From assembly GCA_973895155.1 (NCBI GenBank), contig OZ316894.1:22043867-22107866 (forward strand): 64,000 nucleotides of DNA, read 5' to 3'. Shown here piece after piece: positions 1 to 64,000 of this stretch (the first letter of the stretch is position 1; each line of letters begins with the position of its first letter). Source of the DNA: Marsupella aquatica. Lineage: Eukaryota; Plantae; Marchantiophyta. The position numbers were made by a program, and so were the translations under genes. The notes under the pieces were generated by a model, which worked only from the letters and a program-made list of their open reading frames with translations, did no database searches and was not told where the DNA came from.

Positions 1-88
1 AAATACAAATGAGTGTTAAGTTATAGACACCAAATCACATATGTCGAAGCAGGAATATAACAACTTTGAAAGAAAAGAACACTTTTGT

Positions 89-122
89 GCGCATGCTTTG
101 AGCGTCCACTCGGTCTGCGATA
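89..122 (+). promoter_or_regulatory. Bipartite motif GCGCATGCTTTGAGC-N5-CTCGGTCTGCGATA upstream of kinase
   Basis: Its 15-bp and 14-bp blocks are identical to the reverse complement of 9498-9530, upstream of the transposase. Confidence 0.6.
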
Positions 123-349
123 TTTCACAAGTGTTGTCTTTCTCTTTTATTGTTGTTATATAGAAAGGTAATTAAAATCATGTGTGCAATAAAAATACAT
201 AATGCATGGGAGAAATAAACCGGGAAAAGATAATAACAATACGACTTGTAATTTTCAGGTTGGTCGTTGAATCCTTATTGGAAGGATTTTATTTAAATCC
301 CGGTAAGATCTTGTTCCTCCCTCACATATTCCTTTTGTGAAGGGAAAAC

Positions 350-2005
350 ATGGTCATCGAAAATTTTAGTTTAGAGTATAGGCAAGTGTTGGAGATGATC
401 ACAAAACATGTGAATGAGGGATATGAGCCGAATCTTGTTGCTCTGGATGCATTGAAGAACGCTCGAAACACTCTCGAACATGCTAGGAATTCTAGCAAAG
501 TGGCCGGGAAACGAAAACGGAAGGGGGCAAACGAAGAGGCAAAACAAGTTCGACACAATGTGGTAGTGTCGATATGGAAAGAGATACTTTATCGCTACAC
601 TCAACCGAAACAGTATGGGGTGGACGGGTTCGAGAGGGAGTTCACAAGACACGGAGAGAAAGGATACAAGAACTTTCTTGGTGAGATAACCCGTTGTATG
701 CGGGAAAGTGTACAAAAGGAGGACAATTTCACACGAGAGCAAATGAAGTCATTTGAAGATGAAACTGAGAAACCGGGAGGATTTCTGGAAAATTTGGCAC
801 TCAACTTGGAGAAGCATGTTTGGGATAATTTGGCAGCCAAAGTGGAAGAGGGTGACACTACATTGCTTGGAAACCCCGGGATGTACACACACAAGAGAGA
901 ATTGCTAGTGAAGTGGAGTAAGGAGTTGGCAATGGCAAAATCTGATAGCAATGTCAAATATGCTAACGAGATTGTGCACTTTGGGGATGTCAGCATCAAA
1001 AGTGCTCGAAAAGGAACACGTCCATCGCGTGTAGTTCCAGAGGTTAGGAGTATCCATTTTCTTAAACCTGAGCAGGTGCACAACACACGTCGCATTGGGA
1101 AAGGAATCCAAGGAGAGGTATACACTTGTCGTATATTACATTGTCCTCTCATTCCCGTCAACGTGACCTTAGTCGCAAAGCGGTTCAAGGATGGAGACAA
1201 GCATAAGAGACGAACTGACGCATTACAAGAAGTGCTTATGGGAGGACTGAATCATAAGGGAATCGTTGGAGCTCTTGCGTTGACTATTGAGGATCCGCCA
1301 AAACTTATTTACGATCACTATAATGGAGGTGACTTGGGTAGCTTTATTGATAAGTGCGGCATATCGTCAAAGAGCAAGGGGAAGGCACAGATCACGACGG
1401 ACCTTGATTTCAAGTTTATTTCGGAGAAGAAACTCTTGTTGGAGAACCGGTTGGGAATCGCCTTGGCTTTGCTGGAGACACTGCAATACTTGCATGAGCA
1501 TGATCGATTTCATTGTGATCTTCACTTTGGAAACATCCTTCTTCATTTCGATCACGAGCACGATGTGGCTATTAAGGTGTATGTTGGTTTATGTGATTTT
1601 GGCTTGTCTAAGCATAAATCACAGTGCAAATTACCAGCTAATCGGATGTGGCCCACAGCAACAGAAAAAGCAGCAACATACCAAAAACAATTTCCACAGT
1701 TGGCTCCGGAGCTTGTTCAACCTACCCCTGTCGAGTTTAGTGAAAGTACCGATATATATGCTTTGGGGAATATTTTTGAGACATTGTTGACAGAGAATTG
1801 GGATGGAATGTCTAAGGGTTCACGGTTTTTGGGGAGGGGTTGGAGTGCACAAGTGCATGGCCCCAAATTGGATATCATAATCCGTGAAATGATGGCCACG
1901 GATGCCAAGAAAAGAATGGATTGTGCTTTTTGGAGTTTGAAGATAGTTCGAACGTTTCCAGATTGCACATTGCATTTGCACAACAGTCCATATCTTAGAG
2001 ATTAG
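350..2005 (+). CDS. Protein kinase (TKL-like fold) with ~240-aa N-terminal extension, single ORF
   Basis: 551-aa ORF with Gly loop IGKGIQGEVY, VAKR lysine, HCDLHFGNILL catalytic loop, DFG, APE and DIYALG. Confidence 0.88.
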   Translation: MVIENFSLEYRQVLEMITKHVNEGYEPNLVALDALKNARNTLEHARNSSKVAGKRKRKGANEEAKQVRHNVVVSIWKEILYRYTQPKQYGVDGFEREFTRHGEKGYKNFLGEITRCMRESVQKEDNFTREQMKSFEDETEKPGGFLENLALNLEKHVWDNLAAKVEEGDTTLLGNPGMYTHKRELLVKWSKELAMAKSDSNVKYANEIVHFGDVSIKSARKGTRPSRVVPEVRSIHFLKPEQVHNTRRIGKGIQGEVYTCRILHCPLIPVNVTLVAKRFKDGDKHKRRTDALQEVLMGGLNHKGIVGALALTIEDPPKLIYDHYNGGDLGSFIDKCGISSKSKGKAQITTDLDFKFISEKKLLLENRLGIALALLETLQYLHEHDRFHCDLHFGNILLHFDHEHDVAIKVYVGLCDFGLSKHKSQCKLPANRMWPTATEKAATYQKQFPQLAPELVQPTPVEFSESTDIYALGNIFETLLTENWDGMSKGSRFLGRGWSAQVHGPKLDIIIREMMATDAKKRMDCAFWSLKIVRTFPDCTLHLHNSPYLRD

Positions 2006-2192
2006 AGATTAGGGTTTACACAATTTTGTAAAGGTCACCTTAACGATTATATGTTTATTCATTGTATGTCAATTACAATGTTCTGCATTTTGTTGATAAT
2101 ATTCTATCAAACTTTGTCGTGAATGCCCAAAATTGTGCTAAATGTGTTTGTACATTGTCAAATATCGCAGACCTTTTGTACACATCGCAAAC

Positions 2193-2933
2193 ATGGGACG
2201 ATGGGAATTGTCTTCTGATGATGAAGACAAAGAGTTCACGATACAACATCTTACCATGCAAGATGGTCAAGGATCCTATTGTGACGATGAAGCTCTTCGT
2301 AATAATGTGTTGGATAATCTTACAACCATTGGCATTCACTATGAGGCTAAACCCAAGGTTGATGGAACACCGGCGCCAAACACAAGAAGATGGGAAGATG
2401 AGGGTATGAAGGATGAATGGAGTATATTAACGCCCAATGTAAATCCTCCCCATGACGAATGGGCCATGAATGCAAAGGAATTGGAGATGTTGATGCCAAA
2501 GAAAGACTTTTGGCCATTAGCACAACAAGTTTTTCACGATCCGGATCTTTGGGCAACAAGATCATGGGCGCAAGAAAAATTCACCATGTCCAAAGTAACA
2601 CATGCAGGTGTTAAATCACATTGGCAGCAACGATATCGAGAGTTTGCTCCACACAAAGCCCAAACGAAAATGAGTTCCGTTTACCCTCCTTTTATCCGAT
2701 GTCTGATTGCTGAATTCATTCTCAAGTGGAAGGTGGATTACCGTTGGGAAAACAGTGCTGGCAAGCTGACTCATCAGGTGCATCCATCAGTGGTTGCGAT
2801 TGCAACGAATAGGAATACAACTATTGCAAAGGACCCTTCAATGGAGACTTCCAACAAGGGATCCAAAAGAAAGCTAGATGACACTGGGGAGGGATATGCG
2901 CATGAGAAGGGGAAAGCGGCTGTACTTCCTTGA
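2193..2933 (+). CDS. Unknown protein; probably the N-terminal half of the RING protein, separated by one in-frame TGA
   Basis: First ATG at 2193; same reading frame as 2940-4139 (CCT TGA GTC TCC ATG). Confidence 0.55.
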   Translation: MGRWELSSDDEDKEFTIQHLTMQDGQGSYCDDEALRNNVLDNLTTIGIHYEAKPKVDGTPAPNTRRWEDEGMKDEWSILTPNVNPPHDEWAMNAKELEMLMPKKDFWPLAQQVFHDPDLWATRSWAQEKFTMSKVTHAGVKSHWQQRYREFAPHKAQTKMSSVYPPFIRCLIAEFILKWKVDYRWENSAGKLTHQVHPSVVAIATNRNTTIAKDPSMETSNKGSKRKLDDTGEGYAHEKGKAAVLP

Positions 2934-2939
2934 GTCTCC

Positions 2940-4139
2940 ATGCCTGACCGTGCAGCACCACCAACCAATGTGGAGTCAACGCACACCAAAAAACCAATCC
3001 TTGTAGGTGTTGGGAGTAGAACTCCACATGCAAAGAACAACAATGTTACTGATGCTAACAAGGATAAGTTCAACCTGCACAACATATGCAAGAGCTTGGG
3101 GGCAGATGTTGCAGAGGTGATTGAGACAAATCTCCGCACGAAGTATGTAGTGGAGCTATGTGAATGTGGCAGCATCGAAAAGTTCAAGTCACAATTGCAA
3201 CAAGCTGATATAAAGATGAGATCACTTGAGAAGAAGCAGAACGAGCCGACGACCAATTCGGAAGTGATGTTGTACAAGTGTCAATTGTTTGACAAGATGG
3301 AAGAAATCAATAAGCTGACAAAACAACTTGCTGAAAAAGAGCGTCAATGCAATGAACTGGCACGACTTGAGGAGAAGGACAAGATCATTAATGATCTTAA
3401 AAGTGAACTTGCAACGCAAGCAATCATCATATCAAATCTTCACGAAGAGGTGCAAGAATTTAACAATGGTGCTTTGGGGATGAGGTCAAACAAAGGGCAA
3501 GGTGAATTATTGCCGCCAAATTTTGTTAACATGCAAATGATAGATCCTACAGGGCACAACAACCTTTTTCCAGATGTGGAGGTTGACGCGGAAGGTATTG
3601 ATAGGTTTTTTGATAAGTGGAAAAAGGATGAAACTATGGTAGCATTTGTTCGTGAAAAGGATGACAAGTGTACTTGGTGCCTATATCCTTGGGGCCCTGA
3701 ATCTGTTTCCATGTTGGGAACCTGCGGTCATATATGGCATCATGCTTGCTTGTCTAAATGGTTGAAGAAAAGCCGAAAATGTTGGTGTCGCACACCATTT
3801 CATGAACGCGAGTATGAGCAACGAGGATTGTTGAAGCAAATGCCATCAATGGAGACTCAACAAAACACTGAAGATATGACTGAAGATACTATACCGGCGA
3901 TGCAAATAGATGAAACTCCCATTGAACATTTCACAATCAATGAATATAATTTGTCAGATGGGGAATTTGACAGGTTGTTATTCAGTGGTCGACTCGATGA
4001 GTGGAAACAATATGCGGCAGCCAACCAGCCATCAATAGATGAGCAAAATTTGCAACGATCCATTCGGCGCCATCGACGACGTCAACAACAGGCAGAGGTG
4101 AAAACAGAAGCTGTTGACAATAACAACAAAAGGAACTAA
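2940..4139 (+). CDS. Coiled-coil + RING-H2-like zinc finger protein (putative E3 ligase)
   Basis: Heptad-rich segment (MEEINKLTKQLAEKERQCNELARLEEK) and CTWC-x14-CGHIWHHAC-x10-CWC, a C3H2C3 arrangement with a shortened last pair. Confidence 0.75.
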   Translation: MPDRAAPPTNVESTHTKKPILVGVGSRTPHAKNNNVTDANKDKFNLHNICKSLGADVAEVIETNLRTKYVVELCECGSIEKFKSQLQQADIKMRSLEKKQNEPTTNSEVMLYKCQLFDKMEEINKLTKQLAEKERQCNELARLEEKDKIINDLKSELATQAIIISNLHEEVQEFNNGALGMRSNKGQGELLPPNFVNMQMIDPTGHNNLFPDVEVDAEGIDRFFDKWKKDETMVAFVREKDDKCTWCLYPWGPESVSMLGTCGHIWHHACLSKWLKKSRKCWCRTPFHEREYEQRGLLKQMPSMETQQNTEDMTEDTIPAMQIDETPIEHFTINEYNLSDGEFDRLLFSGRLDEWKQYAAANQPSIDEQNLQRSIRRHRRRQQQAEVKTEAVDNNNKRN

Positions 4140-4644
4140 AACCAATAGTCTCTACATTTTGATGTTATTTTCATGTAGTTACTATTAGAGACATTTTGTT
4201 AAAATAGAAGCGGCATATCCTCTTTGACAATTATTTTCAACTTGTAATTGGTAAAGAGATTTTGGAGTGACATTACATTGCATATCTCGATGAGTACATA
4301 TATTTTTCATTGGGGGCATGGCGTCGCCTTTTGGAGAATGTGTATTTTTGTAAGAATATTCCATCCTCCAATCAGCCATAGGTTTTGGAAGCATATTGTC
4401 GGGCTCACAATCATATTTTTGGACAAGTATGAGGAAAATAGACGTGATGAGAGACGGTAGCACAGTGGACTCAGGTACTGATCCTTCTCTGAAATCATTT
4501 CCAAAAGGAGATCGTGTAGCACAATGAGTTCAACAAAGTCAACATCGCAATGGTTTTAGCCGCCCAAGTTGAGAATGATTTTGTAGAAGGATGTATACCT
4601 AAGTCCACTCACTTTTCCTGTCTTTCATAATTTTTTCCGCTATT

Positions 4645-5965
4645 GCTGCTACGGCCAATGACATTCATGCACATGCAAACCGAGGCCAACGCCTACTCCT
4701 TTGCCCACCGCAAAAATGGGCCCTCATTACAACTTGAAGTTGAACGGAGTTTATTTGAGTACGAGAGAAGTTCTGAAAGCAAATGCACTCTCAGGTCAAA
4801 TTTTCAGGTCCTTCGAGCAAAAAATTACTGAGTATGTCATCGATCCGTTGGTTTCACAACTTCTCTCGTACTCAAATAAACTCTGTTCAACTTCAAGTAG
4901 CGTAGCTGCTACGACCAATGACATTCATGCGCATGCAAACCGAGGCCAACGCCTCTACATTTGCCTACCCCAAAAATGGGCCCTGATTAGAACTTGAAGT
5001 TGAACAGAGTTTTTTTCATTATGAGAAGGTTTATTCAAGCAATGGCACTCTCAGGTCAATATTTCAGGTCCTCCTGACTTTGTTATTATTGAATATGTTC
5101 GTGCTCCGTTGCTTGAATAAATCTTCTGATAATGAAATGAACTGACCAATTACTGGAGTACGGCTACTACGGCCTATGACATTAATTCGCACAATTGCAT
5201 GTTTATATCCTCTCCTTTCCGAATTCCAATTCGAGCTTGGACATCCTCTCGTCAGCTGGTCTCCACCATTGCAGTTGCTCTTCACGCAAACCAAGATAGC
5301 AGTCTCTAGAATCCTCGAACCTATTTTATTTCAATGCATCATTCATAGTGTTTGAGGAATCCAGAGGTTCGCGTGAGGAGCAACTGAAAGGGTGGAGACC
5401 TGCTGACGAGAGGGTGTCCAAGCTCGAATTGGAATTCGGACAGGAGAGGATATAAACGGGTGAACTTTGACTTGAAATTGGTGATTGTATTTTGCGTCTG
5501 CATATCAATTTGGTGACCGATCTTGCGGAATCCCCGTGACCGTGTCTGATCATCATCATGACATTGCTCTCCTTGGCCACCAATGGGCCCTCATTACAAC
5601 TTCAAGTTGAACGGGGTTTATATGATTATGAGAAGGTTACTGATTATGTAGGCGATGTGTTCATTTCACAACTTCTCTCATAGTCATATAAACTCTGCCC
5701 AACTTCAAGTAGTGCAGCTGCTACGGTCAACGACATTCACCCACCCCAAAAATGGGCCCTCATTACAACTTCAAGTTCAACTAAGTTTATTTTATTACGA
5801 GAAGGTTTATTCAAGCAATGACATTCTCAGGTCCAATAATGAGGTCCTCTCGACCTCATTATTATTGAATATGACGGTGCTCTATTGCTGGACTAAATCT
5901 TCGCATAGTGAAATGAACTAACCAATTAATGGAGGGGGCTAGTATGGACTACGGCTGCTATGGCC
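4645..5965 (+). ncRNA. Cluster of five long stem-loops (candidate polycistronic pre-miRNA/hairpin-RNA locus) built from duplicated units
   Basis: Inverted repeats at 4732-4898, 5014-5137, 5201-5457, 5599-5710 and 5786-5918; leader motif GCTGCTACGGCCAATGACATT-like near 4645, 4906, 5163, 5717 and 5954; many mismatches are G-U on the + strand. Transcription is not shown. Confidence 0.55.
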
Positions 5966-6227
5966 AACAACAAGGTACTTTGAAATAGTCAGTGTTGGAG
6001 ATTTGGAAAACATGTTGCGTTGGTGTGTCTCTATGGCATTCTCAAATGCAAATACAAATAAATTATTCAATCATTGTACAATAATAAACACACTGCAAGA
6101 CAATACAATCATGTTACAAAAAATATAATTGTTTATAATTTTGTCTATGTCAGATACGACAATATAAGAGTAGCAACACTTGATATTATCCTAATGAAAA
6201 GATGCTTCAAGGCTGTGAAGAGAAATT

Positions 6228-9112
6228 TCATGCATTGTTGTTAAGATTTTTGCACAAAAGCGCATTCCACTCGTCTTGTTTGTCGCCCCAACTGAGTGGA
6301 TCACGATTGTGTGACTGAACATTGTGCGATGTTTCTTGAAATGATGATATTCCTCGAAACCCACCAAGGCCAATAGGCCTGTTCGACGTATATGGATTCA
6401 TGACACTTGGCCCTGCATACGCATTCAAGGGTGGACCTGCATGGTGTTGCCAGTTTGCATGTGGGTCGTTTGAAGTTTGACCTTCATGATTGTTGTATCC
6501 ATGAAAAAAGGTTGATGTCCTTCCATTCGTCGGATGCCCTGCTGTGCCTGTGCGTTGCTCGTTGAAATATGGTCTGCTTGTGTCAACATCATTCGCAAAG
6601 TTCGACCAAGGTGACCTTGGTTGGGAAGGCATCACAAAGTTTCTATCCAGTGATGCATCTTCCTCGTCTTGGATTTGCGATTCATCAATTGTAGGATACA
6701 TCTCCAAATCCATTTCATTCTCCCATTCCTCTGCAGCAGTGATGTCTGTATCTGGTGGAATACGAGTCAAGAACTCACTATCCTTATCCAGTGAAAATCC
6801 GTGTAGCAATTCATCAGCATCATCAATTGTATCATAATCTTCGACATCTTCTTCACCAAGAGCCGCACGTGTTGCATCGTACTCTTCATTGCTGCACAAC
6901 TCCATGGAGATAGGTCTAGGTCCATCATTTGTTCTTCTTCTTTGGTCATAACGTTCATATATAAACGTATGCGGGTTTCGAACATTTGTGAGCCCTTTCT
7001 CTACCCTCATGTTTGTAAATACAAACACCAAATCTTTTGCTCGATCATTTGTCAATCGATTGCGACTTTTGGAATGTATAAATCCATACGAACTCCAGTT
7101 TCGCTCGCAAGCTGATGCGCACACTTTTTGGTGTAAGATTCTTCGCGCCAGGATTCTCAAATGTTTATAATCTGCACCATACGCATGCCACCACTCTGCT
7201 GGACTGACATTACCTATACTTGATTGGGCGGCTCCCATCGCTATTGATGTGTTGGGATTTTTTTTTGGGCGTCAATGGCTTGACTGTGGATGGCAGAAAT
7301 AAGTTCTCTGACGTCGCGATCATGGTTGATCCCCTCCTTCACCTGTTGTTCTGAATATCTAGCAATGTATTCACTGAAACCCCTGTAGAGTTCTGGATCT
7401 CCAGCGACATCTATGTCCTCATCAAAAAACATTTGGGGATTGAGATATGCTGCCGCTAGCATGAAATCAGTGGTAAGAGATTTTTTTCGATCCAAATACA
7501 CTTTTAGTATCTTCGGTTTCAATACCTCTGTTACCAATGGACAATCCTCCATGCTTGCTTTAAAAACATCAATCCCTCTTTTCAAACTCCAATACAACCA
7601 ACCTGATTGCGGAGAATCACCATCAAATTCTCGCAACATCTTGACCAACGGAGTAAAGAATTTAACTGTATCCTTCACTTCAACCCAAAATGTATCTTGC
7701 TGTATCCACATTTTAAGTTCGTCTGCCTTTCCCCTCGTCATGTGTCCAGCTGATTTTGGTCGCAATGGAAGTCTATCACGATAAGACTGCCAATTATCAT
7801 CAATGACCATCTGTTGTAAAGCTCCTCTTAGCTCCAACGCTCTTTGTGCCATTAGAAAATTGGTCGCAAATCTAGTTGCATTTGGATTCAACAGTTTTTT
7901 GTCAGGAGATTTTCTTGCAAATATTGCAGAAAGCTTTTGCGATGATGAAACTGCTTTTACTATCCACCTCAACCGTTTAAAAATCTTTTGGAATGGATTC
8001 TGTCCAACATCATCTACCACTACACGCTTGTGACCACACATATCCTCTAGCAGCAAATTAAACACGTGGGCAGCACACCAGCTCCAAGTGACATGAGGAT
8101 ACTTTTTCATGACTACCTCACAACCTGCTACGCGATTTGCGGGTGCTCCATCAGTTACAATTTGAATAATATGATCTGCACCAATATCCTCAATGTATTT
8201 CAACCACATGTCGCCAAGATATTTCCCATCTTTCTTGTCAGCTTGCGCAGCATTCCAACTATCCAAGAAGAAGTCACCTTTAGAAGTCAACAACATGACA
8301 TTCATCAAAGGTTCTCTTCGGACGTTTTCCCATCCATCTGAAGAAAGAGAATACCCATAAGGTTTTGCCTCCTTTAAAGTTTGCGTCATGTCCTTTGTGA
8401 GATCCTCCTTACTGTCTTCCAATAATTTCAATCGCAAACTTCGCATCGTAGGTAGAGAATAATCATTGACAATCCCTTTTGAAGTCTCTATGACTGCTTC
8501 TCGAAAAAAAGGATTATTTGAAACATTGAATGGAATACCACTGGTGTAGAAAGCTTTCACCCAAAGCTTATCCAAATTTGTTCTATTTGGAATTTGATAG
8601 GCATCCATAATTGGGTTAGGAAGATTTACTGGCCTATCTCCTTCCCTTACATGTGTATCATCCATGTCAACATAGTTTGACCCTCGTGTGGATGCTTGCG
8701 AATATGAACTTCCAACGCTTGGCCTACGACCTCTCACATCCCGCAAGATATGACTTCCATCTCGTCGTTTGTACTTTAAGGTCGGTGGAACCTTTATCAC
8801 ATTGTACATAATGTTGATGGCATCCAAATTGACGACACCATAGAGTTGCATGCAAGGGGGCGCATCCCCTTTTTGGATGTTTCCCATCAAATGCGCCTTT
8901 GCTCGTGTTGCATGATGAGTAACGTATGTTAAACAATACTTGCATCTTCGATAGATACGATTGACATCATGACATGTTGAAGGCGCATCACATCGTTCAA
9001 AATATCTCCACACTGGAGATTGTTTTGAAGGGTGTTCTTGCACACGAGTTGGACCAGGCCTGGGAGTAGTGGAATGATATCCAGTTTCATGCGAATCCTC
9101 TTCATCGGACAT
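6228..9112 (-). CDS. hAT transposase (BED zinc finger, DUF659-type DDE core, hAT dimerisation domain, acidic C-terminal tail), frameshifted at an A9 run
   Basis: BED finger (VWRYF...CKYC...HL), SDGW, IVTDG, CAAHVFNL and TRFAT lie in ORF 7241-9187. SPAEWW...LARRIL...SACERNWS...RNRL lies in ORF 6228-7238. One extra A at 7258-7266 joins them into ~961 aa. Likely ATG at 9112. Confidence 0.92.
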
Positions 9113-9205
9113 TGTTACGACTCTCAATGGTAAAAAAATAAAAGGGTTGATTCTTTTGATTTTGTGAATATAACAAATATAGTACAATGGGTTACTTTCC
9201 TGAAT

Positions 9206-9530
9206 TATCGCAGACTGGGCCTAAGCTCAAAGCATGCGCAGGAAAGTTTCCCAAATTCTTATATTTGTCAACATCCCTACTTCAACCTATGTTATGTAAT
9301 ATCTATAACTTCACAATAGTTTATCTTTGAAGTGAACATATGTACGAGAAATCGTGATACCCATATGAAATGTCATAGACCGAGCCAAAGCTCTAAGCAT
9401 ATGCACATGGGTATCTCTTTACTCGCAAGTAGTTCACTTTCAAACAAAACAATGATGCAAAGTTGTTAAGGCGATATAAGGAACTTCTCGTACGAATTAT
9501 CGCAGACCGAGCCGAGCTCAAAGCATGCGC
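9206..9530 (-). promoter_or_regulatory. Three copies of the bipartite GCGCATGCTTTGAGC...GTCTGCGATA motif upstream of the transposase
   Basis: Copies at 9206-9240, 9373-9405 (degenerate) and 9498-9530. Confidence 0.6.
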
Positions 9531-9759
9531 GTACAAGAGTTCCAATGTATCCCTCCGATCTCTCCCTAATGCTAAACCACAAGAGAGAGAAACACAATGA
9601 GACTTTGGATTAGTGAAATGAATTAGTTATTCCTACTTATACTAAATCATCTACTTCTTATCCTCTCTTAAAACTCTTAATCTTTGATCCTAACCCTAAT
9701 TGCGCCTCCCTTAACCCTAATCTCGCGCCCCTAACCCTAATCCCGCCTCTAACTCTTCC

Positions 9760-10300
9760 CCGGCCACCAATTCCCGAGCCCCGTCCCCGAACCCCGCACC
9801 CCGTTCCCCGAACCCCGTTCCCCGCATCCCCGAACCCCCTACCCGAACCCCCTTCCCCGAACCCCCTACCTCGTTCCCCGAACCCCGTTCCCCGAACCCC
9901 GTTCCCCAAATCCCCGAATCCCGGCCCCCCTTTCCCGCCCCCCCTTCCCCGGTTCCCCGAATCCTCTTCCCCGAATGCCCCCCGTCCCCGGTTCCCCGAA
10001 TCCCGTCCCCCGGGCCACCTTTACCCCGGCCGGCCCCGGAAGGGTCCGGGCAGGGTTCGGGTGGGGGTCCGGGGAGGGTTCGGGTGGGGGTCCGGGGAGG
10101 GTCTGGGAAAGGCCCGAGAGTCCGGGGAGTGTTCGGGGGAGGGTCCGGCGAGGTTCCGGGAAAGGCCCGGGAGGGTCCGGGGAGGGTCCGGGAAGGGCCC
10201 GGGAGTCCGGGTTCGGGTCAGGGGGAGTTCGGGTTCAGGTCCGGGGTGCTCGGGAGGTGTTCGCGAAAGGTCCGGGGAAGTCGGGGTTCGTTCGGGAGAA
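9760..10300. repeat. GC-rich subterminal repeat block (CCCCGAACCCCGTT-type units, then G-rich GGGTCCGGG/GTTCGGG units)
   Basis: C-rich half 9760-10030 and G-rich half 10030-10300; short motifs in both orientations, as in hAT subterminal transposase-binding arrays. Confidence 0.8.
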
Positions 10301-12516
10301 TCTTCAGGAATATACGTCAAATTGCGTGTTTTCGGGCCGTCATTTGACGATTTGACGTGCCCGACAAGGCGTCAAGGTGCCCGTCAGATTAAACCGGGAT
10401 TCCATCATTCAATAGAAGTACAAATACATTTATCTGTCACTAATACACTACACAAGATGTTTTATAGACAAGATCTAGCAACAAAGATCTAGTGCAAAGA
10501 GTACTTAATCATCACTTATCTTCAGAAAGTTCACTGCTTAATCACACATCAAAATGTGATAAGATACGGTGTGCACTCACTAACTTAAAGAAAATTAGTA
10601 CCTTTATCCTGGTATGGAGCTATGTAGTACACAGTATGCGCCATATTTTAATGTATAGTATTTTGGGGATATGTCATATCAGGCCCATCGTTTCACATAT
10701 CCCCGGAATCACATAGAGTACAAGGAATCACTTATCCATTTTGGAAACGATGGGCCTGTACGAGGGTGTAAGGTACGAGTTTAGGGTTTAGGAATCACAT
10801 AGAGTACGAGTACTACAGTATTTGACCTGACATCAGAATCACGCATTCCCCAAAGAACTCTGTTGCCTCTGAAACTGTCACATGTCAAATGTTGCCTTGA
10901 AACTATCACATGTCAATGGAGAAGTGCATGTTCAAATTGGAGAAGTGGACATTTCAGTTCTTTGAAAATGCACTTCTGTTAGGTCACATGTCAAATCAAC
11001 TTGGAGAAGTGGACACATTTCACTTCTTTAAAACTGCACTTCTATCATAATCTGAAGTTTTGGGGGTAAGTGTGCAATAATTTGGGGTCTCAAACTTCAA
11101 AATTTGGTGAACCCTAATTACTAAATTAAGGTTAGGGGACAATAAAAGCTATGGAATACCAGATTCATGATCTATAACTATTTCCCATATCCCATGAGTC
11201 AATGTAGAGGCTAGTGAAACCCTGCCAAAATGGTTGTTTGTTTTCATGTGAAAACCAGTCTGTAACTATGAAGCTTTGAGACCGACCCACTTGTAGGGCA
11301 TCTCAATCTTTGTGGGGTGGGGCGGTGGAACTTTGAGAGGGCTTGTAGCAAGTCCGCCTGCCGTGTGCAAAAAAGCCCCGGCAAAACTGTGTGGTCGGCA
11401 ACTCGGCGTACCACACATTTGAAGTCTGTAGCAAGTCAGCCTGCGGTGTGCCAAAAAATCCCAGGGCAAAAATTTGTGGTCAGCAACTTGGCGTACCAAA
11501 CATTTTAAGTCTGCTTCCCCACTCCAAAGTACCAAACATTTTAAGTCTGCTTCCCTACTCCAAAGCCTGGGAAAATGCCGACCTCAAAAGTTTGAGACCC
11601 CCTAATGTAAACGCTCCAAAGTACCAAACATTGGAAGTGTGCTTCCCTACTCCAACGTCTGGAAAAATGCCGATCTAAAAATAGTTTGAGACGCCCTAAT
11701 AATGTAAACGCTAGCACATTCCCGGAACTGCAGAATCGAAAGTTCGTGCCCTTAGGCTGTGGACAGTAAGGCCATCATCCTCGCCTGCCACGGCAATCCG
11801 CGCACCATAGTGACAGGAAGTCAATAGTCGAGTTAAATTATCGATTCCCATCCCCGTATCATTCTGAATGGTGAAGCAGACTGGTCATTCTGATTGGTTG
11901 GGATCGATACCTATGGACTGGCTAGCTTGTCGACCAAAACGCCATTCCCCACCTTCCGGGGACCTTCTGTAGCTAGGAGTGGTAAGAAAGTATCGACAGT
12001 CACATCCACTCCAAGACGTGTCACTCATTTGTCAGGAGTCTGTAACTTTTCAACTACTCAGACGATTTTTTTGCGTCTCATATTATTATATAAAGCGCCA
12101 AATAAAGGAATCATGATTGCCGTCGAGCAACATCAATGTTTACGCCGGGCTGCAGAGTGCTTGAATAGTCTTGTCACACAAGCAATCTGGGTATGTAATG
12201 ATCGTCGATCTCCACACCGTGAGGAGGCGGAAGGCTGTATGTGAATCTCGACGCACATAGTATTAAGCCTGGGATTTCTTCGTACGTAATTGATGTTCGG
12301 GAACAATCGATGAAGAGGAGACGATTCAAGATGACTCGTCAGGGTACTTGAGCTCGAAATATCGAGTGAGCAACTCTAAGTCTTGGTGAATTTTGTTTTT
12401 TTGCCTTGAAAGCCTTGGTGAATTCAATTCTCCAAGCTTAGGGCTTGCACTCAGGAGGAGCTGAAGAGGTGTACTCGGTTTGCCAGCACAGTCGTCGGTG
12501 GTGTGTTGCCTGAGGT

Positions 12517-15257
12517 ATGGAGCCGACAAGGAAAAGAAAGGGTCAATTGCTGATCAGTAATACAAAGATAAATGCCGGCAAGGAAACGGAAGATGTACCA
12601 GAAAAGAAAAATGGCCTGCCCATCACCGACCCGAATTGGGAGTGGTCCACTTATGATCAATATGTAGACAAGGAAGGGAGGGTGAAGTTGGAGAAACGGG
12701 AAGCAAAAGAAACCGAGGAGACCGAGACCGGTCCCTTCCGAGTTATCTACCGCAACCAAGCGAGTCTGCAATGGCCAGATGTGGTTCAAATCACTTTGTA
12801 TTCGAGACCCCTCTGCAGAATCATTGGGCAGTACCTCCCCAGAAATGGAGATCTGAAGACTCTGGCAGAACCGAATATCGAGGGCCGAGAGCTATGTGTG
12901 GTGCTGGATGCTCTGAAGAATCACAAATTCGACGAAAAGGGATCTGGGAAACCTGAATATGAAGGACTGGCTGATGGAAATGGTGCACCCGAGCATCAAG
13001 AGCTTGCGAATAGTAATGCTGCACTTGAGAGCCATGTCCTGACTAACGGAGATGCAACTGGTGCACTTGATGAAAGCACTCAAGACGACTGCAGCAAGGT
13101 TGGAAGTGAAGTCGAAGAAGGGGAACTTCATCTGAAACACTTACTGCGGTTCATGGAGAAGGAATACAGAGATGTACAAGTCCGAGTCCAACGCCTGCTA
13201 GCAGAACAACACGTTGCATGGGATATGCTCTGGGCATTCCTACCCTGTGGCAAGAAAGTCGTCTACAGTTGTGACCATTCTGAAGAGCTGCTGTACGCCG
13301 TCGTGTTTACGAATTCTTTCCAGCTGACCGTGAACGGATGGTTCTTCATCGTCGAGCTCGATATCTGGGAGTTTGACGGGCGAAATTACAAGAAGTGTCC
13401 CATTACAAGACGAATCCCTAAATATGAGGGTGAGCGCCCGTTTGCCAGCTTGCTGGTCTGCCCGGTCGAGCTACTTGGAACGCCTGAGCTCTTGGAGGAG
13501 AAATTCTTGGACACTGGCAAGAAATATTTCGATCTCGCCATAAAATCCAAGCACCGGTTTATGCACTACAATGGACCATTGTTTCAGAAAAGACTGAGCA
13601 GCGGGTGCTGGCTCCTACACAAGGAGAACGCCGACGGAAGGGTTATGATTGATCTGGCGAGCTTTGCAAAGATGAAACCTGACTATCCTATGGGGAATGC
13701 GCAGCCGCCAACAGCATCGAGAAGCTCTATAGTTCGTCACAGGAATGGTTCATATTTCTACAGCACAATTCCTGACGAATCTTTCAGTGGCTCTTATTCT
13801 TCGGCAAGATTGGAATCAGTGTCCGACGAGACTCTCATCTTCGCTCCCGGCATTGTTTACGGCTTCTCGTTCACCTTGAAGATGTGGGGCTCTTTCGCAA
13901 TCACTGGCTTTCGGGATATCTCGTTCGACTCATCTGCCTTCAACCAGCTTGTGATGGAACCTCAAATGAAAGACTTGGTGCATAACTTGGTGAGCCACTA
14001 CATTGCAACACCAGCGGATGGGTTGGTGCCCCTTCAGCGAGTAGACCCCATCTCCAACAAAGGCAGTGGATGTGTCTTTCTCTGCTACGGCCCACCTGGG
14101 ACAGGTCAGTTTTTGGACTATAGGAAGTATTTTCAAAACACAAATAGCAACTTGATTCTTCCCTCTACCTCATATTTATTAAATTGAATGATTTCATTTC
14201 CGTTCAGCATTTCACGATGATGATTTCCCTACAGAAAGTGATGAACCGTGACCACTAAGGTAACAACAGATTCAATTTTTAAATCAAAAGTTTTCGTGAC
14301 TTGAGAGGGTGACTGAGTGGAACGACCTGTTCCCAATAAGTGGAATTTAGAGCAACTATGTCACATTCATTTGCACCCATTTTGGCTGATAGATACCACT
14401 CTTTCCCTATTGACTAGCCAGTTGACTACAGTAGCCGCATCTTTTATCTAGCTTTAATACTAGCTCGGTGTCCATTGGGCTCTTTCCTTCTTTTTTCCCT
14501 ATGGCCCGCGCCATGGTATGTCACATTCATCCGTAATGTGGTATCACCCAGCCAAAATGGGTTTGGATGAGTAATACCACACGTCGTACTGACCACATTT
14601 TTTAATTACCATTGCTAACAACGGTGCACTTGCGGACCGTTTGTTGCAGGAAAGACTTTGACAGCGGAGTCCATAGCCGAGACTTTGGGTCGTCCACTGT
14701 GGGCTCTTAGTGTGAGTGAGCTTGGAACAACGCCCAACGAGCTCGAGCAGACGCTGTTCAAGGTTCTGGACATCGCAGCAGCCTGGCGGGCCGTGCTGCT
14801 GCTCGATGAAGCTGATGTCTATCTTGAGAGGCGCGTCTCAGGAGCAGACCTCACTCGAAACGCGATGACCGGTGTCTTCCTGCGCATGCTGGAGTACTAC
14901 CGCGGAGTGTTGTTCCTCACAACGAACCGCATTGGCACATTTGACGAAGCGTTCCGTTCCCGAATCTCCATGTTTGTGCACTACCCAAGCCTTAGTATTC
15001 AACACAAGGAGCAAATCTGGAAGGCTCTTCTCGGAAAGGCCCAACTAAAAGATGTGGTGGGCTCTGAGAAGCTATCGGAGTTGGCGGCTCTGGACTTGAA
15101 TGGCCGTGAGATCAGAAACGCCATTCACACAGCGCAAAGCTGGTCACAGAGCAAGGGAGAGGCCCTGCAGTTTGGGCATGTGGAATATGTAATCAACGTG
15201 CTGGTAGCCTCTCTCAAATCGCTCAATGAGGCAGTCCATGCACGAGCATATAATTAG
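12517..15257 (+). CDS. Fungal-type AAA+ ATPase (DUF7025-like N-terminal region + AAA domain), 2 exons 12517-14104 and 14650-15257, ~731 aa
   Basis: Splicing GT(14105)..AG(14649) rebuilds Walker A CYGPPGTG|KTLTAE. Also Walker B VLLLDEADVYLERR, FLRMLEYYRGVLFLTTNR, FDEAFRSRI and LNGREIRN, plus N-terminal WDMLWAFL, GRVMID and VYGFSFTLKMW motifs typical of the filamentous-fungal family. Confidence 0.9.
14367..14570. repeat. Small inverted-repeat (MITE-like) remnant in the ATPase intron
   Basis: 14367-14399 and 14538-14570 are imperfect ~33-bp inverted repeats sharing ACCCATTTTGGCTG and GATACCAC; no TSD identified. Confidence 0.4.
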
Positions 15258-15891
15258 CTACCTCTGCAATTAGCTGTCCCAATTAAGTGTCGGACCCGCT
15301 TGAAGGAACCTTTTGCCTAAGCACTAGCAGGTCTTGAGAAATTGTGCTGCTTCACCTACTAATAATTTAGAAACAGTGTCCTGGCGGTTTAGTTACCTGT
15401 CTTTAGACTACTTGCCAAGTGTCCACCGCCCACTCCATTTAGTGCACTCCGTCCTCCAATCTTCTTCTTACAACAAGATCTCTGACTAGAAGATTGAAGT
15501 AACACTAGAAGAAAACAGGGCCCTTTATGACCAATCACCCAATGACGGAGATGAATAAATGACCAAAATTTTTTATGACACAAAAAGAATGACAGGGGAA
15601 TGACTGTCCACAATGACCAATGGACTGAAATGACAAAATGTTAACTTTTGCGTCATTTTGTATAATGTCTGTAATGATTGATGTGACCAAAATGACCCAA
15701 TTTCCCTAAATGGTCAATTTAGACACATGTCTCAAATAACGCAATTAATAACAACAATGATAAATCAATGTTTAACAACATTATAGTCACTCTGGACAAT
15801 GATTGAAATGACCAAAAATCTATTTGAGTCATTTTGGACAACGGTGATAAATGACAAAAAATGTATTACCGTCATTTTAACCAACGGTGTT

Positions 15892-16330
15892 AAATGACAA
15901 AATATAGGGTCAATCTGAAAATGAGAATATATCAATGTTTACAACAACATATTGTCATTATGGACTTCTCCCATAAATGACTAACTCTAGGGTCAATCTT
16001 GAAATTAGGACATATCAGTGTTTACAAGAACATACCGTCATTATGGACTTCTCTCATAAATGACTAACTCTAGGGTCAATCTTGAAATTAGGACATATCA
16101 GTGTTTACAAGAACATACCGTCATTATGGACTTCTCTCATAAATGACTAACTCTAGAGTCAAACTTGAAATTATGATATATCGGTGTTTACAATAATATA
16201 CTGTCATTATGGACTTGTTGCATAAATGACTAAATATAGGGTCAATCTAAAAATCATGATATATCAATATTTACAATAACATATAGTCATTATGGACTTA
16301 TTGCATAAATGACTACTTATAGAGTCATTA
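15892..16330. repeat. 83-bp tandem repeat (~5 copies) in the CACTA left subterminal region
   Basis: AAATGAC recurs at 15892, 15975, 16058, 16141, 16224 and 16307; each unit has an inverted GTCATT...AAATGAC pair. Confidence 0.9.
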
Positions 16331-16409
16331 AAGAACCCAAGAGATATGAAGATTAAAATACTCAATAGTCATTCCAGACACCGGTCATAATTGTAGAGTC
16401 ATTGATATA

Positions 16410-19400
16410 GTTGATAACCCTTCCACTAAGTGCGGGACACAATACTCATCATTGTCCTCCCACTGGTTGGGGCATTAGCAATTTGAACACATGTCTTGCA
16501 TTTACTTTAGGCATGATGCACCTAGCTTTGGGGAAATCACTCCCAAGTCATACACCTTTGGAGTGATTTTCCATAAGTGTCACCATATATAGATGCGCGC
16601 ATACTACCGTATCCAAAGGCAAATGAAACCTTTTTGTCTCTCCAAGAAGTAGGGCAATACCAATGGAAGGTTGTCATCCTTTGTTGTAATTGTGTCATGT
16701 TTGTGCCGGTGTTTGGATGGGGAATATTTTAATTTGCAAATAAATAGTGATGGGGCATTCAAGGAGCTTGTGTAATCTTTATTGGGTCATTTCTAAAAAC
16801 ATTTGCATTACAAATACCAATGACTACAAGTAGGGTCATTAAATTTGTCATATGGACGGTCATATAAGTCAAGTGACTGGACTTGTGGTTATTTGTGTGG
16901 TCCCTCATGCAATCATTAAACACAAGCACAAATGACCAGTTTGGGGCTGGGGGCTTGAGGTGGGCCCTAGAGTGCCATGGGGCCCCACATAGAGGTGAGA
17001 ACCCCTCCACTAGGTGCGGGACACTATACTCATCATTGTCCAACCACTAGTTGCGACATAAACACTTTGGACACATGTTTTTGCGCTTACTTCAGGCATG
17101 ATGCACCTTTGGGGAAATCACTCCCAAGTCGTATGACTTCGGAGTGATTTGCCAAAAGTGTCACCATGTATGCATACCATCACATCCAAAGGCAAATAAA
17201 AGTTGTTTTTTGGTTCTCCAAGAGGTAGTGCTACACCAATGGAATGGGCAGGGGAGTCGTGTTTCTCAGTATGGTGTGGGTGCGGGATTAGGGTATAGGA
17301 ATATTCCAATCTTGCAAGGAATCTAAAGCTGGCTCTAGTTGGAGGTACTAGGGCCTTTATTGGGTCATATGTGAGCAATGGTCCGTCATAAATGCCAATG
17401 ACTAAAAGTAGGGTCATTAAAACTGTCATATGGAGAGTCATATCAGTCTAATGATTGGATTTGTGGTCATTTGAGGGGTCCCTCATGTAGTCATTAAGGA
17501 AAAGCACAAATGACCAGTTTGGGGCTAGGGGCTTGAGGTGGGCCCTAGAGTGCCATGGGGCCCCACATAGAGGTGAACCCCTCCACTAGGTGCGGGACAC
17601 TATACTCATCATTGTCCAACCACTAGTTGTGACATAAACACTTTGGACACGTGTTTTTGCGTTTACTTGAGGCATGATGCACCTTTGGGGAAATCACTCC
17701 CAAGTCGTGCCAAAAGTTCAACCATGGATGTATACCATCACATCCAAAGGCAAATAAAACATATTTTTGGTTCTCCAAGAGGTAGTGCTGCACCAATGGA
17801 ATGGGCAGGGGAGTCCTGCTTCTCTGCATGGTGTGGGTGTGGGATTAGGGTATAGGAATATTCCAACCTTGCAAGGAATCTAAAGCTGGCTCTCTTTGGA
17901 GGTACTAGGGCCTTTATTGGGTCATATGTGAGCAATGGCCCGTCATAAATGCCAATGACTAAAAGTAGGGTCATTAAAAATGTCATATGGAGAGTCATAT
18001 CAGTCAAATGACTGGATATGTGGTCATTTTAGGGGTCCCTCATGCAGTCATTAAGGAAAAGCACAAATGACCAGTTTGGGGCTAGGGGCTTGAGGTGGGC
18101 CCTAGAGTGCCATGGGGCCCCACATAGAGGTGAGAACCCCTCCACTGGGTGCGGGACACTATATTCATCATTGTCCAACCACTAGTTGCGACATAAACAC
18201 TTTGGACACATGTTTTTGCATTTACTTGAGGCATGATGCACCTTTGGGGAAATTACTCCCAAGTCGTACGACTTTGGAGTGATTTGCCAAAAGTGCAACC
18301 ATGGATGTATACCATCACATCCAAAGGCAAATAAAACCTATTTTTTGGTTCTCCAAGAGGTAGTGTTGCACCAATGGAATGGGCAGGGGAGTGGTGCTTC
18401 TCCGCATGGTGTGGGTGCGGGATTAGGGTATAGGAATATTCCAACCTTGCAAGGAATCTAAAGCTGGCTCTCTTTGGAGGTACTAGGGCCTTGATTGGGT
18501 CATATGTGAGCAATTGCCCGTCATAAATGCCAATTACTACAACAAAGGTCATTAAAATGGTCACATTGGATGTCATATAAGCGGAATGACCTGAATTATT
18601 GTCATTTAAGGGGTCCCTCATGCAGTCATTAAGGAAAAGCACAAATGACCATTTTGGGGCTAGGGGTTGGAGGTGGGCCCTAGAGTGCCATGGGGCCCCA
18701 CATAGAGGTGAGAACCCCTCCACTAGGTGCGGGACACTATACTCATCATTGTCCAACCACTAGTTGCGACATAAACACTTTGGACACATGTTTTTGTGTT
18801 TACTTAAGGCATGATGCACCTTTGGGGTTTAGGGTTGTTTTGTGGTTCTCCAAGAGGTGGTGCTGCACCAATGGAATGGGCAGGGGAGTCGTGCTTCCCT
18901 GTATCGTGTGGGTGCGGGTTTAGGAAAGAGGAATATTCCAACCTTGCAAGGAATCTATTGGGGGCTCTCTTTGGAGGTACTAGGCCCGGTACTAGGGCCT
19001 TCATTGGGTCATTTGTGAACAATGACATGATGTCATAAATACCAATGATTACAAATAGGGTTGACCATTGAAACCGTCATATGGAATGTCATATAAGTCA
19101 AATGACGGGATTTGTTGTTATTTGAGGGGGTCCTTTGTGGAGTCATTGAAGACAAACATAAATGACCAGTTTGAGGCTAGGTGCTGGAGGTGGGCCCTAG
19201 AGTGCCATGTGGCCCCACATGGGGCTGGAAACCCCTCTACTAGGTGCGGGATATTATATTTACTATTCTTCAACCATTAGTTGCACCATAATTAATGTTG
19301 AATCATATTTTTGCATTTACCTAAGGCATGATGAAACTTTGAGGAAATCACTCCCAAGTCATACGGCTTTGGAGTGATTTGCCAAAAGTCTCACCATGTG

Positions 19401-21000
19401 AAATAATAGTTGTTTTCTTGTTCTCCAAGAGGTAGGGCAAAACTAGGGGAAGGTTGTTGTCCTTCTATTTAACTGTGTCATATCTATGCCAGTGTTTGGG
19501 TGGGGAATATTCTATTCCATTGCAAAGGAAATGCGAGGGGGCACTCCAACAGGTAGTGTAATCTTCACTAGGTCATATTCGAGTAATGGTGTTCATTAAA
19601 GCCAATGACAATAGTAAGGGTCATTTTGGCAGTCATATTGCAGGTCATTTGGACCAAATGACTGCATATGTGGTCATTATAGAGGTCCCTCATAGTGTCA
19701 TTATGGACCAACATAAATGACCAGTTTGGTGCTAAGGATTGGAAGTGGGCCCTAGACTGCCATGGGGCCTTGCATGAAGGTGGCAACCTCTCCACTAGGT
19801 GCGGGACACTATAATCATCATTGTCCAACCACTAGTTGTGCCATGAACACTTTGGAGCCATCTTTTTGCGTTTACTTAAAGCATGATAGAACCTTGGGGA
19901 AATCACTCCCAAGTCATACAGATTTGGAGTGATTTGCCAAAAGTGTCACCGTGGTTGAATACCATCATTATCAATGGCAAATTGAGCCTTTTGTTTTGTC
20001 TCTCCAAGAAGTAAAGCAATGTCACCAATCAATGGAAGGTTGTTGTCCTTCTATGTAAGTGTGTGATTTTTGTGTTGATGTTTTGATGGGGATACTCCAT
20101 TTTGCATATGAATAGTGTCGGGGCATTGTGAGTAGGTGTTGTAATCTTCATTGGGTTATTTTGGAGTAATGTTGTGTCATTAGTGCCAATGACTACACTA
20201 AGGGTCATTTTGGGAGTCATTTTGGATGTCATTTGTACAAAATGACTGCATATGAGGTCATTAGACAGGTCCCTCATGATGTCATTATGTACCAGTAGAA
20301 ATGACCCTTTTAGGTCTAGGAACTTTGGGTGGGCCCCAATGTGCCATGAGGCCCGCCATGGGGCCCTACATGAAGGTGGTAACCCCTCCACTAGGTGCGG
20401 GACACTATACTCATCATTGTCCAACCACTAGTTGTTAGTTACATGAACATTTTGGACACATGTTTTCATGTTTACTTAAGGCATGATGCAACCTTGGGGA
20501 AATCATTCCCAAGTCGTACAACTTTGAGGTGATTTGCCAAAAGTGTCACCAAGGATTAATACCATCATTTGCAAAGGTAAATCAAGCCATTTGTTTTCTC
20601 TCTCCAAGAGGTAGCGCAACACCAATGGAAGGTTGTGGTCCTTCTATTTAACTATGTCATGTTTGTGATGGTGTTTGGATGGGGGATATGATATTTTGGG
20701 GATATTTTGCAAATAAATTGTGACGGGGCACTCTAGGAGGTAGTGTAATCTTTATTAGGTCATTTTGGAACAAAGTTGTGTCATAAATGCCAATGACTAC
20801 AAATAGGGTCATTGAAACGGTCATATAGGATGTCATATAGGTCAAATGACCAGACTTGTGGTCATTACATTGGTCCCTTGTGGAGTCATAAATGTGGTAC
20901 TACATAGAGCTGGGAACCTGCCTCCGGGTGCAGTACACTCTACTGTATACTATTCTCCATCCATTAGTTGTGGCATAAACCTGCACTTTGGGATATGGGG
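16410..21000. repeat. ~520-600-bp tandem array (~8 copies) inside the CACTA element
   Basis: Anchor CCACTAGGTGCGGGACAC at 16423, 17007, 17583, 18142, 18720, 19237, 19792 and 20388, degenerate near 20920; central copies are the most similar. Confidence 0.92.
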
Positions 21001-24000
21001 GTTCTCTTTTTGGAGGTACTTGTGCTTCATTGGGCCATTTGTGAACAATTCTACGTCAGAAATGTCAAATAATGACCTCCTATAATGTCATTGTGATTAT
21101 GATATGGGAGTACCAAATCACGCAAAATGGGGTCATTAGAGGAGTCCCTCATGCTGTCATTGAGGAAATAGGTTAAAATGACCCAACTGGCCAGGGCTAG
21201 GGGTAGAGGTGTTTAGAGTTTAGAGTGTAAACCTAAACCCTAAACAATGGAAAGGCTCTGTTTGGAGGGATGCAGTTCCTCATTGGCTCATTTGTGTGTT
21301 GTGTCATAAATTCCATACAATGACAGAAAATGGGGTCATTGATGCTGAATACCCAACTATTTCATGCATTAACAATACCTAATGGCTATTTTGGTCCCAA
21401 TTTTAGTCTTCCTTTGGCCCCCTCTTCTCCATGGTCCCATTCACCACAATATGGGTGAAATATGGATTAACTAGGGCGGTGAATGAGGACAATAGTCAGC
21501 AATATTAATACTCCAACAAACAAAGCAAAGGCCACAAATCAACTGCCTTACACCTGGGTTATTGCAAAATGAACATAGTGTAGGGAGTTTTTATCAAGTT
21601 CTTAACGTACCAGGACGTACTAATAAATAAGCAAAAACAAAGCAAAAACATCATTAACTTGTTAAGGCAAGCTTAATACTAAATTTGCGAGTGTTAAACT
21701 TTAGTGTCTCCTTTGCTAACCTTTGCCACAAAGTTTCAATAATAATGAGGAACAAGAGGGAAATTTAATTGTTTGTGACTCAGTTGGTAGATGGACAAAA
21801 TGTTTCTCTACAAATAAAGCTTTGTTTGGAGATATTCCACTTTACACAACATCTCTACTATCTGAAATGCTTGCACTTATGTAGAGAACCCATTCCCTGG
21901 GCCCCAACAAAGATACTGAAGCCCCCCTACACGCATGAAGGTAATTTATATTTTATTGGCCTGTAATAATCATAATGCATTTTTTTTGAATGAAGGGATT
22001 ATATTAACCTTGGATTAGTATATTACAATACAAAAGCCTTATTATATCCATTCAAAATTTTATTTTTATTTCTAAGGAAAGGTGTGACATAGTCAACAAA
22101 AACATGTGTCATTTTTATATTGGTCCACATGTCATTGCATAAAAGTAGGGGTTATGTAACTCAAAATATAAAATTAAATATTTTTGTAAGCTATTGAATC
22201 TGCACTCTGGGCATAGTGGAGGTTCACGGGCCGTCTGGGGTAGGTTTCACGGGTGGGGTGGGGCGTGGGCACGTTCTTGGTGAGAGGGATTTGCATCCTC
22301 CCACGTGACCTCGCTTCCCTCCTGCACATTGTCCCTCATGCCCATCTTTAGCAGCCGCTGACCGCCATAGCTTTCCGTTGGAGAGTTGTGAGAGCGTGGG
22401 GAGGGATTGATGGTGGTTTGCGATGCTCTCGATCTAGATTTGTGGAAGGTCTGAAAAGAACAAGCAGATGTAGCTGTACGTGAACATTGCGCACAGTGGA
22501 TTGGGAGTATTGCTTCAGTGTGACTAGTCTTTGTATAATCCTATTGTTGGTGCTGAGTGGATGGATCGGACAGTTCAGAAAGTTCAGGCTTGAATGCCTT
22601 CGTCACTGATTGTGTTGTAGCGTTTTAACACATCATTCTTGTTTTGGACAAATTGATGGAATGGTAGGGCCCTGGGGGTAGGGCGCAGGGCAATACACTG
22701 TGTTAGTGTTGTTGAGTTCACGGTTTGATTCAAACCTTGCTGATTGAAATTTTCTAATTGATCAGTAGGATTATGAACGAGGGTGGTAATCGACTGGAGG
22801 ACCCACTCAAGGACTACTATTGGACTGGAGAATGTCTGGCCAAGACAAACGATGGCTCCAAGAAGAGTGGCGCACTCAACTTCAATACTGTGGCATTGCT
22901 GACAACCTGATTGGCACAAACGGTCGGAGCTAAATCACAAGAATGCCTTTGTGATTGCTTTGCTTTCGATGGTAGTTGTGATTGAGAGCCTTTGAGTGGG
23001 GAGGAAGGGGCTACAAGGTCGACAAGGCATATACAATTTTGGGCAAGAGCAAGATTTGCAATTGTAGAGACAAAGGACGGATGCAACAATTTTAGTCACA
23101 GGCCTTTTGGTTTCATTTTAGCAGCCGAGGATGCAGCACTTCCAATCGCAAGCCTTCCAGGCTCACTTTGGCTGCAAAGGACGTAGCACTTGCAATTATT
23201 GCAGGCCTTCCGGGTCTACTTTTTGGCAACAGATCAAGCTAGGACACAGCTTGCAGCGGCACTTCCAGCCCTTTTGTAGACGGTATGTTAGCTTTTTTCG
23301 CTAATTAAAAGAATTTTAGGAAAGAAGAATTGGCACATGAATCATATATTGAAAAGCAATCCGTCATTTTGTATGTCTTCACAAGAAGCAGTGCCATACA
23401 CGTCCATCACTAACTAAAATCCAATAGCCCAGTTGAATAGATTTTGTTGCATTTCAGAGGTAGCCGCATTTATGGAGCAACGTTTCTAACCGTGTATTGA
23501 TTCCAAGGCTATTCAAGAACTTATAGTGCCTCTCGGATTTTGATTGTTTATTGCTTAATTTGCTAGTTGGCCAGTCATATATCTGAACGTCAGCATTTAG
23601 CGTGAGATTGTACAGATCAATTCTATGGTATCTGGAGCTATTCCTCACTAAATCCCATCTAGTCAAGTAATTACATACTATTGGTCTATTGTTCGGCGCC
23701 TCACTCAATTCAGCCAACAAGCCAAAAACGGTTCCGACAGATGGCTACGAAAACACATTGGAAACTACTATAAGTTCCAATTATGAGAGATATGATTGAT
23801 TTTAATGTCTGAGAATTTGAAGGCAAGAAATCTGGCTTTATACTCTTTTCGGGGTCAGTGTTGGTAGAAACGGATCATATTTCTATGTGAGCAGATTAGT
23901 TTAGTCAGTGTTTTATGATATTACAAAACCGAGAAGGATCAAAGCTCCGCGTTGTATTCTCAATCTGGATTATTTTCCCCTCAAGATCTTTGAAACCTTT

Positions 24001-27000
24001 TTGGCTTCGTACTACTACTGCCGTGGAATGTTTTGGGAATAATGATTCTACATGTAGACTAGCCAGGTTAAGCATGGAAAATGCAATTGTCACCGCCCTA
24101 TACTTGGGAATAATTAATTTTACCTGACTTAAAAATTGTTCTTTACAAATGTCAGAGTTCGGTCCCACAGATTGCAATATATGACCTTTTAATAGAAACC
24201 TTTCAGCATTGGAACTTGGAAGCTCTTGGCCTGCTGCTGCTGCTGTGCCTGCATGACATAGTAAGTATTAGCGGACCCACTTGGTCTAGCATTTCATTCC
24301 TCCTGCATGACATAGTAGGTACTAGCGGACCCACTTGGTCTGGCATGGATTGTGTCGTGGACTTCTACCTAAGTGCTAGAGGAATCATTCAAGCTATGTG
24401 ATATGATAGCTATGTGACAAGAATCCTGTGATAATTTTGGTTCCAATATAGTAGATGTTTTTGACTTTTGATTACAGGAATGTACAGTACTACTCACATC
24501 TTTTAGAAACGCCCTTCTTCGGGATGGGAACATTTTTGTAATCTCAAATAGTTATTCAATCTCAAAAGCTTACATCACTGTAGCTCTACGTTTGATTATA
24601 GAACTATACAATACTCCCATCTTTTAGAAAAGCACTTTTTGATGATGCAAACATTTTTTAATCTGAAAAGCTTACATCGTTGCAGCTCCGCTCACACTTT
24701 TTGGAAAAGTCCTGCGAAGAATAAATCTTGAACAGTTTTCAATCTCAGAAGTTTTATTATATGTTTTGCAGCTCTCACCCAGGACTTGCAGCCTACGTAA
24801 ATTTGTGTGGTGACTTCTTCAATAACAATATGTGTGGTAATGATTGAAGCAGTGCCCTATTGGTGCAAGCGGTTGTGCCTAGAGAATAATTGTAGTAATC
24901 TTATTTTGGTTTTATGGTGGAGACCGTTGTGCGTGAAGAATAATTGTTTTTCTTGGTAATGTTTGGAAGTGGTTATTTCAGGCTGTGGAGCTTTAAACAA
25001 AGGTGGAGGCCCTGTAGAAAAAATTGACACCCTGTCCCAACACGAGTGGCCAGAAATCCATAACAGGTAGGCCACATAGTGATGTAGCGCCCGCATATCT
25101 CATCTTGAATTGTTTGGTTTGGCTTTCCTCATTTCTTAAATTCTATTTTGTTATTCTCACTATTTTCAAAGGCGACCAATACATCACGAGCATAGGTCAT
25201 TTTCAAAGAAACTGGGCCACTTTTGGTTATCATCAAGAATCTTGTATTTTGAAGAAGTGTTGAGAACGGTCTGCAGCAGCTGTGTGTATTACTTTATGCT
25301 AGGAATCTCCTATCTTGTTTGGCATGCACATGGTGATGATCATCTCTGAATAGTTTTGTGTGCACAATCCCATGCAAAACTTGGGCCTGTATCATATTTT
25401 GTAATTATGTCATAGAAGATACGTCATTCAAACTAAGCCAGCAATGAGATGTGCAAAATATTCAAATTTATTCCAGCTAAAGTCAGAGAGTTACTACTTA
25501 ATTTTCTCTTAGCTGGACTTGACAGATTGGTCTTCTAAGGTATGCACTTGTGCTCTATGGATCATTGGGGGTATTACCTATCTTTGTCTGAAGTGGAGGG
25601 TGGAATTTTGACCATTAACAATCACTTGGCGAGCTTCCATTTTTCACAGTTGCTAAGGAAGGGGACTCGACTGAACAAGCAAGTTGTAAGAGCTCTACCA
25701 CCCAGGGCTCTGCCCAACTATGTTGTAAGTTGGTATGTTTTAATCTTAACAGTAAATGGTTATCACAAAATCAATAGTTCTACAGTTATCTAATATCATG
25801 CTTTCTTATTTGGTTGTTGTCCTTGGAGGTGGCTGTCACTACTTCAATTCAAGATGTAACTGGGTTTTTGAATCACATCGTAGCTACATCCACCAGCATG
25901 AAGTGTCTGACCCCTCTGTAAGTCTCTGATCCCGCTTCCTCATGTGGTATATTTTGTGGCACCTGGTTTTTATGGTTTATGGTGACTGCAAAGAAAAATT
26001 CATGATCAACTACGAACTTACAAGTTCTGTGTGTGACATATAGGATTGCCTTTGCTTCAATACACATCTTGCTGTGATCAAATTCTTGTTAGTTTGACAG
26101 TGAGAATGTTGTGTTGGCTTGTGAGTCATTTACAGACCCCACATTCAAAAGAAGAGATCAGTGCCATTGGGGTTGTGAAATTGGATGTTGATGAGTTGAA
26201 AGGCACTATGAAGGAGTTGGCAAGCATGATGACTACATGGATGGTCCTTTCTTCTGAGTGCGTGTGATTGAAGTGTTTGTAGATGTGGCATTGTCATTTG
26301 CTAATGCTGGGGAGAACCAGTCTAAGTTATCTCATGTGAAGGGGATGAATGCCCTGTGGAACTCTAGATTGCTCAAGAAGCAGTAGAAGCAGCCATGGGC
26401 CAAGAAACACTAGACATGATAGAAGTAGGTTTTGTAGAATGAGAATGACAACTTTGTTTTTCTACACACATTCAGAGTTGTTAGGTATTTCAGATTGCAG
26501 CACTTGATATACATCTAATAATATTGTGTATGCTTTTTCTCAATGTATGTTTTCTTCATAAATTTGCATTGAGTTGAATAACTATTGTGTTCAATAACTA
26601 TTGTGGGATTTAAGAATGTATCTTGTATGAATATCAATTGGATTCGTTAGGTATAGAATGTCTCTTTAGTGTTTCATTCAGCAAATCTATTGAATGACTT
26701 TGTAGTGTATGATTCTTGAATGACATGAATTTTTGTCCAATATGACCATTTAAATTTGTATAATTCCAAGTCATTGAATACATGACTTGAATGACATATA
26801 AAATGATTGATCTAATGGTCATCATGAACTTCTGTAATTGCATCCAATATATGACCCACCTCAAGTCATTAAAGACATAGCCTTACTGACATATAAAATG
26901 ACTGATCTTATGGTCATTATAGACATATATAAATGTGTCCAATATGACTCTTTTCAAGTCATTCCAGACATGTCATTAATGACCAGTGTGTATCTCTACG

Positions 27001-30000
27001 CGTTTCTTCCCAATTTAACCATGTGTCTATATATGACTTGTCTATAATGTAGTCATTTTGGACACGTCCAAAATGACCCAAATTTATTGCCACATGGTTA
27101 AAATCCTTTGAGCCACATGTCACTCCTTGATTTGTTACATATTGTGCGTCATTTTGACAAGTCCAAAATGACAAATGATCTTTGTTTTTTAATTGCCACG
27201 TGGCATTATATAATTGGGTACGGATACAATCGACGGTGAACGGTGATTGACCGTTGACGGTGGTTTTTTGGTCATTTCAGACCGTTCACCATTTATGACC
27301 AAATCATAAATTAAGTCATTTCAGACGGTATAAAATGACCACATGTTTTTTGCGTCATTTGTCCGAAAGGACCGTGACCAAAATGTCCGTTGTGACGCGT
27401 CTGGAAAGACGAGAATGACTGCGTCATTGTTTTGTTGAAAAGACCATATAAATAGTCATTATTGCGGTCATAAAGAACCTTGTTTTGTACTAGTGTAAAA
27501 TCTTAGGATTATTAGATGTATTAGATTAGATTCTTAAATTCTGAGAAGCATGGGTAAAAGCTGGACAAAATTACTTCCAGATAGTAAGGAGAAGACGATC
27601 ATGTAATGTCAATGCTGGGCTCTGCTCTTCGTTTCTCAACAAATATGAAACAACTATGTGAGTACTCTACAGGGTGTTGTTACATATGTATTATTCCGTT
27701 GGGATATGGAGTCATGCATGAGGAGTTTGTGCAATTGACGATTTTTTTCCAATCAGCCTGCCAATTAGTTGACATGCAAGTCAAAAATAAACCCAAAGTA
27801 TAAACTTTTGAGAAACGTAGTCAGAAAGGACATGTTATTAATATTACGCTTTATCAGAAATTTAGCTTTGGAAGAGAGGTTCATCTAATTAAAGCAATCC
27901 AGGTAACTACGAAAGCGTTGAACTGCCTCTCTCCCGACGATATATGGGAGTTCTCTAATTGCCGGCTCCAGCTCGCCCTCTTCGAGAACTGAAGCATCGT
28001 AGAACATCATCGTGGAATGCCATATGCAGAGTTTCGACGAGCGCATGCAGCTACACTGGAGTGCAACATTGCAAACTAATCCACTTAAGAAAAACACTAA
28101 CAAAGAACATTGCAAATTAAACTATTTCTTTCCTATTTTCCGGAAGCGCCGGGACAGGAGTAATCACCGGACGTGCAACCCGATAAATAAATAATTCCCA
28201 AAGCCCTTTCTTTCCCTCTCACGTCTAACAGTCCCGGGGCCTCTCCCTATACTCGAATTAGCAAAACGTTTCGTTCCGTCCACTTCGATCATACACCGAC
28301 GCACTTTCGCTGCCCGTGTCGCTGTAATTGATTCCCACTTGACGTCCATCCCTACACCAGACTGTCCGAAAGCTTTAGCTTCCAACACTTGAACTCAAAT
28401 CAAATTCTAAGCTTCAAAACGACCCAAAGAGTCAAGGGAGCTGTGTCAATCAATGCCGAACACAAATATAGCATAGGTAAACTGTAAGCTCGTGTGAGTA
28501 CCTGATACAGGAAAGTCCTTTGATTAAGTCCCGAAAGAACGTCTGGAGACTTCTGCGAGTCTCATAGTTGTATTGTTCAATCACTCCAGCAACGATTTCT
28601 TGGTCATCCAATCAGTCCTTTCAATCGCTGCAGCTGCTGTTCAATGTTATGTATTCCCTTGAGTGATCAATAGTGCGTTTCTTGTTTCTTTTATTCTCAG
28701 TCAGCGCTCAGCACGGCGATCCTATATCATCATTGTGCATAGTTACTTACTGTCCTGTCAGTTGAAAGCCACAATTTTCACGACTTAATTTTCTTTGCGA
28801 CCATTCTCATGTCTTTTAATCGTGGTCAGCAATTTATGTAGGGGGAATTGGATTGAAGTGCTTCAGTGAGTACGTAACTTGCTCTTTGTCTTGGTTTGCA
28901 CAAAATATTGAATCGATCTCTCAGGATGGTCCTTTAGGACTACCAAAATGCTCCCAATGAAAAAGTTATTTCATTTGCTTGTTGGAGAGAACTTACGTGA
29001 GCCATCAGATTTTTTTAATAGTTTTGTGTACTCTTGGATTTTTGTGTACTGTTGGAGTGATTGACAGGGGTGTCAAATGATATACTTTTTTTTTATAGTA
29101 GAATACAAAGTACATGAGATGATTCTTTAGTTATGTGACATCACCTAAATTGTGTCTTTTTTTCCTATTAGAGTACACACCTTGGAAGGAGTATCGTTTG
29201 GGGCATGAAAAACTTTTTGTATTTTTTCATAAAGTGTGATTTTGAGACTTTAGAAAGAGGCAAAATGTGTTAATTTTGTTTTTCCTTTTGTTCAATTTTC
29301 CTTTTTTTTCTATTTATGTAATGGTGCCAAAGATAAGAAAAGGGGGGAGGAATGGAGTGGCAAGGGAGTGAAGAAATAGGAAAAGGGGGGAGAGAAAGAA
29401 TAAAATGTTTCCCTCTCAATAGCATTGTTGACCCCGCAAAGCCCTGAGGGGCCCTCACGTCTTTTGCACTCCCCCTCACCATCTCACATCCATGCTCTCC
29501 TCAACAACATAGCTTTCACAACATAACAACATTTGTTTCTCACCTCGAAATCTTTAAGTTTCTCTCCTGGACATCTTTTTTTCATCTCCATATATTTTCT
29601 CATCTCAACATCTTTTGCTCACCTCAATATCTTCTGTGCAACACACTTGCATTCGGCTCGTTCCTCATAATAAATTAGTCCCTCCATGCCAGGTTGTGTG
29701 TCTTCTATCTGGGTCCACAGGAGCATCAAATTGTGGTTACTTACTTGGACGTTAATATCACATATTGAGTTCGCTTGTCACATGTCCTCTAATTGCAATG
29801 ACTGAGCTTAATGGCCAAATTTGCCCACAAAATTAGGTCTCGATCATCATTGGCCTTTGCTTAGGAGAATTCTTCTCCTACTAACCAAGCTTTTAAATAC
29901 ACCACACTTTGAGTATTGGCCCTAGATACTCCAGGTTTTTGTTAAATAAGCTCTTTTTTTAACAAAGAAGGGCCCAGGACCGGGCCAGGCACTTTTATCT

Positions 30001-30230
30001 CTCAAACTTGTAAAGCCTACAGAGAATAACAGTAAGCTGTGTCAAGCTGCCCCAAGGTAAACCCGAAAGAGTAAAATGATTGCAGTTTAGAAGACTACCG
30101 GTAGCCAAATGCCTTGGCCAAAATGCCTCGGCCAAATGCCCGTGTGATGCATGAAGTCACTGAGAGTAAAGTTGTCAACTTGAACAATTATTGAGTGGAA
30201 AATAGTCAAACTCAGTAACATTTACCCAAC

Positions 30231-30402
30231 ACAGCATATCGTGGAAAAGCTTTTAACAACTCCTTTCCAATTAAACCAGGTCTGATTGCTAGCGAGCTCC
30301 AGGCATGATCCGAAAATACCCATGGGACAGCTTTGCTCTCTTTTCAATATTGATTTCTGCATGCCAGCCAAAGCCTTTCTCTAGCCACATTTCATTCAAG
30401 TG
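30231..30402. repeat. ~170-bp dispersed repeat, inverted copy at 39685-39852
   Basis: Shared blocks such as CCAGGTCTGATTGCTAGCG and GGGACAGCTTTGCTCTCTTTTCAATATTGATTTCTGCATG appear as reverse complements at 39.7-39.85 kb. Confidence 0.8.
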
Positions 30403-33400
30403 TCTGGTTAGGTTAAGTAGAGCAGTTTAACCACAACAAAGCCCCGAGGGGCCATCACCCCATGTCGGGTTGCTTTGAGGAACATGGACATCACCACTTC
30501 GTTTGTTTAATTAAAGTGTTACTTTTTTGATGTCATTGTTTGTTCATTTCAAATGTTACTGTTTTCTTTCCATCCTTTCTATTGTTACATGGTGTAATTG
30601 TTTTTGTTTGCCTTGTCTCAAACACAAATAGTTAGGTTTGCTTTAATCTTCTTACAGAACTGATCTTCTCTTGATTCTGACCAAAATGTGGTTGCACATG
30701 CTACCAGAGATTTTTGCAAGCAGCTTCTCATGAGGGTACATAAATAAATATTGAAGAAAGTTGGGTCTTCACTTCTGATTTGTTTTTAGTCATACTTAAA
30801 GTTTGATTTTCCCCCAAATTTTCCACAGAAGATTTTAAAATTCCTCAAATTGTTGTAATTTTTATTATACGATTTTCAAATTTGAATAAAATATTGACTA
30901 GTGGCTGTAGACCCTTGTATTAAACAAAAGCTATTTAATTCGGTTTTGATCAATTTTTTACACATACACACAAAAGACTAAAACCAAAATATATACAAAA
31001 AGGGAAATAAGAGTACAATGAAGGGAAAGCAAAATAGGTCCAAAGAGGACAAACACCAATTAAACAAGGTTTACACATACAAACAAGCACCCCAAAAGCG
31101 AACCTGTCACTACAAAGTAGGCCAAAGAACGCTATGAAAATATTTTACTCTACTAGGATAGGGCACGTGCAATTATTAGTAAATGCAATCCTGATGGGAT
31201 TGTGCAACCCTTCCTTGGTAGAGTACCAGTAGCTCTTAACATAAAGTTCACTTGTTGTTTAGCAAAACAATTCCGGGCCTGTTTGTGCCTCACAGGGAAA
31301 AAATGCTAACCCCATGTAAAATAAAATAGAAAAGCAGGATGCCTTGCACTAAACCAGTTTTGGCTGTTATGGAGTGTGTTCTTATAGAGAGCTGACTGCA
31401 GTTGTGCGCTCTGTGAAGGGTTCACTCTAAATACTAGCTCAACTGGGTCATTATATGGAGAGTTGTACATCATTTGTAATGATTTAGATTATTTATGATC
31501 ACTTAATCACTTTAAATAAAGTTATAGAGCACCAATCATATGATGTCACTTGTATTTTTCAATTAAAAGATGATATAACTTCACTGAGTAAGTTTTTTTC
31601 AAAATGATTTAAAAGACACTATAATTGTTGCACATTTCCAGGCACATCACTTTCTTGGAAGTGACCCCCCAAGCAGCTTATTTTTAAAAGGTTTTTTATT
31701 TTTAGTCACTGTGACAAATGTGGCTTCTCTTAGGGAGGAGATTCTAGGAACATTCTCTACCTAGGAATAATCTTCAGGAGAATGTTGTGGGTCACTTCCA
31801 ATAATGATTGTCAGATATCCCTAGATTTAAGAAAGACGGTTAGATTCTGGCAAATGGGGTCATAATTTGGTGAAAAAGTGGCAAATAGTGTTAAGAAAAT
31901 CTAGCAAATAGTAGCCAAAAGTGACTAACATGTTTTGGGGAGGTGGAATTTGGCCAAAATTTGCACTTAAAAAATACGCTGCCCCCAAGGATACTAGAGT
32001 GACCCTTGTCGTAGCTTTTCATCATGCTTTATTAGATACAGTTTAATCATCATGCTTTATTAGAAACATATTGATCTCCCAGGATTGCCCATCACTTTAT
32101 CCGAAGTGACCCTAAGGATATTAGAGTGACCCTTATCTTAGCTTTTCATGGGGCTTTAAGGGTGTCTCAAAGCTAAGAAATTCAACCATAAAGAATGGTC
32201 ATAACTTTTGCACAAAATTATGTAAATTATTTTTTCTTTCAGTAGTCTTACAGTGACTAATGGTACTGATTAATGGCATACCATTCATCCTTGTGGCAAA
32301 AAGTTATGTATTAAATGGAAAATAACTTTTGTGTGTGTTAGCCATTAGGCCCCTCACTAGGGACTAGAGTCAATCAAATTGTCCTATTAGAACCATGTGA
32401 TATTCCATGAGCATAATTATGTACTGTAACTTCATCAAGCGTCAAACTAATTTGGATGTACCCTTTCCAAAACTGCCAACAGGCTGATAATCTCAAAGTA
32501 GAGCCCTATGGGGCCCCGCCTATGGGGCCCATTGGCCATTGAATGGCTCCTTTCGTGCCTTGAATCTCACATCACTCCAACATTTATTTGAACTTGTCCA
32601 TCTTCCGCTGTGAGTGGGCCCATTTCTCGTTCCTTCAATCACCTAATAACGTGATGCTGCACGTCGTCGATTTCACGGTTCGAGCGCTGACAGCCGTCCA
32701 TGGACTGAACTTGACTCCGTCCATTCGGAGTTCTGCTCATGAACTTGTCGCCAAAAGTGATGGCGTCATGTACTTTGCACACTGACGCGTTTTATCGTCT
32801 CCTTCCATTTGTTTGTTTGTGGATGAAGGATTTCAACCTACTGTACTTGAAAGTTGACACTGTCAATACTCAAAAGACTTTTGTCGAAGGTGAAAGGAAG
32901 AGGTCCCTTGACTGGTTCTGATCTACCATTGTGCTAGTTCTACACTCCTGTAGATCGATCATACGCCTCCCTAACCTCAATTCTCGATCGAGCTATAAGT
33001 GCCCATCTGGCCATTGCTGGTCTCGTTCATTCCTGGTTTCGCTGCAAGTACAGGTTGTTCATGCTCTCGTATCAATCCTCTATCATTTGGGAAATTCAGT
33101 TGGTCAGTAAGTTGATTGTCGCAGATGAACGCTGCAAAAGATTTTGTTTCTGATCGAGAGAAGGGCACCAATTGTACAGGTTGAACGTACTGGAGAGGAC
33201 ATATCAGCTGTACAAGATTCAGTCCGATTCCCGTTCCGACGAAAATTCTCTGTTGTGTAAATGAGAGAGTAAGGGACCAAGCTCAAATCTGAACTAGCCA
33301 GCTAATAGTCAGGCATATACTGTGACGATTTTACTTCTCTTAACACTGAGAAGCAATTCAACTTGGCGGAGTGAGTAAGGAGGCTGTGGAGCGCTAGGAC

Positions 33401-33438
33401 TCGTGAGAATCACACAGGCGACGAAATTTGTGGTAAAA

Positions 33439-33843
33439 ATGTCGATGACATCTGCCGCTGCCAGTCATGTGCCCGGTCATGGGATGGAACCGGAGACCAC
33501 GACTTATCAACGGGTGCCTTACAACTTCCCTGCCGTTGGCGTCTGGCTCCCCACAACAGAAAATGCTCACGCCTCAGGTAAAGAAGAAGGCAAGAAGGAG
33601 ATGCAAAGAGCTGCGGACAGAAAAGCTAAGGCATCATTCTTCGAAAGAGTGGCTGTGAAGGTGACTTCCGCATCTAGAAAGAGGAGAACGAAGGTGTCTC
33701 CACAGTCTAGCTCTACGACTGAGAGTAGTACTACCAAGAACAGCGCCGACGTCCAACTCACTGCACTCGAGAAGCAATACCTCGACTATCTGAGGAGATC
33801 CGTGGGGACGGGACAGTTCTCGCATTATCTGATGCCTGCCTAA
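33439..33843 (+). CDS. Small unknown protein (~134 aa), single exon
   Basis: ATG at 33439; GC content and codon use like host genes; basic/Ser-rich middle and a QYLDYLRR C-terminal motif; no family recognised. Confidence 0.5.
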   Translation: MSMTSAAASHVPGHGMEPETTTYQRVPYNFPAVGVWLPTTENAHASGKEEGKKEMQRAADRKAKASFFERVAVKVTSASRKRRTKVSPQSSSTTESSTTKNSADVQLTALEKQYLDYLRRSVGTGQFSHYLMPA

Positions 33844-35912
33844 TTTCAATCAGTGATCGATATTCAAAGAGGGATAATAGTGATGTCTTTTCGTCGGTGA
33901 ACATACAACTCTCTCCCTCAGGTTTCTAGCTCATCACTGTAGATTACGTCTAGTACATTTCTTCAATCTGCGTTACATTTTCACATTCTCGTTATATGGT
34001 CAGGCGAATTGAGCTTTACAGGCTTACAAATTCAGGGCCCGAGACGCACATCCATATGAAAACCTCTGTCAAGCTAGATGGACGAGGTTGGGATTCAGCT
34101 CGACATTTAGAGAAATTTAGAAAACGTAGGAGTAGAAAGAGACATTTAGCAAACGTAGAAGTAGAAAGTTGGGAACCGTTTTAGAATCCATCTTTATACG
34201 CACAGCTCTGCTGTACTAACGAAGGAATGGCGCAAGGTCTAGCTTAGCTTCTTGTACAGCTTAGTTTACTTGCATGTGGCGAGTAGATCGATGACATCCG
34301 TGTATACTACAAAAACGAATGAAAGACTCCGTGACTGAGACTCTCATCCTGAACGAGGTTCAATTGTCCTTTGTGAGTTCTGGATTCTCCTTCAACCGAC
34401 TTCATTAATTGATTGCGTGATTACAAAACACTGCAGACCAGTTCAGTCGAGCTAAGTATGACCGGGTCAAGACAATTCTACCTGTCAGGGAGAATCTAAC
34501 TATCATGTCAAACCAAAAAAGCTATAAAGGCCAGAAGTGGAAGCTCGGACGAAAGTTTGACATTGCTACTCATATGGGCACAGGACATGTAAATTACTTC
34601 ATAGTGTCAGTGTACTCCCGGGACCTTCAATGTCCTGATATGGATATGGAATCATAAGAGGTTAACCAAGGTCACCAAAGGAATTCAACTCCTTGAATGA
34701 GAACTGTGGCCACTACAGTACATGGACTGAATACCGTTCTAAACCTTTACACTACCTCTATGTATAAATGTCATCTTTGGCTCCAAGTGTAAAACATGGT
34801 ATGCAATTAAATCATCTTTCATTGGTGTCCATTGGGTATTATGTCGAATGCTTGAGTCCATGTTAGCTTCTACTTCTAGTGGCAACAAACTTTAAAACAA
34901 GTTTTCATTTTACAAAGGTTGTCTTCTAGTGCACCTGCTGCACATGTAGGATGCACTCCCTAACCCTCATCACCTACTCTAGCTCTCAGACCCACAGTAC
35001 CACCAACCACGTAGACATACCGTCCCCTTTTGGACCACTTCATCTTTTTAGGTGTTGATCCCTCTACACCCCTTCTACCAGCCCCATTCATAAATCATTA
35101 TCATCTGGCCTTTATGCCCATGTTTGTTCCACCACCACCTCCATCCAACGTTTACATGCTCGTGTCCTGGGAGGAGAGATGCTCTCCATATGGACTTAAA
35201 TGAGGGCAATAAGGTATCAATGGTGGGGAGCCCATTGGACGTATTTCTCTTCCTGGAGGCCGGACTTGATAATTTGCCCAATGCTGGTCATGAATTCTCG
35301 CTTGAATGGAGGCAATGGGTGGTTAGAGCATCGCACCCATGCTCACTATCCTTGGTTGGCATTGGGTCGACTAACAACTGTGACTTTCCAAGACAAAGGG
35401 AGCATTTGTGACTTTTTAGCCAAAGCAAACTGCCATTTCTTGTTTGGAGCATAGACTTGAGGCCAGTTAAATCAGTTTTTAAATGAGCTTTAATAAAAGC
35501 ATATCCCTCAACTAAAGTAGCCAAAATCTGGAAATTTTTGCACCACCTTTGGAGGTCAGTTAAAGTTACAGATAAAATAAATGTTGAGATGATTAAAATT
35601 GGAGAGCACAGCAATGCAATCCATATTGACACAAAGATAATTATATGTTTCACCTTGTCTGGTTATGTCCATGGCTGACATAAGAATCCATTAGGGCGTG
35701 TCAAAGTTCTCCCGTAACACTTTGGTTACAGCTTTGTTTTTTTGGACGTACCATCCTTATGGGGTATGTATTTTGGTAACCCATAATGATCCTGTCCTGG
35801 CCGTAAGTGAGTTTTATATCCTGAGCTGTAACTCAGGTACAACTGTGCTTTGACAGGCCCTATTGTACACTAACACCATACAGCCATTCGCCATAGCCTG
35901 GCAAACCACAAG

Positions 35913-38679
35913 TTTTTTTTTTTCGGGGGAAGGGGGGCGCAGGAGCCTATCAATAACAGGCAAGGGGGCAAAAACCACCCGAGCAAGGGAAAGACAAAAA
36001 GGGCCCAACACCCCGAACACACACCAAGACACACAGCTAATCAGGCCAGGGAGCCCGATACCACCACCAGAAGGTGGGACCAACAAAAATCCTGGCAGGC
36101 GTATTCCTGCACTGCTTGTCCCGGAAGTGACTTCTAAGCTTATCCTGGATGCTCCTAACATTCTCCTTACTAATCATGAAGTTCGTGTATTTAGTCTTTG
36201 GATACCAATGCATCTGGTTACTCAACTGGCTTCTGGTAGCGCTACGGCTTCTAAGGGCAACCTCGGGGGTCTCACTATACGGATGCCTCCCCATCACCTG
36301 CGACGTTTTTAGGCCTCGGACCCCCTAAAATGTAAGAAAAAAAAGTATTTTTTCAACCCCTATAAAGTTGGAATATTCTTGGAATATTCCAAAATTTTGG
36401 TTATAAGGACCCTAATGTTCTTATAAGTCTCAAAATTGGATTTAAAAGACCCTATTATTCTTCTCATAAAATTCTTAAGTCTTCCCTTTGAACCCATAAA
36501 ATGACCCTATACTTCGTCGCACGTGATATGCCATTTTTGTGGAAGTGAAACCCCCGAGAGGGCAACATTCCCCATCAGGTGCCACCGGCCAACGTACATG
36601 TTCATCCCCTCGCCGTACCCCGTCCAGCGAACCAGACCCGTCTCGTCCATCCTCACCCAATCACAGTGGTTCTTACCCTTCATCATCTTCCACATTCAGG
36701 GCGACCGGGCTGTCGATAGTCTCCCAGGGCTTAAGTATAACCTGGAGTTGAGTCAGGGCCCGCCTTAGCTGTTTCCATTTTCTCTCCTAATGGCAGGCAT
36801 CCAACATGGTGCGAAGGTGAGTTTCAGTCTTCCAACCCAGCCGGGTAGTCGCCCTAGGAACCTAGAGTAGGTGGCAGCATTTCTCTCCTTCCAAATGCTC
36901 GAACACATCTCCATGAGCAAGACCACAGGTCCTGGTTTCCTTTTGTGCATCTTCAAAGCAGTCGAGATAGCTTCGTACAATGTACCTTGCGACGTCTTGA
37001 GGGCATCAGCCTGCTGGACCAGTTGTTGGACCTCCCTCCATCTATCAGTGACAGTCCTACAGCTAAAGAACAGATGTTCGGTGTGTTCGAACTGGCTCTT
37101 GCAATGAGTGCAAGTGCCGTTCGTGACCTCCCAATGGCTTGCCCTGCCATTCGTAAAAAAACCATGGTTTAACAGCCTCCAAAGAAAGAATCTCACCTTG
37201 GGAAAAGACCAGCCTCCCCATAGTTTCTTCCAGTAGTGATTCCATCCACTGGGGGTGTGGGCTTGTCCCCATCTACGATTCAGCTGGGTCACGTCCAGAT
37301 GAGGCTCCCTTGAGCAGTGGCTCCATATCCGTGTGGAGAAATCCCAACCTTTATTGCGTCCACTCCAGTCCCACTGCCAACCCCCACACTCCTGAAGTCC
37401 CGTGTCAGTGACAGTGCTCTGTCGAAGCTTGTTGTAAAACCTGGTAAATTCCAGATTCCCAATAGAGCGGGTACTTCGGAGTTGCGAACTGAGCTCCTCC
37501 TCATTCACCCATTCACCTTGAGGAGTCCTGAGATTCATCAGGTGCTTGATGCCACAGTTGGCCAGGAATCTTCTACGGTCAGTTCCCTGTTGTGCCGTGG
37601 CAATGCTGGTCCGTAGGTAAAGTAAGATGGTTTGTTCGATGGAGAGGTGGCTTGGGATCTGTCCTTCTCCAAAGTTAAATTGGAGGTGGTGACTCTTGGA
37701 TGTCCATCCCTAGAGGAGACCTCTCAGCATTGGTGAGCCCTGAATGTGAATGTTGTCAGCCAAAAGAAGTGCTTCAGTTGCTGTCCAGTGGCGTCTCTCT
37801 TTCTTCCCCGGTCCAGTCTTCAGCCCCTTTACGATGATCTCTTGTGCAATTTGCACCCACTCACGCTCCGCCTGAGTAATCAGTTTGGCGATATGTCGCA
37901 TTTTCAGTGACTGAGAATGCTCCTCGAAGGGCTGTATTCCCAAGCCACCCTCCTCCTTGGGTCTGGTAATCACATTCCACGCAATGAGCACTTTCTTGGT
38001 TCCTTCGGTGGTAGTTGACCCCCACAGGAACCGACGGCAAACTTTTTCCATCTCCAAAAAACCCGTCTTGTGCAGAGCCAACGCCATCAAGTGATACGTG
38101 GGAATAGAGCGAAGAACGTGCTTGAGAAGGATCGCTCTGCCAGCCATAGATAGGCTCCTTTTGGTCGAATGGCACAGTCGGCTTCTCAATCTACCAACCA
38201 GAAATGCAACTTCATGAGACGGCCGCACCTTGTAACCAATCGGGCTGCCCAAGTATTCAGTCAACTCTCCTTCCTTGGCGATTTTGCATCCCGTAGCAGT
38301 CAACCAGACTGGGTAAACTCCGTCGGGGAAGTAGATAGGAATAATCTTCGATTTCTGTACGTTTAGCAAAGCGCCAGAGATGTTCTCATATTGTTGTATG
38401 ATCTTTCTAGCCATCTGGAAATCCCCCTCAGTGGCCGCCAGGAACAGCCCCGTGTCATCAGCAAAGAGTTGGTGGCACAGGCTCTTATTGTCAGGCAGCT
38501 TCAAACAGTTCAGCTCTCCCATCTCAATCTTATTCCTGCAAAGCGCCATCAGTGGCTGGGTGGTAAGAGCAAAAAGAAGTGGGGACAGGGGGCAGCCTTG
38601 CCTCACCCCTCTGTTCAACTGGATCGGTTCAGTGAATCTCCCGTTGATGTGAACCTTAGACTGGGTGTGCTCCACCTGC
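35913..38679 (-). mobile_element. 5'-truncated L1-clade LINE retrotransposon
   Basis: RT motifs RGVRQGCPLSPLLF, QLFADD, YLG and EGGLGI (37710-38679); zf-RVT region FFLWRL...CTHC...HLFFSC (36765-37538); poly(A) seen as T11 at 35913-35923; 16-bp TSD CCTGGCAAACCACAAG at 35897-35912 and 38680-38695. Confidence 0.93.
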
Positions 38680-39684
38680 CCTGGCAAACCACAAGTAAGT
38701 TGCTCTATCACACAATATTTTCTTGCGATCTCTAGCAATGAAGTCTGTGCTCCTCCAAGTAATTAGCCATACTTACTAGTCTATCCTCTTCAGTCTTTAG
38801 TTGAGGTTAAACTACTCCACTTAACCTAACCAGACTCTAGAGTTATGTTCAATAAGCATTCACATCAACATAAATGTGGGATTGGTCCAAACTTTCCTAA
38901 ATGCTCTGAGTACTTGTAAGGCCAACTGTTTCTATTGATTATACAATCCAGATTAGTCTTAGAAGGAATTCCCTCTAATCTTAGAGATGTTCAGTCTAAT
39001 GCTTTGTGTTAGAGTGTTCGATCTCCCTAAATTAAAGAATAACCTTTAGATTCTGGCTTATGGGGTCTCTAGCAAAAGTGGGAAACTGGCTAATCCATAT
39101 AACTAATTGCTAACAGAAGCCACAGTTGGGGTCTAGACTTCTAGACTGACTCCTAGCTGTAGACCATAACTCTAAATAAAGACAAAATCAATAGACAAAA
39201 CTGAAAGTCAAGTGCTTACTTACCAAAGAGAGGAATGGGGACAAAACTGAAAGTGAAGTGCTTACTTACCAAAGAGATGGATGGGGAAAAGATGAAGCAG
39301 AAACAACATAGATTCTTTTGCAAGGTTTTTTGGTATTATCTCTAGTTATGTTCAAGTAACGGGTAAGCAGGCTAGTGGAACAAAAAAAAACTAGCCTAAT
39401 TTTAGCTAAAAGCGACTTTTGAGAGAGATAGATCTAGCAGCTTTTGGCCACTAAAAAAAGGCTCGTAGGGTTTCTCCTTTTTCTGCATTGCAAGCGGTCA
39501 CGCTATCTTCATACCGGCCTAACTTGTTTAGCAGACACGTGGGAATGCTGTATACCCATAGGATCCTCCCCACTTGAGGCTCAGCCAAAACTCCTGACAT
39601 GCCGTGTGACACCTCAACGGATATTGCTGTCAGACCTTACACTCTTACACACACGCATTGAACTGGGCTTTACATCAAGAGATT

Positions 39685-39852
39685 CACTTGAATGAAATGT
39701 GGGTAGAGGAAGGCTTTGCCTGACATGCAGAAATCAATATTGAAAAGAGAGCAAAGCTGTCCCATGGCTATCTTCGGATCATGCCTGGAGCACGCTAGCA
39801 ATCAGACCTGGTTTGGAAAGAAGTGGTGAAAAACTTTTCCATGATATGCTGT
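39685..39852. repeat. Inverted partner of 30231-30402
   Basis: Direct reverse-complement comparison. Confidence 0.8.
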
Positions 39853-40378
39853 ATCCATTGCTAGCATTCGGGTAAATGTTCTGTGACTTAGGTGGAAGCC
39901 AGGAACATTTAAGAGTCGACAGCAAACCTACCTGTACAGGTTTTGCTATGCTTTGTTTAGCCCATAGTTTTTATGAATTTGTGAGTTGCAACTCCCTGGT
40001 CCAAAATGGCAGTCACCTGTAAATTCCAATGTTACGCTGTCATCCTGTACGCAGATTTGATGTTAGATACGAAACAGAGGAGTCACATGAGCCATTAGCA
40101 GTGATACTCTTAACCGTCACAAGCACACAACTCATGTCCAAAAACGTTGGTTGTTGTTAATGGTTATGTGATCAAACCTCGAGTAGCAGCAGCTGAATAT
40201 GTCTGTGAAACATGGTTCCTTCCACGCCAAACTACACGATTGAGCTTCAGTCTAAACCAGGCTTAAGTCTTGGTAGTCACTCACATGATGGTCGCAGTCT
40301 CTTAAAATGGACACTAGTTCACTGTGTTGCATAGCTCGAGGTTTAATTCATCTGCTGCGTGTGGTTTGAAAGCAAATT

Positions 40379-40626
40379 TAGGCAATACAGAGTATGTCCT
40401 TGCTCCAAACCTTCATCTCTGTGTTGTCAAGAGGTGGGTTCGGTATCTTACTTGACAAGTACATCAATTCAGCACCCAAGGTAGGTAGATGGCCAATAGG
40501 CAATACAGAGTATACAGAGTATGTGCTTGCTCCAAACCCTCCTTCTCTGTTTTGTCAAGAGGTGGGTTTTGGTATCTTACTTGACAAGTACGTCAATTCA
40601 GCACCCAAGGTAGGTAGATGGCCAAT
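40379..40626. repeat. Tandem duplication (~120-130 bp x2)
   Basis: GGTATCTTACTTGACAAGTAC...CAGCACCCAAGGTAGGTAGATGGCCAAT occurs twice. Confidence 0.85.
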
Positions 40627-42087
40627 GTTCACTAACTATTTTTTCACTCTTCAGTTAAGTTAGTTGGCTAATCAGACAACTCTCCTTCTGGTGACAGGAT
40701 AACAGCTTCAATGCACAGAGGTCTTGACGTGTAGATGATAATTGTCCCCTCATATTGTGGAACTCTCGTACAGAGACTTGCCTGCGATAAGGTAGTATTC
40801 CACCTTGTGTCTCCCTCAATACGCCTGTTTGTGGTAAATTGCGACGGTGATGTGAACCCTTAAATCTGTAGCCCCGTCGTCCTGCTTGTCGGCTCGAAGA
40901 TTAGTTTCAATCATGTCCTGTTAGTGCATCCGCATGGCTCGCGTAGTAGGCTAAAAACTCACATCAGAAGTGGCAGCAAAGAACGCATTGAAGATTTATA
41001 ACTTCCATCCCATTTTGCTGTGACCAGTGATCGAAATTTTTCCGTCTAACTACTACTTGTTTCTCAACATCTTGAGTTCTTTGCGTTTGTGCAAATGTTA
41101 GGTATCGGGCACATGCTACATGTACACAGTCGTGTGTATTGGATTGAGCACAGACCCGTTTGTGTAGTTTCTTCTCAATATTCCTCGCGAAGTAGGTTGT
41201 AGGGATTGTTCTGCTAAGAACTTTAAGGTTTCTTCTGCTAGACCATCAGGGAAGACCGCAGAGGGTTATGGATATGCAAACACATCCCTACATTGTAGTA
41301 ATGGCACTTACACAACGTTCAGGTGTAGTGGTCTTCCTGAGTAACACTTCCATTCAGGGTTTCAGGTGCAGAAGTCTTCCTCAGTACCGCTTCCACTGTA
41401 TGACAAATGGTCGAGACTGATTCTTCTCAATGAAAGTGTAGCACCCATCTCTACCCGCCAAATAAGGTAGAAGTTGGTGCTAATCGAAGTACCGATTAGA
41501 GCGTAGGCAAGAAGATGAAACAAAAGTGTAGTACCGTGTATACTCGGCCAAATGAGCAAAGCTTGGTGCTGATCATACTAACCGACTAGTGCGTTGGCAA
41601 GATGAAACGAAAGTGCGCTTTACCGTAGTGACTACTCCATCTTACGTGTCTCATGGTCGTTAGAAACTATCGTGGGATGCTGACCGGTTTGGATGAACAT
41701 CAGCACGGGTTGAGATCGATGTCAGTGACGAGACGACAGAGCTGCATGTAGTTGCAATAGCTGAGAAAAGCTTCAGAACTTGCGAAGAAAAGATTCAGGC
41801 TCACAAGTTTGGCCAGGCTCCATGTTATTTCAGTAATTACACTCAAAATATAGAACCAAACGGCTGTGCAAGGATGCAATCCCTCACATGCGAATGAGGT
41901 TGTGCATGCATGCAGATCGCAATGCAGATATCTGTCGCAGCTATCTATTCACACCCTCCAAAGGGTCGTCAACTTTAGAAGCAATTTCAACAAAGTTCCA
42001 TCTCCAATGGCAACGGATGTATTTTACAGACCGAGACGATCGATACATCTAATTCTCAAATACTCAAGTCTACTAGTAGGTCGTGCT

Positions 42088-42693
42088 CTAGGAGATGTTA
42101 CGCAAAATCTCAGCTGCGGTGGCAATGGCTCCGCCAGTAATGGCCCCACGCAACACACGGTCAGTGCCAGGGTTGTTCTCTGTGAGGGACAGAGCTGCTC
42201 CTGTCAAAGCACCTCCAAGGAGGGCATTCTTCCAGTCGTGGACACCTCGGGCCTCGGAGATGCCGTAGGTGACACCAGAGTAGACACCAGCGACAAGACC
42301 CCACTGCAATGCATCCTTCCCCATTCTTTGAGCGGATTGCTCGACAGTCTTCTTGTTGGCGTCTTCAGACACGAGGTATCGGTAGCTGTCCTGGGAGGCT
42401 GCATGCAAAGCTCCCACGCCTCCGACCTTCACGAACCCATCGAACACTCTGTTGATCAGAGGGTGGCCAAGATCGACAAACCCATCAAAACTGTTATCAA
42501 TGTCTCTGCTCTTCTCGTGGCCCCATCGCCTGGTCCGCTCCCACGCATCTCCAGCTGAGTCCTGCACATTTTGTCCCCACTTCTTGGTCTCCTCCTTCCC
42601 ATCCTTGGCAGCTCGCTTCGTCTCGTCTACGGTGTTGCGACCGGCGTTCTTCGCCGACTCCAAGGAATCCGATGAAGCTCTGTACTCAGGCAT
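42088..42693 (-). CDS. OEP16-2: Plastid outer envelope pore protein 16-2-like (Tim17/22/23 family) with LEA-like N-terminal extension
   Basis: DLGHPLINRVFDGFVKVGGVGALHAASQD, LQWGLVAGVYSGVTYG and RGVHDWKNALLGGALTGAALSL are characteristic of seed/pollen-type OEP16. Confidence 0.88.
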   Translation of the reverse strand: MPEYRASSDSLESAKNAGRNTVDETKRAAKDGKEETKKWGQNVQDSAGDAWERTRRWGHEKSRDIDNSFDGFVDLGHPLINRVFDGFVKVGGVGALHAASQDSYRYLVSEDANKKTVEQSAQRMGKDALQWGLVAGVYSGVTYGISEARGVHDWKNALLGGALTGAALSLTENNPGTDRVLRGAITGGAIATAAEILRNIS

Positions 42694-42891
42694 GATTCCT
42701 GATGGTGCTTGAGAAGTGCAAACTTACGAGGTCTTTCAACACAGTCTACACAAAACGAAGCGGAGAGAGACGTTCGCTATGGCTAATCGAGAATGGAAAC
42801 TTGGAACACTGAACGCAATGCGAGTAGATGATAAGATCATGGAACGGGATAGATAAGTACTCTTTCCTTAGCTGCCTCGGCATTGTCAGAA

Positions 42892-43083
42892 ACGTGGTCG
42901 CTCAACACTTGGCCGCGAGATATTCAGACCACGTGGAGAGCTGTAAACTCCCATTAAGAAAAGTGCCGATGAAGCCAACGGCAAATGGTGCATTCGGATT
43001 CGCTGCTCCAAGATGAGTCACGAGTACGTTGAATTGGATCCGTTTTTGCATTCCGATGCCATTTCCTCATGTTCGCCACGTGT
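42892..43083 (-). promoter_or_regulatory. ABRE/G-box cluster upstream of OEP16-2
   Basis: ACGTGG at 42892, CACGTG at 42930-42935, and ACACGTGGC on the minus strand at 43075-43083. Confidence 0.5.
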
Positions 43084-45535
43084 TGCGAAAACTTTGCCTG
43101 GGTGGACTCCAGCTCTACTTATCCATCAGTGCCTTAGCCCTTAGGCTTAGAGAATAGAGCTTGCATGCGGTTGAGCTGCCAACGTCAGAAATCTGAAAAA
43201 TTGATGACGGCCGTTTTGGTATAATTAGCCAGGTCGTTCCAAAGCATTCGAATTATCTGCCGTTTGGGTGACGATTTAATCTTAGCCCTTCTGGATAAAA
43301 TCGGATCGTCCAATGTTCACAATTGCTTTGGCATGAATGCAAGCTCAATCTGGGGGACCTCCAACGCTTTATGGCTCTCAACTGTACTGTGACCGCGGAA
43401 GGTTTTCGCATGTGATTGGCTTCCAGGTCGAGCCTGTGACCACAGTAGTGAGCTTTGCGGTGCTTCAGCTTGCAGTGCGCAGATTAAGAACCATGACTGC
43501 AGCAGAGTGAGAACTCTGCACCGTATTGGTGGGCGTGACACAGTTATCGAGCTTTGCAGACCTCTCCTTTCTAAATCATGTGATATTGTGATGCGGTGCA
43601 ATTGGCCCAATTATGATGGATAGTGTTGGATCAACTGGTGGCCGGTGTTGGTTTCAGCCCTATCTCCTATGTCCCACCAGGACTGCTCTATACGTGAAGA
43701 CGTGTTCTCCCACAACTGTTCCCTCGACATCACAATCATCACTCCAAACTTCAATCAGCCTGCGTCCTGGTCATCTCTTCGCCATGATGCTACGCGATGA
43801 TGAATCCCCCCACCAAAAGTCTGCACGAGCAGGCCATGACTTTTTCGGCTCTGAAGTCACAACTAATTTCCAAATACACTCCAATTTCGTCTTCACTCAT
43901 TCGCGGTTCAAATGCAACGAGGATAACAGGCACGTTGCTTGATTTGTCTGATATTTCAAGAAGGCAAATTTAATTGCCTGAATGCAGAACTCATCTGAAA
44001 TGTGTGACATCAGCTCCAGCGTCGCATCGGACATTCAAATTTTAGATTCTAATGTCACATGAGTGTCATGGTATTCGAGCTCAAATTGTGTCTGTGTAGC
44101 GCGCCGAATCATTAATCTCTTTGGTACAATGCTCTCGTTGATATACAATGTCCGCCGAATACGAGGTGCGCAAGGGTCTCGGCTCTCTGTCCAAGGAGGC
44201 CCATGAGAAAGCAAAGGCGAGGACTGAGCTCTGCCAGGACATTGGCGTTAGGGCTTAAACGCAGCGATTCAGAGGTTCTAGTGGTGGGAAGATCCGTGTT
44301 GAGTACCAACCACAATCATTAAAGCAGTTCAGTCGTACTCGCACAGAAACCCACTTGAAGAAGCGAATTATAGAAAACGATTAACATCGAAGACGACGAT
44401 ACAAAGAACTGCTTGCATGCTCTACATCAAAACAATGTGCAATAGTGTTTGCAGGTGGAGCTCTCCCTGACCATCAATGAAGCTGTCTTTGTGAATGGAA
44501 TTCCAAATGATCTTTCAAGGACAAAAAAAATAAAATCAAGCTACATTCTGGGAAACCGAGGTTTTAGACAATCAAATGGTTTAAGAGAATCAAGTCAGGT
44601 ACTACTTTTTTCGGATCTTGACACTTATAGCAGGTCCTCCGCAATTCTTCGCATACTACGTCTCTAATTCCGCCTAGCAGGAAGCATACTGCCATGAAAT
44701 TTCCATACGCGACGGTGCACCAGACATGTTCTGTGCCCAGTCTTTGTGCCCAGTCTTTGGCACACAACAGTCACTTGTTTACTTGCAGCGTATGCCATTT
44801 ATGCGGTTTAGTTCAAGATTCACGAGTTTACTCATTGGCAAAGATTGGCCCGTTTGGTTCGAGACTTTCCATCTTCAACCGGCTACACAACCAGACAACA
44901 GGCGGATCTCTCTGTCACTGATAGGCCACGGACAGGGGCGACTCGTATCATTCAAAACCGTAGCCAAAGAAAATTTATAAGGCACTGTACCTCACCAAAC
45001 CCACATGCTCCGAAGTTTTTCACTGTTTAAAGTTTCAGAGAATCCATTGCTGAAGTGACAAACATGGGCAATGAAGTAAACCTTTAAGTCACATCCAATT
45101 GTGGACTGACAGAATTATACATAAAATTCGTTCGTAAACACTTTTTTTAAGCAACTTCCAATTGTGCACATAGATCGACGTGAACATCAAATGGCTGGAA
45201 ATTGGAACTTAGAAATCCATTTTAGTTGGAAAACTGGAAAATAGCTCCCTCAATGAGCAGGTACCAACACAGCCTCAACGCGAGGTAGCAGCTAAGCTTC
45301 TACTGTACAACCAAGCACGCCACCCAGAACGGTGCGGGAGAGGAAGAATGATTGACCCAGTGTTCTAAACCCCTCAAGCTTTGCCTAGAGACGATATCTA
45401 AGGATTCTTGAGATGAATCCTTGCCTCCTAGCAAACACAAAACAAAACTGCGATACTGAACGAAATTCATTGAGAGAATATAGAAAGGAACTAACCGCAT
45501 GACACTATGGAAGGGAAGCTCAAATGATCAGAACG

Positions 45536-46561
45536 TCATTTACTGACGAGTCGTCGAAAGAATGCAATGGATTTGTTAACAGGGGAATTGGCCGCCATTG
45601 AGCTGTACAATGCATTCTCAAGATCAGTAGCGGTGGGCCTTTTCTTGAGTCTGCTGACGCACTTATACTTATCTCCCTCCTTCACATATACAAGCCACGG
45701 CTGCCCCTCAGGTGCACCACTCCTCACACGCTTTAAAACTGCTCCCTCGGTCTTACTAAAGAATCCTTGGATGTTCAGGGGAATGAACGAGTAGGCAGCA
45801 CAAAAGGAAGCCAGAAATGGTCCAGAGATTTTGTCCCCTTCCTCCTCCTCGGACCACTCTGGATTCACAACTATGACCGGTCTCACACCAGCATTTATAG
45901 CGACATACTCGAGAGCAGTGGCCTGCTGAAATCTAGGAGCAATCACAAGAGCAAACGCAGCACTCTGGGGAAAATTTTCTGAGCTTTCCAGACTATGGTA
46001 AGTAGTCGAAGGAGAAGGAAGTGCTGTATCTACTAGGGCAGAGTCAGAAAAGTAGACACCAACCTTGCCAGATACTTTCTTGCCGCTATCGAGAAACGAA
46101 TCCAGCAGATCCTGCGTGAGCGTGACGAGAGCTTGAGGAGAGTCCTCCATTAGAGGGATGTCCACTCGGAGGCGCATCTGCCGTTGTGACTTCCTTTGCT
46201 TCACCGTGGTTGGCCCCTGCTTCTTCAACGTCTTCTCTAGGAGAGTGAAGAGTGCAGCTCCAGCCTGCTGAACCACCTCCTCGTTGCTCGAAGGCAGCGA
46301 ATCGACATCACCGTCTTCTGGACTACTGGAAGGGCGTGAGCTCGTCGCATAAGCCAAGTGCTGAAAAGCACGCCCTCCTCTTCCTCTCGACCGATGCCAT
46401 GGCGCCCAGCTCACAAGTACTGGACAAGAATCAGTGGCTAATGAACGAGACGGTGGATGCTGAGGAAGCAATTGGCCACTGAAGAGGGAATGTGAAGAAC
46501 AGAGAACGGGTTTTCCATCTACAACGCTGGAAACTCTCAATATGGTCATGGCACCAGCCAT
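45536..46561 (-). CDS. Plastid-targeted DUF1995-like protein (~341 aa), single exon
   Basis: Ser/Arg-rich transit-peptide-like N terminus; RLRVDIP and VIVVNPEW motifs; C-terminal RP..DLENALY..MAANSPVNKS resembles a conserved plant chloroplast family (from recall). ATG at 46561. Confidence 0.75.
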   Translation of the reverse strand: MAGAMTILRVSSVVDGKPVLCSSHSLFSGQLLPQHPPSRSLATDSCPVLVSWAPWHRSRGRGGRAFQHLAYATSSRPSSSPEDGDVDSLPSSNEEVVQQAGAALFTLLEKTLKKQGPTTVKQRKSQRQMRLRVDIPLMEDSPQALVTLTQDLLDSFLDSGKKVSGKVGVYFSDSALVDTALPSPSTTYHSLESSENFPQSAAFALVIAPRFQQATALEYVAINAGVRPVIVVNPEWSEEEEGDKISGPFLASFCAAYSFIPLNIQGFFSKTEGAVLKRVRSGAPEGQPWLVYVKEGDKYKCVSRLKKRPTATDLENALYSSMAANSPVNKSIAFFRRLVSK

Positions 46562-47234
46562 GGCTGGTGTAGCCAACGGCTTAGAGATGAGAACTCTGAG
46601 CGGAAACAGCACTCACAAGAAACTATGGACAGTGTTCGGAGTTCCAGTAATCACATGCAAGCAGGGGAAACGAGATTCACTTTCAGGAGTCCAGCATCAG
46701 ATCTTGAGCTTAAGTCTGGAAGTCCGCCAACAGATCTGAGAAGTCAATCTGGTGAACCGATGGTCCAGATCATAGAACGTCTCTCACCTAGATAAAACAC
46801 TTCTTCGTCACCTAAGGGAATGACAGCTTAAGCTCCCTACACTCCCGACATGAACGCAGAGTGAGCTTAAAAGAGCAGCTAAGCTCAGTGCATAACGTCT
46901 AGAAATTCCCGATCATCAACTACTGTTGGGGATTTGATGTTCCCTCAGGCTTGGAAATCACCAAGAGACGATCAGTTCCGGCTGACGTTCGAAGGAAGCC
47001 AGTCTGTGTCACAGGTTCTTCACTTCTACTAGAGGTACAGAGAGCATCTGAACCGCAGGGTAAGCTCGATGGCTCAGTTCCTCCGACAGCTAGCCAGATA
47101 ACTTCTTCCTGAGCAGGAAAACGAGTACAACAACAAATACAATCACAACAGAAACAGAAACAGAAGTGAACACCGGTTCCCGATCTCGAGGCGAAGGCTA
47201 CGAAGCTCAGCAAATCGAGCTGCGTTTCATGGCG

Positions 47235-47530
47235 AAAGTCAGATGAGAGCCCCAAATAGGCACATAGTGGCATCGGGGCTAGAGGCCTCGATCTCCCATG
47301 AGGCCTACTGAATCCCGATAACAAGTATGTGCCATTTCGGACTCTACCCAAATGAGCAAAAAGCTCGGCCTGCTCAGTATATCGAGATGAGCTTCCAGCA
47401 AAAGTCAGATAGTGAGCCCCAAATGGGTACACAATTGTTTCGGGGCTGAATGGAAGGCCTTCTCCCTCGACGCCTTTCGATTCCCGATAACAAGTATGTT
47501 CCGATTTCGGACTCCACCCAAGGAGCGAAA
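47235..47530. repeat. Diverged tandem duplication (~165-170-bp period)
   Basis: AAAGTCAGAT..GAGCCCCAAAT at 47235/47401; TCCCGATAACAAGTATGT..ATTTCGGACTC occurs twice. Confidence 0.7.
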
Positions 47531-50500
47531 CTCTACATTGATGGAAGAGCAGCAATGGTGAGAGCGATAAGTAGTCTCGTGAAATAAGAAGGCATCCGCC
47601 ATAGACAGCAGATGAGGAGAACTTCGCAAGGTGCAAGTTGGGCTTGGATCCCAAGGGAAGTCCGAAATGGCATATGACGACGAATTCCCCCTCCAACGTC
47701 ATCACAGGTCAGCAACCACTTCACTTTCTACCTACTGCACCAGTCTATCATTTGAAGGTCATCAGTGCAGCACTGCAGCTCCAAATCCGGCTCGAATTGC
47801 CAGTAGCTTTTGTCTTGAAGGAAATGAGGAAGAAAACTTAGTAGACTCTCCCCACCAGCTTATTTTTTAAGGTTTTCTGATTTTAGCCACTGTGGCTAAT
47901 GTCTCTAAGGGAGGAAATGCTAGGAATCTTCTTTATCAATGTTTAGTCACATATCCCTAGATTTAGTGACTATTTGTATTGAGAGGAGGCTTTTCCTCTT
48001 GTTTCTGTTCTCACAGTTTTTTTTTGCAGTGGGTGTCTATGGCTCTGCAAAGGGCCCAGGCATTCTCCCTCCTTTTTAGTAGGGCTGAGACAGTTTGTAA
48101 GTGAATGCGTGAAAACTGAAAATGCAGGAACAGACTGAAAATGGTGCAGGACACTTAGTTGGCAAACACAGTTTTTTGCCTAGGCAAGCAGCAAGCCTTA
48201 CATCTTCCATTACCTGTACTATGACATCTCTCAAAGTTCCCCTCCCCCCCTCTTACTCGGTCCCAAAAAGCAAGACCTGGCCCTAATTCGTTGTTTTCTG
48301 GCCGTCAACAGCCTAGATGGCACTCGAGATACCAAAGATTTTTCAGATGCCCCGTTAGACCATCTCCAATTCACCGGGGTTGCAGGCAAAACCTAGTGAT
48401 GAAAATTTTATTGGGTATTCAAGAATAGGGTTTTTTGGTGATGTATAGAAGCGATTATACAATAGTTGACATCCCGGAGGAAAGGGCTTTTCCCTTTGCA
48501 GGTTTGAGTTTTCTGGGCAACTTCAAGTCTTACATCCAAGACGCCACTCTTTACCTTTTGCTCAATTTTGCTCGATTTGGTTCACATCTCGATGCTGTGA
48601 CTCAGTGTTTATTGAATAATTGTGAGGCTAGCTGCCATAAGGGAAACAATTTCCGAGCTGCTGGAGTCGACTGGGCCTTTGAGAAAAGCTTAAAGGTCTT
48701 TTCCAGCTATGGTACAAAGACTGGAATTATGGTGAGCTTGCTTCCAGTGAGCCATATACCCCTCGTGTGAGGTTTGGTCACACACGTTTATGATTGTAGG
48801 TAACCTAAGGACCACCCTTTATTGGGTTTGTTGCTTGGTTTTCAGGACTTCAATCTACAGTTGTATGATGATGATATCTGCTAGTTAGGGATATTACCGT
48901 GTTAGGATTGGGGCTACTTTTCAGTTGGTCATGATAGATACAACAATGAACTAAAAAAAAGATATGTTGGAGATGCTCTTAGGACATCTCAAAGCTTCAT
49001 TGTTGAAGATTATGGTTTTTGGCCATAAACAAATGCCCATTATAGCCTTTTCACCAGGTTGTGTCACAGATTGTTTGTCAACCAACCTCTACAGTTACTT
49101 ATGGTCATGACATCTGACAACTTTTTATGGCAAAAAGTTGTGGATATGAATTTGGCAGACCATAACTTTTTGCAATGGATAGGATCAACTCTCTTTATGG
49201 ACCCCATCTCCCCCCCCCCCCCCCCCCGACCCCAACCCCCTGTTGAAAAGTGACTTCCAAATTCCCTGGTTCCATGTGTTCTGATGTCAGCATTTCCATC
49301 CCAAACATGGAACACCTATGTGCAAGGCTCTCCTTCCCGGATGGGGTTCGTCTAGGTGGCTTGTGTTTTGGGCTTCCCCCCCATCCCCTACCACCATAAC
49401 CCCCTTGGAAAAAAAACGACCTATGTGCAAAGGCCATACACAAATACAATTTGACTCAAACCTACCCAAAACAGTTAGTCTGAAACCATAAAAATATTTC
49501 TACAACAACCAAAATGGGGTTTAGGTGTTTTGCTTGAGTTTCATTGTGCTGCTTCTCTACTACTGGGGTACAGGTGACCTTCCAAAGTTGCATCAGAAGA
49601 AGAGTTTTTGAACGAGAACTTTGTCATTGCGAGTCCATTAGGTTGAAATTGTCAATGATGCTGCCTATGGAGTTTGCAGTTTGTTGGTGTCTCATTTGTT
49701 CTACAAGACTATAGTATAGTGTGTGCACACTCCTGCAAAAAATCCAACACTGTGTACTTAGGGTTTGCATGATTTTAGAGGTGCAAAACTTGGAATTAAG
49801 TCTATGGTTTAGTGGTGCAATGGGCCCTCTGTCAGTTGAGACTCTCTTTACACCTTCGTAAGTTGTACAGCCCTGGGTTCCCTCTATCAGTAGAGATTCT
49901 TACGACTTCCTTCATAAGTTGTACACACCTGCCTTAAACATGATCCCACCTCATAAGTGCACATTTTACTGTATGTAAAAATGACTTGCACTTGTCAACG
50001 AGTGCTCGTTCAGGAAAAAACAAATTCTGGAAAAGTCTGTGCAAACCTTTATAAAGTGTTTGCACTACTCATATATTTCACCTCATTGCACTTATGTGAA
50101 ATGATCAGGAGGAAAGGGAAGAACGGGATGCCTGCAATTATCCAGGGTTTGCTTAACACTGTAGTAGGCAATTACTTTAGTAGTTTGGAACCTGTTCATC
50201 TCAGCTTGACCCTGAAAGTACGGCTGTCAAATTATGGGCCAAGGGCCTGGGTGCTCCAGAGTCGCGCTTCAACAAGGTGTGAATTTGTTGGAGCAAGGCA
50301 AGGAGGTCATTCATCTCAAAACTGAGTTTTTTTTCTTTCAAAAATCAACAATACCAGGATAATATATGCAAGATCTAGATGTCTAGCATACACCTTGCTA
50401 TGAATATGTATCATGGCACTATCCAAGCACTAATTAATGTAGGTGATATGGACTACTGGTGTCACTCTCACTGATAGTGCTCCAATCAAGGAGGATCTGA

Positions 50501-51726
50501 TTGTTCACCCCCTTTATAGGTTAGGGTTTGGCTTCTTTTGTTGTCTGCGTTGCAATGGTTTATGTCATGCACATACATGTCGCTACATAACATACATTGT
50601 TTATCACACACATCCACACATAGGCACAATCCAACATCGCAAAGATAAGAGTATGGAGACAAATGAAACCCATGTTCAGACATGCCCAAAACCCACAATA
50701 ATCTTCAATAAATCAAACAACACTCAATACCAATAATGCACAACCAATCTCGCTCAATGTGATCACACAATGTCAGGCCAGGCAAACACACTTTGCCTTC
50801 AAAGAATCCATGTTCATATGCACTCAACCTGGCCAGCCACACCAAAGTCACCAAAGTTCATGCTCAAAGACTCAACATCAAAAGATGAGGCCTTTGAGCC
50901 ACCACAAAGGGATAACTAAGCGTCACAAACACAAATTGAATCTTAATTGCTCATATAGCACACATAGAAACCTTTAAACTAGGATAGTATGATACACTAT
51001 ACTACCACCTAGAATGGTGTGACATTGCCCTTGATCCCCACCGGCCTGAAGGGTGCTTTTGATAAACATCTATATATGCACTTCTTGGTAAATGCACAAT
51101 CCCACAAAATTGAATTTACTGATACATGCATGCCCATTCTTAGTAGAGTTTAAATTGCACTTAGGAAGTTTGGGCACCCAATTCAACAAAATTGCATTTA
51201 CTGATAAATGCATGCTCATTCTTAGTAGAGCTTAAAATGCACTTAGGGAGTTTGGCACAGAATTCAGGGCAGTGCTAGTAGGTAGGAGGCTGCTCAGTTG
51301 AGGGAGGGCCCATTACACATTTAAGAAAGGGATGTAAGTCATGTACATTTATCAATAAGTACACTTTTTAGGGGGTGTTGGTTTTGGATCATGAATTGGG
51401 TAGACTTTTTAGGGGGTGTACAGTGTCAGCAAAATGTTTTGGATCATGAATTTGGTAAGTTTGAATCATGAATTTGGTAGTCCATAATATCTCAATCAAT
51501 TACCAAGTAAGATTTTGGATCATGAATTTGATAGTCCATAATTTTTTCTGTCTAGTACCTTAATTATTAAGTCAAAGTCTATCAATATTATTCACTAGCA
51601 GCGTCATTCATGAAATGCGAATAAACATCTCCAAACTGGTTTGATGGAAGTCACCACTTTGCCTTTTCGACACGACTCTCAAGTTCACTTAGGGGAGAGA
51701 AAACGCTGCAAATTACATCAATGCGA

Positions 51727-52262
51727 GCCTCTGCATTGCAAACCCAGCTTCATGGTCGTCAATGGTCGATTGCAATCCAATCCTAATTTTTGAAATTGGT
51801 AATCGCAATGCTTGCTTAACGGTTCAAGCGTATCGACATGTGAATTGCTGTACTTCTGATCGGCAACACCCTTTAAACGACTGTAAACTACTATACTGAG
51901 TCACTGGTAGAAATCTATAATTCACACACAAATCAATTTCTGGTGACTGACTGGTGAAACAAGCTATGGTGCTAAAACGGGTTGAACCCTAAATTGGAAC
52001 CTCTGCATTGCAAACCTAGCGTGCGTCATGGTGATTGCAATCCAATCCTAATGGTTGAAGTTGATAATTGCAACACTTGCTTAACGGTTCAAGTGTATCG
52101 ACATGTGAATTGCTGTACTTCTGATCGGCAACATCCTTCAAACCACTGTAAACTACTATACTGGATCACTGGTAGAACATCTATAATTGACACTCAAATC
52201 AACTTCTGGTGACTGCCTGGTGAAACAAGCTATGGTGCTAAAACGGTTGAACCCTGAATGGA
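51727..52262. repeat. Tandem duplication (~273 bp x2)
   Basis: CCTCTGCATTGCAAACC at 51727 and 52000; shared TATCGACATGTGAATTGCTGTACTTCTGATCGGCAACA and CTGGTGAAACAAGCTATGGTGCTAAAACGG. Confidence 0.88.
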
Positions 52263-52492
52263 ACCTTTACATAACTTGTCCACTTCCTCAGCCTCCAGAG
52301 GTGGGAAAATTCTCTGTGAGTATGTCTGAGCTGAGGAAGAGTGATGGCCACCTTGCAAAGGCTGCAGCAATCAACATTTCAAGTCGTGGTTGATAAAATT
52401 TTGAGGAGATCTCTCCAATGCACTAAGCTAAACAATGGAAGCGGATGTGCAATTCCTTCATATCCAAATGTCTGCATTTCGTGACCGCCTTC

Positions 52493-52807
52493 TCAGCTTT
52501 GGATGGTGGGTGTTCTGCTACTCTCAGAATCTCTGTCTCCGGTCGACTGCGAAGCCACATTGTTCATCGTCTCTGCAGATGAATTGGAGCTCTGGAAAGA
52601 CATCCGACCTGAGGCAGAGCTTGGCGATGGGTCCCCTTCCACGATCACCACACACCTGGTCCCGGGTATTTTCGAATTCGCTGGCGGAACAGTCCATTCA
52701 TTCTCTTTCGCAGCTACCTCATCTGCAACCTCTTTCTTCTTCTCTTCCTCGCGGGTTTTCGCCCTCTGCATGAACTTCAAATGCCCCAGCCGCTCCCTTT
52801 GCGCCAT
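52493..52807 (-). CDS. MPP6: MPP6 (M-phase phosphoprotein 6, exosome cofactor)-like ORF, intronless, possibly a truncated copy
   Basis: LKFMQRA, CVVIVEGDP and GRMSFQS motifs of the plant MPP6 family; only 104 aa. Confidence 0.65.
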   Translation of the reverse strand: MAQRERLGHLKFMQRAKTREEEKKKEVADEVAAKENEWTVPPANSKIPGTRCVVIVEGDPSPSSASGRMSFQSSNSSAETMNNVASQSTGDRDSESSRTPTIQS

Positions 52808-55800
52808 GGCTTGATGGCAAGACAGCCAGATTCAGCCAGCTTTTTCTCTCGAGCTGGTGAAATTGCTTGCTAGCGCCCATCAATTTGGCAGGCTTCTCGT
52901 CTCCCAACGGTGAACTTGTATGCACATGTCAATTCAGCCGATTCATCTCTCCAGCCATTAAAATTGTCTCCAGACCTTCAATTGGGCGGTTTCCTTCTCT
53001 CCGAATTAAAACTAGCACCATTCAATTCAGCTCCTACACAAATCTCGCTACGAGGGTTTACCGTAGGTGTGCAGTAGGATAACGTATCTTCTGCCTGTAT
53101 ATCCAACGGTCAAGATGCTGGGAGGAAGCTGGGAATGCGAGGGGCCGTGGATTGGTCGAGGTTCTAGGGTTTGTCATTATTTAGGGTTGTGCAGGCTGAA
53201 GCTTCAGAGGCAGTGGCCGACAATGAGGAATGTGAACTCCCCGCTCAGCCCCTCTTCCACGAGGATAAAGACTCTGTTGTCTACGCCCAAATGGACTTGT
53301 GGGTAGGGTTCTTTCTGTCGAGGGTCAGTTGATGACTGATATTTGGAGCCTGCGTGAGCGAGTAGGTCTGCTGGATTTTACTCAGGAATCAGGTTCGCGG
53401 ATTTGGGTTCTTTCTTGTGCGGCCTCTCATTCCTGCGGGATTTGGCTGTTGCATTGTCTCGACGTGGTGTTTGCCTTGTAACCGACGCATCCACGGCCAG
53501 CGAGAGGGCTTCTGGCCATCTTCTTTAGAGCGGAATATCTTTAGTTCCTGCGCGAAGTGATTTACCCATGTTGTGAGTTTTTTGGCTGCTGTAGCGATGA
53601 TGTGTCAATGTTTGTTGGGCACCCTTCGAATACGTTTTCTGCGCGAAGTGATGTAGCCATGTAATGAATTGCTTTGTGCTCCATCGACGATGTCTCCATA
53701 TTTCGTAGTCACCCAACAGACGTCGGTTGTCGTTTAAGATACTGTGTCTTGTGATGTAGCTGTTTACTGCTTATGCCATTTAGTTTCGTAGGAACGTCGA
53801 TCTTGTGATACTTGCAGACCCGTGTGTACAGCTGCTTCTATAATCCCAAGAAGTAAGTTGAATGGTGGTTCTGCTAGACCATCAAGGGGGAGTGGGCAGT
53901 GTAGCTGAAGCATAATGACGACATGCACAATCATTCTCCCAACATTGGTGTCCAATCCGTCTTACTATCCTGAAGCTCACCTTACTCCGTCTACTGACGG
54001 ATTTCACGTACATTTAAGTAGTCGTCTGTCCTGTCTCTGCACCGCTGATGTCATCCTTTCGTCGAGTGTAGAGTTTGCTGTGATGAGATTTCAACCAGTA
54101 TAAGCCAGTTCTGCTTCTGACCACTGTGATGTTAAACTGGTATTATCTCTGAGCTCCGACTTGAGGAATTTTGCCGTGTAGGGAGCTTTGTCTTTATAAA
54201 TCCATGCCCACTGCAGAACGTCTGAGCGGCCTGGCTTGAAACACCTTTCGGCATTGGCTCTGAATGCTTTGAACGTGTGGCTATATACCTGCAATTCCTC
54301 CGGGAACCTGTGAACCTCGTGTGCAGGGAGCCTCGAATGAGTTGCTACAATTTTATCCCTCCATATCACCTAGAGGTGCATTTTAGCGCCAATCCATTTA
54401 ACTATTAAACCCGTAACAATAACCGTATAACAAGATCTCTCAACCCGATCATCCGGCGATCCATTAATGCAAGATCAAAACAATGGAAAACCCTCGTAAA
54501 CAATTGCGATACATCACACAAATACATCACACAATCAACGCAAGATCGTTGCATTTGGAAACCGTGAACGTGGAGAATCAAGACATCACACAATCAAGCT
54601 GGGCAGCTCTTCGTTGAGGGTTGCTCACAAAGGAAAGCTCTAGTCCAAAGGATCAAATACAAGGGTGCGGAAAAAGGGGAATGGCCGCGGTTAGTAAATT
54701 GTCGAGCACCAGTCAAATTCTGGTACTTTGCCACCAATCGTCCGTATGTTCAACAGCTTCTTACTGCAAACCGAGGTCGGCAGTTCTGATACCTTCCCTA
54801 TTTATGTTCGTAAGGCATAGAGAAAATGTTGATGTGACGATCTTTGCTTGCCAAAGCAGAGGGGCATAAACTTCAAACCGTTCAGTAACAGGCTCTTACT
54901 CTGGATGGAATGCATCAAACCTTCAAGCGACGATTCAGTTATGCTTGTTGCTGTGATTCTCAATGCAACATGCACAAATCGATTATGCTCGTTGTTCAGC
55001 CTTTGTCCCTAGGAGTCTGGATCTAAATTTCCCGAGTGAAGATATCCAGACAGTTCTTCTTCCCATAATAACATAGCGATCACTATGAATTGGGCACTTG
55101 TGCCAAAAGCAGGATGCTATAAGTCCAGCTAAAATTTGGCATACAAGGTTCATACTCGTCACATATTATTCTTTGCAGGAACTGGGCTTCCATTGACGCG
55201 GCAATCAATGACGCACTAGGCATTTTGAGTTTCTGCACAGAGCTTACGAGAAACTTCCCTGCCTTACGAAAATCAAAGCATGCGCTTCTGCGACAAACAA
55301 AAGCAAGTGAACAATGCCCTTGTCCAGTTTTATGCCGGCTGGCAGAAAATATGGTTTCTTCTATGTACAATGTCTCACCTAGTGGCAGTTGCTCCAGATT
55401 GCCTTTCACCATTGCGGTTCTTTGCGTCTTGAGATTGTACGGCAGATGGAGCTTGGTGCTAGACTTCTAAACGAAGGCAACTTAGTTCGTGATGATGTTT
55501 CAATTTGGCAGTTTGAAGTTGGAGCTCCTTCACACATTGCGATTCCAAATTCCATAATTATTCGTAGTCCATGGGAGCTATCACCCACATGACTTTTGTA
55601 AGCAATGGATTGTCCTTGACAGTATTCATAATTGTTTTGTGTCTTTCCAAAACATGCATTCTTGTCCATCGAGTATGGATGCCGATGAGATGCACGGGCT
55701 AACCTGTAGTTTAGACCAAAGCACTTGATACACGTTTGGACTCCTATCAGGCTGTCGACCCAAACCAGAAAATCAATTCTCAGTACAGATTCCTTTATCT

Positions 55801-56572
55801 CACAATTCGCATGATGACCTTCACGTGGAGTATATGGGAGGGCTGGCACGATACTTTGATGGGTGCAATCCCCCACTTTTGAGGACCAAATGAAGGGATG
55901 TTACCACTACAGCATAAATAACACAAAGAGGCAATGTTGATCTCCAGTGAAATCAACTGGTTGGTTTAGGAGATCGTGCGTTCACACAATTTTGAGTGAA
56001 ATCACCTCCCGTTGTGTCGTTCAGCGATCAATGTTCGGACATTCAATCACCTGGGGTGTGAGGTTATGCTCGAGGGGTTTGCAATACACAAAATACCTGT
56101 AGTTGCTCTTCAATCTGTATGAACACGTAAATATAATTTCTAAGGGATCAATATCGGTCACAACTTCTCCGTGATTGTGTTTCCTTCCCATCGAGAGTGG
56201 AGTGACAGCAGGAGCCGCAAACTTGACGTACAAGTACAACTTTCCTTCGAAGGGTGCATGAAGACGGATGGCACTGTATTCCAGCAATCGAATCTTCATT
56301 GTCATTCAAATTCGAACCCGGCCAAAATCATGGCATTGGCAAAGATCTGTGTCTAAACCTTGGGACAGACCGAGTAGAGGAGGCTGCCTAAAAAAGGAGG
56401 CTGATATGCATAGGAGCCAGCATCTTTTTGGTCATGTCCAATCTAATGCTTACTAACAGCCGAGATGTCCCGCAAATGGAAAATCAGCTTTCCAAATAAG
56501 GAGACTCCTTAATCACTCTGTAATCCTATCTTCGCTGTGGAATCCAAAAAGGAAACATCCATTCCTCTCAAA

Positions 56573-56992
56573 TCAGTGCTTATCCTGAGGATCCCAGGTC
56601 TGGATCTGCCTCTGTGTCACCTTCAACTTTCTTCTGATCAGGAGAGCTCGGTAAGTTTGGCAGTAGGTTCTCTTGAATCTGAGTACCACATTCCGCCATA
56701 CATTGCGCAGAGTTTTCGAGACTGAGTACGAAGGTAACGACGACGACGACGGTACCATCCTTTCATGCAATCTTTTGGTGTATTTTGGGCGTACTCCATC
56801 TCCAACATTACTTTGTTGAGCCACGACATCTAGACGGAAGAAATCTAGGACGAATGTATCCATCTCAACTCCTACTGGAGCTGCTGCAGCTTCTGCTGCT
56901 TCACATCTGTTGTTCTGCAACTCGAAATCCTTCCCCAGCACTCTATCCCTCGCAACAGCCTCTACACCCTCCATCACCTGAATGGAGACCAT
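56573..56992 (-). CDS. Small unknown protein (~139 aa)
   Basis: ATG at 56992 after a purine-rich 5'-UTR-like tract; coding-like composition with a basic C terminus; no family recognised. Confidence 0.4.
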   Translation of the reverse strand: MVSIQVMEGVEAVARDRVLGKDFELQNNRCEAAEAAAAPVGVEMDTFVLDFFRLDVVAQQSNVGDGVRPKYTKRLHERMVPSSSSLPSYSVSKTLRNVWRNVVLRFKRTYCQTYRALLIRRKLKVTQRQIQTWDPQDKH

Positions 56993-59900
56993 CGTTTCTG
57001 ATCTAGACGAGCTCAAAACTAAATAGCTCTATTTTCCCCAGAAAGCACGAGCTCGAGACTTTTGGACCTCTACCTCCGTAATCGTCCGGAACAGCTCAAA
57101 ACTCCCTACAAAAATCCCTCCGTCGTTCTCTGTTCGAGCTCGAGCGAAACCCTTTCTCTGCAATTCTCACTCGCCATGTAGAAAACTCCTCGCCGAATCT
57201 ACCCTCCTAATCGTCTCGCGAGTGCTTTCACATTCGCAGCGTTTGCCTCATGTCCCAGAGCCAAATATAGGAGTGTAGTTCTTGTTGTGGGATACCCACT
57301 TGGAAAGTTGGCAAGACGCGGATTCTGCCTTCACCAGGAACACGGCTCCACGTAATCCCACGGCTCTGGCATCCAGCTTACTGCTCTTCCGCCTTGATGA
57401 TGGTAAAACTAGAGCTAGAAGCTCCCAAAAGCGATCTCGAAGACTTCGACGATGCAGTCTTTGGCGGGGTCTGTGGTTGCGAATTTGAAACCAACCTTGC
57501 CTCGGCGACAAATGCTTCAAGTGTTGGGCTGGAGACAGACTATCAATCACATGATGACACTGTGAGGTGGTCTTGCAATCCCCAATATTTCATTCACATT
57601 TGCTGAGGGCGACTAGCTGGTGAAACATGAATGAGCGAAGTCAAGGTGGTTTGCGCCCAGACCCCAAAATTGAAGACCTTCGTAGACGTCTGTAAGCCAC
57701 AGTCGATCTGGAGCTTGATTTGAGCCCTGATATCAGCGAGGCAATTGTTTCAGTAATTTAAAACTCGATCTAGCTGAATCTGCCAGTCATCAGAGGACAA
57801 GGCTGATGAACGGAGTTGTTGGCCAGTGTAGCTGTGAATCAGAGAACTTCTTAATTAGTGTCTCGCTGTAAACCGACACGGTTCTCGAAAAGCTGCCAGT
57901 GTGCCGTGCGTGGCGCGCCGAGAGGCCCATCAACAACAAAGTGCCGCATCTCACGGACAGCAGCACTCGCCAAATCAAAATCGAAATCCCAATTTCGCGT
58001 CATTGATGAAATCATGTCACAGCAAAAGTGCAGTGCTGCTTACGTTGCAGCCGTCCAATTTCCAAACAAACCGCCAACACAGCTCCTCTTTCGTTCTGTC
58101 CTGGAGACTCACTTGTACTGTAGACTGGAATTCACAAGAATCACAACGAGAATCATACATTCGTAATGCCAAGATGCCAGTGAACCTTGTGTAGTTGTAT
58201 TGTAAAACAATCATGTCAGAATCTTTCAGAAGAATAAAACACGAGAGGTAAACTGGAGACCTTAATAGTTGGGGACAGTCACGGATCAAAGCACGTCAAA
58301 TGTGCTGACTCCTCACTGTCCGCCACATTTACTCCTCGAGTACATCACGTGTACCCCACTGTTTCTCAACAGCTGGACTATTGAGGGCGTCTCGATCACT
58401 GGATGGACGAGTTAAACCTCTGCTGTGCAGTCTAGTCCAGTTCATCAGCCTCTTCATAACTCTAGAGGACAGCGAATCACCATACCCTGCATGTTTGTAA
58501 AGAATGGCACAGTGCTGGGCTCCTACTTCTGAGTTTGCCAATGGCCTTTACTGTTCTGGCCCCACAGCTTTCTTATGGTCACCGATCACATGATTGTCTC
58601 AGGGTGGTTTTACAAGAAGAAGGGGGCCCATTGCTTCTTTTCCTTCCCTCCTTAATTAAATCTGAATTGAATAATGTGTGGAAACGGCTCCAGATGGCTT
58701 TACAGGAACTGCTGTAGGGTCATTTAAGTAGAATGCCTACCCCTACATGGTAAGTAGTGGACACAATGAAATGATGATGTGGAGGGTCAATCAAGTAATA
58801 TGTCGACCGGTACATGGCTAGTAGACACAAGTATATGATGATGTGGAGTCCTTACTTTGTCTGGAATCTGGAACCTGGAGAGGTGGTCCAAAGATGTCCA
58901 AGATTTGCCTCCTTCATTCAAGGGATTTGCATTTATTTAATTTCTTTTCAAACTATTTGGGTCCTGAATCTATCTTTAGAACAAGAAGTGGTCCTCCCAT
59001 TTCCTTAGTGGGAGAACTTCACGAATGTCCCCATTTTAAAGCCACCCTCAGTCTTGTAAGCCATAGTTTCCTTTCTTCTTCTCAGGGGATTTCTTGTCCT
59101 CTACAAACACATGCAATTAATTCTTGAAACAATTGAATTTTGCATGAAAGAGCAGTGCCCCCATCCCCTATTTCTCAAAGAACCGGGTCTCCTAACCCCA
59201 GCAGTGACGTAGTATACTATTTTAATTTAATTTAGGACCTTTCACCTGAAATTGAGGGGCACTCACCACTACACTTTGTTGGCGAGTTTGTCCCAAGTTT
59301 TCATCCAGAATGTACAACCTCCTGAATTTGAGTGTTATTTCCTAAAAAAACAACTGCAACTATGCCAGGTTTTGGAAACAGACATGCTGTTTCACCTCAT
59401 TTATCATTGATTGAGAGGCTTTGTGTGATTACCGTACTCGAAAGGTACGTTGATACTCATGAAGGTTTATCCTAAGGCCTACTTGCTGGTGGACCAGTGC
59501 CCACCTCAGGCTTACATTGGTACCACCTGAAGCGCATTTGCCCTCGAATGTACTCCACACCTACATTCATATTGGAGAAATTTCCATGTGCCACTAGGGT
59601 CTGAGTCCCTGGAGTGTGTTAAAAGTTGGGTATGTTCAAGATGAGGGGCCTCTTGTGTAGTTCGATCCTCAGTGTTTCGAGTTTAGGACTGAGCACCATT
59701 GAAGTTCCAACAGGGCTCTTTGTTCTTGGCCCTTAGGGCTGAGTGCAATGTAGGTGACCATAGGGCTCTTTATTCTTGCTCGTCCTGGGTGTCAGATTGG
59801 GCCATCAACTCTTCGTCCTTTAGTACCTTTTTTCTGGTTTTGGTGTCCTTTATGTGTTTTGGCAGTAAATTTTGGTGTCCTTATGACTCTATAGGCCCAG

Positions 59901-60664
59901 TCAATAGCAGCTACCGTCCTTACTCTGCACTGCCATATCCATCATTGTTCATGTTTTTTGACAGATTCTGCAGACTGTCCTCCGTATGATTCCTGGACAG
60001 CCAACCACCCAACAAACTCCATTGTCGCAGCTTTGCACCATCTTCCCAATATACCGAAGCCTTCAAAAGTACAGCGTACGTAATTTCTCTTTCGGACCTG
60101 CATTTGATGCTTGCTGAGTTGAAACTAGGTCAATCCAACCGCATCGGAAACAGTTTGAGGTAGATAAGGCTTCAAAAAAGGGCATTCTTGACTTTCCAAG
60201 TGTGGAATATGCGTTTCTAACCCATTGCAGAATGTTGTGCCCTGACTGATAATGTAGATGTCAAGATGGATTGATAATCGTAGAGGTGCCATGAACAATC
60301 CAGCTTTTCAAGTTGCGGATGAACTCCTACATATCCAGGCGGTTTCAACCCAGCCATTGCTAATGTAAAACAAGTTAAGTGAAGGTCCCCTGTTCATGTA
60401 GCAACGTAAGACATGTTGAACGACGATTCTTCCTAATAAAAGATCAGGAGATCGTGACTACTTCCCAGTGTGCATTAGGAGTGAACTTGTGAACAAACCG
60501 TGACAGTAACAGCAGGCCCTGACAAACCGAGCATGGTTGTAAAGACAATGAGAGGATCTTTACATCCGCTACATTCACCCTGACCGTACCTACAACAATT
60601 GGGAAGTATTCAATGGGCTGGTTATCAAAATGACTTGTCTCTATCAACCACCCACTACTCAAGC

Positions 60665-63634
60665 TTAGGGAGAGGTCTCTTCATCTCCCTCGACCTCTGG
60701 CAGCACATAAAACTCAATATATGAGACTCTACCTCCTTGTGTCTGGGGGTTGTAGTTTGGATCAACCTGCTGTTGCTGTGTGTGGGTGGGTCGTATCGAT
60801 ATAAGATGCTGCACCTTTAAAAGACCGCTAATCCCGACTGTGATCTTACTTCCGCGATTGTCTTTCAGGATTGTGCTGGGGATATTTGCTGTGGTTGCTC
60901 GTAGATATTTGTATTTGTACCTGAAGCTCAAAAAACAGAAATCTGAACTCAATGATAGGATAAGCATGCAAATAGGGGACTTACTGGAAGACGATCTCTC
61001 AGACATGAACAGAGTCACAAACCTTCCGCCAAATTCAATCACATGACTTGTCCACTTTAATTCAGATGCAATTCATATGCGGTTAACATCGTATCAAACA
61101 GAGGAAGCAAAGCCAGCTCTATGTCGGGGCATTACTTGTATGAGACCTCTCGATCACACTGAAACGCAATAAACAGATCTGCTTGTGCATTATATAGAAA
61201 CTGGATCTGCACGCAAAGTGGCAAATCAATAAGCGCGATTGTAATGGGAATTCTTCAAACACCTTTTGGACATAAGAATGATGAGAGGCGTTAATACAAT
61301 ACCTGCAGATCGCAATAACATACAACAGAAAATTCATGTCCTCAGTAATTTCGTCTCCCCTTTACCTGAAATTGATGTAGTCATTTCCTGACTGTAAATA
61401 CAGAGGGCCTTCTAATTGCAAGAGCACGCACGTCACGACAGAAGAAGCCCAACTGACTGAAAAGTCTCCAAAACGCAAATAGACACATAAAGGGGAGAGA
61501 AGTTTATAAGACCTCCAAATCACCATGGCCTTCTCCTTTAAAAATCACTCGAGGGGGATTTGGGCACATTGTCAGTGAAATGTTTGAACCCGGCCACTCC
61601 AGATCTTCAATGGCATCCTTTAGGGCAGCCGACTGTCATTGAACAGTTTAGAGAAAATACGCAAACAAATGAGTTTGGCGAGGGACAATAGCACTATGCC
61701 CGTGCTAATGTGAGACTAGAAGTTTGATACATCAGACTACATTCTCTAACCTTCAAGCGAATACAAGGTTCGTTCCCAAATGATACGCGAGTTACTTCCA
61801 CAACTTGTAAAAGTGAGAACAGACTTTAACAGCAAAACTTGTCGGTGACAGATCACCACTGATGTCTTCAATGCTATAGTCCCGCGGTACTGTGTCAGGA
61901 TCTCGGGTCGAGATCCATGCATTTATGCAAGTATCGTGGGCATCGATCAATCTGGACAGGCAGCAAAAGGATTGTCAAAACCTCTCGGATAGATGACACA
62001 TTCATGAAGGAAGAATTTAGATGGGAACTGGTCCATCGATCCCAGTTTGCTTGCCTGAAATGCAAGGGCCCATAAAGAAGACTCTTCATATGTGCTAAAT
62101 CCCATTTTCATGCACTTTCACCAAAAGGCGCACAGAACTTTGTCCAGAACATGCAGTTAGTTATTGAATAGAGCACGCACTTGAGTAAAAGTTGCATCTC
62201 ATCAACTGGGTATCGGAGCTCCAGTGCAGTGGTTCCTGAAGAAGAGGTGAACGTATTGAGAGAGTCCACAAGTAACGCGAGACTAACTCCAAACTTTGAT
62301 CTCCCTTGAAGCTGGTAGTCATAATTCCTGAAAAGCTGCAACAACAGAAGAAATCTATCGAATTAGGTCATATTTGTATGATTAATCTCAGTCTTTCAAA
62401 CAAAGTCGATTCGAGTTTAGTGCCGAAGGCTTAGGGATACCTGTCCTTGGAACATCACAAGCATACCTTCAACGGTCAGGTTTGCCATAACTTATGCTTC
62501 TTCCACTTTCACCCAAGAGTTCTTGGAAGGAAATTTGAAGAAACGATATAAGCCCCAAAACCACTCGTTGCCACAAATGAATAATCGAACACGATGAGTC
62601 TGTCTAAGAACTCTATCCTGAACAAGGTACTCAGACTACTTTAACATACGTACTTACAAGACAGAGAAACAGTGGAAAATAAATCATCCGCATCTCGTTT
62701 TGGTTCGTTGTGACAGAGGGCACAAACCCGTTCTGTCAATGGAGTCATCCTATTTCTTTCTAATCTCCTTGCGTTTCCAGGATGAAGAATTTTCTCTAAT
62801 TTGGTCATTACCATTGAGATACGTAGGTACGGCAGAAGGGCAAGAATTTAAAATTAGTAAAATTCAAAAAGTCTAGATCAGTGACAACCGAGCACTGTGC
62901 CTGCAAATTCCATCTCCTGGAGAGTATCATCTATGATATGATAATGACCATCCTTGATATGTCTCCTTGAACGCCAGCCCCACTCAACACTTAGCAGAGG
63001 TGTGTGCAGCTAAATCCCATAGATGATGCAAAGTCAAGTAATCAATAGAAATTTCTCGACAACTCAACACAATTCAAGACCTAAGGCTTACGTCCCCACA
63101 CAGAAAATACCTCTTTTCTAAAGAAGACTCGGGCCTGCATGCAACCCCATTCTTCCACTGTGATCACAATGCCATGCTCTGAAAGCTCACACACTGCATC
63201 CTGCTCATACGTAGTGATGTATTGTCAGATGACACAGTCCACAGCTCAGGAGCATGACCGTATATTTTCTGTCCATGACATCACCAACTAGGAGCAGGCT
63301 GATTGCAAACAATCCCCAAATGTAGAGCATAGACTTATACAATTGCCAAATCGATTCTTGTGTCTGATTAGTCATGTAGCAACGATCAGGGTTCTTAAAA
63401 CCCAATTTCTCTTGAAACTTGAGCCTTGAAGCCCGACAGGTTAGCCCGGTCCTGAGAAGCTACTGGACAGGTAGTTGGGCTAAGCAAAATTGAAGAAAAA
63501 ATTTGAAGAATAATAAAAACCTGCTGTCTCTTCCAGTGCACAGACGTGAGCGCATCCACCAAACCCTGGACATTATCCAGCAAACACCTCAATTGCCCTT
63601 GCGCCCTCGGAGGTGACTCCAACTCCGAGCTCAT
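60665..63634 (-). CDS. RAD1: RAD1 subunit of the 9-1-1 checkpoint clamp, 7 exons (63521-63634, 63111-63200, 62181-62335, 61825-61951, 61513-61632, 61136-61206, 60665-60920), 310 aa
   Basis: All introns are GT-AG and phase-consistent (933 nt total). Motifs: LDNVQGLVDALTSVHWKRQQDAVCELSEHGIV, SAALKDAIEDLEWPGS, GEGHGDLE, YKYKYLRATTANIP, LLKVQHLI. Confidence 0.95.
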
Positions 63635-64000
63635 TGTCCCACACAAACATTCAGGACACCTACGTCACAGCGAGACTAACGTTCCCAGCTTCTGCAGGCT
63701 GAATTGCACTTCACACACGAAGCCCACAATTGATGTTCTGTCACTAATTACTTTGAGGCCCGTGAACAGAGATTTGCGGTAACGAAAGGGCGCTACTGCC
63801 ACGGCTTCAGGGAAGCTAGAAAGAGAATGACTCCAGCAACATCACTTGTTCTTTCACTGCTGATGTACTGCCCACTGCTTCTTGATTCCTGCTTCACTCG
63901 GAAGTACAAAAGGGTTTAAGCTCAGCGCAATACGTTTGATACCTGCTACTCAGCCTGCACTCCCAAGACGTAGCTGCAAATTTTCTTGCTTTAAGTGAGC

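Follow-up and report, generated by a model that had tools for sequence, protein, structure and literature searches.

A multicopy, probable hAT transposon with kinase, RING, and hairpin cargo in a likely liverwort genome

Organization of the locus

In the window (the whole stretch of 64,000 nucleotides that was analyzed), positions 1–10398 contain a kinase gene, a RING gene, a cluster of hairpins, and a hAT transposase gene, followed by a subterminal region and a right terminus (Table 1). The kinase and RING ORFs on the plus strand converge on the minus-strand transposase gene, as the sequence-only reading had described. Its description of the genes as AT-rich did not hold against the rest of the window, as their GC content is 42–44%, compared with 43% for positions 15500–64000, and is low only in comparison with the AAA, LINE, and DUF1995 ORFs (48–51%). 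The named relatives were from the liverwort Calypogeia fissa, in which the RING gene and the transposase have homologues, and the host genome of the transposon is likely that of a liverwort.

Table 1. Features of the element, with positions counted from the first letter of the window
Feature	Position	Strand	Basis or content
Conserved promoter motif, upstream of kinase gene	81..127	+	Inverted match to 9201-9247; aligns with sequence upstream of the transposase gene and at L001
Kinase gene, intact, 551 aa	350..2005	+	ORF; Pfam; homologue alignment
RING gene, 648 codons	2193..4139	+	ORFs; Pfam; homologues; run contigs
Five-hairpin cluster	4725..5935		Inverted matches, folding, paralogue comparison
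Four paralogous hairpin units, common linker	4725-4905, 4985-5150, 5590-5720, 5755-5935		Paralogue comparison
Unrelated long hairpin, 92-nt arms, 92% complementary	5195-5462		Inverted match
hAT transposase gene, about 960 codons, DUF659 and hAT dimerisation domain	6228..9112	-	ORFs, Pfam, run contigs
Transposase promoter region, three motif copies (9530, 9404, 9239; spacing 126 and 165)	9201..9542	-	Inverted match, alignment
Subterminal region	9689..10310		Three telo-box-like AACCCTA motifs, then facing C-rich and G-rich repeat tracts (68% GC)
Right terminus, reads CCCGGTTTAATCTGACGG inward	10381..10398	-	Loose ends in runs X1-X4

Extent, copy number, and age of the element

Near-identical contigs from public runs extended along the whole block 1–10398 and were 12–17 times as deep as the single-copy flank in run X1. 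In this run, which may be the window's own source, seven contigs with 0–3 differences covered positions 4–9803 at depths of 183.5–243.1, and the right subterminal contig had a depth of 173.7 and the flank contig a depth of 14.2. In run X4, from a second study, the element contigs reached 360–427 and the flank 41–50, a ratio of about 8–10. The number of near-identical copies is estimated at about 10–17 per genome, a figure that is rough because it is taken from contig depth. Neither the kinase gene nor the RING gene is a single-copy host gene, as their contigs had depths of 184–229 in run X1, compared with 14.2 for the flank. One X1 contig (1974–2665) bridges the end of the kinase gene and the RING gene, and another (5238–6841; 1604 nt, depth 213.5) runs from the hairpins into the transposase gene; because of the latter, most copies, as far as the loose ends listed show, have no end in the interval 4140–6200. 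Neither of the two refuting conditions set out with the earlier proposal was thus borne out.

The right end at 10398 was confirmed by loose ends in all four runs (10, 7, 35, and 29 contigs in X1–X4, with an agreement of 0.36–0.46), and many different flanks join there. The element is thus present in dispersed multiple copies, as expected of the hAT superfamily, judging from the depth ratios and from the number of distinct flanks joined to the terminus in each run (7–35, counting those of related families). No partner TIR was found within the window at up to three mismatches, the sole match being the terminus itself; the left end falls outside the window, before position 1. Target-site duplications of hATs are usually 8 bp long, and the candidate at the right end is 10399–10406. 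No empty site or insertion polymorphism was found among the contigs listed; the unique flank contigs of X3 and X4 start at 10427, and none of those listed crosses the junction. Of the five positions fixed in the consensus (T/C)AGNGNNG for plant hAT TIRs, as given in the available part of the source (PMC6027215), the sequence CCCGGTTT fits two; this consensus is a common plant hAT pattern and not strictly a defining one.

The earlier interpretation is partly supported. These results favor its proposal of a cargo-bearing hAT family of more than 10 kb, with one repeated block and a sharp right end, and its structural side was largely borne out: positions 1–10398 represent the greater part of a single multicopy DNA transposon. 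It is highly probable that this is one mobile unit with a fixed, selected cargo.

The window copy is young, with 8 differences from the X1 contigs in 5806 bases, and it is damaged, which the sequence-only reading did not mention: the stop in its RING gene and the frameshift in its transposase gene are both absent from the majority of copies, which have open frames at these sites. At seven of the eight sites where all X1 contigs differ from the window copy, the change is C-to-T in CG or CHG, whose share of the element is about 12.5%. CHG was also depleted in the element's genes (0.63–0.84) in comparison with the flanks (0.94–1.21). Together, the C-to-T pattern and the CHG depletion suggest pressure from methylation on the element, which we counted in favor of a counter-silencing role of the cargo. 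As a separate observation, the window copy gathered methylation-type mutations despite carrying the cargo, which counts against that role.

The hAT transposase and the shared promoter

The transposase matched DUF659 (E 2.1e-30) and Dimer_Tnp_hAT (E 4.6e-11) in Pfam, in two frames, and the SSDGW, VTDGA, CAAH, and CERNWS motifs are present; the protein thus shows the DDE transposase and hAT dimerisation domain of the hAT superfamily. In the window copy, the reading frame is shifted at a T run near 7257–7266, and a stop at 6228–6230 falls six codons early. The C-terminal tail is long, poorly conserved, acidic, and of low complexity. The gene starts 1.3 kb inside the right terminus, behind its own promoter.

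The shared upstream motif that had been noticed was upheld by alignment of the kinase and transposase upstream regions (120/182 columns aligned, score 75.7 vs. a maximum of 48.7 in 300 shuffles). A second kinase-side copy of the motif lies about 164 nt farther upstream, outside the window, as judged from a joint (122 to 4) in three of the four runs and from the geometry of a 989-nt contig. The homologous promoters of the kinase and transposase genes point inward from the two sides of the element.

The kinase gene and its relatives

In Pfam, the kinase protein matched PK_Tyr_Ser-Thr (E 1.9e-16) and Pkinase (E 1.3e-15), both above the curated cut-off, and it consists of an N-terminal helical domain and a TK/TKL-like kinase domain. 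The catalytic loop HCDLHFGN is non-RD, with His in place of the usual Lys. The motifs GKGIQG, VAK, QE, HCDLHFGN, DFG, and APE, which hold the Gly loop, the beta3 Lys, the helix C Glu, the catalytic Asp and Asn, and the DFG and APE signatures, are present and conserved in alignment A1, and the protein is predicted from them to be an active kinase; across eight homologues, the catalytic motifs were retained as far as each sequence reaches. The dN/dS values were 0.44/2.49 in comparison with locus L001 and 0.32/1.99 in comparison with locus L002, and these are rough because synonymous sites are near saturation in the kinase comparisons. The kinase forms a family of its own that is conserved at the protein level and kept by purifying selection, with a dN/dS of about 0.17. 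Divergent homologues gave 19 matches at E values up to 1e-30, and none of the named matches was a conventional host kinase closely related to the element kinase. A third kinase locus (L003) was dropped as a bacterial kinase in a bacterial context. The HxDLH loop is common to the element kinase and a kinase of Gigaspora rosea, which was left out of the tree (made by a quick method) as too little of it matched.

Structure-based searches with the low-confidence kinase model (pLDDT 50.8, alignment of nine rows) returned kinase lobes only, and a search of the Atlas for cargo folds gave no usable match. No kinase relatives were confirmed among 116 pattern matches in viral contigs.

Locus L001, on a metagenome contig, has a promoter module homologous to that of the element, then a kinase gene of the same family, and then a DUF6729 gene (Pfam DUF6729, E 1.7e-11). 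The L001 promoter aligned with the transposase upstream region at 227/400 identical columns (score 104 vs. a maximum of 54 in 300 shuffles). The DUF6729 protein has DH, YLDKCC, and LDxHH motifs, which may mark a KDZ-like transposase, and showed no similarity to the element's hAT transposase. KDZ-like transposons have a DDE core with a DxxH motif. No RING gene was found within 3.6 kb downstream of the L001 kinase, indicating that the kinase and RING genes are not always adjacent. At L002, a possible start of a RING gene 182 nt behind the kinase was not significant. The kinase P0004 and the RING protein P0019 each come from a Logan contig of 5391 nt, likely one and the same contig.

The RING gene

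The RING gene begins 187 nt past the kinase gene, in tandem. In the window copy it appears as two in-frame ORFs (2142–2933 and 2934–4139), which were assigned to one gene because three of the four homologues span both; the premature stop at 2931–2933 occurs in this copy only. An intron explaining the stop at 2931 was rejected: the homologues stay collinear over this site, and the frame remains open there in other copies. The protein matched zf-RING_2 (E 3.1e-6) just above the Pfam cut-off (27.8 vs. 27.3 bits). It has, in order, a conserved N-terminal domain with no assigned fold, a coiled coil, a RING-H2-like finger, and conserved C-terminal helices. All eight zinc ligands of the C3H2C3 pattern are present in the finger (C-x2-C-x14-C-x-H-x2-H-x2-C-x10-C-x-C); the last pair is CxC rather than the CxxC of RING-H2, and this CxC was also found in all three homologues that retain the finger. 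From these features, the product is a putative E3 ligase of RING-H2-like type. Fold searches with the low-confidence model (pLDDT 46.9, alignment of eight rows) returned generic coiled coils only, and no RING-protein relatives were confirmed among 50 pattern matches in viral contigs.

The hairpin cluster

The hairpin cluster noticed between the 3′ ends of the genes was confirmed, with five hairpins and folding z-scores of −6.2 to −23.3 (40 dinucleotide shuffles for each hairpin). Over the four paralogues, 7 of 25 pairs had changed on both sides, which was reached in 0 of 500 shuffles, although the structure was taken from the paralogues' own consensus and arm-to-arm conversion could yield the same pattern. 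The cluster thus has the stable stem-loops with kept pairing that are seen in plant miRNA clusters. In Rfam, no known family was found at threshold, and two weak MIR matches were far below the gathering scores.

When the 21-mers of the 10 hairpin arms (both strands) were compared with the window outside 4600–6000 and with L001, 30 rows were obtained at a penalty of up to 5, the best being 4.0. Self-targeting by the hairpins was rejected, as three of the sites lie within the element, a number that does not exceed what its proportion of the sequence would give. No hairpin target was found in these comparisons. Captured coding DNA was also rejected as a source of the arms: nine open frames gave no Pfam match at threshold and no PDB match.

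Possible roles of the cargo

The likeliest role of the cargo is anti-silencing. By analogy with known transposon-borne factors, we tentatively propose, at somewhat below even probability, that it is a counter-defence kit helping the element to escape host silencing. The hAT transposase would move the whole unit, and the matching promoters would switch on the kinase and the transposase in the same cells. Host proteins that hold the element in check may be phosphorylated by the non-RD kinase and ubiquitinated by the RING protein. Small RNAs from the hairpins may act on host transcripts, which is proposed because the hairpins do not match the element itself.

Two rivals remain live. An unlikely one is that the same mobile unit carries a toxin–antidote cassette for addiction or spore killing, in which the kinase is poisonous to cells or to sibling spores and is removed in carriers by the RING protein, perhaps together with the hairpins. 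Non-RD kinases are often active without activation-loop phosphorylation, and haploid spores offer an arena for drive; the non-RD loop of the element kinase and the close tandem of the kinase and the E3-like gene would both fit such a cassette. According to the available part of a preprint (bioRxiv 10.1101/2022.07.12.499685), nematode Mavericks carry krma kinases, and a nematode MULE carries the msft-1/tlpr-1 toxin–antidote element. However, drive would be expected to be weak at 10–17 near-identical copies per genome, because almost every spore would inherit the antidote. The window copy also pairs an intact kinase with a truncated RING protein (other copies could supply RING in trans), and the L001 kinase lacks an adjacent RING gene.

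It is rather improbable that the cargo regulates the element itself, with the kinase toggling the transposase, the RING protein turning it over, and the hairpins damping expression. The homology of the two promoters is consistent with this, and the transposase tail could take modifications. However, at penalties under 4, none of the 21-mers from the 10 hairpin arms paired with the element, and the L001 kinase adjoins a protein unlike the element's transposase, which argues for a kinase substrate outside the element.

A composite or nested origin has a small probability. In such an element, the CCCGG termini, the mirrored promoters, and the kinase would be a wider family holding different transposases, with the hAT gene as one tenant or the moving enzyme upstream of the window. 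The homologous promoter module and the order of genes at L001 and the terminus atypical for plant hATs point in this direction, as do related termini, which in X1 add up to about 130 times the depth of the flank and greatly outnumber the 12–17 near-identical copies. Nevertheless, the hAT gene lies inside the terminus with its own promoter and at the same copy number as the rest, no internal terminus was seen in the element, and diverged hAT subfamilies and non-autonomous copies would explain the surplus ends.

Plant TIR transposons commonly capture genes, and this frequency favors a passive cargo of whole or partial host genes, taken up in a single event, as Pack-type elements do, and of no benefit to the element. 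Such a passive cargo is very unlikely here. Pack-type elements are non-autonomous and hold host-gene fragments, whereas this element has its own transposase, whole ORFs, and no close conventional parent among the named matches; the kinase has a family of divergent homologues, and its dN/dS of about 0.17 extends over a near-saturated synonymous distance. Nothing was found in favor of single-copy host genes lying by chance beside a hAT, and this reading is refuted by the kinase, RING, and hairpin contigs, which are as deep as those of the transposase (13–17 times the flank), unless the depths of both studies are artefactual.

If the counter-silencing proposal is extended beyond this element, liverwort DNA transposons may have a signalling toolkit of their own, although we regard this as doubtful. 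A dedicated non-RD kinase family with a conserved triple-motif promoter would be swapped between transposon superfamilies (hAT, and a DUF6729-type element at L001). Partnered by a RING ligase and by the small RNAs of a polycistronic cluster, the kinase would mark and remove host silencing factors or be part of a poison–antidote pair. Large viruses attack host proteins by phosphorylation and ubiquitination, and if this reading is true, a plant transposon would do so as well.

Comparison with known systems

The element resembles plant DUF659-type hATs (Ac/Tam3/Tag1-like) in its DDE transposase with DUF659 and hAT dimerisation domains, its sharp terminus, its subterminal repeats, and its dispersed copies. 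It differs from them in exceeding 10 kb with two more whole genes and a hairpin cluster, and in its CCCGG terminus, compared with the (T/C)AGNGNNG consensus in the available part of PMC6027215. No plant hAT with kinase, RING, and hairpin cargo was found in the literature searched.

According to the available text of Kojima 2025 (PMC12730594), TET/JBP cargo is found in hAT7 and alpha-kinase cargo in IS3EU elements of rust fungi. As here, whole accessory genes lie inside DNA transposons and are common to different superfamilies, and in fungal IS3EU the kinase gene is opposite in orientation to the transposase gene with further cargo between them. The present element differs in belonging to a land plant and to the hAT superfamily, with a TK/TKL-like kinase rather than an alpha-kinase, and with RING and hairpins rather than a dioxygenase. 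Nematode Mavericks likewise tie a kinase family to transposons as cargo, but they are virus-like animal vectors with a HipA/CtkA-like kinase, in contrast to the plain plant hAT and TK/TKL-like kinase seen here, as far as the available part of the preprint describes them (bioRxiv 10.1101/2022.07.12.499685).

The functional model proposed here is taken by analogy from VANC of Arabidopsis VANDAL MULEs and miR820 of rice CACTA elements, a counter-silencing protein and a small-RNA hairpin aboard transposons (PMC6719617, available part). No sequence relation of either to the present cargo was seen (no Pfam or Rfam match at threshold). Few systems of this kind are known: the available part of the same 2019 review describes three transposon-encoded counter-silencing systems, all from flowering plants, none of which modifies host proteins; VANC is a DNA-binding factor, whereas this cargo encodes predicted protein-modifying enzymes. 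The recently amplified hAT, with its conserved kinase, RING protein, and five hairpins, would offer three directly testable weapons in a liverwort lineage that has a genetic model, Marchantia. It also serves as a warning that kinase and RING gene "expansions" in liverwort genome annotations can be transposon cargo.

Organization of the element and its surroundings

Position 1 of the window already lies within the transposon. The kinase and RING genes, spaced 187 nt apart, face the hAT transposase gene in a convergent arrangement, and the 3′ ends are separated by five hairpins. On the 5′ side of the transposase lie three copies of a promoter motif, telo-box-like motifs, C-rich and G-rich repeat tracts, and the terminus at 10398. 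The motif core, TATCGCAGAC, was also seen at 2163-2172, where it precedes the RING start codon by 21 nt and runs opposite to the other copies. Named close relatives came from the leafy liverwort Calypogeia fissa only (RING protein, 52%; transposase pieces, 74-75%), and this homology points to a liverwort as the likely host. Outside the element, the AAA+ ATPase gene shows a fungal-type architecture in this likely liverwort host, inverted arms of 130 nt (30273-30402 and 39685-39814) flank the LINE region, and the DUF1995 ORF is likely a host gene.

Features of the window and of metagenome locus L001 (L001 positions refer to that locus)
Feature	Position	Strand	Remarks
Kinase gene	350-2005	+	551 aa; Pfam PK_Tyr_Ser-Thr, E 1.9e-16
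RING gene	2193-4139	+	Pfam zf-RING_2, E 3.1e-6
hAT transposase gene	9112-6228	-	Pfam DUF659, E 2.1e-30; Dimer_Tnp_hAT, E 4.6e-11
Terminus of a second multicopy repeat	10539-about 10600		Just outside the element; loose ends before 10539
AAA+ ATPase gene	12514-15257	+	Single-copy; DUF7025 and weak fungal AAA lid match; one intron within Walker A region
83-bp tandem array	15784-16347
About eight copies of a 555-600-bp unit	16400-21200		After the 83-bp array; short palindrome in each
LINE-type reverse transcriptase and zf-RVT ORFs	36765-38762	-	Stop between
DUF1995 ORF	45536-46612	-	358 aa; 51% GC
L001 DUF6729 gene	2584-5821		Two exons; in-frame stop 5519-5521; directly behind kinase homologue

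Copy number and ends

Copies were assessed from the assembled contigs of four public sequencing runs (X1-X4) out of seven listed, representing two studies, with X4 from a different study than X1. In X1, parts of 4-9803 were covered by seven contigs, each with 0-3 differences from the window, at depths of 183.5-243.1, compared with 14.2 for the flank contig (10370-15000) and 9.7-18.2 for single diverged ends, indicating about 12-17 near-identical copies. In X4, depths of 360-427 versus 41-50 indicated about 8-10 copies. These estimates are a rough measure taken from single contigs, and X1 possibly shares its source with the window. One contig (1974-2665) bridges the kinase end and the RING gene, and another (5238-6841, depth 213.5) bridges the hairpins and the transposase; among the contigs listed, none crosses 4139-4194 or covers the whole block.

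At the right end, depth drops to the flank level at 10398, after which 10, 7, 35, and 29 contigs in X1-X4, respectively, diverge with unlike letters (agreement 0.36-0.46). Many contigs leaving at 10398 are 80-95% relatives, which makes these termini part of a larger family. Loose ends before 10539 occur in X1 (37 contigs), X2 (18), and X4 (48). By symmetry with the right side, we infer a left end about 1 kb upstream of position 1 and an element of about 11 kb. The cargo-bearing hAT element proposed in the sequence-only reading is real: it represents a transposon family with several genes that has amplified recently and comprises kinase, RING gene, hairpins, and hAT transposase.

The window holds a young copy that has been damaged. 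Over 5806 bases, the seven X1 contigs depart from it at 8 positions and by one additional gap. Their majority path lacks the stop at 2931 of the RING gene, carries an extra T at 7257, which preserves the transposase frame, and continues through the transposase stop at 6230, with the reservation that contigs omit rare variants and individual sister copies may have their own lesions. In homologues, the RING ORFs form one protein and the transposase continues through the frameshift. Of 642 difference rows, 40 were listed; at eight sites in these, all or nearly all X1 contigs differed from the window copy, seven of them C-to-T changes in CG (4) or CHG (3), and CG and CHG sites make up about 12.5% of the element. 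This is what the decay of methylated DNA should produce.

Hairpins

Each of the five hairpins folds much more stably than its shuffled controls. Four of them are paralogous: their stems have diverged yet still pair (94.8% of cells), and in 7 of 25 pairs both sides have changed, a value reached in 0 of 500 shuffles, although this covariation comes from only four related sequences and arm-to-arm conversion would leave the same signal. In related copies, hairpin units are rearranged, as seen from joints in X3 and X4. The five hairpins had no Rfam family match at threshold and no match to the element's own genes.

Conservation of the kinase and RING protein

Scoring of 7994 candidates gave eight close homologues of the kinase (48-73% identity), and scoring of 2797 candidates gave four of the RING part (42-70%). 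A kinase profile search of 1.84 billion representatives yielded 19 matches at E<=1e-30, 63 at E<=1e-10, and 922 at E<=1e-3; among the 10 matches looked up, Riccia fluitans was the source of one and Gigaspora rosea of another. A quick tree built from 70 kinase domains placed the window kinase within a 17-row clade (SH-aLRT 97), and further divergent families had an HCDL/HNDL loop in common. Several more kinase families, whose members are 440-680 aa long and have helical N-termini and HNDL/HCDL loops (P0056-P0107, mostly Logan records) are candidates for further transposon-borne kinases. The kinase has a complete set of catalytic motifs, and its closest solved structures are Roco4, DDR1, and other TK/TKL kinases (E ~1e-7). 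A kinase homologue (P0004) and a RING homologue (P0019) were each encoded on a 5391-nt Logan contig, and the equal lengths suggest the same pairing in another organism.

A metagenome scan retained 3 loci out of 211 pattern matches, one of them a 1.5-kb fragment; another was dropped as bacterial. At L001 (5822 nt), a kinase 47% identical to the window kinase is followed by a DUF6729 gene (E 1.7e-11) instead of RING or hAT. No similarity between the DUF6729 protein and the window hAT protein was found; its gene's motifs resemble those of a KDZ-type transposase, and we take it to be a putative transposase of another superfamily. Upstream of its kinase, L001 has DNA homologous to the window transposase promoter (227 of 400 columns, above all 300 shuffles), and its three motif copies are spaced 123 and 164 nt apart versus 126 and 165 nt in the window. 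The window kinase promoter carries the same motif, and contig data place another copy some 164 nt further upstream. Promoter and kinase thus make up a conserved module found beside two or more different partner genes. Kinase dN/dS was approximately 0.18 against L001 and 0.16 against L002, a second metagenome locus, with synonymous sites near saturation. By these comparisons, the cargo appears old and under selection.

Proposed mechanism

In the proposed mechanism, the hAT transposase would mobilize the entire unit by cut-and-paste, mirror-image promoters would drive kinase and transposase together, and the cargo would serve the element via a host substrate. Action on a host substrate is the best reading because the cargo is intact over such distances and beside unrelated partners. 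Its role may be to counter host silencing by phosphorylation, ubiquitination, and small RNAs, which we tentatively consider likeliest because methylation visibly erodes the window copy. It is unlikely that the cargo acts as a toxin-antidote system, and rather doubtful that it serves self-regulation of the element. A composite element is improbable, and passive cargo very improbable.

Comparison with known systems

Published reports describe TET/JBP genes as cargo of fungal hAT7 and ten other lineages and alpha-kinases in IS3EU (PMC12730594), krma kinases carried by Mavericks (bioRxiv 10.1101/2022.07.12.499685), and VANC and miR820 as transposon-borne cargo (PMC6719617). In the main text of an Arabidopsis transposon-product atlas (PMC13547354), kinase, RING, ligase, and hAT do not occur as whole words. 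Searches of the openly available literature, subscription journals and Repbase Reports excluded, turned up no hAT element from a plant that carries a kinase or RING gene. Cargo-carrying DNA transposons are already known, and the liverwort hAT with kinase, RING gene, and hairpins, whose cargo function is putative, appears to be a new variant.

Follow-up and report, generated by a model that had tools for sequence, protein, structure and literature searches.

A six-hairpin fold-back array within a multi-copy hAT transposon of the liverwort Marsupella aquatica

The carrier element and its copies

The window analysed, 64 kb (64,000 nucleotides) of contig OZ316894.1 from Marsupella aquatica, opens inside a DNA transposon that carries a protein kinase open reading frame (ORF), ORF2 and a RING-finger ORF on the plus strand, a fold-back array of six hairpins, designated H0 to H5 and spanning 4464-5921, and a transposase gene on the minus strand (Table 1). 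The DUF659 and Dimer_Tnp_hAT domains of the transposase both score above their curated cut-offs and so identify it as a member of the hAT superfamily. The gene is split in this copy by a one-base frameshift near 7257; a contig from run X1 at full local depth has one more base there and lacks the frameshift. The kinase ORF is covered by near-identical high-depth contigs and has homologues in 8 clusters at 48-73% identity. For ORF2, the Atlas returned only unnamed clusters at 0.91, SWIM/MULE leads falling under 0.9, and these searches gave no VANC-like match. A single in-frame TGA (2931-2933) divides ORF2 from the RING ORF and may be a mutation of this copy, an intron boundary or a site of read-through. 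The element genes are depleted in CG (0.63-0.77) and CHG (0.66-0.75).

Table 1. Positions, in window coordinates, of the genes, hairpins and repeats of the element
Feature	Position	Strand	Remarks
Protein kinase ORF, intronless	350-2005	+	Pfam PK_Tyr_Ser-Thr 1.9e-16, Pkinase 1.3e-15
ORF2	2142-2933	+	without Pfam family
RING-finger ORF with likely coiled coil	2934-4139	+	zf-RING_2 3.1e-6
H0 hairpin	4464-4609	ambiguous	41-bp arms; sixth hairpin, absent from the earlier note
Repeated leader/trailer motif, copy 1	4645-4665	+	further copies at 4905, 5163, 5717
H1 hairpin	4732-4898	+	arms 4732-4782/4848-4898; 51-bp stem; longest perfect run 26 bp
H2 hairpin	5008-5143	+	arms 5008-5045/5106-5143; 38-bp stem
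H3 hairpin	5201-5457	+	arms 5201-5292/5366-5457; ~92-bp stem
H3-H4 spacer	5458-5590		~5469-5584 also in other sequence contexts in run X1
H4 hairpin	5596-5713	+	arms 5596-5633/5676-5713; shortened loop
H5 hairpin	5782-5921	+	arms 5782-5819/5884-5921; perfect 12-bp inner stem 5835-5846/5852-5863
hAT transposase	6228-9112	-	Pfam DUF659 2.1e-30, C-terminal Dimer_Tnp_hAT 4.6e-11
Right sub-terminal region	9200-10400		copies of the 77-127 motif in inverted orientation; short GC-rich repeats behind them

Elements of the hAT superfamily have short terminal inverted repeats and 8-bp target-site duplications; the left end of this element is located before window position 1. The right end probably lies between ~10363 and ~10427, since a high-depth X1 contig stops at 10363 and a low-depth X3 contig begins at 10427. 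One motif is present, in inverted orientation, upstream of both the kinase (77-127) and the transposase (9201-9247 and 9516-9542), and an X1 contig has another copy of the 77-127 motif before position 1. It may serve as a promoter common to the two genes or, by analogy with VANC motifs, be bound by a protein of the element. Telomere-like CCCTAA units lie within 9690-10300, and behind them come GC-rich repeats of 8-14 bases, which change strand near 10030; together these form a large imperfect fold-back near the right end.

In run X1, the contigs that piece together 4-10363 each show 0-3 differences from the window, at depths of 174-243, diverged contigs being at ~16-47. Past 10427, the X3 and X4 contigs have depths of 64 and 57, versus >1000 for exact pieces inside the element. 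With contig depth taken as a rough guide only, and not as copy number, the contrast points to a young family of at least ten near-identical copies. In this high-depth family the array is intact (X1 contigs 4194-5042, 5013-5250 and 5238-6841, with 1-3 differences). The contig covering 4194-5042 starts close behind the RING gene and reaches H2, and that covering 5238-6841 starts within H3 and runs on into the transposase, so that the array is a feature of the family and not of this copy alone. The hAT domains and the near-identical contigs thus establish, as an earlier note on this DNA had proposed, that the array sits within a transposon, and one present in multiple copies. An assembly artefact was rejected, the stretch being covered by contigs from four runs in two studies, one of which runs may be the source of the window itself.

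Elsewhere in the window, neighbouring genes include DUF1995 and a zf-RVT LINE; together with the CG and CHG depletion of the element genes, they mark the host as a land plant. The stretch 10539-10595 is common to many unrelated contigs in four runs, 37-101 of them with a loose end before 10539, and is the end of another repeat family. A gene at 12514-15257 encodes DUF7025 and AAA domains and has a weak 'fungal AAA lid' match, in a plant genome, and a horizontal origin is possible. An 83-base tandem repeat followed by approximately nine 560-600-base units occupies 15780-21000 and is strongly depleted in CG (0.24) and CHG (0.41). At 30273-39814, a LINE-type reverse transcriptase (36765-38762) lies between inverted repeats of 130 bases (95%) that are separated by 9.3 kb; the whole is probably a long-TIR element that harbours a nested LINE.

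Folding and strand preference of the array

The array occupies the interval in which the 3′-ends of the plus-strand kinase and ORF2/RING genes and of the minus-strand transposase face each other. H1 to H5 had been described in the earlier note and are present at their positions (z-scores of -7.5 to -21.6 on the plus strand); H0 raises the count from five to six. Relative to 100 dinucleotide shuffles per hairpin, the plus-strand folding z-scores of H0 to H5 are -4.7, -13.9, -9.3, -21.6, -7.5 and -8.8. The finer details of that description also hold, namely 2 mismatches within the first 47 bp of the H1 stem, a perfect 12-bp inner stem in H5, and G-U pairs at 4 of the 8 mismatches in the H5 outer stem (5786-5918). 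The H3 stem, ~92 bp, is extendable to ~110 bp beyond a 12-nt bulge, opposite which one X1 contig has 12 extra letters, behind 5365.

Plant MIRNA loci are recognized by a fold-back of under ~300 nt that contains a 21-bp duplex region with few mismatches, and by a precise miRNA/miRNA* duplex in replicated small-RNA libraries. The fold-backs here measure 118-257 nt, each leaves 0-2 positions unpaired in its best 21 bp, and all six hairpins conform in size and fold. When GC-corrected energies were calculated for 751 overlapping 170-nt windows of the 64 kb, the three best were all in the array, and no comparable short-loop inverted repeats of at least 35 bp are present elsewhere in the 64 kb. Rfam returned four matches to the array, none near the gathering score. 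The best of these, MIR7533 (85 versus 230 bits), is a generic long-stem match and, with no gathering score reached, the array falls in no known Rfam MIR family.

H1 to H5 fold better on the plus than on the minus strand. The reverse holds for H0 (z of -4.7 on the plus and -5.9 on the minus strand), in which the G-U:A-C ratio of 3:3 gives no strand preference. Folded as a whole on the plus strand, the 1.55-kb array retains all six local stems, at -638 versus -624 kcal/mol for the minus strand, with arm positions paired at 36/38 versus 28/38 in H2 and 37/43 versus 21/43 in H4. Over the outer stems of H1 to H5, the plus-strand ratio of G-U to A-C is 14:4 (P = 0.015), and ~11:4 (P ~0.06, hand count) when pairs inherited between paralogues are counted once. 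The plus strand is thus favoured both by folding and by G-U bias, as the earlier note had argued from its G-U pairs, the excess itself being modest.

A short motif recurs along the array in four copies within 2 mismatches (Table 1), with 0 matches in 100 shuffles. It had been taken to be a leader recurring five times between the hairpins; the copies do recur, the fifth, at 5954, being degenerate with 16/21 matching letters. Since copies follow H0, H1, H2, H4 and H5, with none separating H3 from H4, the motif can also be read as a trailer. Searches of the genome and viral collections returned 0 matches to it.

Descent of the hairpins

H1, H2, H4 and H5 are paralogous across spacer, 5′ arm, loop and 3′ arm; the stems of H0 and H3 are unrelated to this family. 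H5 is a duplicate of H2 (82% over 202 nt), and the 3′ arm of H4 is nearer to the 5′ arm of H1 (29/35) than to that of H2 (22/35). Such homology, which extends past the arms into the spacer and leader in tandem register, is difficult to reconcile with nested MITEs or other small inverted-repeat elements having inserted independently, the alternative that the earlier note had set against its own reading. The inverted arms are long, as they would be in MITEs, H0 is bounded exactly by a 3-base direct repeat, and part of the H3-H4 spacer is found in other contexts. Target-site duplications are, however, lacking at the ends of five of the six hairpins, and there is no excess of depth, the X1 values over H0, H1, H4 and H5 (213-249) being the same as over the element, with two higher bins only where contigs overlap or both arms fit. 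From these comparisons nested MITEs appear largely refuted, and we regard them as a very improbable origin of the array.

Comparison of the paralogues reveals changes on both sides of the stems. Double changes between H1 and H2 are present in 9 of 35 pair columns, with 3.8 expected, and 8 of them keep pairing (P = 1.4e-4); between H1 and H5 there are 8 in 35 columns, 7 still pairing, and between H1 and H4 there are 3 in 37 (P = 0.012). H2 and H5 have no double changes in 36 columns and 6 single changes that break pairs, and the H2-H4 and H4-H5 comparisons (19 columns) are not significant. RNAalifold found two-sided change in 10 of 58 consensus pairs, with a slightly unfavourable covariation term (+1.67). 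The homology and paired changes uphold the earlier proposal that the hairpins were duplicated and diversified, and the structure is retained among the paralogues and, as far as thin data show, in related copies. In three small comparisons, loops weakly appear to change faster than arms: H2 and H5 differ at 11/76 arm and 15/60 loop positions (P = 0.09), one X7 contig differs from the window at 1/86 and 5/65, respectively (P = 0.053), and an X4 contig keeps the arms of H0 with the loop between 4500 and 4566 replaced. The X7 contigs (3 pieces), like those of X5 (2 pieces), are of read length, with depths of 2-8.

Two-sided changes may result from selection on an RNA or from DNA-level conversion between arms, a source that the earlier note had not considered. 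The perfect inner stem of H5, imperfect in H2, and the mixed arms of H4 may point to such copying. The array could then be neutral scar tissue, in which fold-backs arise and are duplicated through template switching in replication or gap repair, conversion keeps their arms alike, and the whole rides in a young family with no RNA role beyond ordinary siRNAs directed onto itself. The uncompensated decay between H2 and H5 fits this explanation, and near-identity within the family makes retention of the array there no test of selection. Conversion is, however, strand-neutral, so that G-U and A-C counts separate the two sources; conversion predicts equal numbers, not the 14:4 observed. Six stems of precursor size, with loops changing faster than arms, and their singularity within the 64 kb also count against neutrality, which we judge possible and distinctly less probable than a precursor role. 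Taken together, the G-U bias, paired changes and arm/loop contrast lend moderate support to selection on a plus-strand RNA.

Shuffling of modules among related copies, also consistent with neutrality, is apparent from joints that connect 5471 to 4569 in X1, and 4668 to 5208, 5270 to 4935, 5638 to 4777 and 5935 to 5256 in X3. In contigs from X2, X6 and X7 (those from X6 do not cover H0, H1, H4 or H5), the letters directly before 5324 resemble the spacer at 4942-4971 (24/30 in X2, by eye). The leader-spacer and the H3 loop plus 3′ arm therefore appear to derive from one segment. The history that we infer has two captured segments copied in inverted form into stems, followed by tandem duplication and shuffling. 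With such an origin the array would be a clear example, even if neutral, of a transposon building precursor-like clusters.

Possible roles of the array

With 734 stem 21-mers taken from both strands, no site with a score of 3 or better was identified in the remainder of the window plus the fetched loci (~70 kb), and the tail of the score distribution equals that of shuffled controls. The arms have no match in the element's own genes, a negative result for self-targeting. Within this ~70-kb sequence space and in protein searches of array readings, no target gene and no match to a silencing gene were found. Searches of Pfam, PDB and protein libraries with array readings, in which short decayed fragments would often be missed, gave no significant match: six-frame readings, with X at stops, produced one Pfam match at E 0.22 among 12 readings and, in 6 PDB searches, two matches of E 1.5 and 1.8, and readings of H3 reached E 0.37 at best in PDB, with an LRR receptor kinase at E 4.6, neither significant. 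That the H3 arms are a captured protein end was considered and rejected, as a 39-aa reading gave one match in 1.84 billion, a chance match to a repetitive CARDB protein; further searches for an H3 protein end had 0 matches, with Atlas leads under 0.9. Third-codon-position bias, as a trace of target tracking, was absent among eight arms (14 versus 11 and 15 extra alleles).

One X1 contig fits the array only at 4844-4898, the 3′ arm of H1, where it adds ~17 to the depth, a contribution like that of other low-depth contigs. Its 30-letter flanks resemble the unit spacer/loop in reverse complement (~20-23/30, by eye), and at least 255 letters beyond, on the side of the second arm, do not fit the array. 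A source or target locus would look like this, and the H1 3′ arm is then a candidate guide strand. The contig could also be a piece of another transposon rather than of a host gene.

The position of the array, exactly between converging 3′-ends, would also suit a device acting in cis, in which Dicer-like cutting or stable structure stops plus-strand read-through before the transposase mRNA, or serves as a silencing decoy, so that the element avoids long double-stranded RNA over its own genes. The failure of the arms to match those genes is in keeping with this, as are two plus-strand AATAAA sequences just behind the array (6057 and 6083), although this common hexamer has 72 copies in the window (56 expected). 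Such a device needs structure; a one-armed homologous locus outside the element is no part of it. The nearest of the kinase relatives fetched (locus L001, 548-2188, 47% identity) also bears on it, in a single case that does not have the converging layout: the next gene, on the same strand, encodes not a hAT transposase but DUF6729, which we take to be transposon-associated, and there is no long hairpin array near this kinase. We consider a cis device improbable. L001 also has short repeats upstream of the kinase. The alignment search with the kinase identified two loci in metagenome contigs and none in viral and genome contigs, the second locus, L002, being too short to reach an array. Kinase cargo and hairpin array can thus, on the one case of L001, seemingly be uncoupled, and such a kinase, if it has moved from one type of transposon to another, might be a counter-defence factor in its own right.

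The explanation that we favour, with roughly even confidence, is that the array is a small-RNA precursor cluster in a hAT transposon, comparable to miR820 but multiplied, that would silence matching sequence elsewhere. In this respect the earlier interpretation as a transposon-encoded polycistronic small-RNA cassette is partly supported. Transcription would be from the plus strand, as G-U bias and folding suggest, probably in a transcript that continues 3′ from the kinase-RING unit, and a Dicer-like enzyme would cut the stems into 21-24-nt RNAs. These would pair with the locus from which the arms originated and direct its cleavage or DNA methylation, to the benefit of the element. In moss, inverted repeats and transposons feed DCL3-type 22-24-nt siRNAs (PMC3565333). 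Products of 24 nt, in particular from the long H3 stem, are therefore as plausible here as miRNAs of the canonical kind. A silencing or defence gene as the target is a guess, and an unlikely one.

Young plant MIRNA and hairpin-siRNA loci arise by inverted duplication, and polycistronic plant MIRNA clusters exist. Long near-perfect stems, source-homologous arms and tandem duplication are shared with the array; those are host loci, whereas the cluster here is inside an apparently autonomous element. The closest parallel is in rice, where pre-miR820 is located inside CACTA elements, derives from and cleaves OsDRM2, and retains homology to it beyond the stem (PMC3459959). As with MIR820, there is a fold-back in a DNA transposon, spread by transposition, and homology beyond the stem to a non-hairpin locus is suggested here by one contig. 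There is one hairpin per CACTA element, in contrast to six in a shuffled tandem array of a hAT element that also carries kinase and RING ORFs, and expression, cleavage and target have been demonstrated for miR820 (PMC3459959), whereas the array is known from sequence alone.

A 2019 review lists three known cases of transposon anti-silencing, all from flowering plants and one of them a hairpin miRNA, namely miR820, the Athila6 small RNA against UBP1b and the VANDAL VANC proteins (PMC6719617). The array resembles the latter two as transposon cargo that may weaken host control; as summarized there, the Athila6 RNA is an siRNA of retrotransposon origin rather than a cluster of hairpins, and VANC is a protein (PMC6719617). 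MITE-derived miRNAs are also transposon-linked hairpins (PMC9641971, PMC10004981), although the stems described here are not element ends and are without target-site duplications. Pack-TYPE elements capture and shuffle segments (PMC6379663, PMC8903248) but, unlike this apparently autonomous element, are non-autonomous. No description of such a six-hairpin element was found in the open-licence literature.

A broader and likewise unlikely proposal is that kinase, RING ligase and recombining hairpins constitute a modular counter-defence kit of an active hAT element, the hairpins being matched to host silencing or immune genes. Their arms would then have been captured from, and be periodically re-matched to, host genes, and sets of hairpins would differ between copies. 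As a small-RNA cassette that is duplicated, shuffled between copies and accompanied by kinase and RING genes, the array would extend the anti-silencing systems of transposons to a virus-like small-RNA cluster, and its copies would form a natural series for asking whether the hairpins carried by a transposon predict its success.
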